A stretch of DNA of 64,000 nucleotides. Origin: Azolla caroliniana. Lineage: Eukaryota; Plantae; Polypodiophyta. How positions within the stretch are numbered: position 1 is the first letter of the stretch; every line of letters starts with the position of its first letter. The stretch is taken from assembly GCA_043228905.1 (NCBI GenBank), contig JBHGNT010000007.1, forward strand, positions 13,702,001 through 13,766,000, in the 5' to 3' direction. A program made the position numbers and the translations under genes. Of the stretch, positions 1 through 64,000 are shown one piece after another. A model generated the notes under the pieces. That model was given only the letters and a program-made list of their open reading frames with translations, made no database searches and had not been told where the DNA came from.

Positions 1-1094
1 TAACATAGTGATGTTTGCAGTCTGTGGACTGCCGTGGTTTTTCCCGTGTTTGGGTTTTCCACGTAAACATCTTGTGTACTCTTCTCTTTACTGTGTCATG
101 CGTACATTACCCATTTTTCTGTGTTTGATCCTAGACTCGGTTGTGGCCGAGCGTTGTTTTTCGGGAGCGTGTAGTCCTATCAAAGTGGTATCAGAGCGAA
201 ATGACACAAAAAATGGACGAATCGTTGGGAGGCATGTTCAAGCTCATCGGCTCCAATTACTCAGTGTGGAAGTCGAAGATGAGGGACATGCTCGTGGTTA
301 AAGATCTTTTGTTGTCGGTTCAGTTCGGAGACAGTAGACCGGACAAAATCGATGCCACGATATGGGAGGTGATGCACATGAAGACAACGGCATACATACA
401 GTGCTTCATTCTCCTCTCTCTTAGAGGGTATCTCCGTCCTTGGTTTTCGGCAACCGGTTCCTCTGTCTATTCCGAATCTGAATCTGATTCAGGATCTTGT
501 CTAGTTCTAGTGTCTTCTTCTTTGTCGTCGTCGGTCGGTTTAGTTTCTTGTCCAAATCCGGCCGGTTCGTCGAGTGCCATCAAGTTATCGGCTAACATCC
601 GGTTTTCAACCGGGTAAGTCCTTGTATCCTCAAGCTAGTTTTCATTGGATGATCCGGAGTTCATTGCCTTCATCTCCGACTCCCAATCGGCAATGGTCTT
701 GTCTTCCATGAAGACTATGTCCCGACTCCGGAACACCTTCTTGTCGACCAGATCCCACACCTGGTAACCGAACTCATCATCGTCGTATCCAAGGAATATG
801 CATGGCTTGAACTTCAGATTCAACCTGCTCTCTTGTCCTTTGCAACATGCACATATGCGAGACACCCGAACACCTTCAGATGTCGGTAAGACACGTCTGT
901 ACCGGTCCATACTCTCTGTGGTGTGTCTCCGTCTAAGGGTGCTGAGGGTGATCTGTTTATCACATATGTCATTGTCATTAGCGACTCAACCCAAAACGTC
1001 TTGGGTAGCTTTGTATTTGTCAGCATGCTCCGGACTCTCTCCATCACGGTTCGGTTCATCCTTTCGGCCAACCCGTTTAATTCTGGCGTCTTTG
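1..1094. mobile_element. Rearranged Ty1/copia remnant of the element C family: partial LTR, PBS and gag start (+), fused to an inverted integrase segment (-)
   Basis: The LTR ends in CA at 182. PBS TGGTATCAGAGC (tRNA-iMet) is at 186-197. Gag (NYSVWKSKMRDMLVVKDL) runs 213-410 on +. From 411 to ~1094 the minus strand encodes integrase and spacer (ELNGLAERMNRTVMERVRSML, CIFLGYDDDEFGY) closely matching element C. Confidence 0.85.
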
Positions 1095-1889
1095 TCATCT
1101 GCCACTGCCCGGTGCAAGGCCCTCATCATCAATCCCACCATGCATGTCTTGCAGAGGTTTCTCAACAACAGAAAAACGACCAAGTCTAGTTGCAATAGGA
1201 GCCATGCCATTGGACACTTTTCGTTACCCTACTTCTCCGTACTCCTACAATTCAGCCATGCCAGCAAGAGGTTTTACTTTGCAAGTAAGTCTTTGTTTTG
1301 GGTCAACTTCAATACAATCCCATGCCTTGCTGGATTCTGGTGCATCTACTTGTTTCATCGATATCGTGTTCATCCGAGCACATAAAACCCTCACCGCCCG
1401 CACAACACAACCCATATCCGTTGAAGCTATCGACGGAGGGGTTCTCTCTTCGGGGGAGGTTACCGAACCCACTATCCCATTGATACTTTTAGTTGGGTTC
1501 CATCATGAGGTATTAACATTCTACCTCATTGCAACCCCTCAACTTCCAATTTTTTTAGGGCTCTTATGGTTGGGAACACACAATCCAACAGTAGATTGGT
1601 GCAGCCGCTCCTTCACTTTTCCACAAACACCAGCGCGGGTCACGACTCCCCACCCTGTTACTTGTGTGGGGGCTGCTTTCAGCTTGGGTGCACATTCTTC
1701 TGAATTCAACTTAGTCTCCGACACTGCTGATTCCTTTGTGGCCAATTCAAACTTGGTCACTTCTATGTTGGTTGTGTCACAGGACGTCTCTTTTCCTGTC
1801 ACCAATTTTCACGCAAGATATAGCGACTTTTTGGATGTGTACAAAAAGAGAAATGCAGATCGGTTACTGGCACATTGCCCCTATGATTG

Positions 1890-2409
1890 TGTTGGGAAAC
1901 AAGTCCCTCTAGATGGGAAGTGAAGAGCCGAGTTGATGAGTAACTCGGCCTCGGCCGAAACCTAAATCATGAATACATCCAACTCAGATGACTATACTTG
2001 TAAATAGTCAAAATGTGCCCTTGTGGGCTATACTTGTAAATAGCCAAAAAGTTGCTTTCGTTTATAAGCAACTAGGGCAAACTTTATGAGGATATATCAT
2101 TATTGTGAAAGTGGTTTCCTGGGTAACTAAGAGAAAGCAAGAGGAAGAGTGTGAGAGTGTAACTCTATAGCCGTCTGTTGACTAGGAAGAACCTCGAGGT
2201 CGTTGCCTCCGAGCTTCTTGTTTTACTCCTCTCATCATCATAGTGATTCTGTTTTGGAGTTTGTGGACTCCACGTGGTTTCCATGGTAAATCTTGTGTCT
2301 CTCTGTACTTGTTTTTCTTGCATTCACGTTTTTCTGTCTGTGTACTAGTTCTTGATTTCTGCACACGAATACGAACATGTAACCGGTTGTGGCCGGTCAA
2401 TTCCTAACA
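1890..2409 (+). mobile_element. Solo LTR (copia C-related family) inserted in Z between protease and RT
   Basis: Termini TGTTGG...CTAACA. It interrupts HCPYDC|PIKL. Degenerate 5-bp TSD (GATTG/AATTT). Shares motifs with the LTRs at 1-182, 15927-16728 and 54839-55410. Confidence 0.8.
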
Positions 2410-5400
2410 AATTTCCCAATCAAACTCCAAGATGGTGCACATCAACCATTTGGGCCCATCTATGGGCTATCCGAACCCGAACTTGAGGCTCTTCACACAT
2501 ATATGGATCAAAACCTCCGCAAGGGCCTCATTCAACCCTCCAAATCACCGGCTGACCTTATTTGTCAAGAAGAAGGACAACTCATTACGCCTATGTGTGG
2601 ATTATCGAGGTCTCAACAAAATTACAGTACGTAATAGTTATCCCTTGCCTTTAATTCCAACACTCTTCGACCGGGCATATCTTCTCCAAAATTGACCTTC
2701 CAGGAGCCTACAATCCGGTGTGTATCAAGCCTGGAGACGAGTGGAAAACGGCCTTCCGGACATGCTATGGACATTTCGAGTAAAAGGTGATGCCTTTTGG
2801 TATCACCACCACCCCCGCAGTCTTCCAGCACATGATGAACAATATATTTTGGGAGTATCTCGATCACTTCATGCTTATCTACCTTGACGACATTCTAGTT
2901 TTTTCTTCCAACATAGAGGAGCACACACAACACGTCCGACTGGTTCTATCCAAACGTCGGGTACATGGGCTTTACACCAAAAGTGAGAAATGTGAATTCG
3001 ATCAGACCTTTGTCGAATTCCTAGACTATGTGATATCCCCCTCTGGGATCACAATGGATGCACACAAGGTAGTGGCAATCACCGATTGGCATGTCCTTAC
3101 TCGGTTCAAAGAGGTACAATCATTTCTTGGTTTTGCAAATTTCTATCGACAATTTATCAATGGTTTTTCCTCTTTAGTGCAACCTCTAATCATCCTTACT
3201 AGAAAAGATACTCCATTTCTTTGGACCTCCTTGGTGTAAAGTGCTTTTGATGCCCTCAAGGCAGCTTTTCTCATAGCCCTAGTATTGGTCCACCCCAACC
3301 CCACAAGGCCCTTCCAAGTTGAAACCGACGCCTCCGACTTGCCATTGGAGTTGTCTTGTCCCAACTAGACGACACGGGCACACTACATCCTAATTCCTTC
3401 TACTCTCAGAAGTTTACAGCCTCGTAAATCAATTAACCGGTCTACGATAAGGAGTTTGCAGCAATCATTTTTGCCTTTGCCGAATGGCGACCCTATCTGG
3501 CCAGGGCCCAACATCGTATCCAGCTGCTGACCGACCACAAAAATCTAATTTACTTCAGCACCAGTCGTACATTGAATCGTAGGCAAGCCCGATGGTCATC
3601 TTTTCTCACCGACTACGACTTCGAGATCTTGTTTTGACCCGATGTTCAACATGGGAAAGCTGATGCCCTCTCTGGGCAACCTGATTTTGCATTGCGCCCA
3701 AGGGATGACGCATATTTGCAACAATCCCAATGTTTGTTGAGGCCCGATCAACTTCAGATGTTCGCCACCTACATGTTGTTATCATGGACACACCAAACGC
3801 GGACTAGGATGGAGCACAAATGTTGGGGCTACGAGCAACAGATGAACTTGGAGCTAGATGTGACAAGGCTAGGAACTCTAGATGTTGTGAGTGACATGAG
3901 GACATGAAGATAGAAATAAAGATCAAGGAGACAAAGATGAGGCGAAATGAGAATACTAGATTGATGTGTCAATGACTAGTGTTGAATCTCGTGAAAGGGA
4001 CCAAGGACGTTACAAGTATTTATACAATGAGTTAAAGTACATGCATTAGAATATTCTTGAGAATATTTTGGACAATATTCTAGAACCCTCTAGAACCTTC
4101 TAGTTCTAGAACTTTCTAAAATCTCCTAGAACGTGAATAGATCATCTATGAAGATATACATAACACGATTATGTACTTGGATGTGTTGGTTAAAATATGT
4201 AAAGAGTCGATGGTGATTCTTGTGCAGCGGAATAGATATGTGTGTTATGTGTGTGTTTGAGAGAGAGAGAAAAAAAAAAATATAGAGGAGAGAAGATAAC
4301 ATAAGATAGATAAGCAAGAGAAATAAAATACTCAAGAAGAAGAAGATGTATATTTCACAAGTAGAATGGAGATACAAAATTGTAGCATTACAAGGAGTCA
4401 CAACCAACATTATATAAAGTATGCGGAGGGTGCTTTATATAGAGTCACCCTCTCTCTTCATTAACTTACAACAACCACTCTCTCTCTTGGGGAATGTGAA
4501 AACTCATATTCATGGGGCATATGTAACTCATTAGTTATGTGTCATAGAATATGATTCTATGACACATAGTTAATGTGCAGAGAGTAGTGGTGTGACTCTT
4601 GACCTTTGAGTAATCATGGATTCTCAAAAGGTGTGTTCACACATTGCACTATGTTGAGCTTGATTCTCAATACACCCCCTCAAGCTCAACTCGGGTCGGT
4701 TCCTTTTGATTGATGTCCGCTTCGGCTAGTATCCGGTTTGGACGATCTCCGGTGTCCGCTTTGGCTCGTACCCGGTTCGGATGGTATCCGGTTCTCGCTT
4801 GTACTCCCCCTCAAGCTTGTTGGCTCGTAAGGCTTTGGTGAAGATGTCGGCCCTCTGAAGATTCGTGTTGATGTGTTGAAGGTCGACATCTCTGGGTTGT
4901 ACGCGCTCTCAAATGAAGTGATAGTGCACTTTGATATGCTTTGTGCGTGCGTGGAACACCGGGTTTCGAGCCAGATATATACTGGTCATGTTGGATCCTT
5001 GATGGGGACGCCCAGATCCTTCAAAATCCTCTTCACCCATACGGCTTCACATGCAGCTACGACTACACCCCTGTATTCGGCCTCCGTACTCGAAACTCTG
5101 ACGGTAGGCTGCTTCTTACTACTCCAAGATATTGCTCCGCTACCGAGCAAGAAGATAAATCCGGAGGTCGATCGTCGATCGGCTTTGTAGCCTGCCCAGT
5201 CCGCGTCTGTGTACCCTTCGAGTCATATTGGTGTGGCCGATGCGTAGTGAACGCCATAATCCGTTGTGCCGCTCACATATCATAATACTCGCTTAGCGCA
5301 ATCGAAATGGGTATCTCGCGAAGTTTGTAGGAATTGGCTAAGGAGTCCAACTGGATAGCTAACATTGGGTCGAGTGATCGTGAGATAGATGAGGCTCACA

Positions 5401-6121
5401 CTTTTGTGCCGGAGTCGGCATCCAATTTAAGGTTTCAATCAACAGGGCTTGCAAGATCATCCACGTATAGGATGATGTCAATTAAGCTTCTAGAGTCGTG
5501 ACGTACGTAGAGGGAGTTGTCGGATTTCGACATTTGAAAGCCGATTTGATGAAGATAGTGCGTAATCTTCAAATGCAAAGCACGTGGTGCTTGCTTAAGG
5601 CCATAGAGTGGCTTCTTGAGTCGACACATGGCTTTCAAATGAATGCGTGATTAGAAGCCGGGAGGTTGTACCATGTACACGTCCTCTTCTAATTCGCCTT
5701 GCAGAAAGGCATTCTTGACGTCCATTTGGTGGAGGTGTCACCCTTTTGCCGCTGCAAGTGCGATCACGGTCTGCACCATCCTCATCTTTGCCACCGGGGC
5801 AAAGGTCTCTTCATAGTCGACTCCATGTGTTTGTGTGTATCCTTTCGCTACGAGTCGAGCTTTGTATCGGTTGACGGAGCCGTCGGCATTATACTTCACC
5901 TTGTAGATCCATCTATAGCCAATTGCCTTCTTCTGCGGTGAGTGGGGAATGAGATCCCATGTCTCGTTCTTGCGTAGTGCATGCATCTCCTCGTTCATTG
6001 CTTCGATCCATCACGGGTCCTTCGCGGCTTCAGAAAAGATTTCCGGCTCCCGCTATCGTGGAGAAAACCGACCTTAGGCGGAATTAATGCAAAAGGTGCG
6101 TGAACCGGCCCTTACGAGCGG

Positions 6122-9100
6122 TATCGTGTTGTTACGCTTTCGCGTATGAAATAAGGCGGGACCACGGGGGTCCTAAACCGAGGAGCGTGAGAGATTAGAG
6201 GGAGAGAGATTCGTACAAAACACAGAGAGACAGAAACGCGAAAATCAATTCCAATAACAGTATAGATTACTGAGCTTGCAATGTTACAACCGACAAGCCG
6301 GCAACAAACTCAACACATACGAACGCACGCACTAAAATTCGTATTGGAGCCTCTATCGGAAGCACACGGGCTTTCATGCAGTAGAGGCAGCCAGCTTAAC
6401 CCAAAGTCCCTGCGGAAACAACAATGATGGTGGAGGAGAGAGCTCGATTCCCAATCCGACAGCACTTCATCCGCTCAAAATGCGTGATCCCTGTATCAGT
6501 CTTTTCCCCTCCCTTTTATAGGCCGCCCAGGAAGATCGTTACACTCTCGGTTACATGCATTCATCCTCTGTCCCGTCGGACAGAGATTCGCTTAGATTCC
6601 CTACACAATTAATGCGTACTACCTAGTATAATTACATCGGCTGAATCAGACCTAGTTATGTACAACTTAGTAAATAGTGCGGCCACGCGTAAGGGTCGGT
6701 TCCTGCGTCTTTTCCCCCTGTTTCCTCCTATGTCTCCACGACATCCACCCCCACCAAACCGCGCATCCACCGGCATGCACCAGAGAGGAACAGTTACTAG
6801 AGAAACTGGCTCGCCTCTACTCGTCGCTCCCCGATCCTTCGTCTACTCCGATCCAATCATCCTCGCTCCCCGAGTCCGGCTTGTCCTCGTGCCGCTTCTT
6901 GAACACCTTGATTTGCTTCCCGGCTACCGGCACTATTAACCGCGTCCTGTCGAGCTCCGCAAGATGATACGTCCCGTTGTCATTCGTGCTCGTTACGGCG
7001 TAAGGCCCGAACCACCTCGTCATGAATTTGCGCGTTGCCTTGTGTTGGTTGTCGAGGCTGTTGTCGTACACCAACACCCAGTCGCCTTCCTCGATCTTCT
7101 TTGGCCGTAATCGGTGTGTCCGGTCGAACCGGCCTTCGTTCCTCTCTCTCGCCATTTGCAACTTTGTCTTTGCCGGCTCCACGTCCTCCAGTCTTCGCTC
7201 AAGCTGTCGAATCCGCACCGCCAACAGCTCTTCTTGGCTCGTCTCGTTCCTCCAACCTATCACCACCCACGAGGAAATTGTCCACTCCACCGGCATGACC
7301 GGTTTTTGCTCGTACATCAACTCCGCCGGCATGTACCCGGTCACTGAACTATGCGTCGTCCAGTCCGCCCATAGTACGTAGGGTAGGAGTTGTGGCCAAT
7401 TCCTGACATGGCCTCTGCAGGCCCGTACCAATGCCTTTACGATTGGCTCGTGTCCGCGCTCCACCTTCTCGTTTGCCTTCGGATTATACGCCGTAGTGAG
7501 CAAGAGTTTAACCCCTAACCGTCCAAACAGCTCTTCGGCCTCCTGTGCATCCAATTCCCCATGGTCCGCTATGATCTTTCCTATGCACCCATATCGGCAT
7601 ACTACCTCTTCGATTAGAAACCGGCACACCGCTGCAGTCGTCTTGTTCTGCAGTGCGCGGCCCTCCACCTGGTTCCTCAAATCCTCCCGCGCAAGCACCA
7701 AGTACCACATCTACCCCACCCCCATCAGCATCATCACTAAGTCTACCATCTACTTGAAATGGACGGTTGGCAGGTAGGTCGGGTGTAGCTCATCTCGATG
7801 TCGGACTGTGGAGTGCAGCTGACAGTTTTCACACGTCGTCACGAACTGGTACACATCCCGGTACAACCCCGACCACCAATACTTCTCTTTCAGTTTCTCA
7901 AACGTGGCCCATGTCCCGCGGTGTCTGGCCCACGGACACTCATGGTACGCCGTTAGCAACTCGTCCTGCTCTACCTTTCTCGCCACTACGCGGAGTGGAA
8001 CGCCGCCTCGCTTCTTTGGGACCATATACTTCCATCCCGTAGGAAGAATCGGTACGCTTTCTTTCGGATCCGGTTAGCCTCCTCTCTGGTCCATGCCGCG
8101 TCTGGCGTCATTATCCTCAGGAACCTTCCAATCTAGAGCCACTCCCCGTCGTACTCGCTCTCGTTGAACTCGTTAAGCGCCGGAGTGCTCCCTGCCCTCG
8201 CCACTACGCGAGCCGACTTGAAGAAGTCTATGCCGACTTCTTTGTCCTCCGAAACCATGTTGTTCTCGTCGTCGAACCGCGCTCTCGAGCACCTCTGCAT
8301 GGATGCCTGGTGTCGCTACCCGAGGGAACCCAGACAAACGCCTCTCCCGGTAGGCCACCAAATAACTAGTGGCGTCCTTCCCATCGAACCAGCCTATTGT
8401 GCCTACAATTGCTTCAATGGCCCTGTCGAGGGCGCCCGTGCCCTCGCGAGCATTTACTATCCGATCAACTGTTGCAGCGATGGCTTCGGTGAGCTCTGAT
8501 CCCCTCATTTTCGATTCCTCTACCGCCTTGTTTCACGTCGGGTTCACCAAATAGATGTCGTGTTGTTACGCTTTCGCGTATGAAATAAGGCGGGACCACG
8601 GGGGCCCTAAACCGAGGAGTGTGAGAGATGAGAAAGAGAGAGATTCGCAGAGAACACAGAGAGATAGAAACGCGAAAATCAATTCCAATAACAGTATAGA
8701 TTACTGAGCTTGCAATGTTACAACCGACAAGTCGGCAACAAACTCAACACATACGAACGCACGCACTGAAATTCGCAGTGGAGCCTCTATCGGAAGCACA
8801 CGGGCTTTCATGCAGTAGAGGCAGCCAGCTTAACCCAAAGTCCCTGCGGAAACAACAATGATGGTGGAGGAGAGAGCTCGATTCCCAGTCCGACAACACT
8901 TCGTCCGCTCAAAATGTGTGATCCCTGTATCAGTCTTTTCCCCTCCCTTTTATAGGTCGCCTAGGAAGATCGTTACACTCTCGGTTACATGCATTCATCC
9001 TTTGTCCCGTCGGACAGAGATTCGCTTAGATTCCCTACACAATTAATGCGTACTACCTAGTATAATTGCATCGGCTGAATCAGACCTAGTTATGTACAAC

Positions 9101-9184
9101 TTAGTAAATAGTGCAGCCATGCGTAAGGGTCGGATCTTGCGCCTTTTCCCCATTTCCTCCTATGGCCGGTTTCCTCCACGATCA
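6122..9184 (-). mobile_element. Internally deleted non-chromovirus gypsy element E with a tRNA-Trp PBS
   Basis: Near-identical LTRs at 6122-6743 and 8556-~9184. PBS complement TTCACGTCGGGTTCACCA at 8532-8549. PPT complement at 6744-6755. A gag fragment (8290-8508) is joined directly to the RNase H end and integrase. Confidence 0.88.
6817..8290 (-). pseudogene. Gypsy integrase of element E, disrupted by stops and frameshifts
   Basis: Zinc-binding H..H/CENC (7750-8025); catalytic core AREDL...IADHGE...TTAYNPKANEKVERGH; GPY/F motif RWFGPY (ORF 6817-7710). Confidence 0.85.
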
Positions 9185-11436
9185 TGGGCACAAGTATTGA
9201 TAAGTTGTACATAATTAGGAATAGGTCGGCTGATGTAAATATACTAGGTAGTACACATTTATTAAGCTAGGAAATCGATTCGTATCTACGTCTGAAGGGA
9301 CAGGGAATAATGGTGAGGTATTCAGGATGTGACGGCCCTCCCCGGCGGCCTATAAAGAGAGGGGAGAAGGCTGAAACAAATATCGGTTTTTAGGCGAGGA
9401 CGGAGTGTTGTCAGACTGGGGACCGAGCTTTCTCCTCCTCTATCCTTGTTCTCTACAGGTTTCTGGAATAGTTGCCACTGCTTCGAGGAAAGCCCGAGTG
9501 CTTCCGGCAGAGCCACTGTGCGCGTGCATGTGTGTGTGTGTGTGTCTTGTGTCTATTACCGGCATGCCGGTTGTAACCTCACAAGCGTTGTAACCCTTTC
9601 TAGTCAGAATTAACTCTCCAATTTATTGTCTCTTTGTGTTTTTGCGTGTTTTCCCCTTTCACTGTCTTGTGGGTGTGCATCTCTGTTCGTTCTGTACACG
9701 CGGTCGTGATTCATTTGGCCGGTAAGCGCTACTTGCCGAAAGCCGGCGTCCGCCGGTTCAACTCTTGCGCTCTCCTCTCTCCCCTTGTTTCTTGCACTCC
9801 TCGGTCCAAGTCCTCTTTGGTTCCGCCTTAGTTTCCTACACAAAAGATGGTGGCCGAAGGGGTGAAGGAGTTCGGACGAGTGATAATGAGATGGGAAGCG
9901 GCGCAGAAAGCTATTGAGCGAGTGGTCGAAAGAGTCGTTCGTTTCAACGGGGACAAAGTCCCATTCTACTTGGAAGCCTACAACGTAGAAATGGAGGTGC
10001 GAAGCGTAGACGAGGCGTAGACGAGGCGTTGAGGCTAGAATTCTTCCGTCGGGTCGTCGTCGTCCGTATGCATGCGGAAGTAAAGGAGCTCTGAGAAGCT
10101 CATAGTTCGTGGGAGGCCTTCGAAGAGGCGCTCCCGCAGGAATACGGAGGACGGCGAAAGAGCCGGGGACGACGCGACTTTGACCAGTGGGTTGCATTGG
10201 CGAAGACCCACCGGGGCACAACGAAGGTGTTCCGAGAGTTTGAGCGGCAACTTGCTCGGCTCCCGGAGCGGGATCAAAGACTGGTGGGGGTAGAAAAAGA
10301 TTTGTTGTTCGTTAGGTAGATCAACCGAGGGGAACGGAAGGCCATCAGAATTGAGCTCAAAGACGACGACAAAGCGAATGGCCTTACCGAGGACTGGTCG
10401 GAAGTCGAATGAGTATGCCAACAGTTGGATGGCAAGCGGTCCGCGAAAGGCAAAAGGAAGATAACGCGTGACGGTGTGTCATCACGGCATGAAGCCGGCA
10501 CGCAACAAGAAGGATCGGTGAAGCTCGATGTCGAAGCCTTGATCTGGGAAGCGTATGAGGCTCTGAAGGCGATGGTCGACGAAGAAGAGAGATTCGGCAC
10601 GTGACCGAATTTTGAAGACTCGGAGCTAGTCGGCCTTCTGAACAAGGCGGACATGGCCCAACCAGAGGCCGAAGAATGATACCACAGTACCACGGGAGAA
10701 GGTGTGGAGCAAGAAGCCCTCTCGACTTGCGGACAAAGACCGGCCGAGGAGGAGGTCGGGAGCAGAGAAGAGCCCTCCACGCGGATTCCGGAGACTCCGG
10801 CAATCGAGCCCGTGTGCCGGCATATGACCGGAGAGATGGAAGGTGCAAGCGAAGATGGATGGGAAACGGCCTGCGAGGAGGTCGAGGACAGAGCCGCGAT
10901 AGAGAAGAAGGACGGAATGAGAGGCGGCGCCGAGGGGAGCACAACCAGGATGTGGGTCATTCAACCGAAAGTGGCCCGAGACACCGAACACAAGGGAGAG
11001 GTAGTAGAGCCAATCGACAAGGGCCATGTTCGGTATGAAGGTGCCGATACGAGAGAGGGTGTGGGATGAGCCGCCCTCTTTTATATGGGGAGAAAGACCA
11101 ATCAGGTGAAGGTCAGGAATCGGGAAGAAGATGATCGAGGGTATGGAACGAGTCCGGCGGGATCGGCATCGGAGCCGAAACTCCGGACATCGGAGAATCA
11201 AGCCCAAGTGGGGCTTGATCGATCATAGAGCAGATGCTATCAACCGACACCACTAAAAGGGTTGGTGGCCTTGGACGAGTTGTCGGGAGCCGTTTCGGAA
11301 TCGGTACCCCCACATCTCATCCGGAGACTCCGGTAGCCGGCCCGATAGCTGGTATGAGACCTAGAGAGATGGAAGATGGAGGCGGGAGGTGGGAGGTGGG
11401 AGCACAACAAGAAGGTCGACAACGAGTTTGAGAGAA

Positions 11437-12070
11437 GATCTGGAAGCGCAGGAACGAAGACCAGTCCTATGGGTCACCTCACACCGGGCTAGAGACTTTG
11501 GTGGTTGGCATTGGATCCGACGTAAGACCAAGATACTGACGGTGGCGGCAGGAGAACAGGACCCGGCAATGCAAAGTGACGGGCAAACCCAGACGAGAAC
11601 CAGGCAGAGCGGACTTCCGGATAATTGATCCGGAAGCGGAGTAACGAAGACCGGTCCTATGGGTCACCTCACACCAAGCTAGAGACTTGGCAGTTGGCAT
11701 CGGATCCGACGTAAGACCAAGATACTTACGGTGGTGGCAGGAGAACGGGATCCAGTGATGCAGAGAGATATCGGACAAGCCGGATGAGAACTGGCAGAGC
11801 GGACTTCTAGATAACCAATCCAGAAGGGAGGAGGAAAAAGGCCTACGAAGAGGCCGGAACATGGTACATCGGTACCACAGGAGAGGGTACGGAGCAAGCC
11901 ACCCTCTCGACGTGCAGAGAAGGACGACCCGGGATAGGGTCGGGAAAGACGAGAGGCCCAATGAGGATCCTTCACACCAGGCTAGTGACTTCGGCAGTCG
12001 ACAGTGGAGCCAACGTAAGACCAAGAGACTGACGGTCGCGGCAAGGGACGAGGCCAAAGGCAAGGATGGG
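11437..12070 (+). repeat. Imperfect internal direct repeats (~190-bp unit) within element F
   Basis: GAAGACC(A/G)GTCCTATGGGTCACCTCACACC...CGTAAGACCAAGA occurs at ~11456 and ~11646, with a more diverged copy at ~11965-12030. Confidence 0.7.
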
Positions 12071-15000
12071 GCGATCCTATGGTGATCCTCACACCGATCC
12101 GGAGACTCTGGCAGTCGGCCCATGAGCCGGCGTGATACTTAAAGAGAAGGACGGTGTCGGTAGGTGAACGGGATCCGACAAAGCAAGGGCCGAAAGATCA
12201 GAAAAAGGTATAAGGACGGGGACGCGGCCATGAACCGGAACCGGACCCAATCGGCAGGGTCAGCAGGACGAAGATCAGACGCGCCAGGTGGGCCAAAACG
12301 GGCAAGGGTGATCCTTCGTGGATAGAGGCATGGCAAGCTACCAAGGACACCCAAGCAGGGAGAGGTGTGTCGAGCTGAAAAGGGCACACCTGGAAGCGGA
12401 TCGAAAGAGGTGTGTGTGGCCATTGAGGGCCGAAGTAAAGCACAAGTACGGGACGGTGCTCGACACAGGCAGTGCCGAGCAAGGAAGGTGGAAGACAACA
12501 CACGGTGGTGTCGGGTCGGAAACCGGGTGCAAAGACGGATTGCACGGTTCGGTGGTCTCACAAAGAAGGCCGGGGAGGAATCCTACACACCAGTTCCGGA
12601 GACTTCGGCAGTTCGGCCGCCGTGGCAACGTAAAACTGAGGAGAAGGAAGGTGGCGGCGAGGGGACGAAGGCGATGAACAACGGCACAGAGCGGCAATCA
12701 GGATGACGCGAAGATCAAAAGAGGCCAAGCGGGCCACTACGGGTGTCCCGCGGACGGAGGACACTGAGCATACGGCGGGACGCGGAGCGTGCATACAGTC
12801 GATCAAGGGACCACGGTGACGAAAGAAAACAAGGATAGCCACTGAGGCGCACTCCCGAAAGTCGACGGATCGGGGTCAGTAGGAGTCGGCAAGGTGGTCG
12901 GGTGCCGGGTTGGCGGGGAACCCGGTTGATCACCATAGCCGAAATCTCTCACCTTTTCCTTTCATGGCACATACCGGTGGATGTGCAGTTTGGTGGGGGT
13001 GGATGTCATGAAGATTTCCAGCTTTGGTGTGAAACTGGGATGGAATGGGCAAGTTGGCAATGTGCAACATGTGCACATGTATAGTAGGAAAATGGTGTAT
13101 AGAATAAGGGGGGGAGAAATTTATCCCACATTGTAAGGGCCCTCCCTCCTTGGGCTATAAAAGGAAGGGAGGGGTCAATTGTAAAGGGTTGCCCATTTTG
13201 AGTTAGGACGGTATACCATTAGGTCCAAGGTATGATAATCTTTCTTCTTCTTACTTTCTTGTTTTCTGTTAGGGTTCTTCGAGTTCTTCTTCTCCTCCTT
13301 CGTCGCGTGGGTTGAGTCTTCGTGTCTATTTAGGGTTTAGTTCGGTTAGGAGCTCGTAAGTCTAAAAGGGGTTTAGGCTTCTACCTTGTCTCCTGTGCAG
13401 GACCCCGCTCGGCGCGACGAGCCCGAGAGCTCCCCGATCGGCAACTTGGCAGCAGACTGTTGTTGTAACCTAACCTACCTAGGTCCGGCTCGAAGCGGGA
13501 GTTGTATCTTACTCTTGTACATATATAATGAAGTTTTATGCATCTGTGTCTGTGTCTGCGTCTTCGGAGTTTCTTCTTTCCTTTTCTGTACATAAGTAGC
13601 GTGCGTTGAGTCAGTGTTGCATGTATTCTCTCTCTCTCCCTCTCTCGTGTTCGATAGCCTCCAGTACGTGTCCGGAATCGTTCCGGTTTGTGCCACAGCC
13701 GATGCAGCCGGGACCGGAGAGGGTCGGTCTCCCATCATCCATCTCTTCCTCGTCTGAGACCCCCTTGGTCCCGCCCCTTTCGACACATACTCGTGGATAA
13801 CCGCGACACCATATTGTTGCCACCTTCATCATAAATGCATAATGGTACGCCATGTACTCATCGTAGCCGAATCGGCTTACGGGGTTCTTGTCATGAGTCG
13901 ATCGGCGGAGCTTCTCATTTGTGGATACTAAGGCTTTCTTCACTCCATTTGTCCGGATGTCAAGGCCGTCAAACTCACTATCGAGGGAGTAAGTTGATTC
14001 GTTGCCGTTGAAGTGATCGTCTTCATACTTCAGCATTTTCGCCTTCCCTTTGTCCAACTTCGGACTTGGCCGAGATGTGCTTTGATCGCTCGGGGGCTCT
14101 TGTGGCCCACTAAGCCTTGTTGTAATTGGGCTTTCTTTGAACATGCGCGTGAGCTAATCTTCGGCTTCTATCTCTATTTCGGCGGAATTCAAGTCGAGCG
14201 GAATCGAAGTCCAAGTTGTCTCTCATGCCTACCAAGATGCGGACTCGTCGAAAACAACCTCTCGACTTACTCGAGATTTTCGAGTTGAGGGGTTATAACA
14301 CTTATACCCCTTTTGCTTCAGTGAGTATCCTTTAAGGATACATTTCTCTGACTTCGGGTCGAGCTTTTGTCGCTTTTCGTCAGGGATGTGCACATACGCA
14401 ATGGAGCCGAATTCCAAACATATGAAAGATCTGGCTTCTTTCCAAAAAACTTCTCGTGCAGCGTGAGTTCATGCACGCTGGATGTCGTACACCGATTCAT
14501 TAGATAGACGGTCGTGTTAGCTGCTTCCCTCCAATACGATTTCGGCATGTGCTTTTCGTTAAGCATAGCCCATGCTACTTCGAAGATGGGTCGATTCTTG
14601 CATTCCGCTACTCCGTTCTGTTGTTGCATATATCGACATGAAAATTCTCGTCGCCGTAAACTCATCCGAGAAATATTCTTTGCCTCCATCCGATCGAAGG
14701 CACCATACGTGTTGACTCGTAGCTTTTTCGACTTCACTCTTGAATTTTTGGAAGTGTTCGAACACTTCGTTCTTTTGCCGCATCGGGTAGATCCAAGTGT
14801 GCCTAGAGAAGTTGTCAATAAAGGTCTCGTAGTATCGGCATCCGCCGAATGTCGTCGTTTGAGCCGGTCCCCATACATCGGAATGAATTATGTCTAGTAT
14901 GCCTTTGCTTACATTCCTCTCCCTCGGAAATGGATGCCGATGTTGCTTGCCGAATTGGCAAGCCGCACATACGCCTTCAATCTCTCTCTCTTTAAAGGTC

Positions 15001-16397
15001 GGTAGTCCGATGACGACTCCTTTCGCTTTTGAAGGTTGATATGGCCAATCCGCTTGTACCATAACTCTATGTCAAACTCGGCTTTCGTGCCCTTTGTGAA
15101 CGTGGCCGATTTCATCTCGTGCGAGTCAAGAATGAACATTCGGCCCTCTCTTTGTCCGCGCGCGATGAGTTGGGCCTTCTTTTCGATGAAGCAACCACCT
15201 TGATTAAATCGAACTTTCATTCCTTGCTCTACAATTTGGCCGACGGAGACCAAATTCTTCGTGATAGTTGGTACATGCAAGACATTTTTAATGTAAGTTT
15301 GCTTACCTTCTTTTCCGATCGGAACATTGCCGATGTGCCGAATCGGGTGCGTAGTGTCATCTCCGGTTTCAACATAGGGTCGGTCTGGCTCTCGAAGTTC
15401 TCGGAGCCATTCTTGATGCGACATCATATGGTTCGAGGCACCGGAATCGACGAGCCATATGTCTTCTGGACCGGAGGCACTAGTAGAAGTAGAGGCTGAC
15501 ATAGAATTCGCTCTATGTCTCATTACGAATAATCCACCGTAATCGTCGTACTCGGAGAAGGCGGCGCAAGTGGTGAGTTGTCGAATAGTGGAAGCCAACT
15601 CACGCATCTTCTTTCGGCACTCTTCTTCGCGGTGGCCGATTTTTCCGCAACATCCACATTCGACCGAGTTTTGTCGACTCAAACTGGAATGGAAGCTCCC
15701 CCTTCTTCCAAAGGTTCCTCGATGGCTTCCGTCTTGATGCCGAAATTGTGAGTTGTTTTCGTAAGTCGGGCCTCGTCCACCTCGTCCTTGGCTGAATCGG
15801 CCTCTTCTTGCACGATCGCGTCCTCTTCCTCCGTCCAAATGCGTGTAGAGCATGTGGCCATCCTAGGCGTTGCTCCTTGTTCGAACATGATTCTCTTCGA
15901 CCAACAACATGGATTGAAGATCGAAGTGTTGAGGACAGTGCTCGGCCACAACCGAGGAATAGGATCAACTCACAGTAAATAGGGAATACAAAGTACACGA
16001 AGACAATAGAGAGAAGAGTACACAGGGTGTTTTACGTGGAAAACCCTAAATGGGAAAAAACCACGGGAGTCCTCAAACTCCAACTATCAGTATACACAGA
16101 GATGTACAATGGTGAAGCTACAAGGCAACAACCTTTAGCTCACTATCTTCGCCACAGGCGGCGGTAATACACAGAGGCGTCGACCTCTTTCTTCCTCTCT
16201 CTCTCTCTCTCTCGGCTGCTCTCACTTCGCTCTCTCAGCTGAAAACACAAAATGAGCAACAACACAAATTGTTTGCCCTAAGTCATATTTATACACATAT
16301 GACTTTCGGGCTATTTACAAATATAGCCTCAAGGGCTCTTGGCAAACATATTCACAAATATGTCCCCGCATCCGGATCTCCCTCCGGGTACATTCGT

Positions 16398-16666
16398 CAT
16401 CCGGCTCCGTAACCGGGGTCTTCAGCATCCGGCTCCGTAGCCGGGGTATTCATCATCCGGCTCCGTAGCCGGGGTCTTCATCATCCGGCACCGTAGCCAG
16501 GGTCTTCGTCATCCGGCTCCGTAGCCGGGGTCTTCAGCATCCGGCTCCGTAGCCGGGGTATTCATCATCCGGCACCGTAGCCAGGGTCTTCGTCATCCGG
16601 CACCGTAGCCAGGGTCTTCGTCATCCGGCTCTGTAGCCGGGGTGTTCGTCATCCGGCTCCGTAACC
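16398..16666. repeat. 28-bp tandem array (~9.6 units) in the U3 of the C 3' LTR; second copy at 21315-21583
   Basis: Unit CATCCGGCTCCGTAGCCGGGGTCTTCAT and variants. Confidence 0.95.
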
Positions 16667-16738
16667 GCAACCGGGCTTGCCGTCATTCATCTCCGGACAT
16701 CCCATCCGGAGGGACCGAAATCCCAACAAACTCCCCCT

Positions 16739-19700
16739 TCACTTCGGCATGGGATGTCTCTCCAATCCGATCCTCTTCCGGCATGCTTCCAGCTTGTCGG
16801 GTGTGAGCACTTTGGTCAGCATATCTGAGCCATTCTCGTCCGTGTGGATCTTCGTCAGCACGAACTCCTGGTCTTCTATCCTTTCCCGGATCCAGTGATA
16901 TCTTCGCTGGATGTGCTTCGTCCGGGAGTGATAGGCCGCGTTCTTCGCAAGGTGGATGGCACTCTGACTGTCGCAGTAGAGTCGGTACTCCTCCTGCCGG
17001 ATACCGAGCTCTCTAATGAAGTCCTTCATCCATATCATTTCCTTGTCGGCTTCAACAGCCGCCATGTACTCCGCCTCCGTGGTTGACAACGCAACCGTCT
17101 TCTGCAGCCTCGACTGCCACGAAACAGCTCCCCCTGCATACGTCATCACATACCCTGATGTGGACCGGCTGGTATCTACATCAGCCGACATATCCGAATC
17201 GGTAAAGCCGTCGAGTTCGGGCTTACCGGAGCCGAATCGGAGGCACACGTTTGCCGTGCCCTTCAGGTATCGTAGTATCCACTTGACCGCGTTCCAGTGC
17301 TCCTTGCCGGGATTGCTCATGTACCGGCTCACCACTCCGACTGCGTATCCTATGTCCGGTCTTGTACACACCATTGCGTACATCAAGCTTCCGATGGCAG
17401 AGGCATATGGTACTTTCATCATGTCCTCTTTCTCAGCCTTTGTCTTGGGACTTTGCTTGCTGGACAACTTGCAGTTTGCCGGGAGAGTTGATCCGACCGG
17501 TCTTGCTTCCGACATGTTGAACCGGTGAAGCACCTTTGTTACGTACTTCTCCTGTGACAGCCACAACTGCTTCTTCTTCCGGTCTCGGATGATGTGCATC
17601 CCTAGTATTTGCCTCGCCGGACCCAGGTCCTTCATTGAGAAGGTTCGGTGAAGTGCTTTCTTCAGCATCCGTATCTTGCCCTGGTCCCGTCCGACGATCA
17701 ACATGTCGTCCACGTACAGGAGGAGTATTAGAGAGTCTCCTCCTTCGAACTTCTTCACAAACACGCAGTGATCGGACTGCGTTTTGTGGTACCCTTCGTC
17801 GGTCATGAAGGAGTCGAACTTCCGGTACCATTGCCGGGGAGCCTGCTTCAGTCCGTAAAGACTCTTCTTCAACCGGCATACCAGGTGCTCCTTCCCTTTC
17901 TTCTCGAATCCTTCCGGTTGCTGCATGTAGATCTCTTCTTCGAGGTCACCGTGAAGGAATGCCGTCTTCACGTCCATCTGTTCTACCTCGAGGTCCATGC
18001 TTGCCGCTATGCTCAGCACCGTCCGGATGGAGGTCATCTTCACTACCGGGGCAAATATCTCATCGAAATCGACGCCCTTCTTTTGCTGGAACCCCTTCAC
18101 CACGATCCTGGCTTTGTATCTCGGGGGGTTTCCGGCATCTCCCGGTTTCAGCTTGAACACCCACTTGTTTCGTAGTGCCCGCTTTCCTTTTGGCAACTCC
18201 ACAAGTTCATATGTGTGGTTCTCATGCAGGGAATCCATCTCGTCCTGCATGGCACTCAACCACCTGCGGCTCTGGGTGTCATGCTTTGCTTCTTCAAAGC
18301 TCTCCGGCTCCCCCTCGTCGGTTAGCAGCACGTGCTCTGGTTCCGGAAATCTCCGGGGGGCCCTTCTCTCTCTTAGAGGATATCTCCATTCCGGAGCTTC
18401 GGTAACCGGCTGCTCCGTTTCCTCTTCATCCGAATCCATTTCGGGATCGGGGCCGGTTCCGGTATCAGTTTCATCTTCCTCGGCCGGTTCTGTTTCTTCA
18501 CCGTCTTCGGCCGGATCCTCGAGTGCTAACCGGTCCCTTGCCGGTCGGGACTGCTCCTCGTAGAGTTTATCCTCACCGGTCGACTTGGAGCTCTTCATCT
18601 TCTTCTCCGACTCCCAGTCGGCGAGTGTCTTGTCCTCCATGAAGATGATATCTCGACTCCTGAATATCTTCTTGTCGACCGGGTCCCATACTCGGTAGCC
18701 GAACTCGTCGTCGCCGTAACCGAGGAATATGCATGGCCGGGTCTTTGGATCTAACTTTCCTCTCCGGTCCTTTGCCACATGCACGTATGCGAGACACCCG
18801 AACACCTTTAGATGCCGGTAGGACACTTCCTTACCGGTCCACACTTTCTGCGGCGTGTCTCCGTCCAAAGGTACTGAGGGTGATCTATTTATCACATACG
18901 TCGCCGTCGACATTGCCTCAGCCCAAAATCCCTTGGGTAATTTCGCATGCGCCAGCATACTCCGGACCCGCTCCATTATGGTCCGGTTCATCCTCTCGGC
19001 CAGCCCGTTCAGTTCCGGCGTCTTCGGCACAGTAAACTCGAGCCGGATTCCCTTCGAGCGACAGTACTCCTGGAACTGCCCCCGGTATTCCCCTCCGTTA
19101 TCCGCTCGTATCGCTTTCAGCTTCTTGCCGGATTCCCTTTCCACTCTCGCGTGGAGTTCTTTGAAGACGGACAATACTTGGTCCTTTGTCTTCAACGGTG
19201 CCGTCCACAACTTCCGGCTATGGTCATCTATGAATGTTACGAAGTATTGGGCTCCGCCATGTGACTTCGTTTCTACCTGACACACATCAGTGTGCACCAA
19301 CTCCAATGGTACACTACGTCTCGTCGGTGGCCTTGAGTGGAAGGAGGTCCGGTTTTTCTTACCGGCCAGGCAGTCGGTGCACTTCTCCAGGTGCACATGC
19401 TTCACCGGAATAAGGTTGTCTTCTGCAAGCCTCTTCATCCCCTTCTCACTCATGTGGCACAGTCTCTTGTGCCACAGCTCACCGGCAGTGTCGGCTGCCA
19501 CATTCAGCTCCTCCGAACATAGCCGGGAATCCATCAGGTACAGTGTGTTGACCTTCCGGGCCCGAGCCACTATCAGGCTCCCTTTGCTGAACTTCATGAC
19601 ACCGTTCCGGATGCTGGCCGTGTAGCCTTCATCGTCTAGCCTCCCGGCCGAAATCAGGTTCAATCGGACCTCCGGAACATGTCGCACATCCTTCAGCAGC

Positions 19701-20812
19701 ATCTTGCATCCGGTTGATGTCATCAGCCACACGTCTCCTATGCCGGCAATCCGGCATGTGCCTTCATTTCCCATCCGGACACAGCCGTGCTCACCGGCTG
19801 TGTAGGATGAGAAGTATTTCTTCTCCAGGGTCAGGTGGAACGACGCTCCGGAATCGACCACCCAGGTCATCTCTTCACCGGCAAGGTTCAGCTCCCTCTC
19901 TTCGGTAATGAGCATTATCTCTTCTTCACTTGCCGCGAGTGCCGTCGTTCCTTTCCGGTCCTGCCCTCGCCGATCCGGACCTCTCCGGTCCGTGGCTCCC
20001 CGGTATGCACCGTTTCTCTCCGGTGACTTCTTCGAATCGGTGTCGTCGGCTCCGTTGTCCTTTCGGTAATGCCGACAATTCTTCCGGAAGTGCCCCGGCT
20101 TCCCACAGTGGAAGCACGTGGGCCTTCCTCTTGACTGCGACCCGGTCCCCGACTTCTCCCGTCTTTGCGGACTCCGGTTCCATTGTCTTCCCCGTTCCGA
20201 TTTGGTAAGCAGCGCCTTCGAGTCGGAGGCCGGTTCTTTATCTCTCCGACGCGCTTCTTCGTTCAAAATACTTGTCTTTACCGTTTGTAGAGACAAGTTA
20301 TCTTCGGTGCAGGAGGTGCTGAGAGTCACCACCAAGTTCTCCCAGCTTTCCGGCAATGTACACATCAAAATGATGGCTTGCATTGCATCCTCCAACGGGA
20401 ACTTGATCGCCGCAAGTTGGTTCACGAATCCCATGAACGTGCTCACGTGTTCCACCATATTCTCGCCGTCCCGATACTTGAGGTTCACTATCTTCCTCAT
20501 CAGGGAGGTCCGGTTCAACGCATTCTTCCTCTCATAGAGGCCCGACAGCTTCTTCCACATCTCATAGGCGTTCGTATCGTTCGCCACATGTTGCAGGACA
20601 CTTACATCGACATATTGCCGGATCGTCGCTACGGCTTTCCGGTTCAGGAGCTTCCACTCCGACTCTATTACCCCCTTGGGTATCTCGGCATTGTCGATCG
20701 GTTCGTACAGGTCTCGGACGATGAGAAGGTCTTCCATCTTTATCTTCCAGTCGGCGTAGTTCTGTGAGTTCAACACCATCATGCCCGGAGGCCCACTACC
20801 GCCGCCTTCCAT
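16739..20812 (-). CDS. Copia gag-pol polyprotein (1357 aa from the first ATG after the PBS)
   Basis: CFHCGKPGHFRKNC zinc knuckle; WVVDSGAS protease; HxxxxH..CTDC and DDE integrase; YVDD RT; DSD/EAE/DS/D RNase H. The listed ORF start at 20866 is a non-ATG codon inside the LTR. Confidence 0.96.
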   Translation of the reverse strand: MEGGGSGPPGMMVLNSQNYADWKIKMEDLLIVRDLYEPIDNAEIPKGVIESEWKLLNRKAVATIRQYVDVSVLQHVANDTNAYEMWKKLSGLYERKNALNRTSLMRKIVNLKYRDGENMVEHVSTFMGFVNQLAAIKFPLEDAMQAIILMCTLPESWENLVVTLSTSCTEDNLSLQTVKTSILNEEARRRDKEPASDSKALLTKSERGRQWNRSPQRREKSGTGSQSRGRPTCFHCGKPGHFRKNCRHYRKDNGADDTDSKKSPERNGAYRGATDRRGPDRRGQDRKGTTALAASEEEIMLITEERELNLAGEEMTWVVDSGASFHLTLEKKYFSSYTAGEHGCVRMGNEGTCRIAGIGDVWLMTSTGCKMLLKDVRHVPEVRLNLISAGRLDDEGYTASIRNGVMKFSKGSLIVARARKVNTLYLMDSRLCSEELNVAADTAGELWHKRLCHMSEKGMKRLAEDNLIPVKHVHLEKCTDCLAGKKNRTSFHSRPPTRRSVPLELVHTDVCQVETKSHGGAQYFVTFIDDHSRKLWTAPLKTKDQVLSVFKELHARVERESGKKLKAIRADNGGEYRGQFQEYCRSKGIRLEFTVPKTPELNGLAERMNRTIMERVRSMLAHAKLPKGFWAEAMSTATYVINRSPSVPLDGDTPQKVWTGKEVSYRHLKVFGCLAYVHVAKDRRGKLDPKTRPCIFLGYGDDEFGYRVWDPVDKKIFRSRDIIFMEDKTLADWESEKKMKSSKSTGEDKLYEEQSRPARDRLALEDPAEDGEETEPAEEDETDTGTGPDPEMDSDEEETEQPVTEAPEWRYPLRERRAPRRFPEPEHVLLTDEGEPESFEEAKHDTQSRRWLSAMQDEMDSLHENHTYELVELPKGKRALRNKWVFKLKPGDAGNPPRYKARIVVKGFQQKKGVDFDEIFAPVVKMTSIRTVLSIAASMDLEVEQMDVKTAFLHGDLEEEIYMQQPEGFEKKGKEHLVCRLKKSLYGLKQAPRQWYRKFDSFMTDEGYHKTQSDHCVFVKKFEGGDSLILLLYVDDMLIVGRDQGKIRMLKKALHRTFSMKDLGPARQILGMHIIRDRKKKQLWLSQEKYVTKVLHRFNMSEARPVGSTLPANCKLSSKQSPKTKAEKEDMMKVPYASAIGSLMYAMVCTRPDIGYAVGVVSRYMSNPGKEHWNAVKWILRYLKGTANVCLRFGSGKPELDGFTDSDMSADVDTSRSTSGYVMTYAGGAVSWQSRLQKTVALSTTEAEYMAAVEADKEMIWMKDFIRELGIRQEEYRLYCDSQSAIHLAKNAAYHSRTKHIQRRYHWIRERIEDQEFVLTKIHTDENGSDMLTKVLTPDKLEACRKRIGLERHPMPK

Positions 20813-21874
20813 TTTCTGTGTTACCGTCGCTCTGATACCAATTTGTTGAGGACAGTGCTCGGCCACAACCGAGGAATAGGATCAACTCACAGTAAATAGG
20901 GAATACAAAGTACACGAAGACAATAGAGAGAAGAGTACACAGGGTGTTTTACGTGGAAAACCCTAAATGGGAAAAAACCACGGGAGTCCTCAAACTCCAA
21001 CTATCAGTATACACAGAGATGTACAATGGTGAAGCTACAAGGCAACAACCTTTAGCTCACTATCTTCGCCACAGGCGGCGGTAATACACAGAGGCGTCGA
21101 CCTCTTTCTTCCTCTCTCTCTCTCTCTCTCGGCTGCTCTCACTTCGCTCTCTCAGCTGAAAACACAAAATGAGCAACAACACAAACTGTTTGCCCTAAGT
21201 CATATTTATACACATATGACTTTCGGGCTATTTACAAATATAGCCTCAAGGGCTCTTGGCAAACATATTCACAAATATGTCCCCGCATCCGGATCTCCCT
21301 CCGGGTACATTCGTCATCCGGCTCCGTAACCGGGGTCTTCAGCATCCGGCTCCGTAGCCGGGGTATTCATCATCCGGCTCCGTAGCCGGGGTCTTCATCA
21401 TCCGGCACCGTAGCCAGGGTCTTCGTCATCCGGCTCCGTAGCCGGGGTCTTCAGCATCCGGCTCCGTAGCCGGGGTATTCATCATCCGGCTCCGTAGCCG
21501 GGGTCTTCATCATCCGGCACCGTAGCCAGGGTCTTTGTCATCCGGCTCCGTAGCCGGGGTATTCGTCATCCGGCTCCGTAACCGCAACCGGGCTTGCCGT
21601 CATTCATCTCCGGACATCCCATCCGGAGGGACCGAAATCCCAACACGAAGAAGGATGGCGGATTCTCCCGTGCTAGTATGGCGGTCCGCACTGCGCCGAA
21701 CCGTGGTGCAAGGCAACCAAGGCATATTTGCACCATTTCATCATCCTCCACATTGACGCTTATCGAGGCGAGTGCATCACAAAGCTCCTTGATCTTCAAG
21801 GTGTAGCTTGTAATGGACATATCCCATTGTTGGATGTTGTTCAACTCTTGGCGGAGTTGAAGCTTTCTCGCGGT

Positions 21875-22336
21875 TGTCAAGAGTTAGAATCTTGTCACAG
21901 ACACACCAAGCGTGGACTAAGACAAAGCACGGATGATGAGGCTATGATGGAGCGATGACACGACGAACTTAAGACGGGGAATGACACAAGAGCATAAAGA
22001 TAGAGATGAAGATCAAGGAGAGAGGATGGGCGAAATGGGAATACTAGATTGATATGTCCATGACTGACGTTGTTCACCTTGAATTCCTTCAAGGTGAACT
22101 CAACTATTTATACTAAGTGGGATGCATACATGTTGCACACATGTGATACAATAGAGCATGTAGGCAGTAGGTACGCATGCATGTGCCAAGTGTAAATAAT
22201 ACAAGGGAGAAATTATGCACATGATGCTAGCTAAAACCTACAATGAGGAAGTATATACATGATTATATGCTAGATGTGTGGTTAACACATAACACTCGAT
22301 TATAACATGGTCATGTCAAGAGTTCGAATCTTGACA
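21875..22336 (-). mobile_element. Solo LTR of an A-related gypsy family inserted in the B gag
   Basis: Perfect TSD GCGGT (21870-21874 / 22337-22341). Termini TGTCAAGA...TCTTGACA. Similar to the LTR at 3780-4197. Confidence 0.9.
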
Positions 22337-22489
22337 GCGGTCGTGTTGGCGGCGAAAATCTTTCGTAGATTCTCCCACGCTTCCTTCGGCATCTCGGCTT
22401 CTCGAATGTAGTCGAGCATGTGGTCGTGAACACATGTCGCCAAGCAATACATCACTCGGCTTGCCGCTTGCTCCCAAGTTGCATAGTCG

Positions 22490-22638
22490 GCGTCTTTCGG
22501 GTCGGGTTGGTTTTCTTGTGCTCCCTTGATGTAACCCACATAGCCTTGGCCGACAAGGTATTAGTGCGTCTTTCGGGTCGGGTTGGTTTTCTTGTGCTCC
22601 CTTGATGTAACCCACATAGCCTTGGCCGACAAGGTATT
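22490..22638. repeat. 76-bp tandem duplication in the B gag
   Basis: GCGTCTTTCGGGTCGGG...GACAAGGTATT occurs at 22490 and 22566 and frameshifts gag. Confidence 0.92.
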
Positions 22639-22950
22639 GGTGCATCTTGTACTCCCAAGATGCGAAGTTGTTTCGGTCCAACTTCTCGCTAGGGAGAGCG
22701 CTCCCCATTTGAGTATTCATTGTCGATTAAGCTTCCTTTCTTATTTTCCTTCTCTCTCGAACACGAGCTATGTAGTGGTACTACAATAGCGATGAGCCGG
22801 TTCTTCTTGAACGTCGGCGTAGAGCACAACACACGATCACGATGAGGCGAGTGGGCTAGATCGAGCTACCAAATCGCTCTGATACCATGTAAAGAATCAA
22901 TGGTGATTCTTGTGCAACGGAATAGATATGTGTGTTATGTGTGTTGTGTG

Positions 22951-25900
22951 TGTCGAATACAAGTGTATAATGGACATATTCACACTATCCCTTTGTATAG
23001 CTCAAGTTTGGGCCATTTGTGTAATTAGCATAAATGGCAGTTGCCCTAAGTCTGTCACTATATAAAGTGACCTAGTAACCTTTTTGTAAGGTTGGTTGTA
23101 TTATTGTTTTCTATTGAATAGAAAAAGAGTCTTTTGTGCCTCCTCCTTCTCTCTCTCTCTCTCCATCTCTGTGCACGATCGTGGAAACTGTCATACGCAG
23201 GTACTCAACCCCAATCGAATGCTACTTGATCTTCCGCATTGACGGCCTTGTCTTCAACATCTGGTATCAGAGCAAGGTTCCTCAACCCGCTGTCGGCCGT
23301 CGTCTCAGCCTGCACAGCATTCGGTTCTTCGCGTCATCACAGCCTGCACAGTATTCGGCCTTTCGCTTCATCCTAGTCTGCAAAGCATTCGGTTTCCTGC
23401 GTCATTCGAAGAAACAGAGAAGAAAGTAGGCAAACACAAGCTTGAATCTCGCCGCGTTAGATCATCACTCGGAGTAAGCCAGTCGGCTGTACTCTACTTC
23501 CTTGATCGTAACTGCTTGAGGTGGGCTTCCTGCACAACGACGACTTCAAGGACAACCCCCAGTTCGCGTTTCACTCGATTGGACAATAATCGGAAGGACC
23601 AGTCGGTTCCATTGCTCTCACCGTTGCAGTCAACCGAAACTGAATCGGCTTGAAGTACTGTCGGATCATTAAATCTAGGTTCAACTCGACTAAGACAGTT
23701 GTCGGTAGTCAATCCCAACCAGATTCCCGATTCTCCGTAATCATCATCACTTGTGTCCAACTTCGGCTAGAACGACACTGAGTGGGCCAAACCGCTGCAC
23801 TTCACCAAAGTTCGTAGCCGACTTAGGGCAGAGTCATGACATCAACATCCAGCTCGTCAGAAATGAGTCTACGAAAGTTCGATGGATCGAACTTCAACTT
23901 CTGGAAGGAGCAAATGCAGGACTATCTCATAGTCAAGGGGCAAATCGATCCCATCGAAAATGAAGAACCTCCAGAAGGATACAAACCAATTGAGTGGCAG
24001 AAGCTGGACAGAATCGTCCGCGCCACGATTCGGATGCACCTATCGGAATCGGTATACTTTACGGTGCAATCGTGTACGACAGCATTCGAACTGTGGAAAA
24101 CACTGTCGGACACCTACGAAAAGAAGGTCGCTGCAACGAAGATGTTTCTGATCCGGCGCCTCTACAACCTGCGGATGAAGGAATCAGATTCGGTTCAAGC
24201 ACATCTCAATGAGTACGAAAGCATAAGCTCCCAAATCTCATCTCAGGGGACGGCAATCGAGGATGAACTCAGAGCAATGATACTCATGAGCAGCCTTCCC
24301 TCATCATGGGAAACTTTCATCACAACCGTGTGCAACGCGTCAACCACGGCTGTTAGATACTCCGAAGTCACGAGCGCAATCCTGACCGAAGCAGCTCGGA
24401 GAAAGTCTTTCGCCAAAGACTCAACAGACGACGCTTATGTAGTACAAGGTTCGACAGACCGATCGAACATACGAGGAAGAGATTCCTCACGGCAGCCGAA
24501 CAATCAGCGAAGACGGAGCCAGTCACGGGATAATCGAATCTGCAACTATTGCAAGAAACCCGGACACATCAAAGCCGACTGCCGCGCACTCAAGAACAAG
24601 AACGACAAGTCTCAGAAATCAGACAAGAAGAGTGGCCGGCATGAGGAGATCAATTACGTCAGCTTCTCAGCTGATGTGCTACCAAACGACCCGAATATAC
24701 TATCAATCGAAAATCCAGTCGGATCAGAAGTTCTGCTCACGACTGAAGAATCGAGCACATGGCTCTTAGATTCGGGCGCGTCATTTCACGTGACTCCTCA
24801 TCGATCCCAATTTCGGCAATATACGATCCGTCACTCCGACTCAGTTCGAGTCGGCAACTCGCAACACTGTGACATCATTGGAATCGGCACAGTAGAGCTC
24901 AACCTTGCAGGTGGCTCTACACTTGTACTTCACAATGTTCGACATGTACCCGAGCTCTCAAGGCCATTGATCTCAGTCGGACAACTAGATGAAGACGGCA
25001 TTCGTGCCGGTTTTTCTTCGGGAGGGTGGACACTCCACAGGGGGAACCTCCTGCTTGCTAGAGGACCCAAGATACACTCACTGTATCCGTTACATGTTAC
25101 GCTCAGAGAGGGTAACCTGTTTTTGGTGGATATTCCTGTGTCATCACTATGGCACAGAAGATTAGGACACCTCAGCAAGGCCGGCATTACGCACCTATCT
25201 AGAGCCGGATACATCCCTAAACTCTCCTTCTCGGACCATCAATTCTGCGAACACTGCCAGTATGGCAAACAAGCAGCCGCATCACAGCCGACATCAGCAC
25301 CAAGAGAAACGAGACCTCTCGATTTAGTCCACTCGGACGTCTGTGGCCCAATGCCGCATCAGTCTCTCGGCGGTGCCTCTTACTTCGTCAGTTTTATTGA
25401 CGATTCGACTCGAAAGGTGTGGGCTTATCCAATTCGCACCAAAGATCGTGTCTTCTCGATCTTCTCCGATTGGCTCGCTATGGTAGAAAATCAAACTGAC
25501 CGAAAACTGAAATGCTTTTGGACCGACAATGGGGGAGAGTTCAAATCAGAAGAATTCGTCAAATTCTGCCGACAACGCGGCATCCGACGTGAATTTACGG
25601 CACCACACAGTCCGGAGCAAAACGGGATTGCAGAACGCATGAATCGGACAATCCAAGAACGGATAGTTTCCATGCTCCAACACTCCAGACTGTCGGATGG
25701 CTTCTGGGCAGAGGCTCTACTCACGGCAGTACACATAATCAATATGTCGCCAAGCAGACCTCTAGGACTTCAAATTCCTCAGGAACTATGGATCGACAGT
25801 AAGCCGAATTACGACAAGCTGAGGATCTTCGGATGCGAGGCGTATGCCCTTATTCCGAAAGATGATCGCCGAAAACTTGCACCTCGGTCCAGGAAATGCA

Positions 25901-28367
25901 TTTTCCTTGGATATGGATCAGACGGCGAAATGGGATACCGACTCTGGGACCCCGAACGCAGACAAATCGTTCGAAGTTCGGACGTTGTGTTCAATGAGTC
26001 GGCTATGAATCCATCAGTCGAAACACCGATCGAAGTCCGAAGGGTAACATTTTCCGATGTGCCGACCCTTCAAGAAGGCCCCGCTCTTAACACACGGTCA
26101 GCTTCACGGGTAGCTGAACCTTACACTACCGACTCGGACAACTCTGACTCGGCACAGCAGAATAATTCGCTTTCGGACCATCCGACCTCGATACCCGATA
26201 CGACCAGTCCAATCATACCTCGACGATCCAAGAGACTGTCGCAACCTCCGGAGAGGTATTCTCCTGGAATTTTCTTCACCGACGCCGGCGAACCGACGTC
26301 TTACGAAGAAGCATCGACATCTGTCGATTCAGCCACCTGGCATCTGGCGATGGAGTCGGAAATGCACTCCATTCGGGCAAACAAGACTTGGGATCTGGTC
26401 GAATTACCTAAGAATCGACGTGCTCTTCCTTGCAAGTGGGTTTATCGACTAAAAGAGACGTCTGATTCGACCACCCCAAAGTACAAGGCCAGATTAGTTG
26501 CGAAGGGCTTCCGACAAGAATATGGCGTCGACTTCGACGAGATTTTTTCACCAGTGGTGAAAATGACAACCCTTCGTTTTCTACGCGGCGTAGTGGCAGC
26601 CGACAACTTGGAGCTGATTCAGCTAGATGTCAAAACAGCCTTCCTCCATGGTGATCTTGAAGAGGAAATTTATATGGAGCAGCCAAAAGGCTTCGTGGCA
26701 ACTGGCCAAGAACATCTAGTCTGCCGACTCAGGAAGAGTCTATACGGCCTCAAACAGGCACCGCGACAATGGTACAAGAAGTTCGACGACTTCATCCAAT
26801 CGATCGGCTTCTCAAAAAGCGATGAGGACCATTGTCTTTTTACCAACACAGCTCAAGATGGATCAGCCATCTTCCTCATCATTTACGTGGACGACATGCT
26901 AATTTCTGGACGCCACGCAGGCGAACTTGCCGATCTCATTCGGCAATTACGGTTGAAGTTTGCCATGAAGGACCTCGGTCCGGCACGACACATACTTGGC
27001 ATGAAGATTAGTCGGCATCGCGATAAACGACATCTTTTTTTGTCTCAGACCGACTATATTGGACGTGTCTTGGAACGCTTCAACATGCAATCAGGCAAAT
27101 CTGCTTCAACCCCGCTCCCCATGAATCTTCGGCTCTCTCAGCGAGACTGCCTGACATCCGGTCCGGAGGGGGAAGATATGAAGTCGGTACCGTATGCACC
27201 GGCAGTCGGCTCCCTTATGTACCTGATGGTCGCGACACGGCTTGATATTTCTCACGCCGTAGGAGTCGTTAGCAGATTTATGCACAATCCTGGCCGATCG
27301 CATTGGAACGCAGTCAAGCATGTGTTCAAATATCTGGCTGGCACAAAAGACCACGGCATTCTTTTCGGTCCGAACTCAACCTCAGGCGTAGTCGGTTACA
27401 CCGACTCGGACTTCGCCGGCTGTATAGACAGTCGGAAATCAACAACTGGATACTGCTTCAAATTCGGCAATGGAGCAATTTCGTGGAAGTCGAAACTTCA
27501 GGAGTGCACAGCGACCTCAACGACCGAAGCAGAATATGTAGCTGCGTTCGACGCTGCAAAAGAAGCTTTGTGGCTCGGCCGGCTGGCGCACACGTTTCGA
27601 CAAGTCGACCATGACTCGGCCCCAGTTGTCTATAGCGACAGTCAAGGTGTTGTTGCCTTGTCGAAAAATCCGGTTCACCACAACGCCTCCAAACATATCG
27701 ACGTTCGATATCACTTCGTTCGGGACTGCGTCATTTCAGGGAAAATCGGTCTAGAGAAAATATCCACAACCGACAATGTCGCAGATGGAATGACCAAGTG
27801 TCTTTCGGCAGACCGCTTTCGGTCCCTTCGGCATCAGATGGGCGTAACAACAAACCAGTCCGGTTAGAGCCGGACACAGGGCAGGATGGTTTCAGACAAC
27901 CGACATCAGTTCCTTAATGATCGGCTTCCACTCTTCCGACCCGACCAGTCCGGCCTTCTGCCTTCGGACCCTGCCGACTCGAACAAAACTGATATGTCCG
28001 AGAACCTAGGTTTATACCTGTAATCTTAGATAACCCATGTATACGCCCATTACGGGGGAGTGTCGAATACAAGTGTATAATGGACGTATTCACACTATCC
28101 CTTTGTATAGCTCAAGTTTGGGCCATTTGTGTAATTAGCATAAATGGTAGTTGCCCTAAGTCTGTCACTATATAAAGTGACCTAGTAACCTTTTTGTAAG
28201 GTTGGTTGTATTATTGTTTTCTATTGAATAGAAAAAGAGTCTTTTGTGCATCCTCCTTCTCTCTCTCTCTCTCCATCTCTGTGCACGATCGTGGAAACTG
28301 TCATACGCAGGTACTCAACCCCAATCGAATGCTACTTGATCTTCCGCATTGACGGCCTTGTCTTCAA

Positions 28368-28369
<2 letters not shown>
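22951..28369 (+). mobile_element. Intact young Ty1/copia element D, inserted in the (GT)n tract of the B 5' LTR
   Basis: 309-bp LTRs at 22951-23259 and 28061-28369 differ at 3 positions. TSD GTGTG. PBS(iMet) 23262-23273; PPT TACGGGGGAG 28051-28060; ~560-bp 5' leader. Confidence 0.98.
23836..27867 (+). CDS. Copia gag-pol polyprotein (1343 aa)
   Basis: CNYCKKPGHIKADC; WLLDSGAS; integrase HSDVCGP..DNGGE..NGIAER; YVDD; RNase H YTDSD/EAEY/DSQ/ADGMTK. No stops. Confidence 0.96.
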   Translation: MTSTSSSSEMSLRKFDGSNFNFWKEQMQDYLIVKGQIDPIENEEPPEGYKPIEWQKLDRIVRATIRMHLSESVYFTVQSCTTAFELWKTLSDTYEKKVAATKMFLIRRLYNLRMKESDSVQAHLNEYESISSQISSQGTAIEDELRAMILMSSLPSSWETFITTVCNASTTAVRYSEVTSAILTEAARRKSFAKDSTDDAYVVQGSTDRSNIRGRDSSRQPNNQRRRSQSRDNRICNYCKKPGHIKADCRALKNKNDKSQKSDKKSGRHEEINYVSFSADVLPNDPNILSIENPVGSEVLLTTEESSTWLLDSGASFHVTPHRSQFRQYTIRHSDSVRVGNSQHCDIIGIGTVELNLAGGSTLVLHNVRHVPELSRPLISVGQLDEDGIRAGFSSGGWTLHRGNLLLARGPKIHSLYPLHVTLREGNLFLVDIPVSSLWHRRLGHLSKAGITHLSRAGYIPKLSFSDHQFCEHCQYGKQAAASQPTSAPRETRPLDLVHSDVCGPMPHQSLGGASYFVSFIDDSTRKVWAYPIRTKDRVFSIFSDWLAMVENQTDRKLKCFWTDNGGEFKSEEFVKFCRQRGIRREFTAPHSPEQNGIAERMNRTIQERIVSMLQHSRLSDGFWAEALLTAVHIINMSPSRPLGLQIPQELWIDSKPNYDKLRIFGCEAYALIPKDDRRKLAPRSRKCIFLGYGSDGEMGYRLWDPERRQIVRSSDVVFNESAMNPSVETPIEVRRVTFSDVPTLQEGPALNTRSASRVAEPYTTDSDNSDSAQQNNSLSDHPTSIPDTTSPIIPRRSKRLSQPPERYSPGIFFTDAGEPTSYEEASTSVDSATWHLAMESEMHSIRANKTWDLVELPKNRRALPCKWVYRLKETSDSTTPKYKARLVAKGFRQEYGVDFDEIFSPVVKMTTLRFLRGVVAADNLELIQLDVKTAFLHGDLEEEIYMEQPKGFVATGQEHLVCRLRKSLYGLKQAPRQWYKKFDDFIQSIGFSKSDEDHCLFTNTAQDGSAIFLIIYVDDMLISGRHAGELADLIRQLRLKFAMKDLGPARHILGMKISRHRDKRHLFLSQTDYIGRVLERFNMQSGKSASTPLPMNLRLSQRDCLTSGPEGEDMKSVPYAPAVGSLMYLMVATRLDISHAVGVVSRFMHNPGRSHWNAVKHVFKYLAGTKDHGILFGPNSTSGVVGYTDSDFAGCIDSRKSTTGYCFKFGNGAISWKSKLQECTATSTTEAEYVAAFDAAKEALWLGRLAHTFRQVDHDSAPVVYSDSQGVVALSKNPVHHNASKHIDVRYHFVRDCVISGKIGLEKISTTDNVADGMTKCLSADRFRSLRHQMGVTTNQSG

Positions 28370-28440
<71 letters not shown>
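28370..28440. repeat. (GT)n(GA)n microsatellite in the B 5' LTR
   Basis: About 29 GT units followed by a GA run. Confidence 0.95.
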
Positions 28441-28441
<1 letters not shown>

Positions 28442-28959
28442 AATAGAGGAGAGAAGAGAACATAAGATAGATAAGCAAGAGAAATAAAATACTCAAGAAA
28501 AAGAAGATGTATATTTCACAAGTAGAATGGAGATACAAAATTGTAGCATTACAAGGAGTCACAACCGACATTATATGAAGTATGAGGAGGGTGCTTTATA
28601 TAGAGTCACCCTCTCTCTTCATTAACTTACAACAACCACTCTCTCTCTTGGGGAATGTGAAAACTCATAGTCATGGGGAATATGTAACTCATTAGTTATG
28701 TGTCATAGAATCATTCTATGACTCTATGACACATAGTTAATGTGTAGAGAGTAGTGGTGTGACTCTTGACCTTTGAGTAATCATGGATTCTCAAAATGTG
28801 TGTTTACACATTGCACTATGTTGAACTTGATTCTCAACAAAATATAACACTTGACTATAATACAAGAGGTCAAGAGTTCAAATCTTGACATAACTTTTGT
28901 CATGTTTGTGACATTATCCTCCCCTTTACGACCACCTTTTCGAAAGCACAATGTAGGGG

Positions 28960-30345
28960 TGAACGGGAAGTGGTGGGTGTGAGAAACCATGTGTTGTCCT
29001 CCTCATTGGAAACACAAACACCAACGGATGTGAGTGACCATGTGTGGTCCTCACCGGGAACAAGAACTGGAACACAAATGGGCGTGAGAGACCACGGGAA
29101 CTGGATGTGGAACACAAACGGGCGTGAGTGATCATGTGTGGTCGTCACTGGGAACTAGAACTAGAACACGAATACCAACGGGCATGACCAACCATGTGCG
29201 GCCCTCACCGGGAACTAGAACACCCACGGGTGCGAGAAACCATCTACGGCCCTCACCGAGAACTAGAACTGGAACACGAATAGGTGTGACCAATCATGTG
29301 CGGTCCTCGTTGGGAACTGGAACACAAATACCATTAGTCGTGAGTGATCATGTGCGGTCCTCATAGGGAACACGAACACCAACGGGCATGAGAGACCATG
29401 TCGGTCCTCACCAAGAGTTGGAACACGAACAACAATGGGCGTGAGCGATCATGTGTGGTCCTCACCGGGAACTGGAACATGAACAACAGCAGGCATGAGT
29501 GACCATGTCGGTCCTCGTCAGGATCTGGAACACGAACAATAGCTAGAGTGAGCGACCATGTGCGGTCCTCACCAGAGACTGGAACACGAATACCAACGGG
29601 CGTGAGTGACCATGTGCAGTCCTCACAGGGAACACGAACACCAACGGGCATGAGAGACCATGTCGGTCCTCGTCGAGAGTTGGAGCACAAACACCAACGG
29701 GCGTGAGCGACCATGTGTGGTCCACACCAGGAACTGGAACATGAACAGTAGCGGGCATGAGCGACCATGTTGGTCCTCGCCGGGATTTGGAACACGAACA
29801 ATAGCTGGAGTGAGCAACCATGTGTGGTCCTCACCGGAGACAAGAACACAAACGGGAGTGAGCGACCATGTGTGGCCCTCATCGGGAACTGGAACGTGAG
29901 CGACCATGTGCGGTCCTCATCGAAAACATGAACGGACGTGAGCGACCATGTTGTCCTCACCGAGAACTGGAACACGAACGGACGTGAGAAACCATGCGGC
30001 CCTCACTGAGAACTAAACACAAATGAATGGGAGCGACCATGCGGCCCTCACCGAGAACTGGAACACGAACAGACGTGAGCGACCATGTGACCCTCACCGA
30101 GAACTGAACACGAACGGACGTGAGCGACCATGTGGCCCTCACCGAGAACTGGAACACAAACGGACATGAGCGACCATGTGACCCTCACCGAGAACTAAAC
30201 ACGAACGGGCATGAGCGACCATGCGGCCCTCACCAAGAACTGGAACACAAATGGACATGAGCGACCATGTGACCCTCACCGAGAACTGAACACGAACGGA
30301 CATGAGCGACCATGCGGCCCTCACCGAGAACTGGAACAACAACGG
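28960..30345. repeat. Tandem array of ~28 units (~40-60 bp) in the PPT-proximal interior of element A
   Basis: Consensus approximately GG(A/G)CGTGAGCGACCATGTG(C/T)GGTCCTCACCGAGAACTGGAACACGAAC. Confidence 0.93.
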
Positions 30346-32125
30346 GCGAAGCAGTGGAAGTGAAGTGGTCGACTCACTTCTTCTATTATGAGAGGGTATA
30401 GGGTGACCCAAGACACGGCACAAACAGTAGCACTACCTAGAAACCCACGCGATCCCCACCAAGAAAGTGCGCGCTTGTGACCCCCACTAAAACTAGAAGG
30501 TGACTGATCGAAATTGGTCCTTGCCAATAGAAAGTGGCACAAGACTTGAACTATAACGAAAATGCAGTGCAAGCGAGCAATGAACCCCACCAGGAAAGTG
30601 AGTGGTTGTGACCCCCACCAGAACTGGGAAGGCGAGCGATTGAAAGCACTCCTCACCAAAACCGTGATGCAAAATGATACTTAAAAATGAAGTAGTGTTG
30701 ATGAAGACAATGGTTCGGCGAAGAGGTGTTGAAAACGATGACGTCGAAGACAAGGATGTTGATGATGGTAACTCTAGAAGCAAAGGCGATAACAAAGAGG
30801 GGTGATACTTCCAGTTGGAAGGGATTCAACTTGAAAGGGACAGTTTGAATCCCTTGAAAGAGACCAAAGATGTTACAAGTATTTATACAATGAGTTGAAG
30901 TACATGCATTAGAATATTTTTGAGAATATTTTTGAGAATATTCTAGAACCTTCTAGTTCTAGAACTTTCTAAAAACTCCTAGAACATGAAAAGATAATCT
31001 ATGAAGATATACATAACATGATTATGTACTTGGATGTGTTGGTTACAATATAGCACTTGACTATAATACAAGAGGTCAAGAGTTCAAATCGTGACATAAT
31101 TGTTGTCATGTTTGTGACAGTTGCATGATGATTCTTTGCTCAACGAGATCGCCACGGCAACCATGTCATACCCATTCGCCAAAGACATCATGGGTTGCAT
31201 CAATGACCCATCCCCAGACATGAAACACTCATATCTCAACCAATTTACAACTCGGGATGGGTTACTATATCATAATCATCTCTTGTACGTTCCCGAAGGA
31301 TCATGTCATACACGAGTACTACAAAACTGTCATGATGATCCTCTTGCCGGTCACTTTGGGGTCAAGAAAACCCTAGAGTTTCTATCTCGGGGGTTTTGGT
31401 GGCCCCAACCTTGGAAATTTGTCAAGGAATTTACCAAGACATGTGATGTATGTGCTCGGTCCAAAATAGCTCACCATCGGCCATACGGTCTTCTCCACCG
31501 GCTCCCAATTCCAACTTGATCATGGGCCTCTGTAGCCATGGACTTTATAACCGACCTCCCTCTGGTCGGTGGCCATGACACGGTGCTAGTAATTGTTGAT
31601 CAGTTTTCGAAGATGGCTCACTTTGTCCCATGTTCCAGAACCATTTCCAAAGAAGAGACAGTTGGCCTTTTTCTTAAAAATGTTGCCTGATTACACAGCT
31701 TACCCGAGGATATCACCTCTGATCGAGGTTCTCAATTCATTTCCCACTTATGGCGATGACTTCTATAGACATTCAGGATTGTTGTAAACTTGTCATCAGC
31801 ATACCATCCTCAAACTGATGGAAAAACCGAACGAGTCAACCAAATCCTCGAACAATACCTCCGGTGTGCCATGAGCTACCAACAAGAGGATTGGGTAGAC
31901 TTCCTTGCAATGGCGGAATTTGCCTACAATAATAGTATCCATGCTTCGACTATGGTTTCCCCCTTCTTTGCAAACTATGGATTTCACCCTCATTTCAGCA
32001 TTTCCACACCTGCAACTTCGATCAATCCTTCGGCAGAGACGCATGCCCGCATTTTTCACGATGTCCACCGTGAGCTCTCCCTACAGCTCCGTGTCGTTGG
32101 CAACCAGTATAAAGATCAGGACGAT

Positions 32126-32573
32126 TGTTACAGGCATGACCGTATAATAACCCGTGGTGAGAATTTACCATAGTATTCTATACATGTGGATAAGTGTGAG
32201 GATTAAATGAGAGTGTAAAGAAGGGGAGGATTACTTTTAATCCTCGGGATTGAGATAACCCATTAGACCAAGTGTGAACTTGCCTGGGGGCCTTGGGTCT
32301 TGCTATAAGGCCTAGCTACCCTCATTTGATCATCTCTTGAGTACGTCGAAACTCTGTTTCGTGGTGGGTCAACTCTTGTAGCGGGCGCGCCAGCACCAGG
32401 TACGACTCGACGCCACGGCAGTGGTATGGAACGCCAATCGAGGCTCAAGTCTGTCTCGATCCCTTCGCTCAAGGGTGATCAGGTGGATCGGCACCCTTCT
32501 TTCTCTCTCTCCTTTCTTATTTCTTATATCTTTTATCCTTATCATATGCTTACGTTAGATCATAACTCTAACA
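32126..32573. mobile_element. Solo LTR inserted in the Z integrase
   Basis: Termini TGTTA...TAACA; TATA-like TATAAGG; imperfect TSD CGAT/CGAA. The Z integrase resumes after 32573. Confidence 0.72.
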
Positions 32574-33075
32574 CGAACGCACATTGCTTGGCTACACTGA
32601 CATTTGCAGTCAAGGACATGGGTTGGTTGTTACATCGCCACCACACATCCTTGTGCAAAATTGGACTACAAAAGGCTATGTCGCTTCCGTATCATTGAGC
32701 GGATCAACCCAGTCACCTTCCGGTTAACACTTCCTCCAACATTCAAGATTCACAATGTTTTTCATGTTTCCCTCCTCAAACTATACCATCCTTCTCGAAT
32801 TCTGGGACGACAACCTCCTCCACCGCCACCTGTGAAATTGTGGATGGGGGAACAATATGAGGTTGACCAAATCCTCGACTCCCACTATCGTCGTCGACAA
32901 CTCCAATATTTGGTCTTATGGAAAGGTTACCCCATTTCGGACGCCACATGGGAACCGGTTACACATTTACAAAATGCTCCAAAGGCCATTTGCAATTTTC
33001 ATCTACAACACCCATATAAGCCAGCCACGGGTCCTAGGAAGCGGCCTTAGAGGGTGGATAATGTCATGGACATGA

Positions 33076-33145
33076 TGGAATGTAGGGGGTTGAAACCATG
33101 ACTTCTTGGTCTTATTGGGCAACCTTACCAATTGAGCTACATCCA
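33076..33145 (-). other. tRNA-like (pseudo-tRNA) segment in the U3 of the Z 3' LTR, antisense to the element
   Basis: Minus strand reads TGGATGTAGCTCAATTGGTAAGG...AAGTCATGGTTTCAACCCCCTACATTCCA. It has an A-box (TAGCTCAATTGG), a B-box-like GGTTTCAACCC, an acceptor-stem-like pairing and a length of 70 nt. Related segments lie at 31032-31096, 28845-28890 and 22270-22336. Confidence 0.7.
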
Positions 33146-33462
33146 TCTATGAATTATTGTATTGTATAAGCTTCAACTTATTACATTGTAGGTTAATCGC
33201 GATAACTTTCAAGAAACTTCTAGAGAATGCATCTTCATGCACTCTCTAGATGTTTCCTAGCTTACATGCATATCTCCACATTCTTGTATAAATACTCAGG
33301 TGCACCTTGATTACAATCTAGGTGAACAACACTAGTTACAGAAGCATAATTTAGTTCTTGCCCTCTTGTCTATTTTCTCTCTTTCTCTCTTTCTCTCTCT
33401 CTCTCTCTCTGAGTATTTAGCCTCGTTTACTTGTCCCTGGCCTCGTCTACTCGTCCTTGACA

Positions 33463-34438
33463 CAGAGCCAACTAGTCTTCCTGAATATCACCTAGCCGAA
33501 TTGAGCACAATTAACTTTCAGTCCTATTCTGATTGCCGACTTCAAGGTTCTGATCATAGATTGTGTGTTGTTTTTTCAATTATCCAAGCCGATCCTACTT
33601 CAGGTGACTACAATGATGAGAAGGACGGAGCCAATTGGTCCTCCTACATGTCATCTAGCTAAATGAAGCACGGATGGGGTTGTTCTTGGAGCCAAATCTC
33701 CTTCCACCAATTATGACGAGTGAGTTGGCAGCACCAGATGACTTGACCAATTGCCGCCTAACTTGATGACGTGCAATTTTAGGCCGTCTGATTTGGAGTC
33801 CCGCTTCGAGTGGTTACAATCACATAGACAAAGAGCATTCAGCTAGCCTACTGTAGAGGTGATTTAACACAATGAAGTGCAAACCCGTAGTTGTTCCTTC
33901 TCAGGCAAAAAGATGATCTTGTGGAAGTTTCTGAAAAGAAGATCTCAACTAACTAAAATCTCAGAACCTGTTATACCATAATGTAGTTGATAGAAAGATC
34001 TTCAGATGGTTTCCATAGGAGTGCAGATGAGGACAAGAAGACAACCGGTTGCAGAATCAAAACACCAAGCTCTGATACCAGATGTTGGAACCAACCGTCA
34101 TGTGCGGAACAAGAATTAGCACTTTTCCTATGCAAATCTCAAGTAGGTAGCAAACAGTAACAGATTTGGTGAGTAAAGACAACGTAATCAGTGACAAGAT
34201 CAAAGAGAAGACAAGGAGAAGAGAGACACAAGGTACAAGACAATGTAATTGTATTATTATGCTCAACGTTGCAATGGCACAGTAAAACATGAACAACTAG
34301 CCAACTTGGTTACAAGATTCTATTTAAATACCAACTAACTTAGGGCAACTACCCTTTCCACTATTTACATAAATAGCCTAAAACCTAGTATGTCCAAATA
34401 GGACAGTGTGAATACGTCCTTATTTCCCGTATTCGACA
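33463..34438 (-). mobile_element. 5' part (LTR, PBS, leader) of a D-related copia element G
   Basis: LTR 34083-34438 begins TGTCGAATAC on the minus strand, like D. PBS complement at 34069-34080. The leader is cut by the Z 3' LTR. Confidence 0.82.
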
Positions 34439-35743
34439 GCACGGACGGTATGACTCGTTTCAGGAGGAATCATATAAAGTAGAAAGGGCAAGATCAAAGT
34501 TCTTGCTTAAATGAGGTGGTTCTCCCATGATGCTCAAATCTTCGACGAGATCTAAGTGGAACTACCAGGCGCCTAGGTGGTTGTTTCTGTCGACGGCTCC
34601 CAATATTGTACATGGGATGTAAATATGTATGTATAGCTAGAGCACAAGTGGGTTAGCATAGTCATGTTACCCAGATATCTTTGTTATAAAAGAGTTCATT
34701 GGGATAAGTAGAGACGGGGTAAAATGGGGCTCATTTCAGTTTTGTTGGAGATAGGGGCCGCATGAGTTTTTGTTGTTTTTTACTAGTTCTAGAGTTGTTT
34801 CTCCGGGTTGTAGATTATGATCCCATTGTGGATTCGGGTTGAACTCTATTGTATTCTGTTTGCAAACTAACGCGAAGTAGTGTTTTTTGGAAAAAGAAGA
34901 AGAAGTGCTATAATACTCCTTAAAATTAGAAGGGCGTGTGATTTTTCTTCACAATAAGGTAATGGTTGTGTACACTCAAAATAAGCCCACAACTTTAGTT
35001 CTAGTTGGGACCTAGTGCACTCTCAACAAGAAATGTTTGAGATTGGTTGTCAATTGGCAGTCATTAAAGTGCACTCCATGTTGTAATTTTCCACCAACCA
35101 TGATATTGAAAAGTCTTTAATCTTAATTCAATTGTAAATTGAAACTAGGCTTGGTAAATGCATAAAATCTTAGTTTTTTGCCATGCAAGAACATGGCATT
35201 CAAAACTATGCGAATTAACTTTCTCATACCTCCTATGCATGATCATATTCATAATCCCCTTTGCTTATTAGTGCCATGCCTCTTCGAATTGGTGGCCAAA
35301 GTGGGTCTTATGTTTGTTCACTAAAGGTAGAGCTTGGCTCATATATATGATGGTACATTGTTGAAAGTTCCATGCAACATAACAATCCTATCTTCCATTC
35401 CGTGTGAAATTTCTCCTTTAGTGGAATGGTGGGGAAGGGGGCTATCTTTAGTGGTCCCTTCTGAAATACTAACACTTTTCAAATGACAAGTCTTTCTTTC
35501 TTTCTCTTTTTCAAAGGACTAATTACTTCTTGTTAGCACACAATTTTCAGTATCATTAATAGGGATACTAATGTTCGCTTTTTGCTAGATTTTCAATCAA
35601 GGTGCCAAAACTTTACTCTTCCAAAGCATAAAGTGGTATGTAGCTAGCTACCTTAGTTAGACATTGGGGTGGGTCTATCGTGCCACCCAAAGAAGAATGA
35701 GAGAGAAATGGGTCCTTGTTTGATGGACTCCATGGACATGCAG

Positions 35744-35858
35744 ACAAGAGTGAATAGGATCTATGGAGTACCACAAACAAGAGTGAATAGGCTCTATGGA
35801 GTACCACAAACAAGTGTGAATAAGGTCCATGGAGTACCACAAACAAGGGTGAATAGGC
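35744..35858. repeat. 33-bp tandem repeat (~3.5 copies) upstream of the TPR gene
   Basis: ACAAGAGTGAATAGG(A/C)TCTATGGAGTACCACAA at 35744, 35777, 35810 and 35843. Confidence 0.9.
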
Positions 35859-35987
35859 TGAAAGAAAAGTAAAGTAAATTTGGTTCCGCGATCCTCACAC
35901 TTTAAAGAGATACCTTTATGATTATGTGAGGTAGTCTTAGAGCACCTTCAGAGGTCCGATGTTGTGACAAGATGGAACCCCCCCAAA

Positions 35988-36005
35988 AATAATAATAATA
36001 ATAAT

Positions 36006-36054
<49 letters not shown>
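35988..36054. repeat. (AAT)n(GA)n compound microsatellite
   Basis: Directly visible. Confidence 0.95.
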
Positions 36055-36057
<3 letters not shown>

Positions 36058-37163
36058 ATATACATATACATATGCTACTCTTGCCATTGCGGGTAGGTGG
36101 TGAATTTCATTTAGACATGTTTTTGTTGTTGTCACTTGCTAATAGTATGTAATCAAATGCAGAGGAAAAAAAGGTTGCAGACAAAAAACAAACACTCTTT
36201 CCATTGCAAGGCATGTGCGGGCTCGAGAGAGCATGCAAAATTTTGGATACAAGATCAATGGCTTGCTCACATTATGCTTCCTTTCGGACACGACAAGAGA
36301 TGGGTGAAAGAAGACAAAAAAAAAAAAAAAAGGCCATCTTGGAGGTGTGTCATATCGTAGTATGAAGTCGAAGGCCATGTTTTGTTGGTACTGCCCCGCC
36401 ACCTCATTCATTATGTTTGTTTCTTCAAAGAAAGAAAAGAGAGATCCCTCCCAGGCACTGAGGCAGGGGTTAATAATAATGGTGGGGTGCATCGTGGACC
36501 TATTCCAACCCTTCTTCATCAATGAGCAAAAAGCAAGTATCAACTTTACACTTGTGTTTTTTTTTTTTTTATTGATTTTTATCCCTGTTTTTTTTTTTTT
36601 TGTTGCAAATTCTTTCAGCTTTATGAATGAATGGATAAGCATGCGATGCATCTGCATATGTAATGCTCATACATTTTTATATAACTCTGTGCACGCACAC
36701 TTTGCTTTTTGACTTTATCTTAAGAAGCCCTTTTTATTTTTACCTTAAATGTATTAATGTAGCCACCAGGTCTCTCAGATCTATATACCTTTGTTCATAC
36801 TACATTCATGTATCTCTGCTCGTTTTTCTTCAACACAAAAGCTTTTGCATCTCTTTTCCCTTCCCTTATACAAAACTTTGCTTTCATTTCTTTTCCTCAT
36901 ACAAACCATTTTCTTTAGCGTCTCAATTTTTTTTCTGATACATACCATACCTGTTTTTGTGGGACTATCTTATTGCTCCTAAACCTCTCTCCAATTTTTC
37001 TGTCTTTCATTTTTTGCATTGATTTTCCCTGTTTCTCCCAAGTTTTTCCCCCACTTCTCCCAGCTTTTCCCACATTTTTGTCCACAATTGTTTAGATTCT
37101 TCAATTTTGGATAGTCTGCATCCTCATTAAATTTTTAGTCTTTGATTACAAACTGTTAACAAC

Positions 37164-39290
37164 ATGACATTGTCAAGTACAAATCACAATGAGGCAGGGG
37201 CAGAGTGCATGGCGATGATGATCGGCCGCCACATTCCAAGCGTGGAAGAGAAGATAAGAGCATCTGAATCTTTCCAAAAAGACGTCTTAGTGGCAGCCCA
37301 CATGGAAGCGCTTCATGATGCTTACATACTAGAGATGGGCTCACATGAACACTCCATGCACAAGATTAAAGTTGAGATTTCAAGCCCCACATCCATACAT
37401 TCAATCTCATCCTTAAAGCCATCTACATTGAAACAACTTAAGGTTGGCAAGGTTCATCGACAACGAGTTGTCCGAGGTACCCTATGCGTGAACACGCTTT
37501 GCACCAAGGTTGGCCCCTCAGGGGCAGGTCAGACCCCGATCGCTGTGAATGTGTTGGAAGATGAAGAAGGTAACGCCACACCTATCTACATCGTTTGCAA
37601 TACAATGATGAAAAATGATATTTGTAATGTGGACTCTGCTCAAGCTCAAGTTATGTTCCCTACGGGTTCAAAGGTTGCCATTAAGGAGCCTTATCTGACT
37701 CGCTTGCCTTATGGAGAGGTGGTCTTGTCAGTGGAGAATAGCACCGATGTGGTGTTCTTATGGGTGCCCGATCAATCACGTTCTGATGATGATATAAACA
37801 TGGGGTCTAAAACTGACGAAGAAGAATTTAATGCTCATGGCACACTAAATGTCATCAATAATGTGATTTTGGATGTTGTAGATCATGAAGAGACATCAAA
37901 AGATTTTGGTTCACTGGATGTGATCAATAACATAGGAGTATGTGATATAAAGAATGTAGATATTGCAGAAAATCAGGAGAAGACACTGGAAGTAGAAGAA
38001 TTAGTTCATGATTCACTAGCTGTGATGGATAACATTGGAATATGTGGCACAAAGAATGCGGATATTGAAGATCACGAGGAGACATTGGAAGACAAATATT
38101 TCGGTCATGGTTCACTTGATGTGTCTGATGACATAAGAAAATGTGACATGAAGGATGTGGATATTGAAGTTTCTGAGGGGAAATCAAAAGTTGAACATGG
38201 TCCACTAGGTGTGGTCAAGAATGTTGGATGCAGAACATTAAAGGAGGTGGGTGTAGATGAGCAGGAGACACAGGAAACCGATATCCAAGAAAAATTAGGC
38301 CATATTGATGAGGCGAATGTGGTCGACAATGCTCCAAAGTATGAAGCCAATGCTTGTCCTGAGGCTGAGGACACCAATGATGGATCTAAGTGCAAGGAGG
38401 ATGAAAATAATGTAGTCGTCAACAATGTGGATAAAATCGAAAAGGTCGATGAGCTGACTTCTAACAAAAGTGGCAGTGATCATGTCGGATTGGCTGATGG
38501 ATTGAATGAGTCCGAAGATGTCATGAAGCCTAGTATTGGAATTGAAGAGAAAGATGAAGATGAAAATGAAAATGAAAATGATAGAATTGGCTCTGGAAAT
38601 AGATCTGTTGAACATCACGGTGTAGAGATGGAAGATGTGATTGGAAATGGAGATGGAGATTCCAGAGTGTATGATCCGATTGTCCTAAATGGTGTGCGAA
38701 GCAGAGATAAAGATGTAATGCAGTATACGACAGCATCGGAGGAGAGGATCTTAGTACAAAAAGAGGAGGAAACTGATGCCGATGCAAGCATTTTACGAAC
38801 AAAAGGGAATGAACTTTTCACAAGAGGAGAATTTATAAAAGCTGGGGAAATGTACACAAGGGCATTGAAAGCGGCAGCGGCAGTAACAACCCATATATTG
38901 TTATCGAATGGAAGTGATGTGCTTGATACTGACAATGAGAGATTGAAAATGGAGGAGGTGCTATGTTTTTCGAATCGTGCCGAGGTATGGCTACGGCTCG
39001 GTGATGACAAGAAAGCCTTTGCGGATGCCGATGCAGCAATGGCTGCGATTCATCTCCTTCAAAAGTTCAATCGATCAGGTCAACAACATACCAATGTAGC
39101 AATGGCCAAAGCGCTCTTTCGCAAAGGCCGAGCCCTAATGGGTCTCCGGCGCTACCATGAGGCATTAGTGCTTTTCTATCACTTGCAACATCTCTCCAAA
39201 GACCCTCACCTATTCAAAGCCATCACCACTTGTAAATCTCGCCTAGCCCACCGAGGCATGAAGAATGGTCGTGCCAAACCCTCACAATGA
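37164..39290 (+). CDS. Intronless 708-aa protein: conserved N-terminal beta-rich (OB-like) domain, acidic repeat linker and C-terminal TPR repeats
   Basis: Long open ORF in AT-rich surroundings. TPR motifs LRTKGNELFTRGEFIKAGEMYTRAL, FSNRAEVWLRLGDDKKAFADADAA and AKALFRKGRALMGLRRYHEAL. N-terminal LKP..L..H..VLEDEEG..FPTG..VAIKEPY..V....DVVFL motif. Confidence 0.85.
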   Translation: MTLSSTNHNEAGAECMAMMIGRHIPSVEEKIRASESFQKDVLVAAHMEALHDAYILEMGSHEHSMHKIKVEISSPTSIHSISSLKPSTLKQLKVGKVHRQRVVRGTLCVNTLCTKVGPSGAGQTPIAVNVLEDEEGNATPIYIVCNTMMKNDICNVDSAQAQVMFPTGSKVAIKEPYLTRLPYGEVVLSVENSTDVVFLWVPDQSRSDDDINMGSKTDEEEFNAHGTLNVINNVILDVVDHEETSKDFGSLDVINNIGVCDIKNVDIAENQEKTLEVEELVHDSLAVMDNIGICGTKNADIEDHEETLEDKYFGHGSLDVSDDIRKCDMKDVDIEVSEGKSKVEHGPLGVVKNVGCRTLKEVGVDEQETQETDIQEKLGHIDEANVVDNAPKYEANACPEAEDTNDGSKCKEDENNVVVNNVDKIEKVDELTSNKSGSDHVGLADGLNESEDVMKPSIGIEEKDEDENENENDRIGSGNRSVEHHGVEMEDVIGNGDGDSRVYDPIVLNGVRSRDKDVMQYTTASEERILVQKEEETDADASILRTKGNELFTRGEFIKAGEMYTRALKAAAAVTTHILLSNGSDVLDTDNERLKMEEVLCFSNRAEVWLRLGDDKKAFADADAAMAAIHLLQKFNRSGQQHTNVAMAKALFRKGRALMGLRRYHEALVLFYHLQHLSKDPHLFKAITTCKSRLAHRGMKNGRAKPSQ

Positions 39291-40995
39291 CCACCACCAC
39301 CATCGTCATGGAAACAAAAAATGAGCATTCCTTCTCATTATCAGATGTAGCTATGTTCAAAAATACACAGGAAAAATCATGTGCCAACCTCTCTGGAAAC
39401 TACCATCATTGCCCTCAAAAAGCAAAACAAAAAAAAAGAATAATCATCACTTATCACAAGATGTAGATCCTCCAAGAGAAGACGTTATATTTGAACCCAA
39501 AAAAGTTAGCGACAATGGTAATTTTTCCCAGTGCTTTAACAATTTGGGAATCCGAAAACCACCTCCTGTTACTTCAATAAATGGTCCATTTTCTCAGCAA
39601 TCTTTGGATGTAAAGTCATTGTAACGAGTGAACCCAAGTTAATCAGCACCAGTAGTGCTGATTCAGTGAAACTATTGTTGGCAGTTGTGGAACAATTTCA
39701 GAATCCGAAAACCACATCTTGTTCCTGCACTTTATCGCATGGTTTTCATGTTTTTCTATGTAAAGAGTTCTCTTTCATTTAATCTCCATCCACCTCTGGC
39801 AATGTTTCCGCTTTTAAAGTTATATCAGTACCCAGGTTCATTGCATATGTTCGTATTTGGCAAGGAAGTTTTAAATGACAATGCAATTCAAGACCAACTA
39901 TTGCTGGTTTTGGCGGTGCCAGGGTCAGGGGGCATATGTCGGCTTTCCAAACTTAATGGATATTATGTGATACACACTCCCAAACTCCAAAATAAAATGC
40001 CCTTGCTTATCAAAACATTAATAGAGAGGATCGGCATTGGCACATCAAAGACGAGCTCCTGCACAATCATGAAGAGGATGGGTATTGATACCTCAAAGTG
40101 GAGCTCCAGCGTGAAAAACAAAGTAGATCAGTTTAGAGTCTTTATCATCCGAACCAAGAGTGTAATATGTCAGTTGTTTACAACAAATTCATTTAAAGGA
40201 TTCAATGTCATAACAGTTTCTAAAGTAAAAGATTTTCTATGATGTTTATTCACTTGTTACATCAATGGCAATGTACATCCCAAATTGCTAAGTTTCTTTT
40301 AAAAAACATGGTGCTCCGGACCTAGAATTAGGATGTATTATGCTAAGGTAGAATTTACCAATGATCATATGCTGACTAAGGAGAAGTTTACATTAAGGGA
40401 GGATGTTGGAAGCTATTATAATATGTGAATCCAAATATAGATCAAATGAGCTATTAGACCCAACAATGATGATCACATCTTACAATGAGTTTCTCACATT
40501 GAATATAAACATCATAAATCTATTAACTACTTTCCATTACTTCTATTTGATTTCCCAATCTTTGAAGCATTTGCTTATATTTTGTAGTTCTATTACGCAA
40601 CACACAATACATCAACATCAAATAATTTCATGTCTTTACTGTGTCTGCATGATTAAAATATTCTATTTTTTGTCTTCATTGAGTAGTAACACTCTTAAAC
40701 CCCACCCAACACATGGATAACTTGAAGCTAGGGATGATGTTTTGCATTTGGATCTCAACTCAATCAAAGATATCATTAATCAGACGCAAATTATTCCATA
40801 CCATTATGATAAGTTGCTAAAAATTCCAAGAAATCCTAAAGAGTATTAGTGATAAGTTGATTATCTTTATGAATAATCTTAGAACTAAATTACTTCAGGT
40901 TCTCCGGTTTAGGATTCAACCCATGTAGAGTGGACATAGTAGTTTTATGTAATACTAGGAGGTTGCATTAAATATGTCATGAACCTTTACTCTTG

Positions 40996-42977
40996 TCAAT
41001 CTGCACGCTTGGACCATGACCATCGTCTCTCTCTCAACGGACTATCACCGTTTTGTTCCTGATGAATTGACCATGATGGCACATAATGTATAGTTTTGGA
41101 AGTTAGTTTTACAATAAGCACCAAGATTCAAGAAATGTATTGTTGTGCCATGGCAATGATATCCATTAATTGTTCAATGATTGTCCTAGATCCAAATGCT
41201 AATTATATACTTCAATATGCAACAATCATGTAAATTCTGATCTCTACAAATGCTTGATGCTCATACTATAGCTATACACAAAGAGTTTACTTACTATGCC
41301 TTCTTGTCGGGGTGCCCGAGATGCTTGAGCCATAGTATTTTGTATCAATTCCATGACCCGAGTTTGGACAAATTCCGAACCTTTTGCCCAATATTCATAT
41401 GCGACATCTCCGGCCCTCATTGAGAGCTCGTTCAAGTTGCGATCAATTTCAACTTCATGTGTGGCTACCATAGGCCTCAGAAAGGATGAATAAACATACG
41501 TAGTTCCCTAAGGAATTAAAACACCAACAGATTAATTAGGTCGAGAAACCAGTATAAGACAAGTTTTGGACATAATCTCCCATGTACAAGGGACGAGATC
41601 CATCCCACTTTTCCATCATGTTTACACCTTGCCTCTACATTATGTTCGTAATGTACTTTGGTCAGGAATCGCAATGTGCTAATCATTCGACCATAGTTGG
41701 AAATTTTCAAAGGCTTCGAATTGTATGAAAAGAGAAATTTTTCATTTGGTGGATAAGTAGATCAACATACCAATGTCTTTGGAGCCCACAAATAAATGAT
41801 GAAAGCTAGTTTTGCCTCATTGTAAAAAGGCAACCTGGCTTAGTGGACTGAATTAGTAGTGAATTGAAAACATCCGACTTGTCTTTTCGAAAATGCTTAA
41901 TACAAAAGGAAATATAATGTATGTGCATAGACATGCGTGTATGGATGTATGTATGTATGTATGTATGTATCAAGAGCATATAATTGGTATGCAGTATGTA
42001 TGTATGTATGTATGTATGCATCAAGAACATATATAATTAGAATTTAGTAATGTGGTACCATGAAATAAAGATATCCCCAAGCCTCTCTAGAATGGTTACA
42101 ATGGCAATGACGATCCTGCAAAAAGCATGTGGAAAGGAGTAAAGAAATTAGAATCCAAAATCAATAGAGATTGGAGGTCAAATATGACCCATGAGACCCA
42201 AAGTGAAACATTTGTGCAAAGTGTGTATGGAGCTTATTATATTAGTGATTCTCATGAATTTTACAGTTGTAGTAGTCTAGGCGAACATTGGAACTACAAG
42301 AGAAATGTCCAAGTAGTAATTCCTAAGGGTGTGTGAAGAAGGCTGCCGACGAAAAAACTAGAAGGTCCATGGTTACAATCCATATCCGTGAATGGTCGCG
42401 AGAGGGTTCAAGCACTACAACTAACTAAAATTATGCCTGCATATACTGAATGAGAGAGAGGGTTCACGCCCAAAATTTTGGCTTTTACCCACTAGAGATG
42501 GGTAGGCTACTGCTGTATTCCTACTAATACAAGAAAAAAAGCAGGTACCTTATTGATAAAATCTTGAAATCATATTTACTAAAGAAAATCTAAATAGTAA
42601 TGCAAATTTGAGAGAGAGAGAGTTATAAAGGCATAATAATAGATGGCAATGAAGAAGCGAATAAAATAGAAAAGAGTGAGAGGGAGAGGGAGAGGGAGAG
42701 GGAGAGACCAATATTGGCACCAGAATTCGAGTTGTTTGGTGTCGGGTTTTGGGATCTCCACGGATTTGTAGCATTTATAGGCGGGATAAGCATAGCCCAG
42801 AGCCATTCTGCACATTCACAACCCCACATTAATAACACAAAAACATGATCCAAATTGCTGTTGTTTGTTGTTGGGTCACAATCGCTGCATTCCATTCGTA
42901 TGGAACGTGAGTGTGGGTGTAAGATGAGTATTTTTTATAACTCACATCAGGGCTCTGGTTAGAAGAGAACCCATCAT
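40996..42977 (-). CDS. HVA22: HVA22-like protein (TB2/DP1/HVA22, REEP family), ~175 aa, 6 coding exons
   Basis: Exons 42977-42946, 42807-42709, 42115-42059, 41834-41771, 41507-41295 and 41058-40996 total 528 nt, all GT-AG and in frame. Protein reads MMGSLLTRALIMALGYAYPAYKCYK..FWCQYW..WLPFYNEAKLAFIIYLWAPKT.GTTYVY..HEVEIDRNL. The last exon is less certain. Confidence 0.9.
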
Positions 42978-44711
42978 TGTAATATGAGGCAATCTGCTTT
43001 TTTGCTTTTGCTTCTGCTTTTGCTTCTGGAGAGGAAGGGGAGAGACTCGGGAGAGAAAGCAAAAAGGGGGGAGAGACGGAAAAGCAAGGGACTATGAAAA
43101 GACACAAAAGCCAACACCAACAGACACACACCCTTAAATGCCGAACTTTAATCATAAATATACATATATATAAAATGGGTATTTTTTGACCCTACCTTTA
43201 CCAACGTGACCATTTCATTTATTTTGTCAAGGGTCTCTCGCCTCTCCATAATTTTTCATGCATTTGTATTTTGCGCCCCATTTTCCATGCCCCGACATAG
43301 AGCCCTTGAGAGGTTGTCAGCCCGGCCGTTAGATGTCGGAGCCATTTAGTATTTGTTTCATTTTTCTTATTTGGCTTCAAGAAAACCCTCCCAACAAGCC
43401 TGGTAGTTGAACACAATAATGCCGGTGCCATTATAAGAGCACCAATTAATCAAGTTAAACATGTCACTAACATTACACGTCATCACTTCTCATCAAAGTT
43501 TCACGGGTAAGTTTCGAAAGCTCCCTCATATTCTTGTCATCATTTTCCTTCCATAATCTCCCAATTTGTTTATGGTTTTTCGGCAATTACCTTCAAACGT
43601 TTAAGATTAGAATCTCAATTGACGTTGCAGAAGGGTGGTTAAATGGATGAAACAACAGTATGTGTAATTTAGAATTCTACTTCTTACTGATGTAGCAAAG
43701 GGGCAGTTAAATGGATAAAACAAGCGTATATGTAATTTAGAATTCTACTTCTTATGACACCCCTCAATTGATTATAAATAAGCCATGGATTGTGATTATT
43801 ATTTAAAAATTAAAACAAGTAGAAATCTAATGTAATTCAAAGTGCCTTAGCTACAAGGCCACCCTACAAATAGCTATAACACTTGCATGCTATGGATAAG
43901 TGTAAAATGCACATCTACCGAATAAATACATGACCATGATTACATGGCAAAAATCTATGACTGCCCTCAAATCTAACACTATAAGAGAAGAGAAATAAAC
44001 ATTATCGACTAATACAAAAAAACCCCAACAAAGTTTTGCCATTCAACACAACTAAAATAAGAGCTAATGGCAAACAACAGCAATACCACCCACAATGTGC
44101 AAATACCCAATTCGATCCACAAAAAAGAGACCAATATATAAAACAGTTCAATATGCAAGAAACATCAATAACTCATTCAATGCAAATTACCAAGCCATTT
44201 GCATTGCTCTGCATGTAAAACTTAGTAAAACACACTTCCAGAGAATGGGCAAAACTATATATACATACCCCTTTAGTGCATCTCACAAAACTAATGAATT
44301 GGTCAAAACGCAGAATTGAAACTAAATGGCTTTTTTAACTTTGCTTGCCCTTGGCAAAAGAGTCTATTGTTTCAAGCTGAATGAAAATTAGGCAGCTACA
44401 TATACTCCTCCCTCCTTCCATTCCACAAAACTAATGAATTGTTTAAATCAAACAACAAAAAATGACTTCTTCAACTTTCGTTTGCCCTCTTTCAGGAAAC
44501 ACGTTAATACTGTAAATAATGTGCATGTCAAGTTACTATGATACACTCATGCCAGCAAGCAATCCCCAAAATTTCTTGAAGCGTAGATTCGCTTCAGTCA
44601 AGACTACCTTCCAAAAAGCATCCTTGGTGCAAGAAAGGCAGCCATTCACTCATTCATTATCACTTGCCAAATACACAGCAATCTGAAATAGCATAATTTT
44701 ACTGCAACCAC

Positions 44712-50086
<5,375 letters not shown>

Positions 50087-50175
50087 GACTTCTCCTGTTT
50101 CTTTTCTTTTCTTTTCTTCCTTCGATCGACCTTCTTCTGTTTGCTTCGATGAGTCTGAGTAATGTAGGCTGTAGC

Positions 50176-50230
50176 TAGGGTTTACTGGTGGTGTCAACAG
50201 AAACGACAATGAGTGGCGTATTAGGGTTTT
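50176..50230 (-). promoter_or_regulatory. Two telo-box motifs (AAACCCTA) upstream of the PRMT10 ATG
   Basis: TAGGGTTT at 50176-50183 and TTAGGGTTTT at 50221-50230. Confidence 0.55.
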
Positions 50231-50267
50231 CTTTCCCTCTCATATGCAAACTCAAACTCAAAAGCTC

Positions 50268-50467
50268 GAGGGGTATGCGGCGCAATTTCCAAAACCTTTC
50301 ATAGAAGGGGTATGTATAGTTGGCAATTTTCAAAGCCTTTCATAAAAAGGGTATGGTCGGCAATTTTCAAAGCCTTTCATAAAAAGGGTTATGGTCGGGC
50401 AACTTCCAAAACCTTTCATAAAAAGGGGTATATGGTGGGCGATTTTCAAAGCCTTTCATAAGGGGGG
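50268..50467. repeat. ~37-41-bp tandem repeat (5 copies) in the PRMT10 proximal promoter
   Basis: GGCAATTTTCAAAGCCTTTCATAAAAAGGGTAT and variants. Confidence 0.88.
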
Positions 50468-52143
50468 AGAGCAGACGGGGGGGTATTGTGGGCAATGTCA
50501 AAAATCTTTCCCAAAGGAAGGGGGGGCCAAGGAGAACCATTTCATTTGTGCCTCAAACCAAAAGCACTCACAAACTTGGTTGGCTCCATCATCGTCGCCT
50601 CTCCACAATACTCCTCCCTCCTTCACAACTAGTGTCGACACTTCATAGCTCTCATACCACGTTATATATTGTATGGAACCCGAGAGGATGCACACGCACA
50701 TATATTAACAAAAATGGAGAAAACTAAGATTTATACTATTGTGCCAAAGCACGATAACACCATGGATATAACAAAGAGGTCTAGCTCATGGGTGCTCCCA
50801 AGTGAGCTCATGCACTTAATACGAATCCACAAGATGAACTGAGTAAGAATCCTAGATTACATTCTAAGGTTCACTTCAACCACTAACCCATCTACCATAT
50901 TCAATGCACCACTCATTCCGTTGTTCTCATATGGTAGGGTGGTTGCCCTCTTATTCACACCAAGATCACATACACAAAGTACAAGCATATTCTTCACCCT
51001 TCAACATCCATCAATCAAATAAAACTTTAAAATCACTAGTTGTAATATGTTAAAGAATGGCCATGCACTTAAGCCCCATTACATTTTCAATCATCCATTG
51101 ACATGGATTCCGTTTACTTGAAGGGGATTTGAGGTTTCGGGTGTACCAATTCATGCTTCATAGAGCCAATCCATAAAAGTGCAACTTGATAATGGCGTCA
51201 AGAGCCCATATAGCCAAACTAGTCAACTTGTTGAAAGAAAAAGAATGAATGGGGATTTGGGAACCTTTGAGCCCTCCTTTTTCAAATCAATGACTCATGG
51301 TGCCAAAGAAAAATGGAAATCTCCATTTTATCCAAGACTTTCAACTTGTGACAACGTAATGGTCCAAAATGCATGGAAAGGACCCTGTATTGATGACTTT
51401 GCTAATGGGCTTTCACAAGAAGATCAATCTATACTTGATTGATGTTTGACCATATATTCATGACTTTTTGATAGGCATTCACAAGAAGAAGATCAATCTA
51501 TATGTGATATCTGATGGTTGGCCATGTATTGATGATTTTGTCCTAGGTGTTCACAAGAAGACCAATGTATACTTGATATGTGATATTCACCCAATGATGA
51601 TCAAATTCAATCGTTTGTGGATAGCAAGAACATCATTATGATGAGGATTTTGGTTCGAATAGCGAGAATGTGTATTCTACCACGAGGCGTTATTAACTAG
51701 GTGGCCACATGACAAATGCAATAAACAAGGTGTTTGGACCACATATTGGATATCATCATACTATTTCTAGATGACATTAAGAACAACATGGAGGATGAGT
51801 ATTGGAACTCTAAATACAAAAAAAGTTTAGAAGTTTTGTGTCAATGAGAAGGTGCTCCAAAAACTAGAAGAATCACACTTGACATTCTCTAACAAGAAGT
51901 CCACATTTAGGAAACCAAAGTCTCTAGTAATTAGGGATTTGCGTGGGGCTTATGTTTGCAAGCCATCTTCTGTCGAAGGTGAATGTAATCCACAAAATAA
52001 AAGAGGCGTGCAAATCACAAACAGAGTTAAGGATTCCTAAGAAAAGGGAAGAAGTTCAAATGGGTAAACGAGCATACCAAAGACTTACAATAATGTTCAA
52101 GAGGTTCTTTCTTGAAGCTTGATAGTGTGAAAGGCCAACTACG

Positions 52144-52759
52144 TTTTTTTTTCCAAAACAAATTATCCTTCCATTAGTTATAAATAAAGGTCATAACAGT
52201 TACATCATACAAAGTATTTTTTCCGAAGCCCTTCTTGTGTAGACAATGGTTGAGGAAACAAATTTATATACTCCCTCTCAGGTCATAGTTATGAGCCATT
52301 CAATACTTCTTCAACCTGTACATCTTGGATTTGAAGGCGATTAACTACATTCTTTGGTTTTTCAAAAGAACCGCTTTCCACATTCGTGGTTGTAAAGTCA
52401 ACATTATGCTTCCTCTTTCCCCATCAACCATCTTGCCGGATTACCACCAAATTCCTGTACATATAACAACAATTTAAGTAAAGTTCCCTCCTCGCCTCAT
52501 GAGCTTATTCTTCGGCCCCCACACCATCATCACTTGTCCTTATCAAAAAAACATAAAAACTGCTTCGTTAAGTCCTCATCAACCATCTTGCCGAATACCA
52601 CCGAATTCCTGCACATAAACAGTAAAATGTGTCTAAATTCCTCATCTCCTCATGAGAATTTGCTTCGACCTCCACACCATCATCACTCATCCTTATCCAA
52701 AATATAAATTCTACGTCAGTAAGTCCACATCATCCATCTCGCTGAATACCACCAAAAAC
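52144..52759 (-). mobile_element. 5'-truncated non-LTR retroposed fragment (LINE 3' end or SINE/retrocopy) with poly(A) and TSD
   Basis: 17-bp direct repeat GAAAGGCCAACTA(C/T)GTT at 52129 and 52760. T9 run at 52144-52152. Internal ~153-bp repeats at ~52422, 52577 and 52728. Confidence 0.75.
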
Positions 52760-54838
52760 GAAAGGCCAACTATGTTGAAGGAACAATGAGCTTTTGTAAC
52801 TATGTATACAACCCCAACCAGACTTGAGTGGTCAAAACCAATAAAAAGATGGTGGAAATCAATATGTTATCCAATTTAAGACAAATGAGCTAATTGAGAT
52901 ACTATCATGAAGGATCCTATTAGTAGTCAAAGGAAATATGGGCATGCTTATCAACATAGTGGTAATTATGGAGACAAACTACCACCTTACTCGAGGAATG
53001 TGTGCCACCCTAGATATCACAACATGGTAGCACACATATATCATTCTAGAAATAGTGATATATGTGGTTGAGCAAAGACTTGAAGAATGATATTTGGATG
53101 ATTCCATGAAGTCTTTGAACGTAGAAATCTAATACATAGTAGGGTGGGACAATAGTGCGATAAATATGTTATCCATGGGAAGTTATGAAGGTGAAGAGGA
53201 GATACATTTGAACAACGAAGATGTAGGAAGGTTCTTGAACGCAATGGCAAGTGATGCCTCGTGGTCAAGGGAAGAGTTTCATTGAACTTAGAAGAGGTAT
53301 TGCAAGTTTTCCTTTTGTGAGGGACAATTGTGAGAGCACCATAAGAAAACGACCTTGAACAATCTGAACATTTGTCCCTCACAAAAGGATTTAGGTCAAT
53401 TCTCCATCAACGCGATCATAAATGGAGGTTTTCACAACCTGAACAATCAAGCTCTATGATATCGTGTAAATACGCGCATGAATGTGCTACCGAAGCGGAA
53501 CCACAGAGGTCATGAACCAAGGAGAGATGGTTTCGCTGATGAAGACACATGGGATTGATAGTTGTGAAGTGGAGTTCTTCCTTCTTGTTTGGCGTGGGTC
53601 CACTTGCACACACTCCATGCACAAAGGGGATATGTGATCTAGGTTGACATTATGTATATGTATGTATAGTTTGTGAATATGTGAGCATTTATGTTGTATG
53701 TGTGTTGGAGAGTGAGAGGGGTATTTGTGGAAAGTTGGTTGGAAGAAGGGTATTTTGGGAAAGTGTGATGGAGAGGAGTATTTTGAGAAAGTGTATTGGG
53801 AGAAGGATATTGTAGGAATGTGTGATGGGAGAGTGGTAGTTGGGGAAAGTGTGTTGGGAGAAAGTATGATGGGTTAAGGGTAATTCAAGAAAGTGTAAAG
53901 CATAGCTCGCCTACTTGAGCTTAAGGGCCAACATTAAACAATAAGTTGATTGGCGATGATATCCGTCATCGACATCAAGTAGTGACTACAACTAGTATTT
54001 TTTGTTTGGTGCTCATAGGTTCAAGCCAAAAAGTATGCCACTTCCTTGTTTCCAACCAAATTGATCTACACTATGGTTTACAATTTTCCTTGGAAATACA
54101 TAATGATTTACATTACCAAATTGGTTATATTTCATGTAGTTACATCAAATTCAAGGAAGGAGATAAAAAAATTGCCTCGTTTTAAAAATAGAAATAAAGA
54201 ATGCCACGTTGCCTCGTATCATCGTTGGCCTCCTACACACACCCATGATTTGCTGCCTCACACATCGTCCAATGCAGCCTCACTACCTCTCCTCCTTGAA
54301 TCCCAAAATGTCCATCCTTGACAATGAGCTCTCCTCCTCCTTTTATAGGTTTTAGGAGGGCCTTTGCCAAAATAAAAGCTTGCAACATAAGTCATCACTT
54401 GTCCTAGCTCAATTTTCACAAAATTACATTCTTTATCCTTGTATCATTTATATTAAAAACCATAATTTCTACTTTCTGTAGCCCAAGTAGGTTTCAAACC
54501 TTGCATTTTATCATTCCAAGTGTTTGTTCTGGCCACTTCATCTTTCCATTGGTTTGAATTTAGACTTCGATACTTCTTGACCATAGACTTAGACTCTTAT
54601 AAACTTAGGTTTTAGGCATTCCCCCCTTTTGCACACACCACATCGTGACACCATTGCCACTCTTCATTGCTTTCCCCATCCTTTATAACCCCCCTCACTC
54701 TTCTTTTGTATGTGTTGATAGATCTCGCTTCTTAATCAACGTGTTTTAGTAGTAACACATGTTAGAGTTTTGACAACTCTACATGCACAACAAAACATGT
54801 AGTAGGCTTCCAAAATCAATAAATAACATACATGTATA

Positions 54839-55410
54839 TCACAGGATCATGATCGGCCACAACTGGTTCCACTTTTGAATCTTCGGATGCAAAGATCAAG
54901 AAAGATAGTACATAGACATAAAATGAGAGGGTAGAAAACACAAGTACAAAGACACAAGATTTAACGTGGAAAACCCAAAAGGGAAAAACCATGTGGAGTC
55001 CTCGAACTTCAAACAGATCACTGTACGGTAGGAGGAATATACAATAAGACACTCGAAGGCAACAACCTTGAGTTCTTCTTCGTCAACGGATGGTTACAAA
55101 GTTACAACTCTGTTCTCACTCACCTACTGTCACTCACACTTAGTTACTAAGGCCATGACCCACTATGTAACTTGTTACAACTATAATGATTCCCCTCTCA
55201 TTTTTCATAAGTTTGCCCTAGTTGTATTTAACATATATAACTTTTTGACTATTTACATACATAGCCCACAAGAGGCACATTTAGACTATTTACATATATG
55301 GTCTCTCGATTTCGGTTTCGGTTTTCGATTTCGGCGTCAGCCGAAATACCCATTGACTCCATCCAATTCCGTTCATTCTCTTCCCATTTGGAGGGACTTG
55401 TTTCCGAACA
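54839..55410 (-). mobile_element. Solo LTR (C-related copia family) inside the H LTR
   Basis: Perfect TSD GTATA (54834-54838 / 55411-55415). The end GAGGGACTTGTTTCCGAACA matches the solo LTR at 1890. Confidence 0.82.
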
Positions 55411-55991
55411 GTATAGAGATAGAAACATAAACATTAACAAATGATGTATATATAGAGGAAAGATTCAATCTATCATAGTATAAGAATGAAAAGATATGCA
55501 TACAATATAGGGAGGAAGAGCTCTTACATATATAATTATTCTACATTCAAAACTCTATAGCCTTCTTTTATACTAGTGATGAACTTTTGCATGAACACCA
55601 CTTGTTAGACATGTTTTTTGCATGCATATATTAGGACATGCAATTACCTTTATCATTAACTAATATTGACTATTGAATAATATAATATAATAAAAATCAA
55701 TAATGGTATTATGGCTAAACCAAAGACGTATGTGTTCAACTTCCAACACTCCCCCTCAAGCTCGAGATGATATATCTCCTATGTTCATTTGAGACATGAA
55801 CTTTAACTTTTTTGAATCCAAAAACTTTGTAAATATATCTGCAACTTGATCACCTATCTTAACATGTAGCAAAAGAATTTTTTTGGTTATCACTTTTTCT
55901 CTTATGAAATGATAGTGAACTTCAATGTGTTTGCTCCTTGCATGAAATATTGGATTCTTCGCTAAATAGATTGTTGACATACTATCTGAAC

Positions 55992-56808
55992 CATGGTTGT
56001 TTATGTACTCGTATTTAACGTTAAAATATGTATAGTACGTACTATACCTCAATGTTGTTCAGTCAAATATCATGTACATTTGTCCAATACGGTATTTAAC
56101 GTATTTATAAAAAAATTGGTATAATACGTATTTATAAAGAAAATGTAAGTAAAACCCCAACAAAAAGCAAAAGAAAAAAAAGATTTTAGTGAAAAAGAAG
56201 CCAAAGGAAGGAAGGAAAGAAGAATAGAAGACACGACGATGAAGAAGATGAAGAAGAAGAAGAAGATGAGAGAAAAGAAGACATAAACCTGTCTTGATTC
56301 TTAGTGTGATAATCGCAGAAGATAGAAGAAGAAGACGAAGAAAAGAGAAACTTATCATGAGTGTGATAATCGTAGACGATTCCTCAATCTATGAAAACAT
56401 AATTGGAAATAGTTACAATTTGAAGTAGAACATCGTGATACACACTTACACTGATTTATAGAATAAGGGAATATCGACATTCATATTACTGCAAGTATTT
56501 TAGGACGTGAAATGTTTAAATGTCTTATTGCATTTTAGGATGTAGAACTATATTGTACATCCCAAAATTGTGTAAACATAGATGTTTTTTACAATATTAT
56601 AGATATTTTTTAGAAAGGTAAATCATTTTTAAATTCTAGAAGTATTTAACGTACTATATGTAAAATATGTATCTTACGTATTTTATAAGTATTTAACATA
56701 TTAAGAAAACGTATTTAACGTATTTTTAAATTGGGAGGTACTATACGCGTATTAATACGTTATATACGTATGGTATCTGTACCGTACCTAACGTACCTAA
56801 CAACCTTG
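55992..56808. mobile_element. Non-autonomous hAT DNA transposon (MITE-like, 817 bp)
   Basis: 8-bp TSD ATCTGAAC (55984-55991 / 56809-56816). TIRs CATGGTTGTT / AACAACCTTG. Subterminal CGTATTTA/TACG repeats. Confidence 0.87.
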
Positions 56809-56849
56809 ATCTGAACATAAAATAAAATCACAATAATTTATTTGTAAAT

Positions 56850-57165
56850 TGTTGAGAATCAAGCTCAACTTGGTCTAGTGTGTGAACTCACCTTGAGAGT
56901 GAATAGACACTCCAACGGTCAAGAGTCACCATTAAGTCACCTCTTTGTATTCTAGCATTTAGTATGAGTCATAGAATCATATTCTATGACACATAACTTA
57001 TGAGCTTTCACATTCCCCATGCTCCATGAGCCTTGTAGTTAATGAAGAGAGAGGGTGACTATATAAAGCACCCTCCTCCCACCTTGTATTTAGTTGAGTC
57101 TTTCTCCTTTATTAAATATACCTTTACCTTGCGTATTCTCTGTGTATTATTCCTTGTCTCTCTCA

Positions 57166-57249
<84 letters not shown>

Positions 57250-57303
57250 CACACATAACTCACATCTCTTCCGCTTCACAAGAATCATACCCGATTCTTT
57301 ACA
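56850..57303 (+). mobile_element. Solo LTR of the copia B family
   Basis: Perfect TSD TAAAT. Termini TGTTGAGAATCAAGCTCAAC...TCTTTACA, the reverse complement of the B LTR. Contains a (CA)n(CT)n tract. Confidence 0.9.
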
Positions 57304-60300
57304 TAAATTACCCAATAGCTTCTTCAACCACATCACTTCAGAAGTAGCATTTGCTAGAGATTGTACTCTGTTTCTATTGATGACAATGGTATTGTTGGTT
57401 GTTTCTTCTAACTCCATGATATGGTTTTTGTACCTATCATAAACACATATCCAAATATACTTCTCCTATGATTTGGAGATCTAGCTCAGTCAGCATCACA
57501 ATACACTTTTGGGTCTAGATTAACATCATTATCATAAATTAAACCATAATTGATTGTTCCTTTTATGTATCTCAAAATGATTCTAGCAGCTTTTTAATTA
57601 TTCACAATGATTATCTCAAAATTATCCTGCATAAACAAAACGCCAACAACATGAACAATGTCTGGCCTTGTGATTGTAGCATAAATCAATGACCCAATTA
57701 TACTTCTATATAGTTGAGAATCTTCAATCTTTTCACCATCATCATATGTAAACTTAGAATTAACATCCAAAGGTATTTGCAACGGTTTACATGCTGACAT
57801 TCCAAACTTCTTAAGCACATCAAGCAAGTATTTTCTCTGTGATAAGCATAATTCATTTTCTTTTTTTACTATCTCAATACCTAAGAAATATTTCAACCCC
57901 CAAGATCTGAATTTTTGAATTCAAATTTTAGCTTCCATTTAACATCTTTGATATTCTCTTCATCATCGCATGTAACAATCAAGTCATCAACATAAATGCA
58001 TATAGCAATGAGTTTTCCTTTTGTCACATTCACAAACAAAGAAGGATCGGCATCAGATTCTCTAAAACCATTTTGCATCAAATATACCACCAATTTGTGG
58101 TACCATGCCCTTGGAGCTTGCTTTAACCCATATAAAGCTTTCTTAAGCTTACAAATATAACTCAGAAATTTAGGGTGAACATACCCTTCTAGATGTTCTA
58201 TGTATATTTCTTCCAATAAATCACCATTTAGAAAAACATTTTTTACATCTAATTGATACAATTTCCAATTTTTTGTCGCTACAATTGCTACAATTGCTAA
58301 CAATGTCCTTATTGTGGTCATTTTTGCTACAAGACTAAATGTCTCCTCATAATCTATTCCATATGGCTATGCAAAACCTTTTGCTACCAATTTAGCTTTA
58401 TATCTAGCAATTGAACCATCAAAATTGTGTTTTACCTTAAATATCTACTTACGTCCAATTGGTTTTTGTGTTGCACCTTTTGGTACAAGGACCCATGTCT
58501 TGTTATCTACCAATGCTTGCAGCTCCTTGTCCATTGCATCTTGCCATTTCTCACTTTTGCTTGCTTCCTCAAAACATGATGGTTCTTCTACTTTTTTAAC
58601 TTGAGACATATAAGCATAATGATTAACCATGAATGAATCATACGTAAGTCTTTGAACAAGATAACTTACTCTCGATGAGCGTCGCATCATATTTTGGTTG
58701 TGTTGTTCTTCACCTTCATTCCCACTTGGCCTTTCTATCCACAATTGATCTTCTTCTTCAATTTTACCTTTCAATTTGTTTGTACTTTCTTTTGTATCTA
58801 CTTCATTTTTCTTCAATTTCCTAGACCAAGGACTTACTTCCTTCGTCGATGTTGAGGGACTAGAAATTGATGGTCCACTCAACTCTATACTTCCTTCATT
58901 GATGTTAAGGGACTAGAAATTGATGGTCCACTCAACTCTATACTTCCTTTGTTGACGTTGAGGGACTAGAAATTGATGGTCCACTAGAAATTGATGTTGG
59001 GGGAAAATGGAGGTAAGGGTAAGATGTAAGAGTTGTAGGATCAACCCTAGGCTTGGCATTGAGTTAGGATAGGGGGGAAGGGCGGTGTTGTCTTCCATTG
59101 CACGCAACAACATGGTCTACAATAGCAACAGATGCCATTTCTCCCTCTACTCCTCGAGATGTGCCCTCTTCATTGAGTTCTACCATGGCGAGTTCACATG
59201 ATAGAGGTCTTTGAGTTCTATAGTGTGTGCTCCACAGGACAAAAGACTATCAATTCCGTCATGTTGGGTCCACAAGATAGAACTTCTAAGTTTATTGAGT
59301 GATCATGGGTTTACACACAATGGGCTATACATAAGAGAATCTTTTGAGTTCTCTCATGTTGAGCTCAACAACCAAGCTTTACACAAATCCCTTAGCGTTG
59401 CCCAACATAAGGGAACCAAATCTTGGGGATCTAGAGGTGGTGGTTCAACTCTTGCCAATTGGTAAATTTGAGGTAGAACCAACTACTTTGGCACTTTGAA
59501 AGTCAAAGAAACTAGAATAGGGGAGGTTGCAAAATAACCAATTTTCGTTGTTTTAGTTGGTAATCTATTTTAACTAAGGAAGTGAGTGGTAGGGTGGAAT
59601 AGCAAATCCCTTAGGGTTGCATGAGAAGAGTGACACAACAACAAGTTCCACGAAGGACACAAAAGTGTTCTCCTCAAGGAGAGAGAGTTAATGTGAAATT
59701 TTCATGCATTGCGCTTAGGATGCACAACCGAAAGGACGCGTATAAGGTAATGTATACACAAGGTGGGGCAAGGAGTGCAAGTCACAACATAAATAAATGT
59801 GTATGTTTGTACGCACGTGTGTATGTGTATATATGTATGATGAGGCTTAAATAATGAAAGAAACAGAGACATTTATTTATCCCACATATTGCTGCATTAA
59901 GGAATGTGGCCATATATATGAATAAGCAAAAGGCTTAGACTTTCATCTTGGGTATGTCTGTACCTGTAACCCTAGCGGGGGGATATTGGGGGTTGTGTGG
60001 AGGCATGGCTCCGTTGTGATTAAGGACCAGCAGGCGGCGCTCATTGTGGGCACGCTCGCTCCAAGATGAGAGTGGCGGCCGACGCCTATTCGGAGGGAGA
60101 GAAGAGAAGCGTTGTCTGTTGCCTTGAAGTGGTGGGGCACAACGTGTTAGGCCGACGATGGAGCAACGAACACCCCCCTCTCTCGGCGGTGGAGGGACCA
60201 CGTCTAGCCCTACTCCTCTTGTTGACCATCCTCTCAGTGCCGCTCATTGTCCACCGTGGCCTCCCCAAATCTTTTCCATCCTTATTTTACAAAGAAGTTA

Positions 60301-60360
60301 CATATAATACATACATACCAACCATATAGATCTCTCTCTTAGCCGGATGGATGTGCTTAT

Positions 60361-62046
60361 TGTAGAATTCGGCAACTATACAAATAGTCTAGAGAATGAT
60401 TGCTAGAGACAGAGATCACACACATACACAAAATTGTTCTATATTGATTGTAATGAATGTGTTACATTTAGCCGAATGGCTTGTTTGTAGAGACAATCCT
60501 CTAAGACTTATAACTCTTCAATGAAGAGTCACTTTTACAAAAAGACTTTCCTAATAAAAATAACTCTTCGTAAATGAATAGTTGTTTTTAATATAATAAA
60601 TTAATCTAATATTTAGGTTAAATATTTCCACACCCCCCTTAAGCTAAATATTATTTTATTCAAAAGTATTGTCGTTTGAAGAATAATTTGGCATTGTTAG
60701 ACCAATCTTTTGGCAACAAGCGATATGCTTTGGTTGAGGTATTGGCTTTGTTAGAAAATCGGCCCACATTAGTGTTGTGGATGCATACTTCAAATCTAGC
60801 TTATTCTCTTCGATTAAGTCTCGTAGAAAATGATGCTTGAAAGAGACATGTCGAATATTATCACTCATTTTCGGATTACAAGCTAACTTTATACATGATT
60901 GATGAAGGATTAACTTTGAAGTCTTAAACAAGCTAAGTTCTTCAAGTATGGAATGAATCCATATTCCTTCTTTAGCAGCAAGTGCGACAACTACATATTC
61001 GGCTTCCGTTGAACATTTGGTCTAGTTGAATCTTCAAAATGTGGTGGTTGTTACATATAGCTCTCTTCTTCGAGTTCTCCATGAAGGAAAGTGGTTTGAA
61101 CATCTAAGTGATGGAATTCCAAATCAAGTACGACAACGAGAGAGACGAATATGTGAAATATGATACTTCGCAATGTAGGGCTAAATGTGTCTTTGAAGTC
61201 GATTCCAGGTATTTGCGAAAAACCACGAGCTACGAGATGAGCTTTGAAATGTATAATATTTCCAGTAGCATCAGTCTTCTTCCAAAGAACCCACTTACAA
61301 CTAACAAATTGTCGATCAGGTGGTGGATCGACAAGGCTCCAAGTGTTGTTCTTCAATTAGGCTATCATCTCTTCTTCCATGGTTGATCTCTATTTAGGGC
61401 CATCGGTACCAGACAATGCTTCTCGAACGGTAATAATTAATTCATTTGCGGTATCCGGTTCTTCTTCAACTATGAGGGCGTCCATATCGATGTCCACAAA
61501 GTGTGGCTCGAATTGGCCGAGTTCCTTATAGATATTGGACAAGGAGCGCGTACGGTGAGGTGGTGAGTCGTTACCATATGAGTTTGGATAGTCTTGCGAG
61601 GATTGTGATTTTGAGTTGGTTGAAAAATCACTAGTGACGTCGGGTGAGTGAAGATGAAATGGAGGAAGGATTTGATGGGTTTGAGAGCTTTCAATAGCAT
61701 ATTGATTAGAGTTCGAGAAATTTGATAAAGAGAGTGGTAAAGTGTTGAATGTATTTAAGTGTGGCGAAGACGAGGTTGATGTAGAGGATGTGTTTGTGAG
61801 GTCATCATAATGTGTAGAGGTGGATGGTGTGAAACCAATATACAGATTTGGGTGAATGTAGTTAGTTAGTTTAGGTTGGGTAGTTCTTTTATGTTGGTTG
61901 GTTAGTTTTAAAGGTGTATTTTTTATTTTACTTTTATTTTTATTAACTTTAAATTTAAATGTTGGTTTTGCAGACGGAGTCGAACGGGAGGAGTTATTGG
62001 AGCAGAGGAGATGGGAGGAGATGCAAGGGGTCGAGGTACAAGGGAG
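60361..62046 (-). mobile_element. Degenerate copia element I (3' LTR, RNase H, RT fragment, spacer)
   Basis: LTR TGTAGAA...TTCCACA at ~60361-60632. PPT complement at 60633. RNase H ADFLTKP; RT NNTWSLVDPP..KWV..HLVARGFSQIPGIDF. Internal deletion at ~61010-61050. Confidence 0.78.
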
Positions 62047-64000
62047 TGTTGAATGCGGGTCTAATGAATGTATTCACATTGTCTCCCCTTGTACACACTA
62101 GGTTTAGGTTATTTATGTAAATAGTGAGAAGGGAAGTTGCCCTAAGTCATTGAGTATATAATCTGACTTTGTAACCTAACTTTCGGTTGTTGCAAATATA
62201 GTTCATCTTCTGCCGAACATCTCTCTCTCTCTCTTGCGTTCTTGTTGATCTTCCTTCTTGATTCTGTTTCTAGTCGCCATCAATCTTCTTCATTGCATCT
62301 ATTAATGATCTCATCACAAATGAGTGCTAAGATTGTTCCACACCTAGATGACCGTGTTCTCAACATCTGGTATCAGAGCTTGGTGTTTTTCGATTCTCCT
62401 GCTACTGTCTACTTTGTCTCCATCAACAACTCTTCCTTGCTACACCTTGAAGATTTCAATTGACAACTCTCTACAAGATCGTTTTCGCAAAGAGAAACAC
62501 CGGCAAAATTTACACTCCATTGTTCTAAATCAACATTGAAGTGAGTCAATTGGCTGCACTTCACTCTTGTGATTGTAGCCGCTTAGAGTGAGATTTCGCT
62601 TCACAAGCTCTGCCTCAATCGTGCTACATTAGATTAGAAGACAATCGAATAGGTCAATCGACGCTATTTACTCGCTCGTCATAATCACTCATAGTAGTCT
62701 GGGTTCCAGGAACAACCCCCTTCCATGCTTCATTCGGTTAGACAATATTCGGAAAGGTTAGTTGAAGCAGGATCAACCTGGATAATCGGCACATACTCTG
62801 TGTTCAGAAATCTCGAAAATCAACATTCAAAATAGAATCAACAAACTTGGGTCCAATTCAACTAAGTCGATTGACTGTAGTCACTCCGGACAGAATTCGC
62901 CAAATAGTCAAAACCGATTTGACTTGTGTACAATTTCGGCTAGAACGACATTGAGTGAGCCAGTCAGCCGCACCCCACCATTGTTCGTGGTCGACTCCAG
63001 ACAAAGTCTATGAAGTCGACACAGATGGCATCAATATCCGGCTCGTTAGAGATGAGTCTGAGGAAGTTCGACGGATCGAACTTCAACTTCTAGAAGGAGC
63101 AGATGCAAGACTACCTGATAGTCAAGGGGCAAATCGACCCCATCGAAAATGAAAATGCTCTAGAAGGATACAAGCCGCTTGAATGGGAGAAGCTCGACAG
63201 AATCGTCTGAGCCACCATTCGGATGCACCTATGGGAGTCTATGTACTTCACGGTACAATCGTGTTCAACTGCCTTCCAACTATTGAAGACACTCTCAGAC
63301 ACCTACGAAAAGAAGGTAGCCGGTACGAAGATATATTTGATTCAACACGTTTATAAGCTTTGGATGGAAGAATCTGATTTGGTCTAGGCACACCTCAACG
63401 AGTACGAAAGCTTAAGTTCCCAAATTGTGGCTCAAGGGACGACTATCAAAGGATGAACTAAGAGCAATGCTGCTTATGAGTAGTCGCCCCCCTTCATGGG
63501 AAACATTCATTACAATTGTCTACAATGCGTCGACTGCTGCTGTTAAGTACTCCTTAGTCACGAGTGCAATTCTGACTGAAGTAGCTCGAAGAAAATCGTT
63601 TAAGAATGATTTGGCCAACGACGTTTACGTAGTACAAGGTTCGACCGACCAACCTGAACAACCGAGGAAGAGGTTCTTCACGACAACCGAACAACCAGCG
63701 AACTCGGAGCAAGTCACGGGATAATTAAGTCTACAATTATTGCAAGAAACTCGGACACATCAAAGACGATTGCCGCACACTCAAAGCCAAAAATGATAAG
63801 GAGATGAACAAGATTACGTCGGCATGAAGAGGTCAATTACGTCGGCTCTTCGACCAAAATACTGTCGAATGTCTCGAACATCTTGCTCATCGAAAAATCA
63901 GTTGAATAAGAAGTTCTGTTTACAACTGAAGAGTCAAGCACTTGGCTCTTGGACTCGGGTGCTTCATATCACATGACCCCTCATCGATCCCAATTTCAGC
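62047..64000 (+). mobile_element. Degenerate D-family copia element (5' LTR, PBS, leader, broken gag-protease), running out of the window
   Basis: LTR 62047-62365; PBS 62368-62379. Gag from ~63025 (SLRKFDGSNFNF) is near-identical to D but has multiple stops. WLLDSGAS at ~63945. Confidence 0.92.

What the first reader, a model, noticed from the sequence alone, without database searches (positions are those of the whole stretch)
33062..33145. Gypsy LTRs carry an antisense tRNA-like module at the outer U3 end
Seen: about 14 bp inside the Z 3' LTR, the minus strand reads TGGATGTAGCTCAATTGGTAAGG..AAGTCATGGTTTCAACCCCCTACATTCCA. This is 70 nt with a canonical A-box, a near-canonical B-box, ends that can pair like an acceptor stem, and a 5' end resembling plant tRNA-Ala (GGGGATGTAGCTCA). 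At the same LTR position and in the same antisense orientation, element A reads GGATGT..GTTGGTTA..GCACTTGACTATAATACAAGAGGTCAAGAGTTCAAATC (31032-31096; also 4179-4197 plus 28845-28890), with D-loop, anticodon-arm, AGGTC variable-loop and T-loop patterns. The solo LTR at 21875-22336 ends in GAGTTCGAATC. Established: Cassandra TRIMs carry 5S rRNA in their LTRs, and from memory some non-autonomous LTR groups carry tRNA-like LTR segments; TFIIIC-bound B-boxes can act as chromatin barriers. Inference: a chromovirus lineage, including a once-autonomous member, has kept a tRNA-derived module across divergent LTR subfamilies. It could drive outward or antisense Pol III transcripts or insulate the LTR.
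Basis: partly seen in the sequence, partly recalled or inferred. Interest (0 to 1): 0.8.

Follow-up and report, generated by a model that had tools for sequence, protein, structure and literature searches.

The report
Chromovirus LTRs keep a backward tRNA
A family of plant jumping genes, including protein-coding members, carries a decayed, backward-facing tRNA gene just inside the outer edge of its terminal repeats, and the best-kept part is the site that would bind the RNA polymerase III factor TFIIIC, so it likely serves as a DNA docking site rather than making a tRNA.

Summary
The segment is real, tRNA-derived and family-wide, but the window's own Z copy is weak (9.1 bits, E 1.8 on a tRNA covariance model built here; no Rfam or ARAGORN hit). 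Relatives settle it: LTRs of elements with unbroken pol frames score 24-31 bits (E 2e-5 to 1e-7), element A's two copies are the top hits in 64 kb (E about 0.002), and 8 of 9 U3 segments beat all 400 shuffles. The module is antisense, about 15-35 nt inside the LTR edge, in a self-priming (tRNA-independent) chromovirus of a likely fern. In 20 Z-type LTRs the B box is the least variable of 223 unselected U3 windows. A-type and solo LTRs keep the B box but lack the A box. No cloverleaf, no covariation. The same head also forms one half of an abundant ~200-bp SINE-like repeat; direction of transfer is unresolved. Best reading: a retained TFIIIC site (inferred); neutral hitch-hiking is a close rival. 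No expression or binding data. Known relatives: Helenus TRIMs (non-autonomous), HIV-1 U3-R and Ty3 U3 (tRNA-primed). New variant of a known kind.

The parts
33076..33145 (-). tRNA-derived module in U3 of the Z 3' LTR (antisense to the element)
   Evidence: CM 9.1 bits; 0 of 400 shuffles; relatives up to 31 bits
33128..33139 (-). A box of the Z module
   Evidence: model positions 4-22
33087..33097 (-). B box of the Z module; 33095 is a private change in this copy
33062..33462 (+). Z 3' LTR (TG...CA); TATA at 33287-33294, predicted R start near 33320
   Evidence: aligns end to end with 14 relatives
33049..33061 (+). polypurine tract of Z
   Evidence: same tract in relatives
32601..33050 (+). end of Z pol: Tf2-1-like SH3 and chromodomain with the aromatic residues of the cage (Y, W, Y read by eye)
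   Evidence: Pfam PF24626, PF00385; translation
1204..3778 (+). Z pol, protease to RNase H, in pieces; continues at 31121-32134 and 32561-33047
   Evidence: tblastn with P0002, 59-78% identity
30845..31119 (-). 5' LTR of element A (U5 largely missing; self-priming-type site follows)
31032..31096 (+). tRNA-like segment of the A 5' LTR: anticodon arm, variable loop, T loop/B box (31080-31090); no A box
   Evidence: CM 18.2 bits E 0.0024; model positions 21-62
28841..28913 (-). outer part of the A 3' LTR with the tRNA-like segment
   Evidence: CM 18.3 bits E 0.0021
3780..4198 (-). rest of the A 3' LTR, separated from its outer part by a nested insertion (4198-28840, 5-bp target duplication) that landed inside the tRNA-like segment
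21875..22336 (-). solo LTR of a third subfamily; B-box-like loop at 22320-22330 in a terminal hairpin; no A box

Best explanation
The outer U3 end of these chromovirus LTRs holds a decayed tRNA gene facing away from the element, and it is likely kept as a DNA docking site for TFIIIC rather than as a source of tRNA. Shown: tRNA ancestry, fixed position and antisense orientation, presence in elements with unbroken gag and pol frames, loss of the cloverleaf, and a B box that varies less than any other unselected U3 window. Inferred: a tRNA gene or tRNA-SINE head entered U3 once by recombination or template switching; reverse transcription copies U3 to both LTRs, which fixed it; TFIIIC bound about 35 bp from the element edge and about 220 bp upstream of the Pol II TATA box would keep that edge nucleosome-poor and slow the spread of flanking heterochromatin onto the LTR promoter, useful to an element whose chromodomain is expected to aim it at methylated chromatin. 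In Z-type LTRs, which also keep an A box, short outward or antisense Pol III RNAs would be a possible by-product.
For: tRNA models built from 63 unrelated prokaryotic tRNAs give 31.0, 24.2 and 23.9 bits for LTRs L057, L031, L067 (16 of 52 loci searched, chosen by me); the B-box half, which was not part of the search word, scores 12.8 bits, E 0.011, in six L031-type LTRs. B box 2 mismatches in 200 cells, lowest of 223 overlapping 10-nt windows outside the search word, median 11% (20 LTRs), and 11/11 identical between subfamilies whose pol four-fold sites differ at 67-69%. A family: 1 polymorphic place of 22 around the T loop against 21 of 89 inward (Fisher p 0.034), and that one change gives the other base allowed in a B box. 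A, solo and L026 types keep the B box but not the A box: what is common to all is the TFIIIC site, not a full promoter. No compensatory pairing. Barrier action of TFIIIC-bound B boxes is recalled knowledge from yeast and mammals; I saw only search listings on it.
Against: No binding, chromatin or RNA data. The rank test rests on about 22 independent windows (p roughly 0.05) and on related copies from one series of assemblies that were picked for an intact A-box word. U3 as a whole is 88% identical between the divergent subfamilies, so the module as a whole is not more conserved than the rest of U3; in the A family 30940-30985 is also free of variants. In A and solo LTRs the B box sits in a hairpin next to att-like words, which could explain its constancy. 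A TFIIIC barrier has not been shown here for plants.
Confidence: 0.4

Rival explanations
1. Neutral passenger: a tRNA or SINE head was captured in U3, is copied to both LTRs automatically, and rode along when this LTR spread across pol lineages; it does nothing now.
For: Whole U3 is equally well shared between subfamilies (88% against 71% for pol DNA), as expected from LTR swapping; module parts other than the boxes vary as much as the flanks; A and solo types have lost half of it; loose ends hint at relatives that leave the Z sequence at 33075, before the module.
Against: B box is the least variable unselected window, ahead of the TATA and terminal windows; a B-box word survives at the same place in three LTR types whose U3 is otherwise about 60-75% alike.
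Confidence: 0.3
2. Live Pol III unit: Z-type LTRs are transcribed outward. The 5' LTR would read into host DNA, the 3' LTR would make a 130-185-nt RNA antisense to the purine tract and pol end, and such read-out may have given rise to the SINE-like repeat that shares the head.
For: A and B boxes at tRNA spacing; first T4 run 130-185 nt downstream in 11 of 11 3'-LTR contexts; homology with the repeat stops at the predicted transcript start; A- and Z-type U3 starts are co-linear over 135 nt, which would put the module in the LTR before the repeat arose; 7 of 9 full-length repeat copies have no T4 on the head strand.
Against: No RNA evidence; terminator position is not fixed (135, 174, 182 nt); A and solo types lack the A box; the repeat has the exact tRNA box spacing and higher sequence-only scores (up to 27.8 bits), as expected if it is the donor; A is no closer to Z modules than to the best true tRNA.
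Confidence: 0.18
3. RNA structure: the segment matters on the sense strand, as a long hairpin at the start of U3 in the genomic RNA (purine-tract processing, packaging or strand transfer).
For: Z-type modules fold as a rod, slightly more stably on the element strand (L057 -30.9 against -26.0 kcal/mol, z -4.7; window -23.8 against -21.0); the 4-nt loop varies while its stem does not.
Against: No covariation: 1 pair with a two-sided change, 464 of 500 shuffles reach it; A-type does not form this rod (z -0.4 on the element strand); the non-LTR repeat has the same complementarity.
Confidence: 0.1
4. Primer-bridging site as in Ty3 or HIV-1: the anti-tRNA sequence in U3 pairs with the primer tRNA.
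For: Position and orientation match those precedents (passages).
Against: The primer-binding site is complementary to the element's own R start (11 of 11 nt in 4 of 6 copies, decayed in 2), also in A: Tf1-type self-priming, no tRNA primer.
Confidence: 0.02

Closest known systems
Helenus TRIMs / TRIMp3 (Kojima 2024, PMC10886601; read parts 1-4 of 6 and figure-legend passages)
   Same: tRNA-derived sequence in LTRs, conservation centred on boxes A and B, not a functional tRNA, not the primer; origin by SINE capture proposed there.
   Different: Helenus is non-autonomous, 311-1263 bp, and the promoter is proposed to transcribe the element; here 5-6 kb gag-pol elements with their own TATA box carry it antisense at the outer edge, where it cannot transcribe the element. 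The paper notes that 'not a few' Repbase LTRs resemble part of a tRNA but analyses only TRIMs; it does not state orientation in the text I searched.
Cassandra and Ajax TRIMs (as described in PMC10886601)
   Same: Pol III internal promoter in the LTR; Cassandra occurs in ferns.
   Different: 5S-derived, non-autonomous, transcribed through the element.
HIV-1 U3-R tRNA-Lys3-like sequence (Piekna-Przybylska 2010; seen only as a citation and one sentence in PMC6468702) and Ty3 bipartite PBS (PMC5371799, passages)
   Same: tRNA-complementary sequence in U3 of an autonomous LTR retroelement.
   Different: Those act by pairing with the primer tRNA; this lineage is self-priming.
Tcn1 / Tf1-Sushi chromoviruses (PMC6317226, PMC2864245, passages)
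   Same: Chromodomain with aromatic cage, self-priming site, 400-500 bp LTRs, 5-bp target duplications.
   Different: No tRNA-like U3 segment is mentioned in the passages seen; reported there from mosses and lycophytes, not ferns.
tRNA-derived SINEs
   Same: The non-LTR repeat sharing the head has A and B boxes at its 5' end, a short A-rich or (GA)n end and ~170-235 bp length.
   Different: It has a second, opposite-facing tRNA-like half, ragged ends on both sides and no demonstrated target duplications.

Membership tests
Helenus (TRIMp3) | tRNA-derived sequence with boxes A and B in the LTR | tested here: met
   Z-type LTRs; A and solo types have only the B box
Helenus (TRIMp3) | non-autonomous, under about 1.3 kb, no coding capacity | tested here: not met
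   gag 357-381 aa and pol frames of at least 972 aa beside module-bearing LTRs; A is non-coding but about 2.6 kb
Helenus (TRIMp3) | Pol III promoter placed to transcribe the element | tested here: not met
   minus strand relative to the LTR in 9 of 9 segments
functional tRNA gene | cloverleaf recognised by RF00005 at gathering score or by ARAGORN | tested here: not met
   best RF00005 hit 26 bits (<29) in 1 of 20 loci scanned of 52; no anticodon stem in Z type
Tcn1 / Tf1-Sushi chromovirus | gypsy domain order with C-terminal chromodomain and aromatic cage | tested here: met
Tcn1 / Tf1-Sushi chromovirus | self-priming site instead of a tRNA primer-binding site | tested here: met
   (sequence complementarity only)
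Tcn1 / Tf1-Sushi chromovirus | placement in the Tcn1 clade on an RT-RH-INT tree | not tested
   no reference Tcn1 sequences held; closest named hits are amphibian, fish and fungal gypsy proteins
Ty3/HIV-type primer-bridging U3 site | tRNA-primed element with U3 complementary to the same tRNA | tested here: not met
   self-priming site
TFIIIC barrier (B-box site) | TFIIIC occupancy and barrier activity | not testable with these tools
   needs chromatin data or reporter assays
SINE (the non-LTR repeat) | Pol III head, 3' tail, target-site duplications, partner LINE | tested here: inconclusive
   head met; tail A-rich or (GA)n; duplications cannot be told from the microsatellite flanks; no partner sought

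The most novel reading that the evidence does not exclude
An autonomous, self-priming chromovirus lineage domesticated a tRNA gene as an outward-facing TFIIIC/Pol III boundary at both LTR edges, spread that LTR across divergent pol lineages by recombination, and its read-out transcripts gave birth to a new SINE-like family.
Probability: 0.15. Interest if true: 0.8.

Novelty: new variant of a known kind. Interest (0 to 1): 0.5.

Why it matters
Pol III modules in LTRs are described for short non-autonomous elements that use them to be transcribed. A backward-facing one, with a conserved B box, in coding-competent elements would be a different use: a transposon carrying its own chromatin boundary, or seeding outward Pol III transcription and TFIIIC sites at every insertion and solo LTR. 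It gives a natural, high-copy system for asking whether B boxes act as barriers in plants, and a traceable exchange of a promoter between an LTR family and a SINE-like family.

Tried and rejected
No whole genome is held for this window, so no genome-wide family alignment. Rfam: no tRNA hit in the window or in the two local stretches at E<=10. Viral contigs: nothing by protein or by DNA word. Twenty distant chromovirus-like loci (33-49% identity) gave no tRNA-model hit better than E 0.033 in 77 kb; their LTR ends were not located, so this is a weak control. No RNA holder listed; no RNA run was laid. blastn of the module against phage records found no tRNA gene. The one ARAGORN call in 52 loci (L041 1283-1357) is not the module and was not followed. 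Isotype assignment failed. Rod-hairpin covariation negative. Primer-bridging rejected. A profile search failed on file format and was not repeated; BLAST replaced it. Earlier scan notes held nothing on this feature; those on tRNA ends replacing the purine tract concern another gypsy lineage. Direction of transfer between LTR and repeat could not be fixed; no tree was built.

Full report
Setting. The window is a nest of LTR elements in a plant that is likely a fern: the best named homologues of the host frame at 37146-39290 are from Adiantum and Ceratopteris (one gene only). Z is a gypsy element on the plus strand whose pol lies in pieces from 1204 to 33047 (59-78% identity to P0002) and ends in an SH3 and a chromodomain. 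Its 3' LTR is 33062-33462. Element A is inserted in Z on the minus strand, has a tandem-repeat interior and no gag or pol match; its 3' LTR is split by a further insertion. A solo LTR lies at 21875-22336. The three LTR types are homologous: solo and Z-type 72% over 129 nt around TATA and R, solo and A 70-75%.

Is it tRNA-like beyond chance? Standard tools say no for the window: ARAGORN 0, no RF00005 hit. With filters off over all 64 kb, the two A segments rank first and second (18.3 and 18.2 bits, E 0.002), Z third (9.1 bits, E 1.8) of 9 matches; sequence-only gives E 5e-4 and 9e-4 for A (model positions 21-64), E 0.11 for the Z A box, E 1.5 for the solo LTR. Against 400 dinucleotide shuffles of each 150-nt U3 start, 8 of 9 segments were never reached and the solo once; all 9 best hits are antisense to the LTR.

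Is it a family trait? Four runs (three organism labels, three studies) hold hundreds of contigs on both the Z and the A LTR starts, some bridging purine tract or LTR edge and module. A 20-base word from the Z A box found 53 matches in 52 metagenome loci, all from one accession series and so not independent. By rule 25 of 53 are Z-type LTR starts and 28 are not (one of these, L048, looks LTR-type by eye; one is a 30-nt scrap). Ten LTR matches have the pol end directly upstream; L057, L067 and L060 have unbroken pol frames of 972 aa up to the chromodomain, L030 and L060 unbroken gag (these contigs may be collapsed from many copies). Their modules score 31.0 (L057), 24.2 (L031) and 23.9 (L067) bits, with a 7-bp acceptor stem in L057, a partial T and D stem and no anticodon stem (16 of 52 loci searched). 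About 9 bits come from the search word by construction; the unselected B-box half alone gives 12.8 bits, E 0.011.

A second family shares the head. Depth over the A box is 5-10 times that of the flanking LTR in all four runs. The non-LTR matches are a dispersed repeat of about 170-235 bp in CT-rich tracts, often tandem or truncated, made of two tail-to-tail tRNA-like halves; one half is the Z module (79% identity outside the word, against 86% among LTRs and 82% among repeats), the other scores 10-13 bits. Shared sequence runs from the head's start to about 10 nt from the LTR edge. The repeat keeps exact tRNA box spacing and scores best on sequence (27.8 bits); the LTR keeps the better acceptor stem. 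A- and Z-type U3 starts align co-linearly over 135 nt, but the A module is no closer to Z modules (best 16) than to the best true tRNA (18). One old capture with later birth of the repeat, and capture or refreshing from the repeat, both remain open.

What is conserved? In 20 Z-type U3 regions the 10-nt B box has 2 mismatches in 200 cells, the lowest of 223 windows outside the search word (median 11%). Between L057/L067 and L060, pol is 79% identical in protein with 67-69% of four-fold sites different along its whole length, yet the B box is 11/11 and the rest of U3 is 87-88%. That last figure cuts both ways: the LTR was swapped between pol lineages or is constrained throughout, and the module as a whole is not special. 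In the A family the 22 nt around the T loop have 1 polymorphic place against 21 of 89 inward (p 0.034; two places private to the window copy left out), but a further 46-nt block inward is also invariant. A-box conservation could not be judged because copies were selected on it. Z modules fold as a rod on either strand without covariation.

Mechanism. The site after the 5' LTR is complementary to the element's own predicted R start, 32 nt after the TATA box (4 of 6 copies perfect over 11 nt), the self-priming arrangement reported for Tf1/Sushi and Tcn1 chromoviruses (PMC6317226, passages). That removes the Ty3/HIV-1 explanation, in which U3 pairs with the primer tRNA (PMC5371799 and PMC6468702, passages). 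An antisense promoter at the outer edge cannot transcribe the element, which removes the Cassandra/Helenus explanation. What all LTR types share is the B box. I therefore favour a retained TFIIIC site acting at DNA level as a boundary for the LTR promoter (0.4; the barrier role of B boxes is recalled, not tested), ahead of neutral carriage (0.3), live outward transcription (0.18) and an RNA hairpin (0.1).

Literature. Ten searches found no description of an antisense tRNA module in autonomous chromovirus LTRs. Read: PMC10886601 parts 1-4 of 6 plus legend passages; passages only of PMC2864245, PMC6317226, PMC5371799, PMC6468702, PMC6786969, PMC3601003 and bioRxiv 10.64898/2026.03.01.708851; the rest as listings. 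No supplements were read; the Helenus tables and Repbase entries could hold orientation data or autonomous examples, and that paper says tRNA-like pieces in LTRs are not rare. The library lacks most subscription journals.

Verdict. Observation partly confirmed, interpretation partly supported, new variant of a known kind, interest 0.5.

Noticed in passing
L021-L069 (e.g. L045 ~830-1030, L053, L036, L038, L062): Abundant ~170-235 bp repeat of two tail-to-tail tRNA-like halves joined by a ~60-bp linker, sitting in (CT)n tracts, often tandem; one half is the Z LTR module.
   Followed up: partly
L057, L067 versus L060: pol synonymous sites near saturation (67-69% different) while U3 is 87-88% identical: likely LTR exchange between divergent pol lineages, or strong U3 constraint.
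   Followed up: partly
window 21875-21897 and 22314-22336: The solo LTR has the same 23-nt near-palindrome (21 of 23) at both ends inside one target duplication, as if a U5-U3 junction was processed at an inner att-like word.
   Followed up: no
window 4198-28840: A nested insertion landed inside the tRNA-like segment of A's 3' LTR; a single event, so no claim of targeting.
   Followed up: no
window 1204-33462; L030, L031, L060, L067: Self-priming Tf1/Sushi-Tcn1-type chromovirus in a likely fern; the two surveys seen report Tcn1 only from mosses and lycophytes.
   Followed up: partly
window 30845-30900: A's 5' LTR lacks most of U5: its R start is followed within about 15 nt by the complementary self-priming site.
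   Followed up: no
window 59947-60264: Plant SRP RNA-like copy, 69.7 bits, below the gathering score.
   Followed up: no
window 16739-20881 (-) and 23827-27867 (+): Two copia elements with unbroken frames and 99% identical LTRs; the first has a 28-bp tandem array in its LTRs.
   Followed up: no
L045 581-655: Another, unrelated tRNA-like copy (24.9 bits).
   Followed up: no
L026 (minus strand, near 560-470): An A/solo-type LTR start with a decayed B box, showing that type outside the window.
   Followed up: partly
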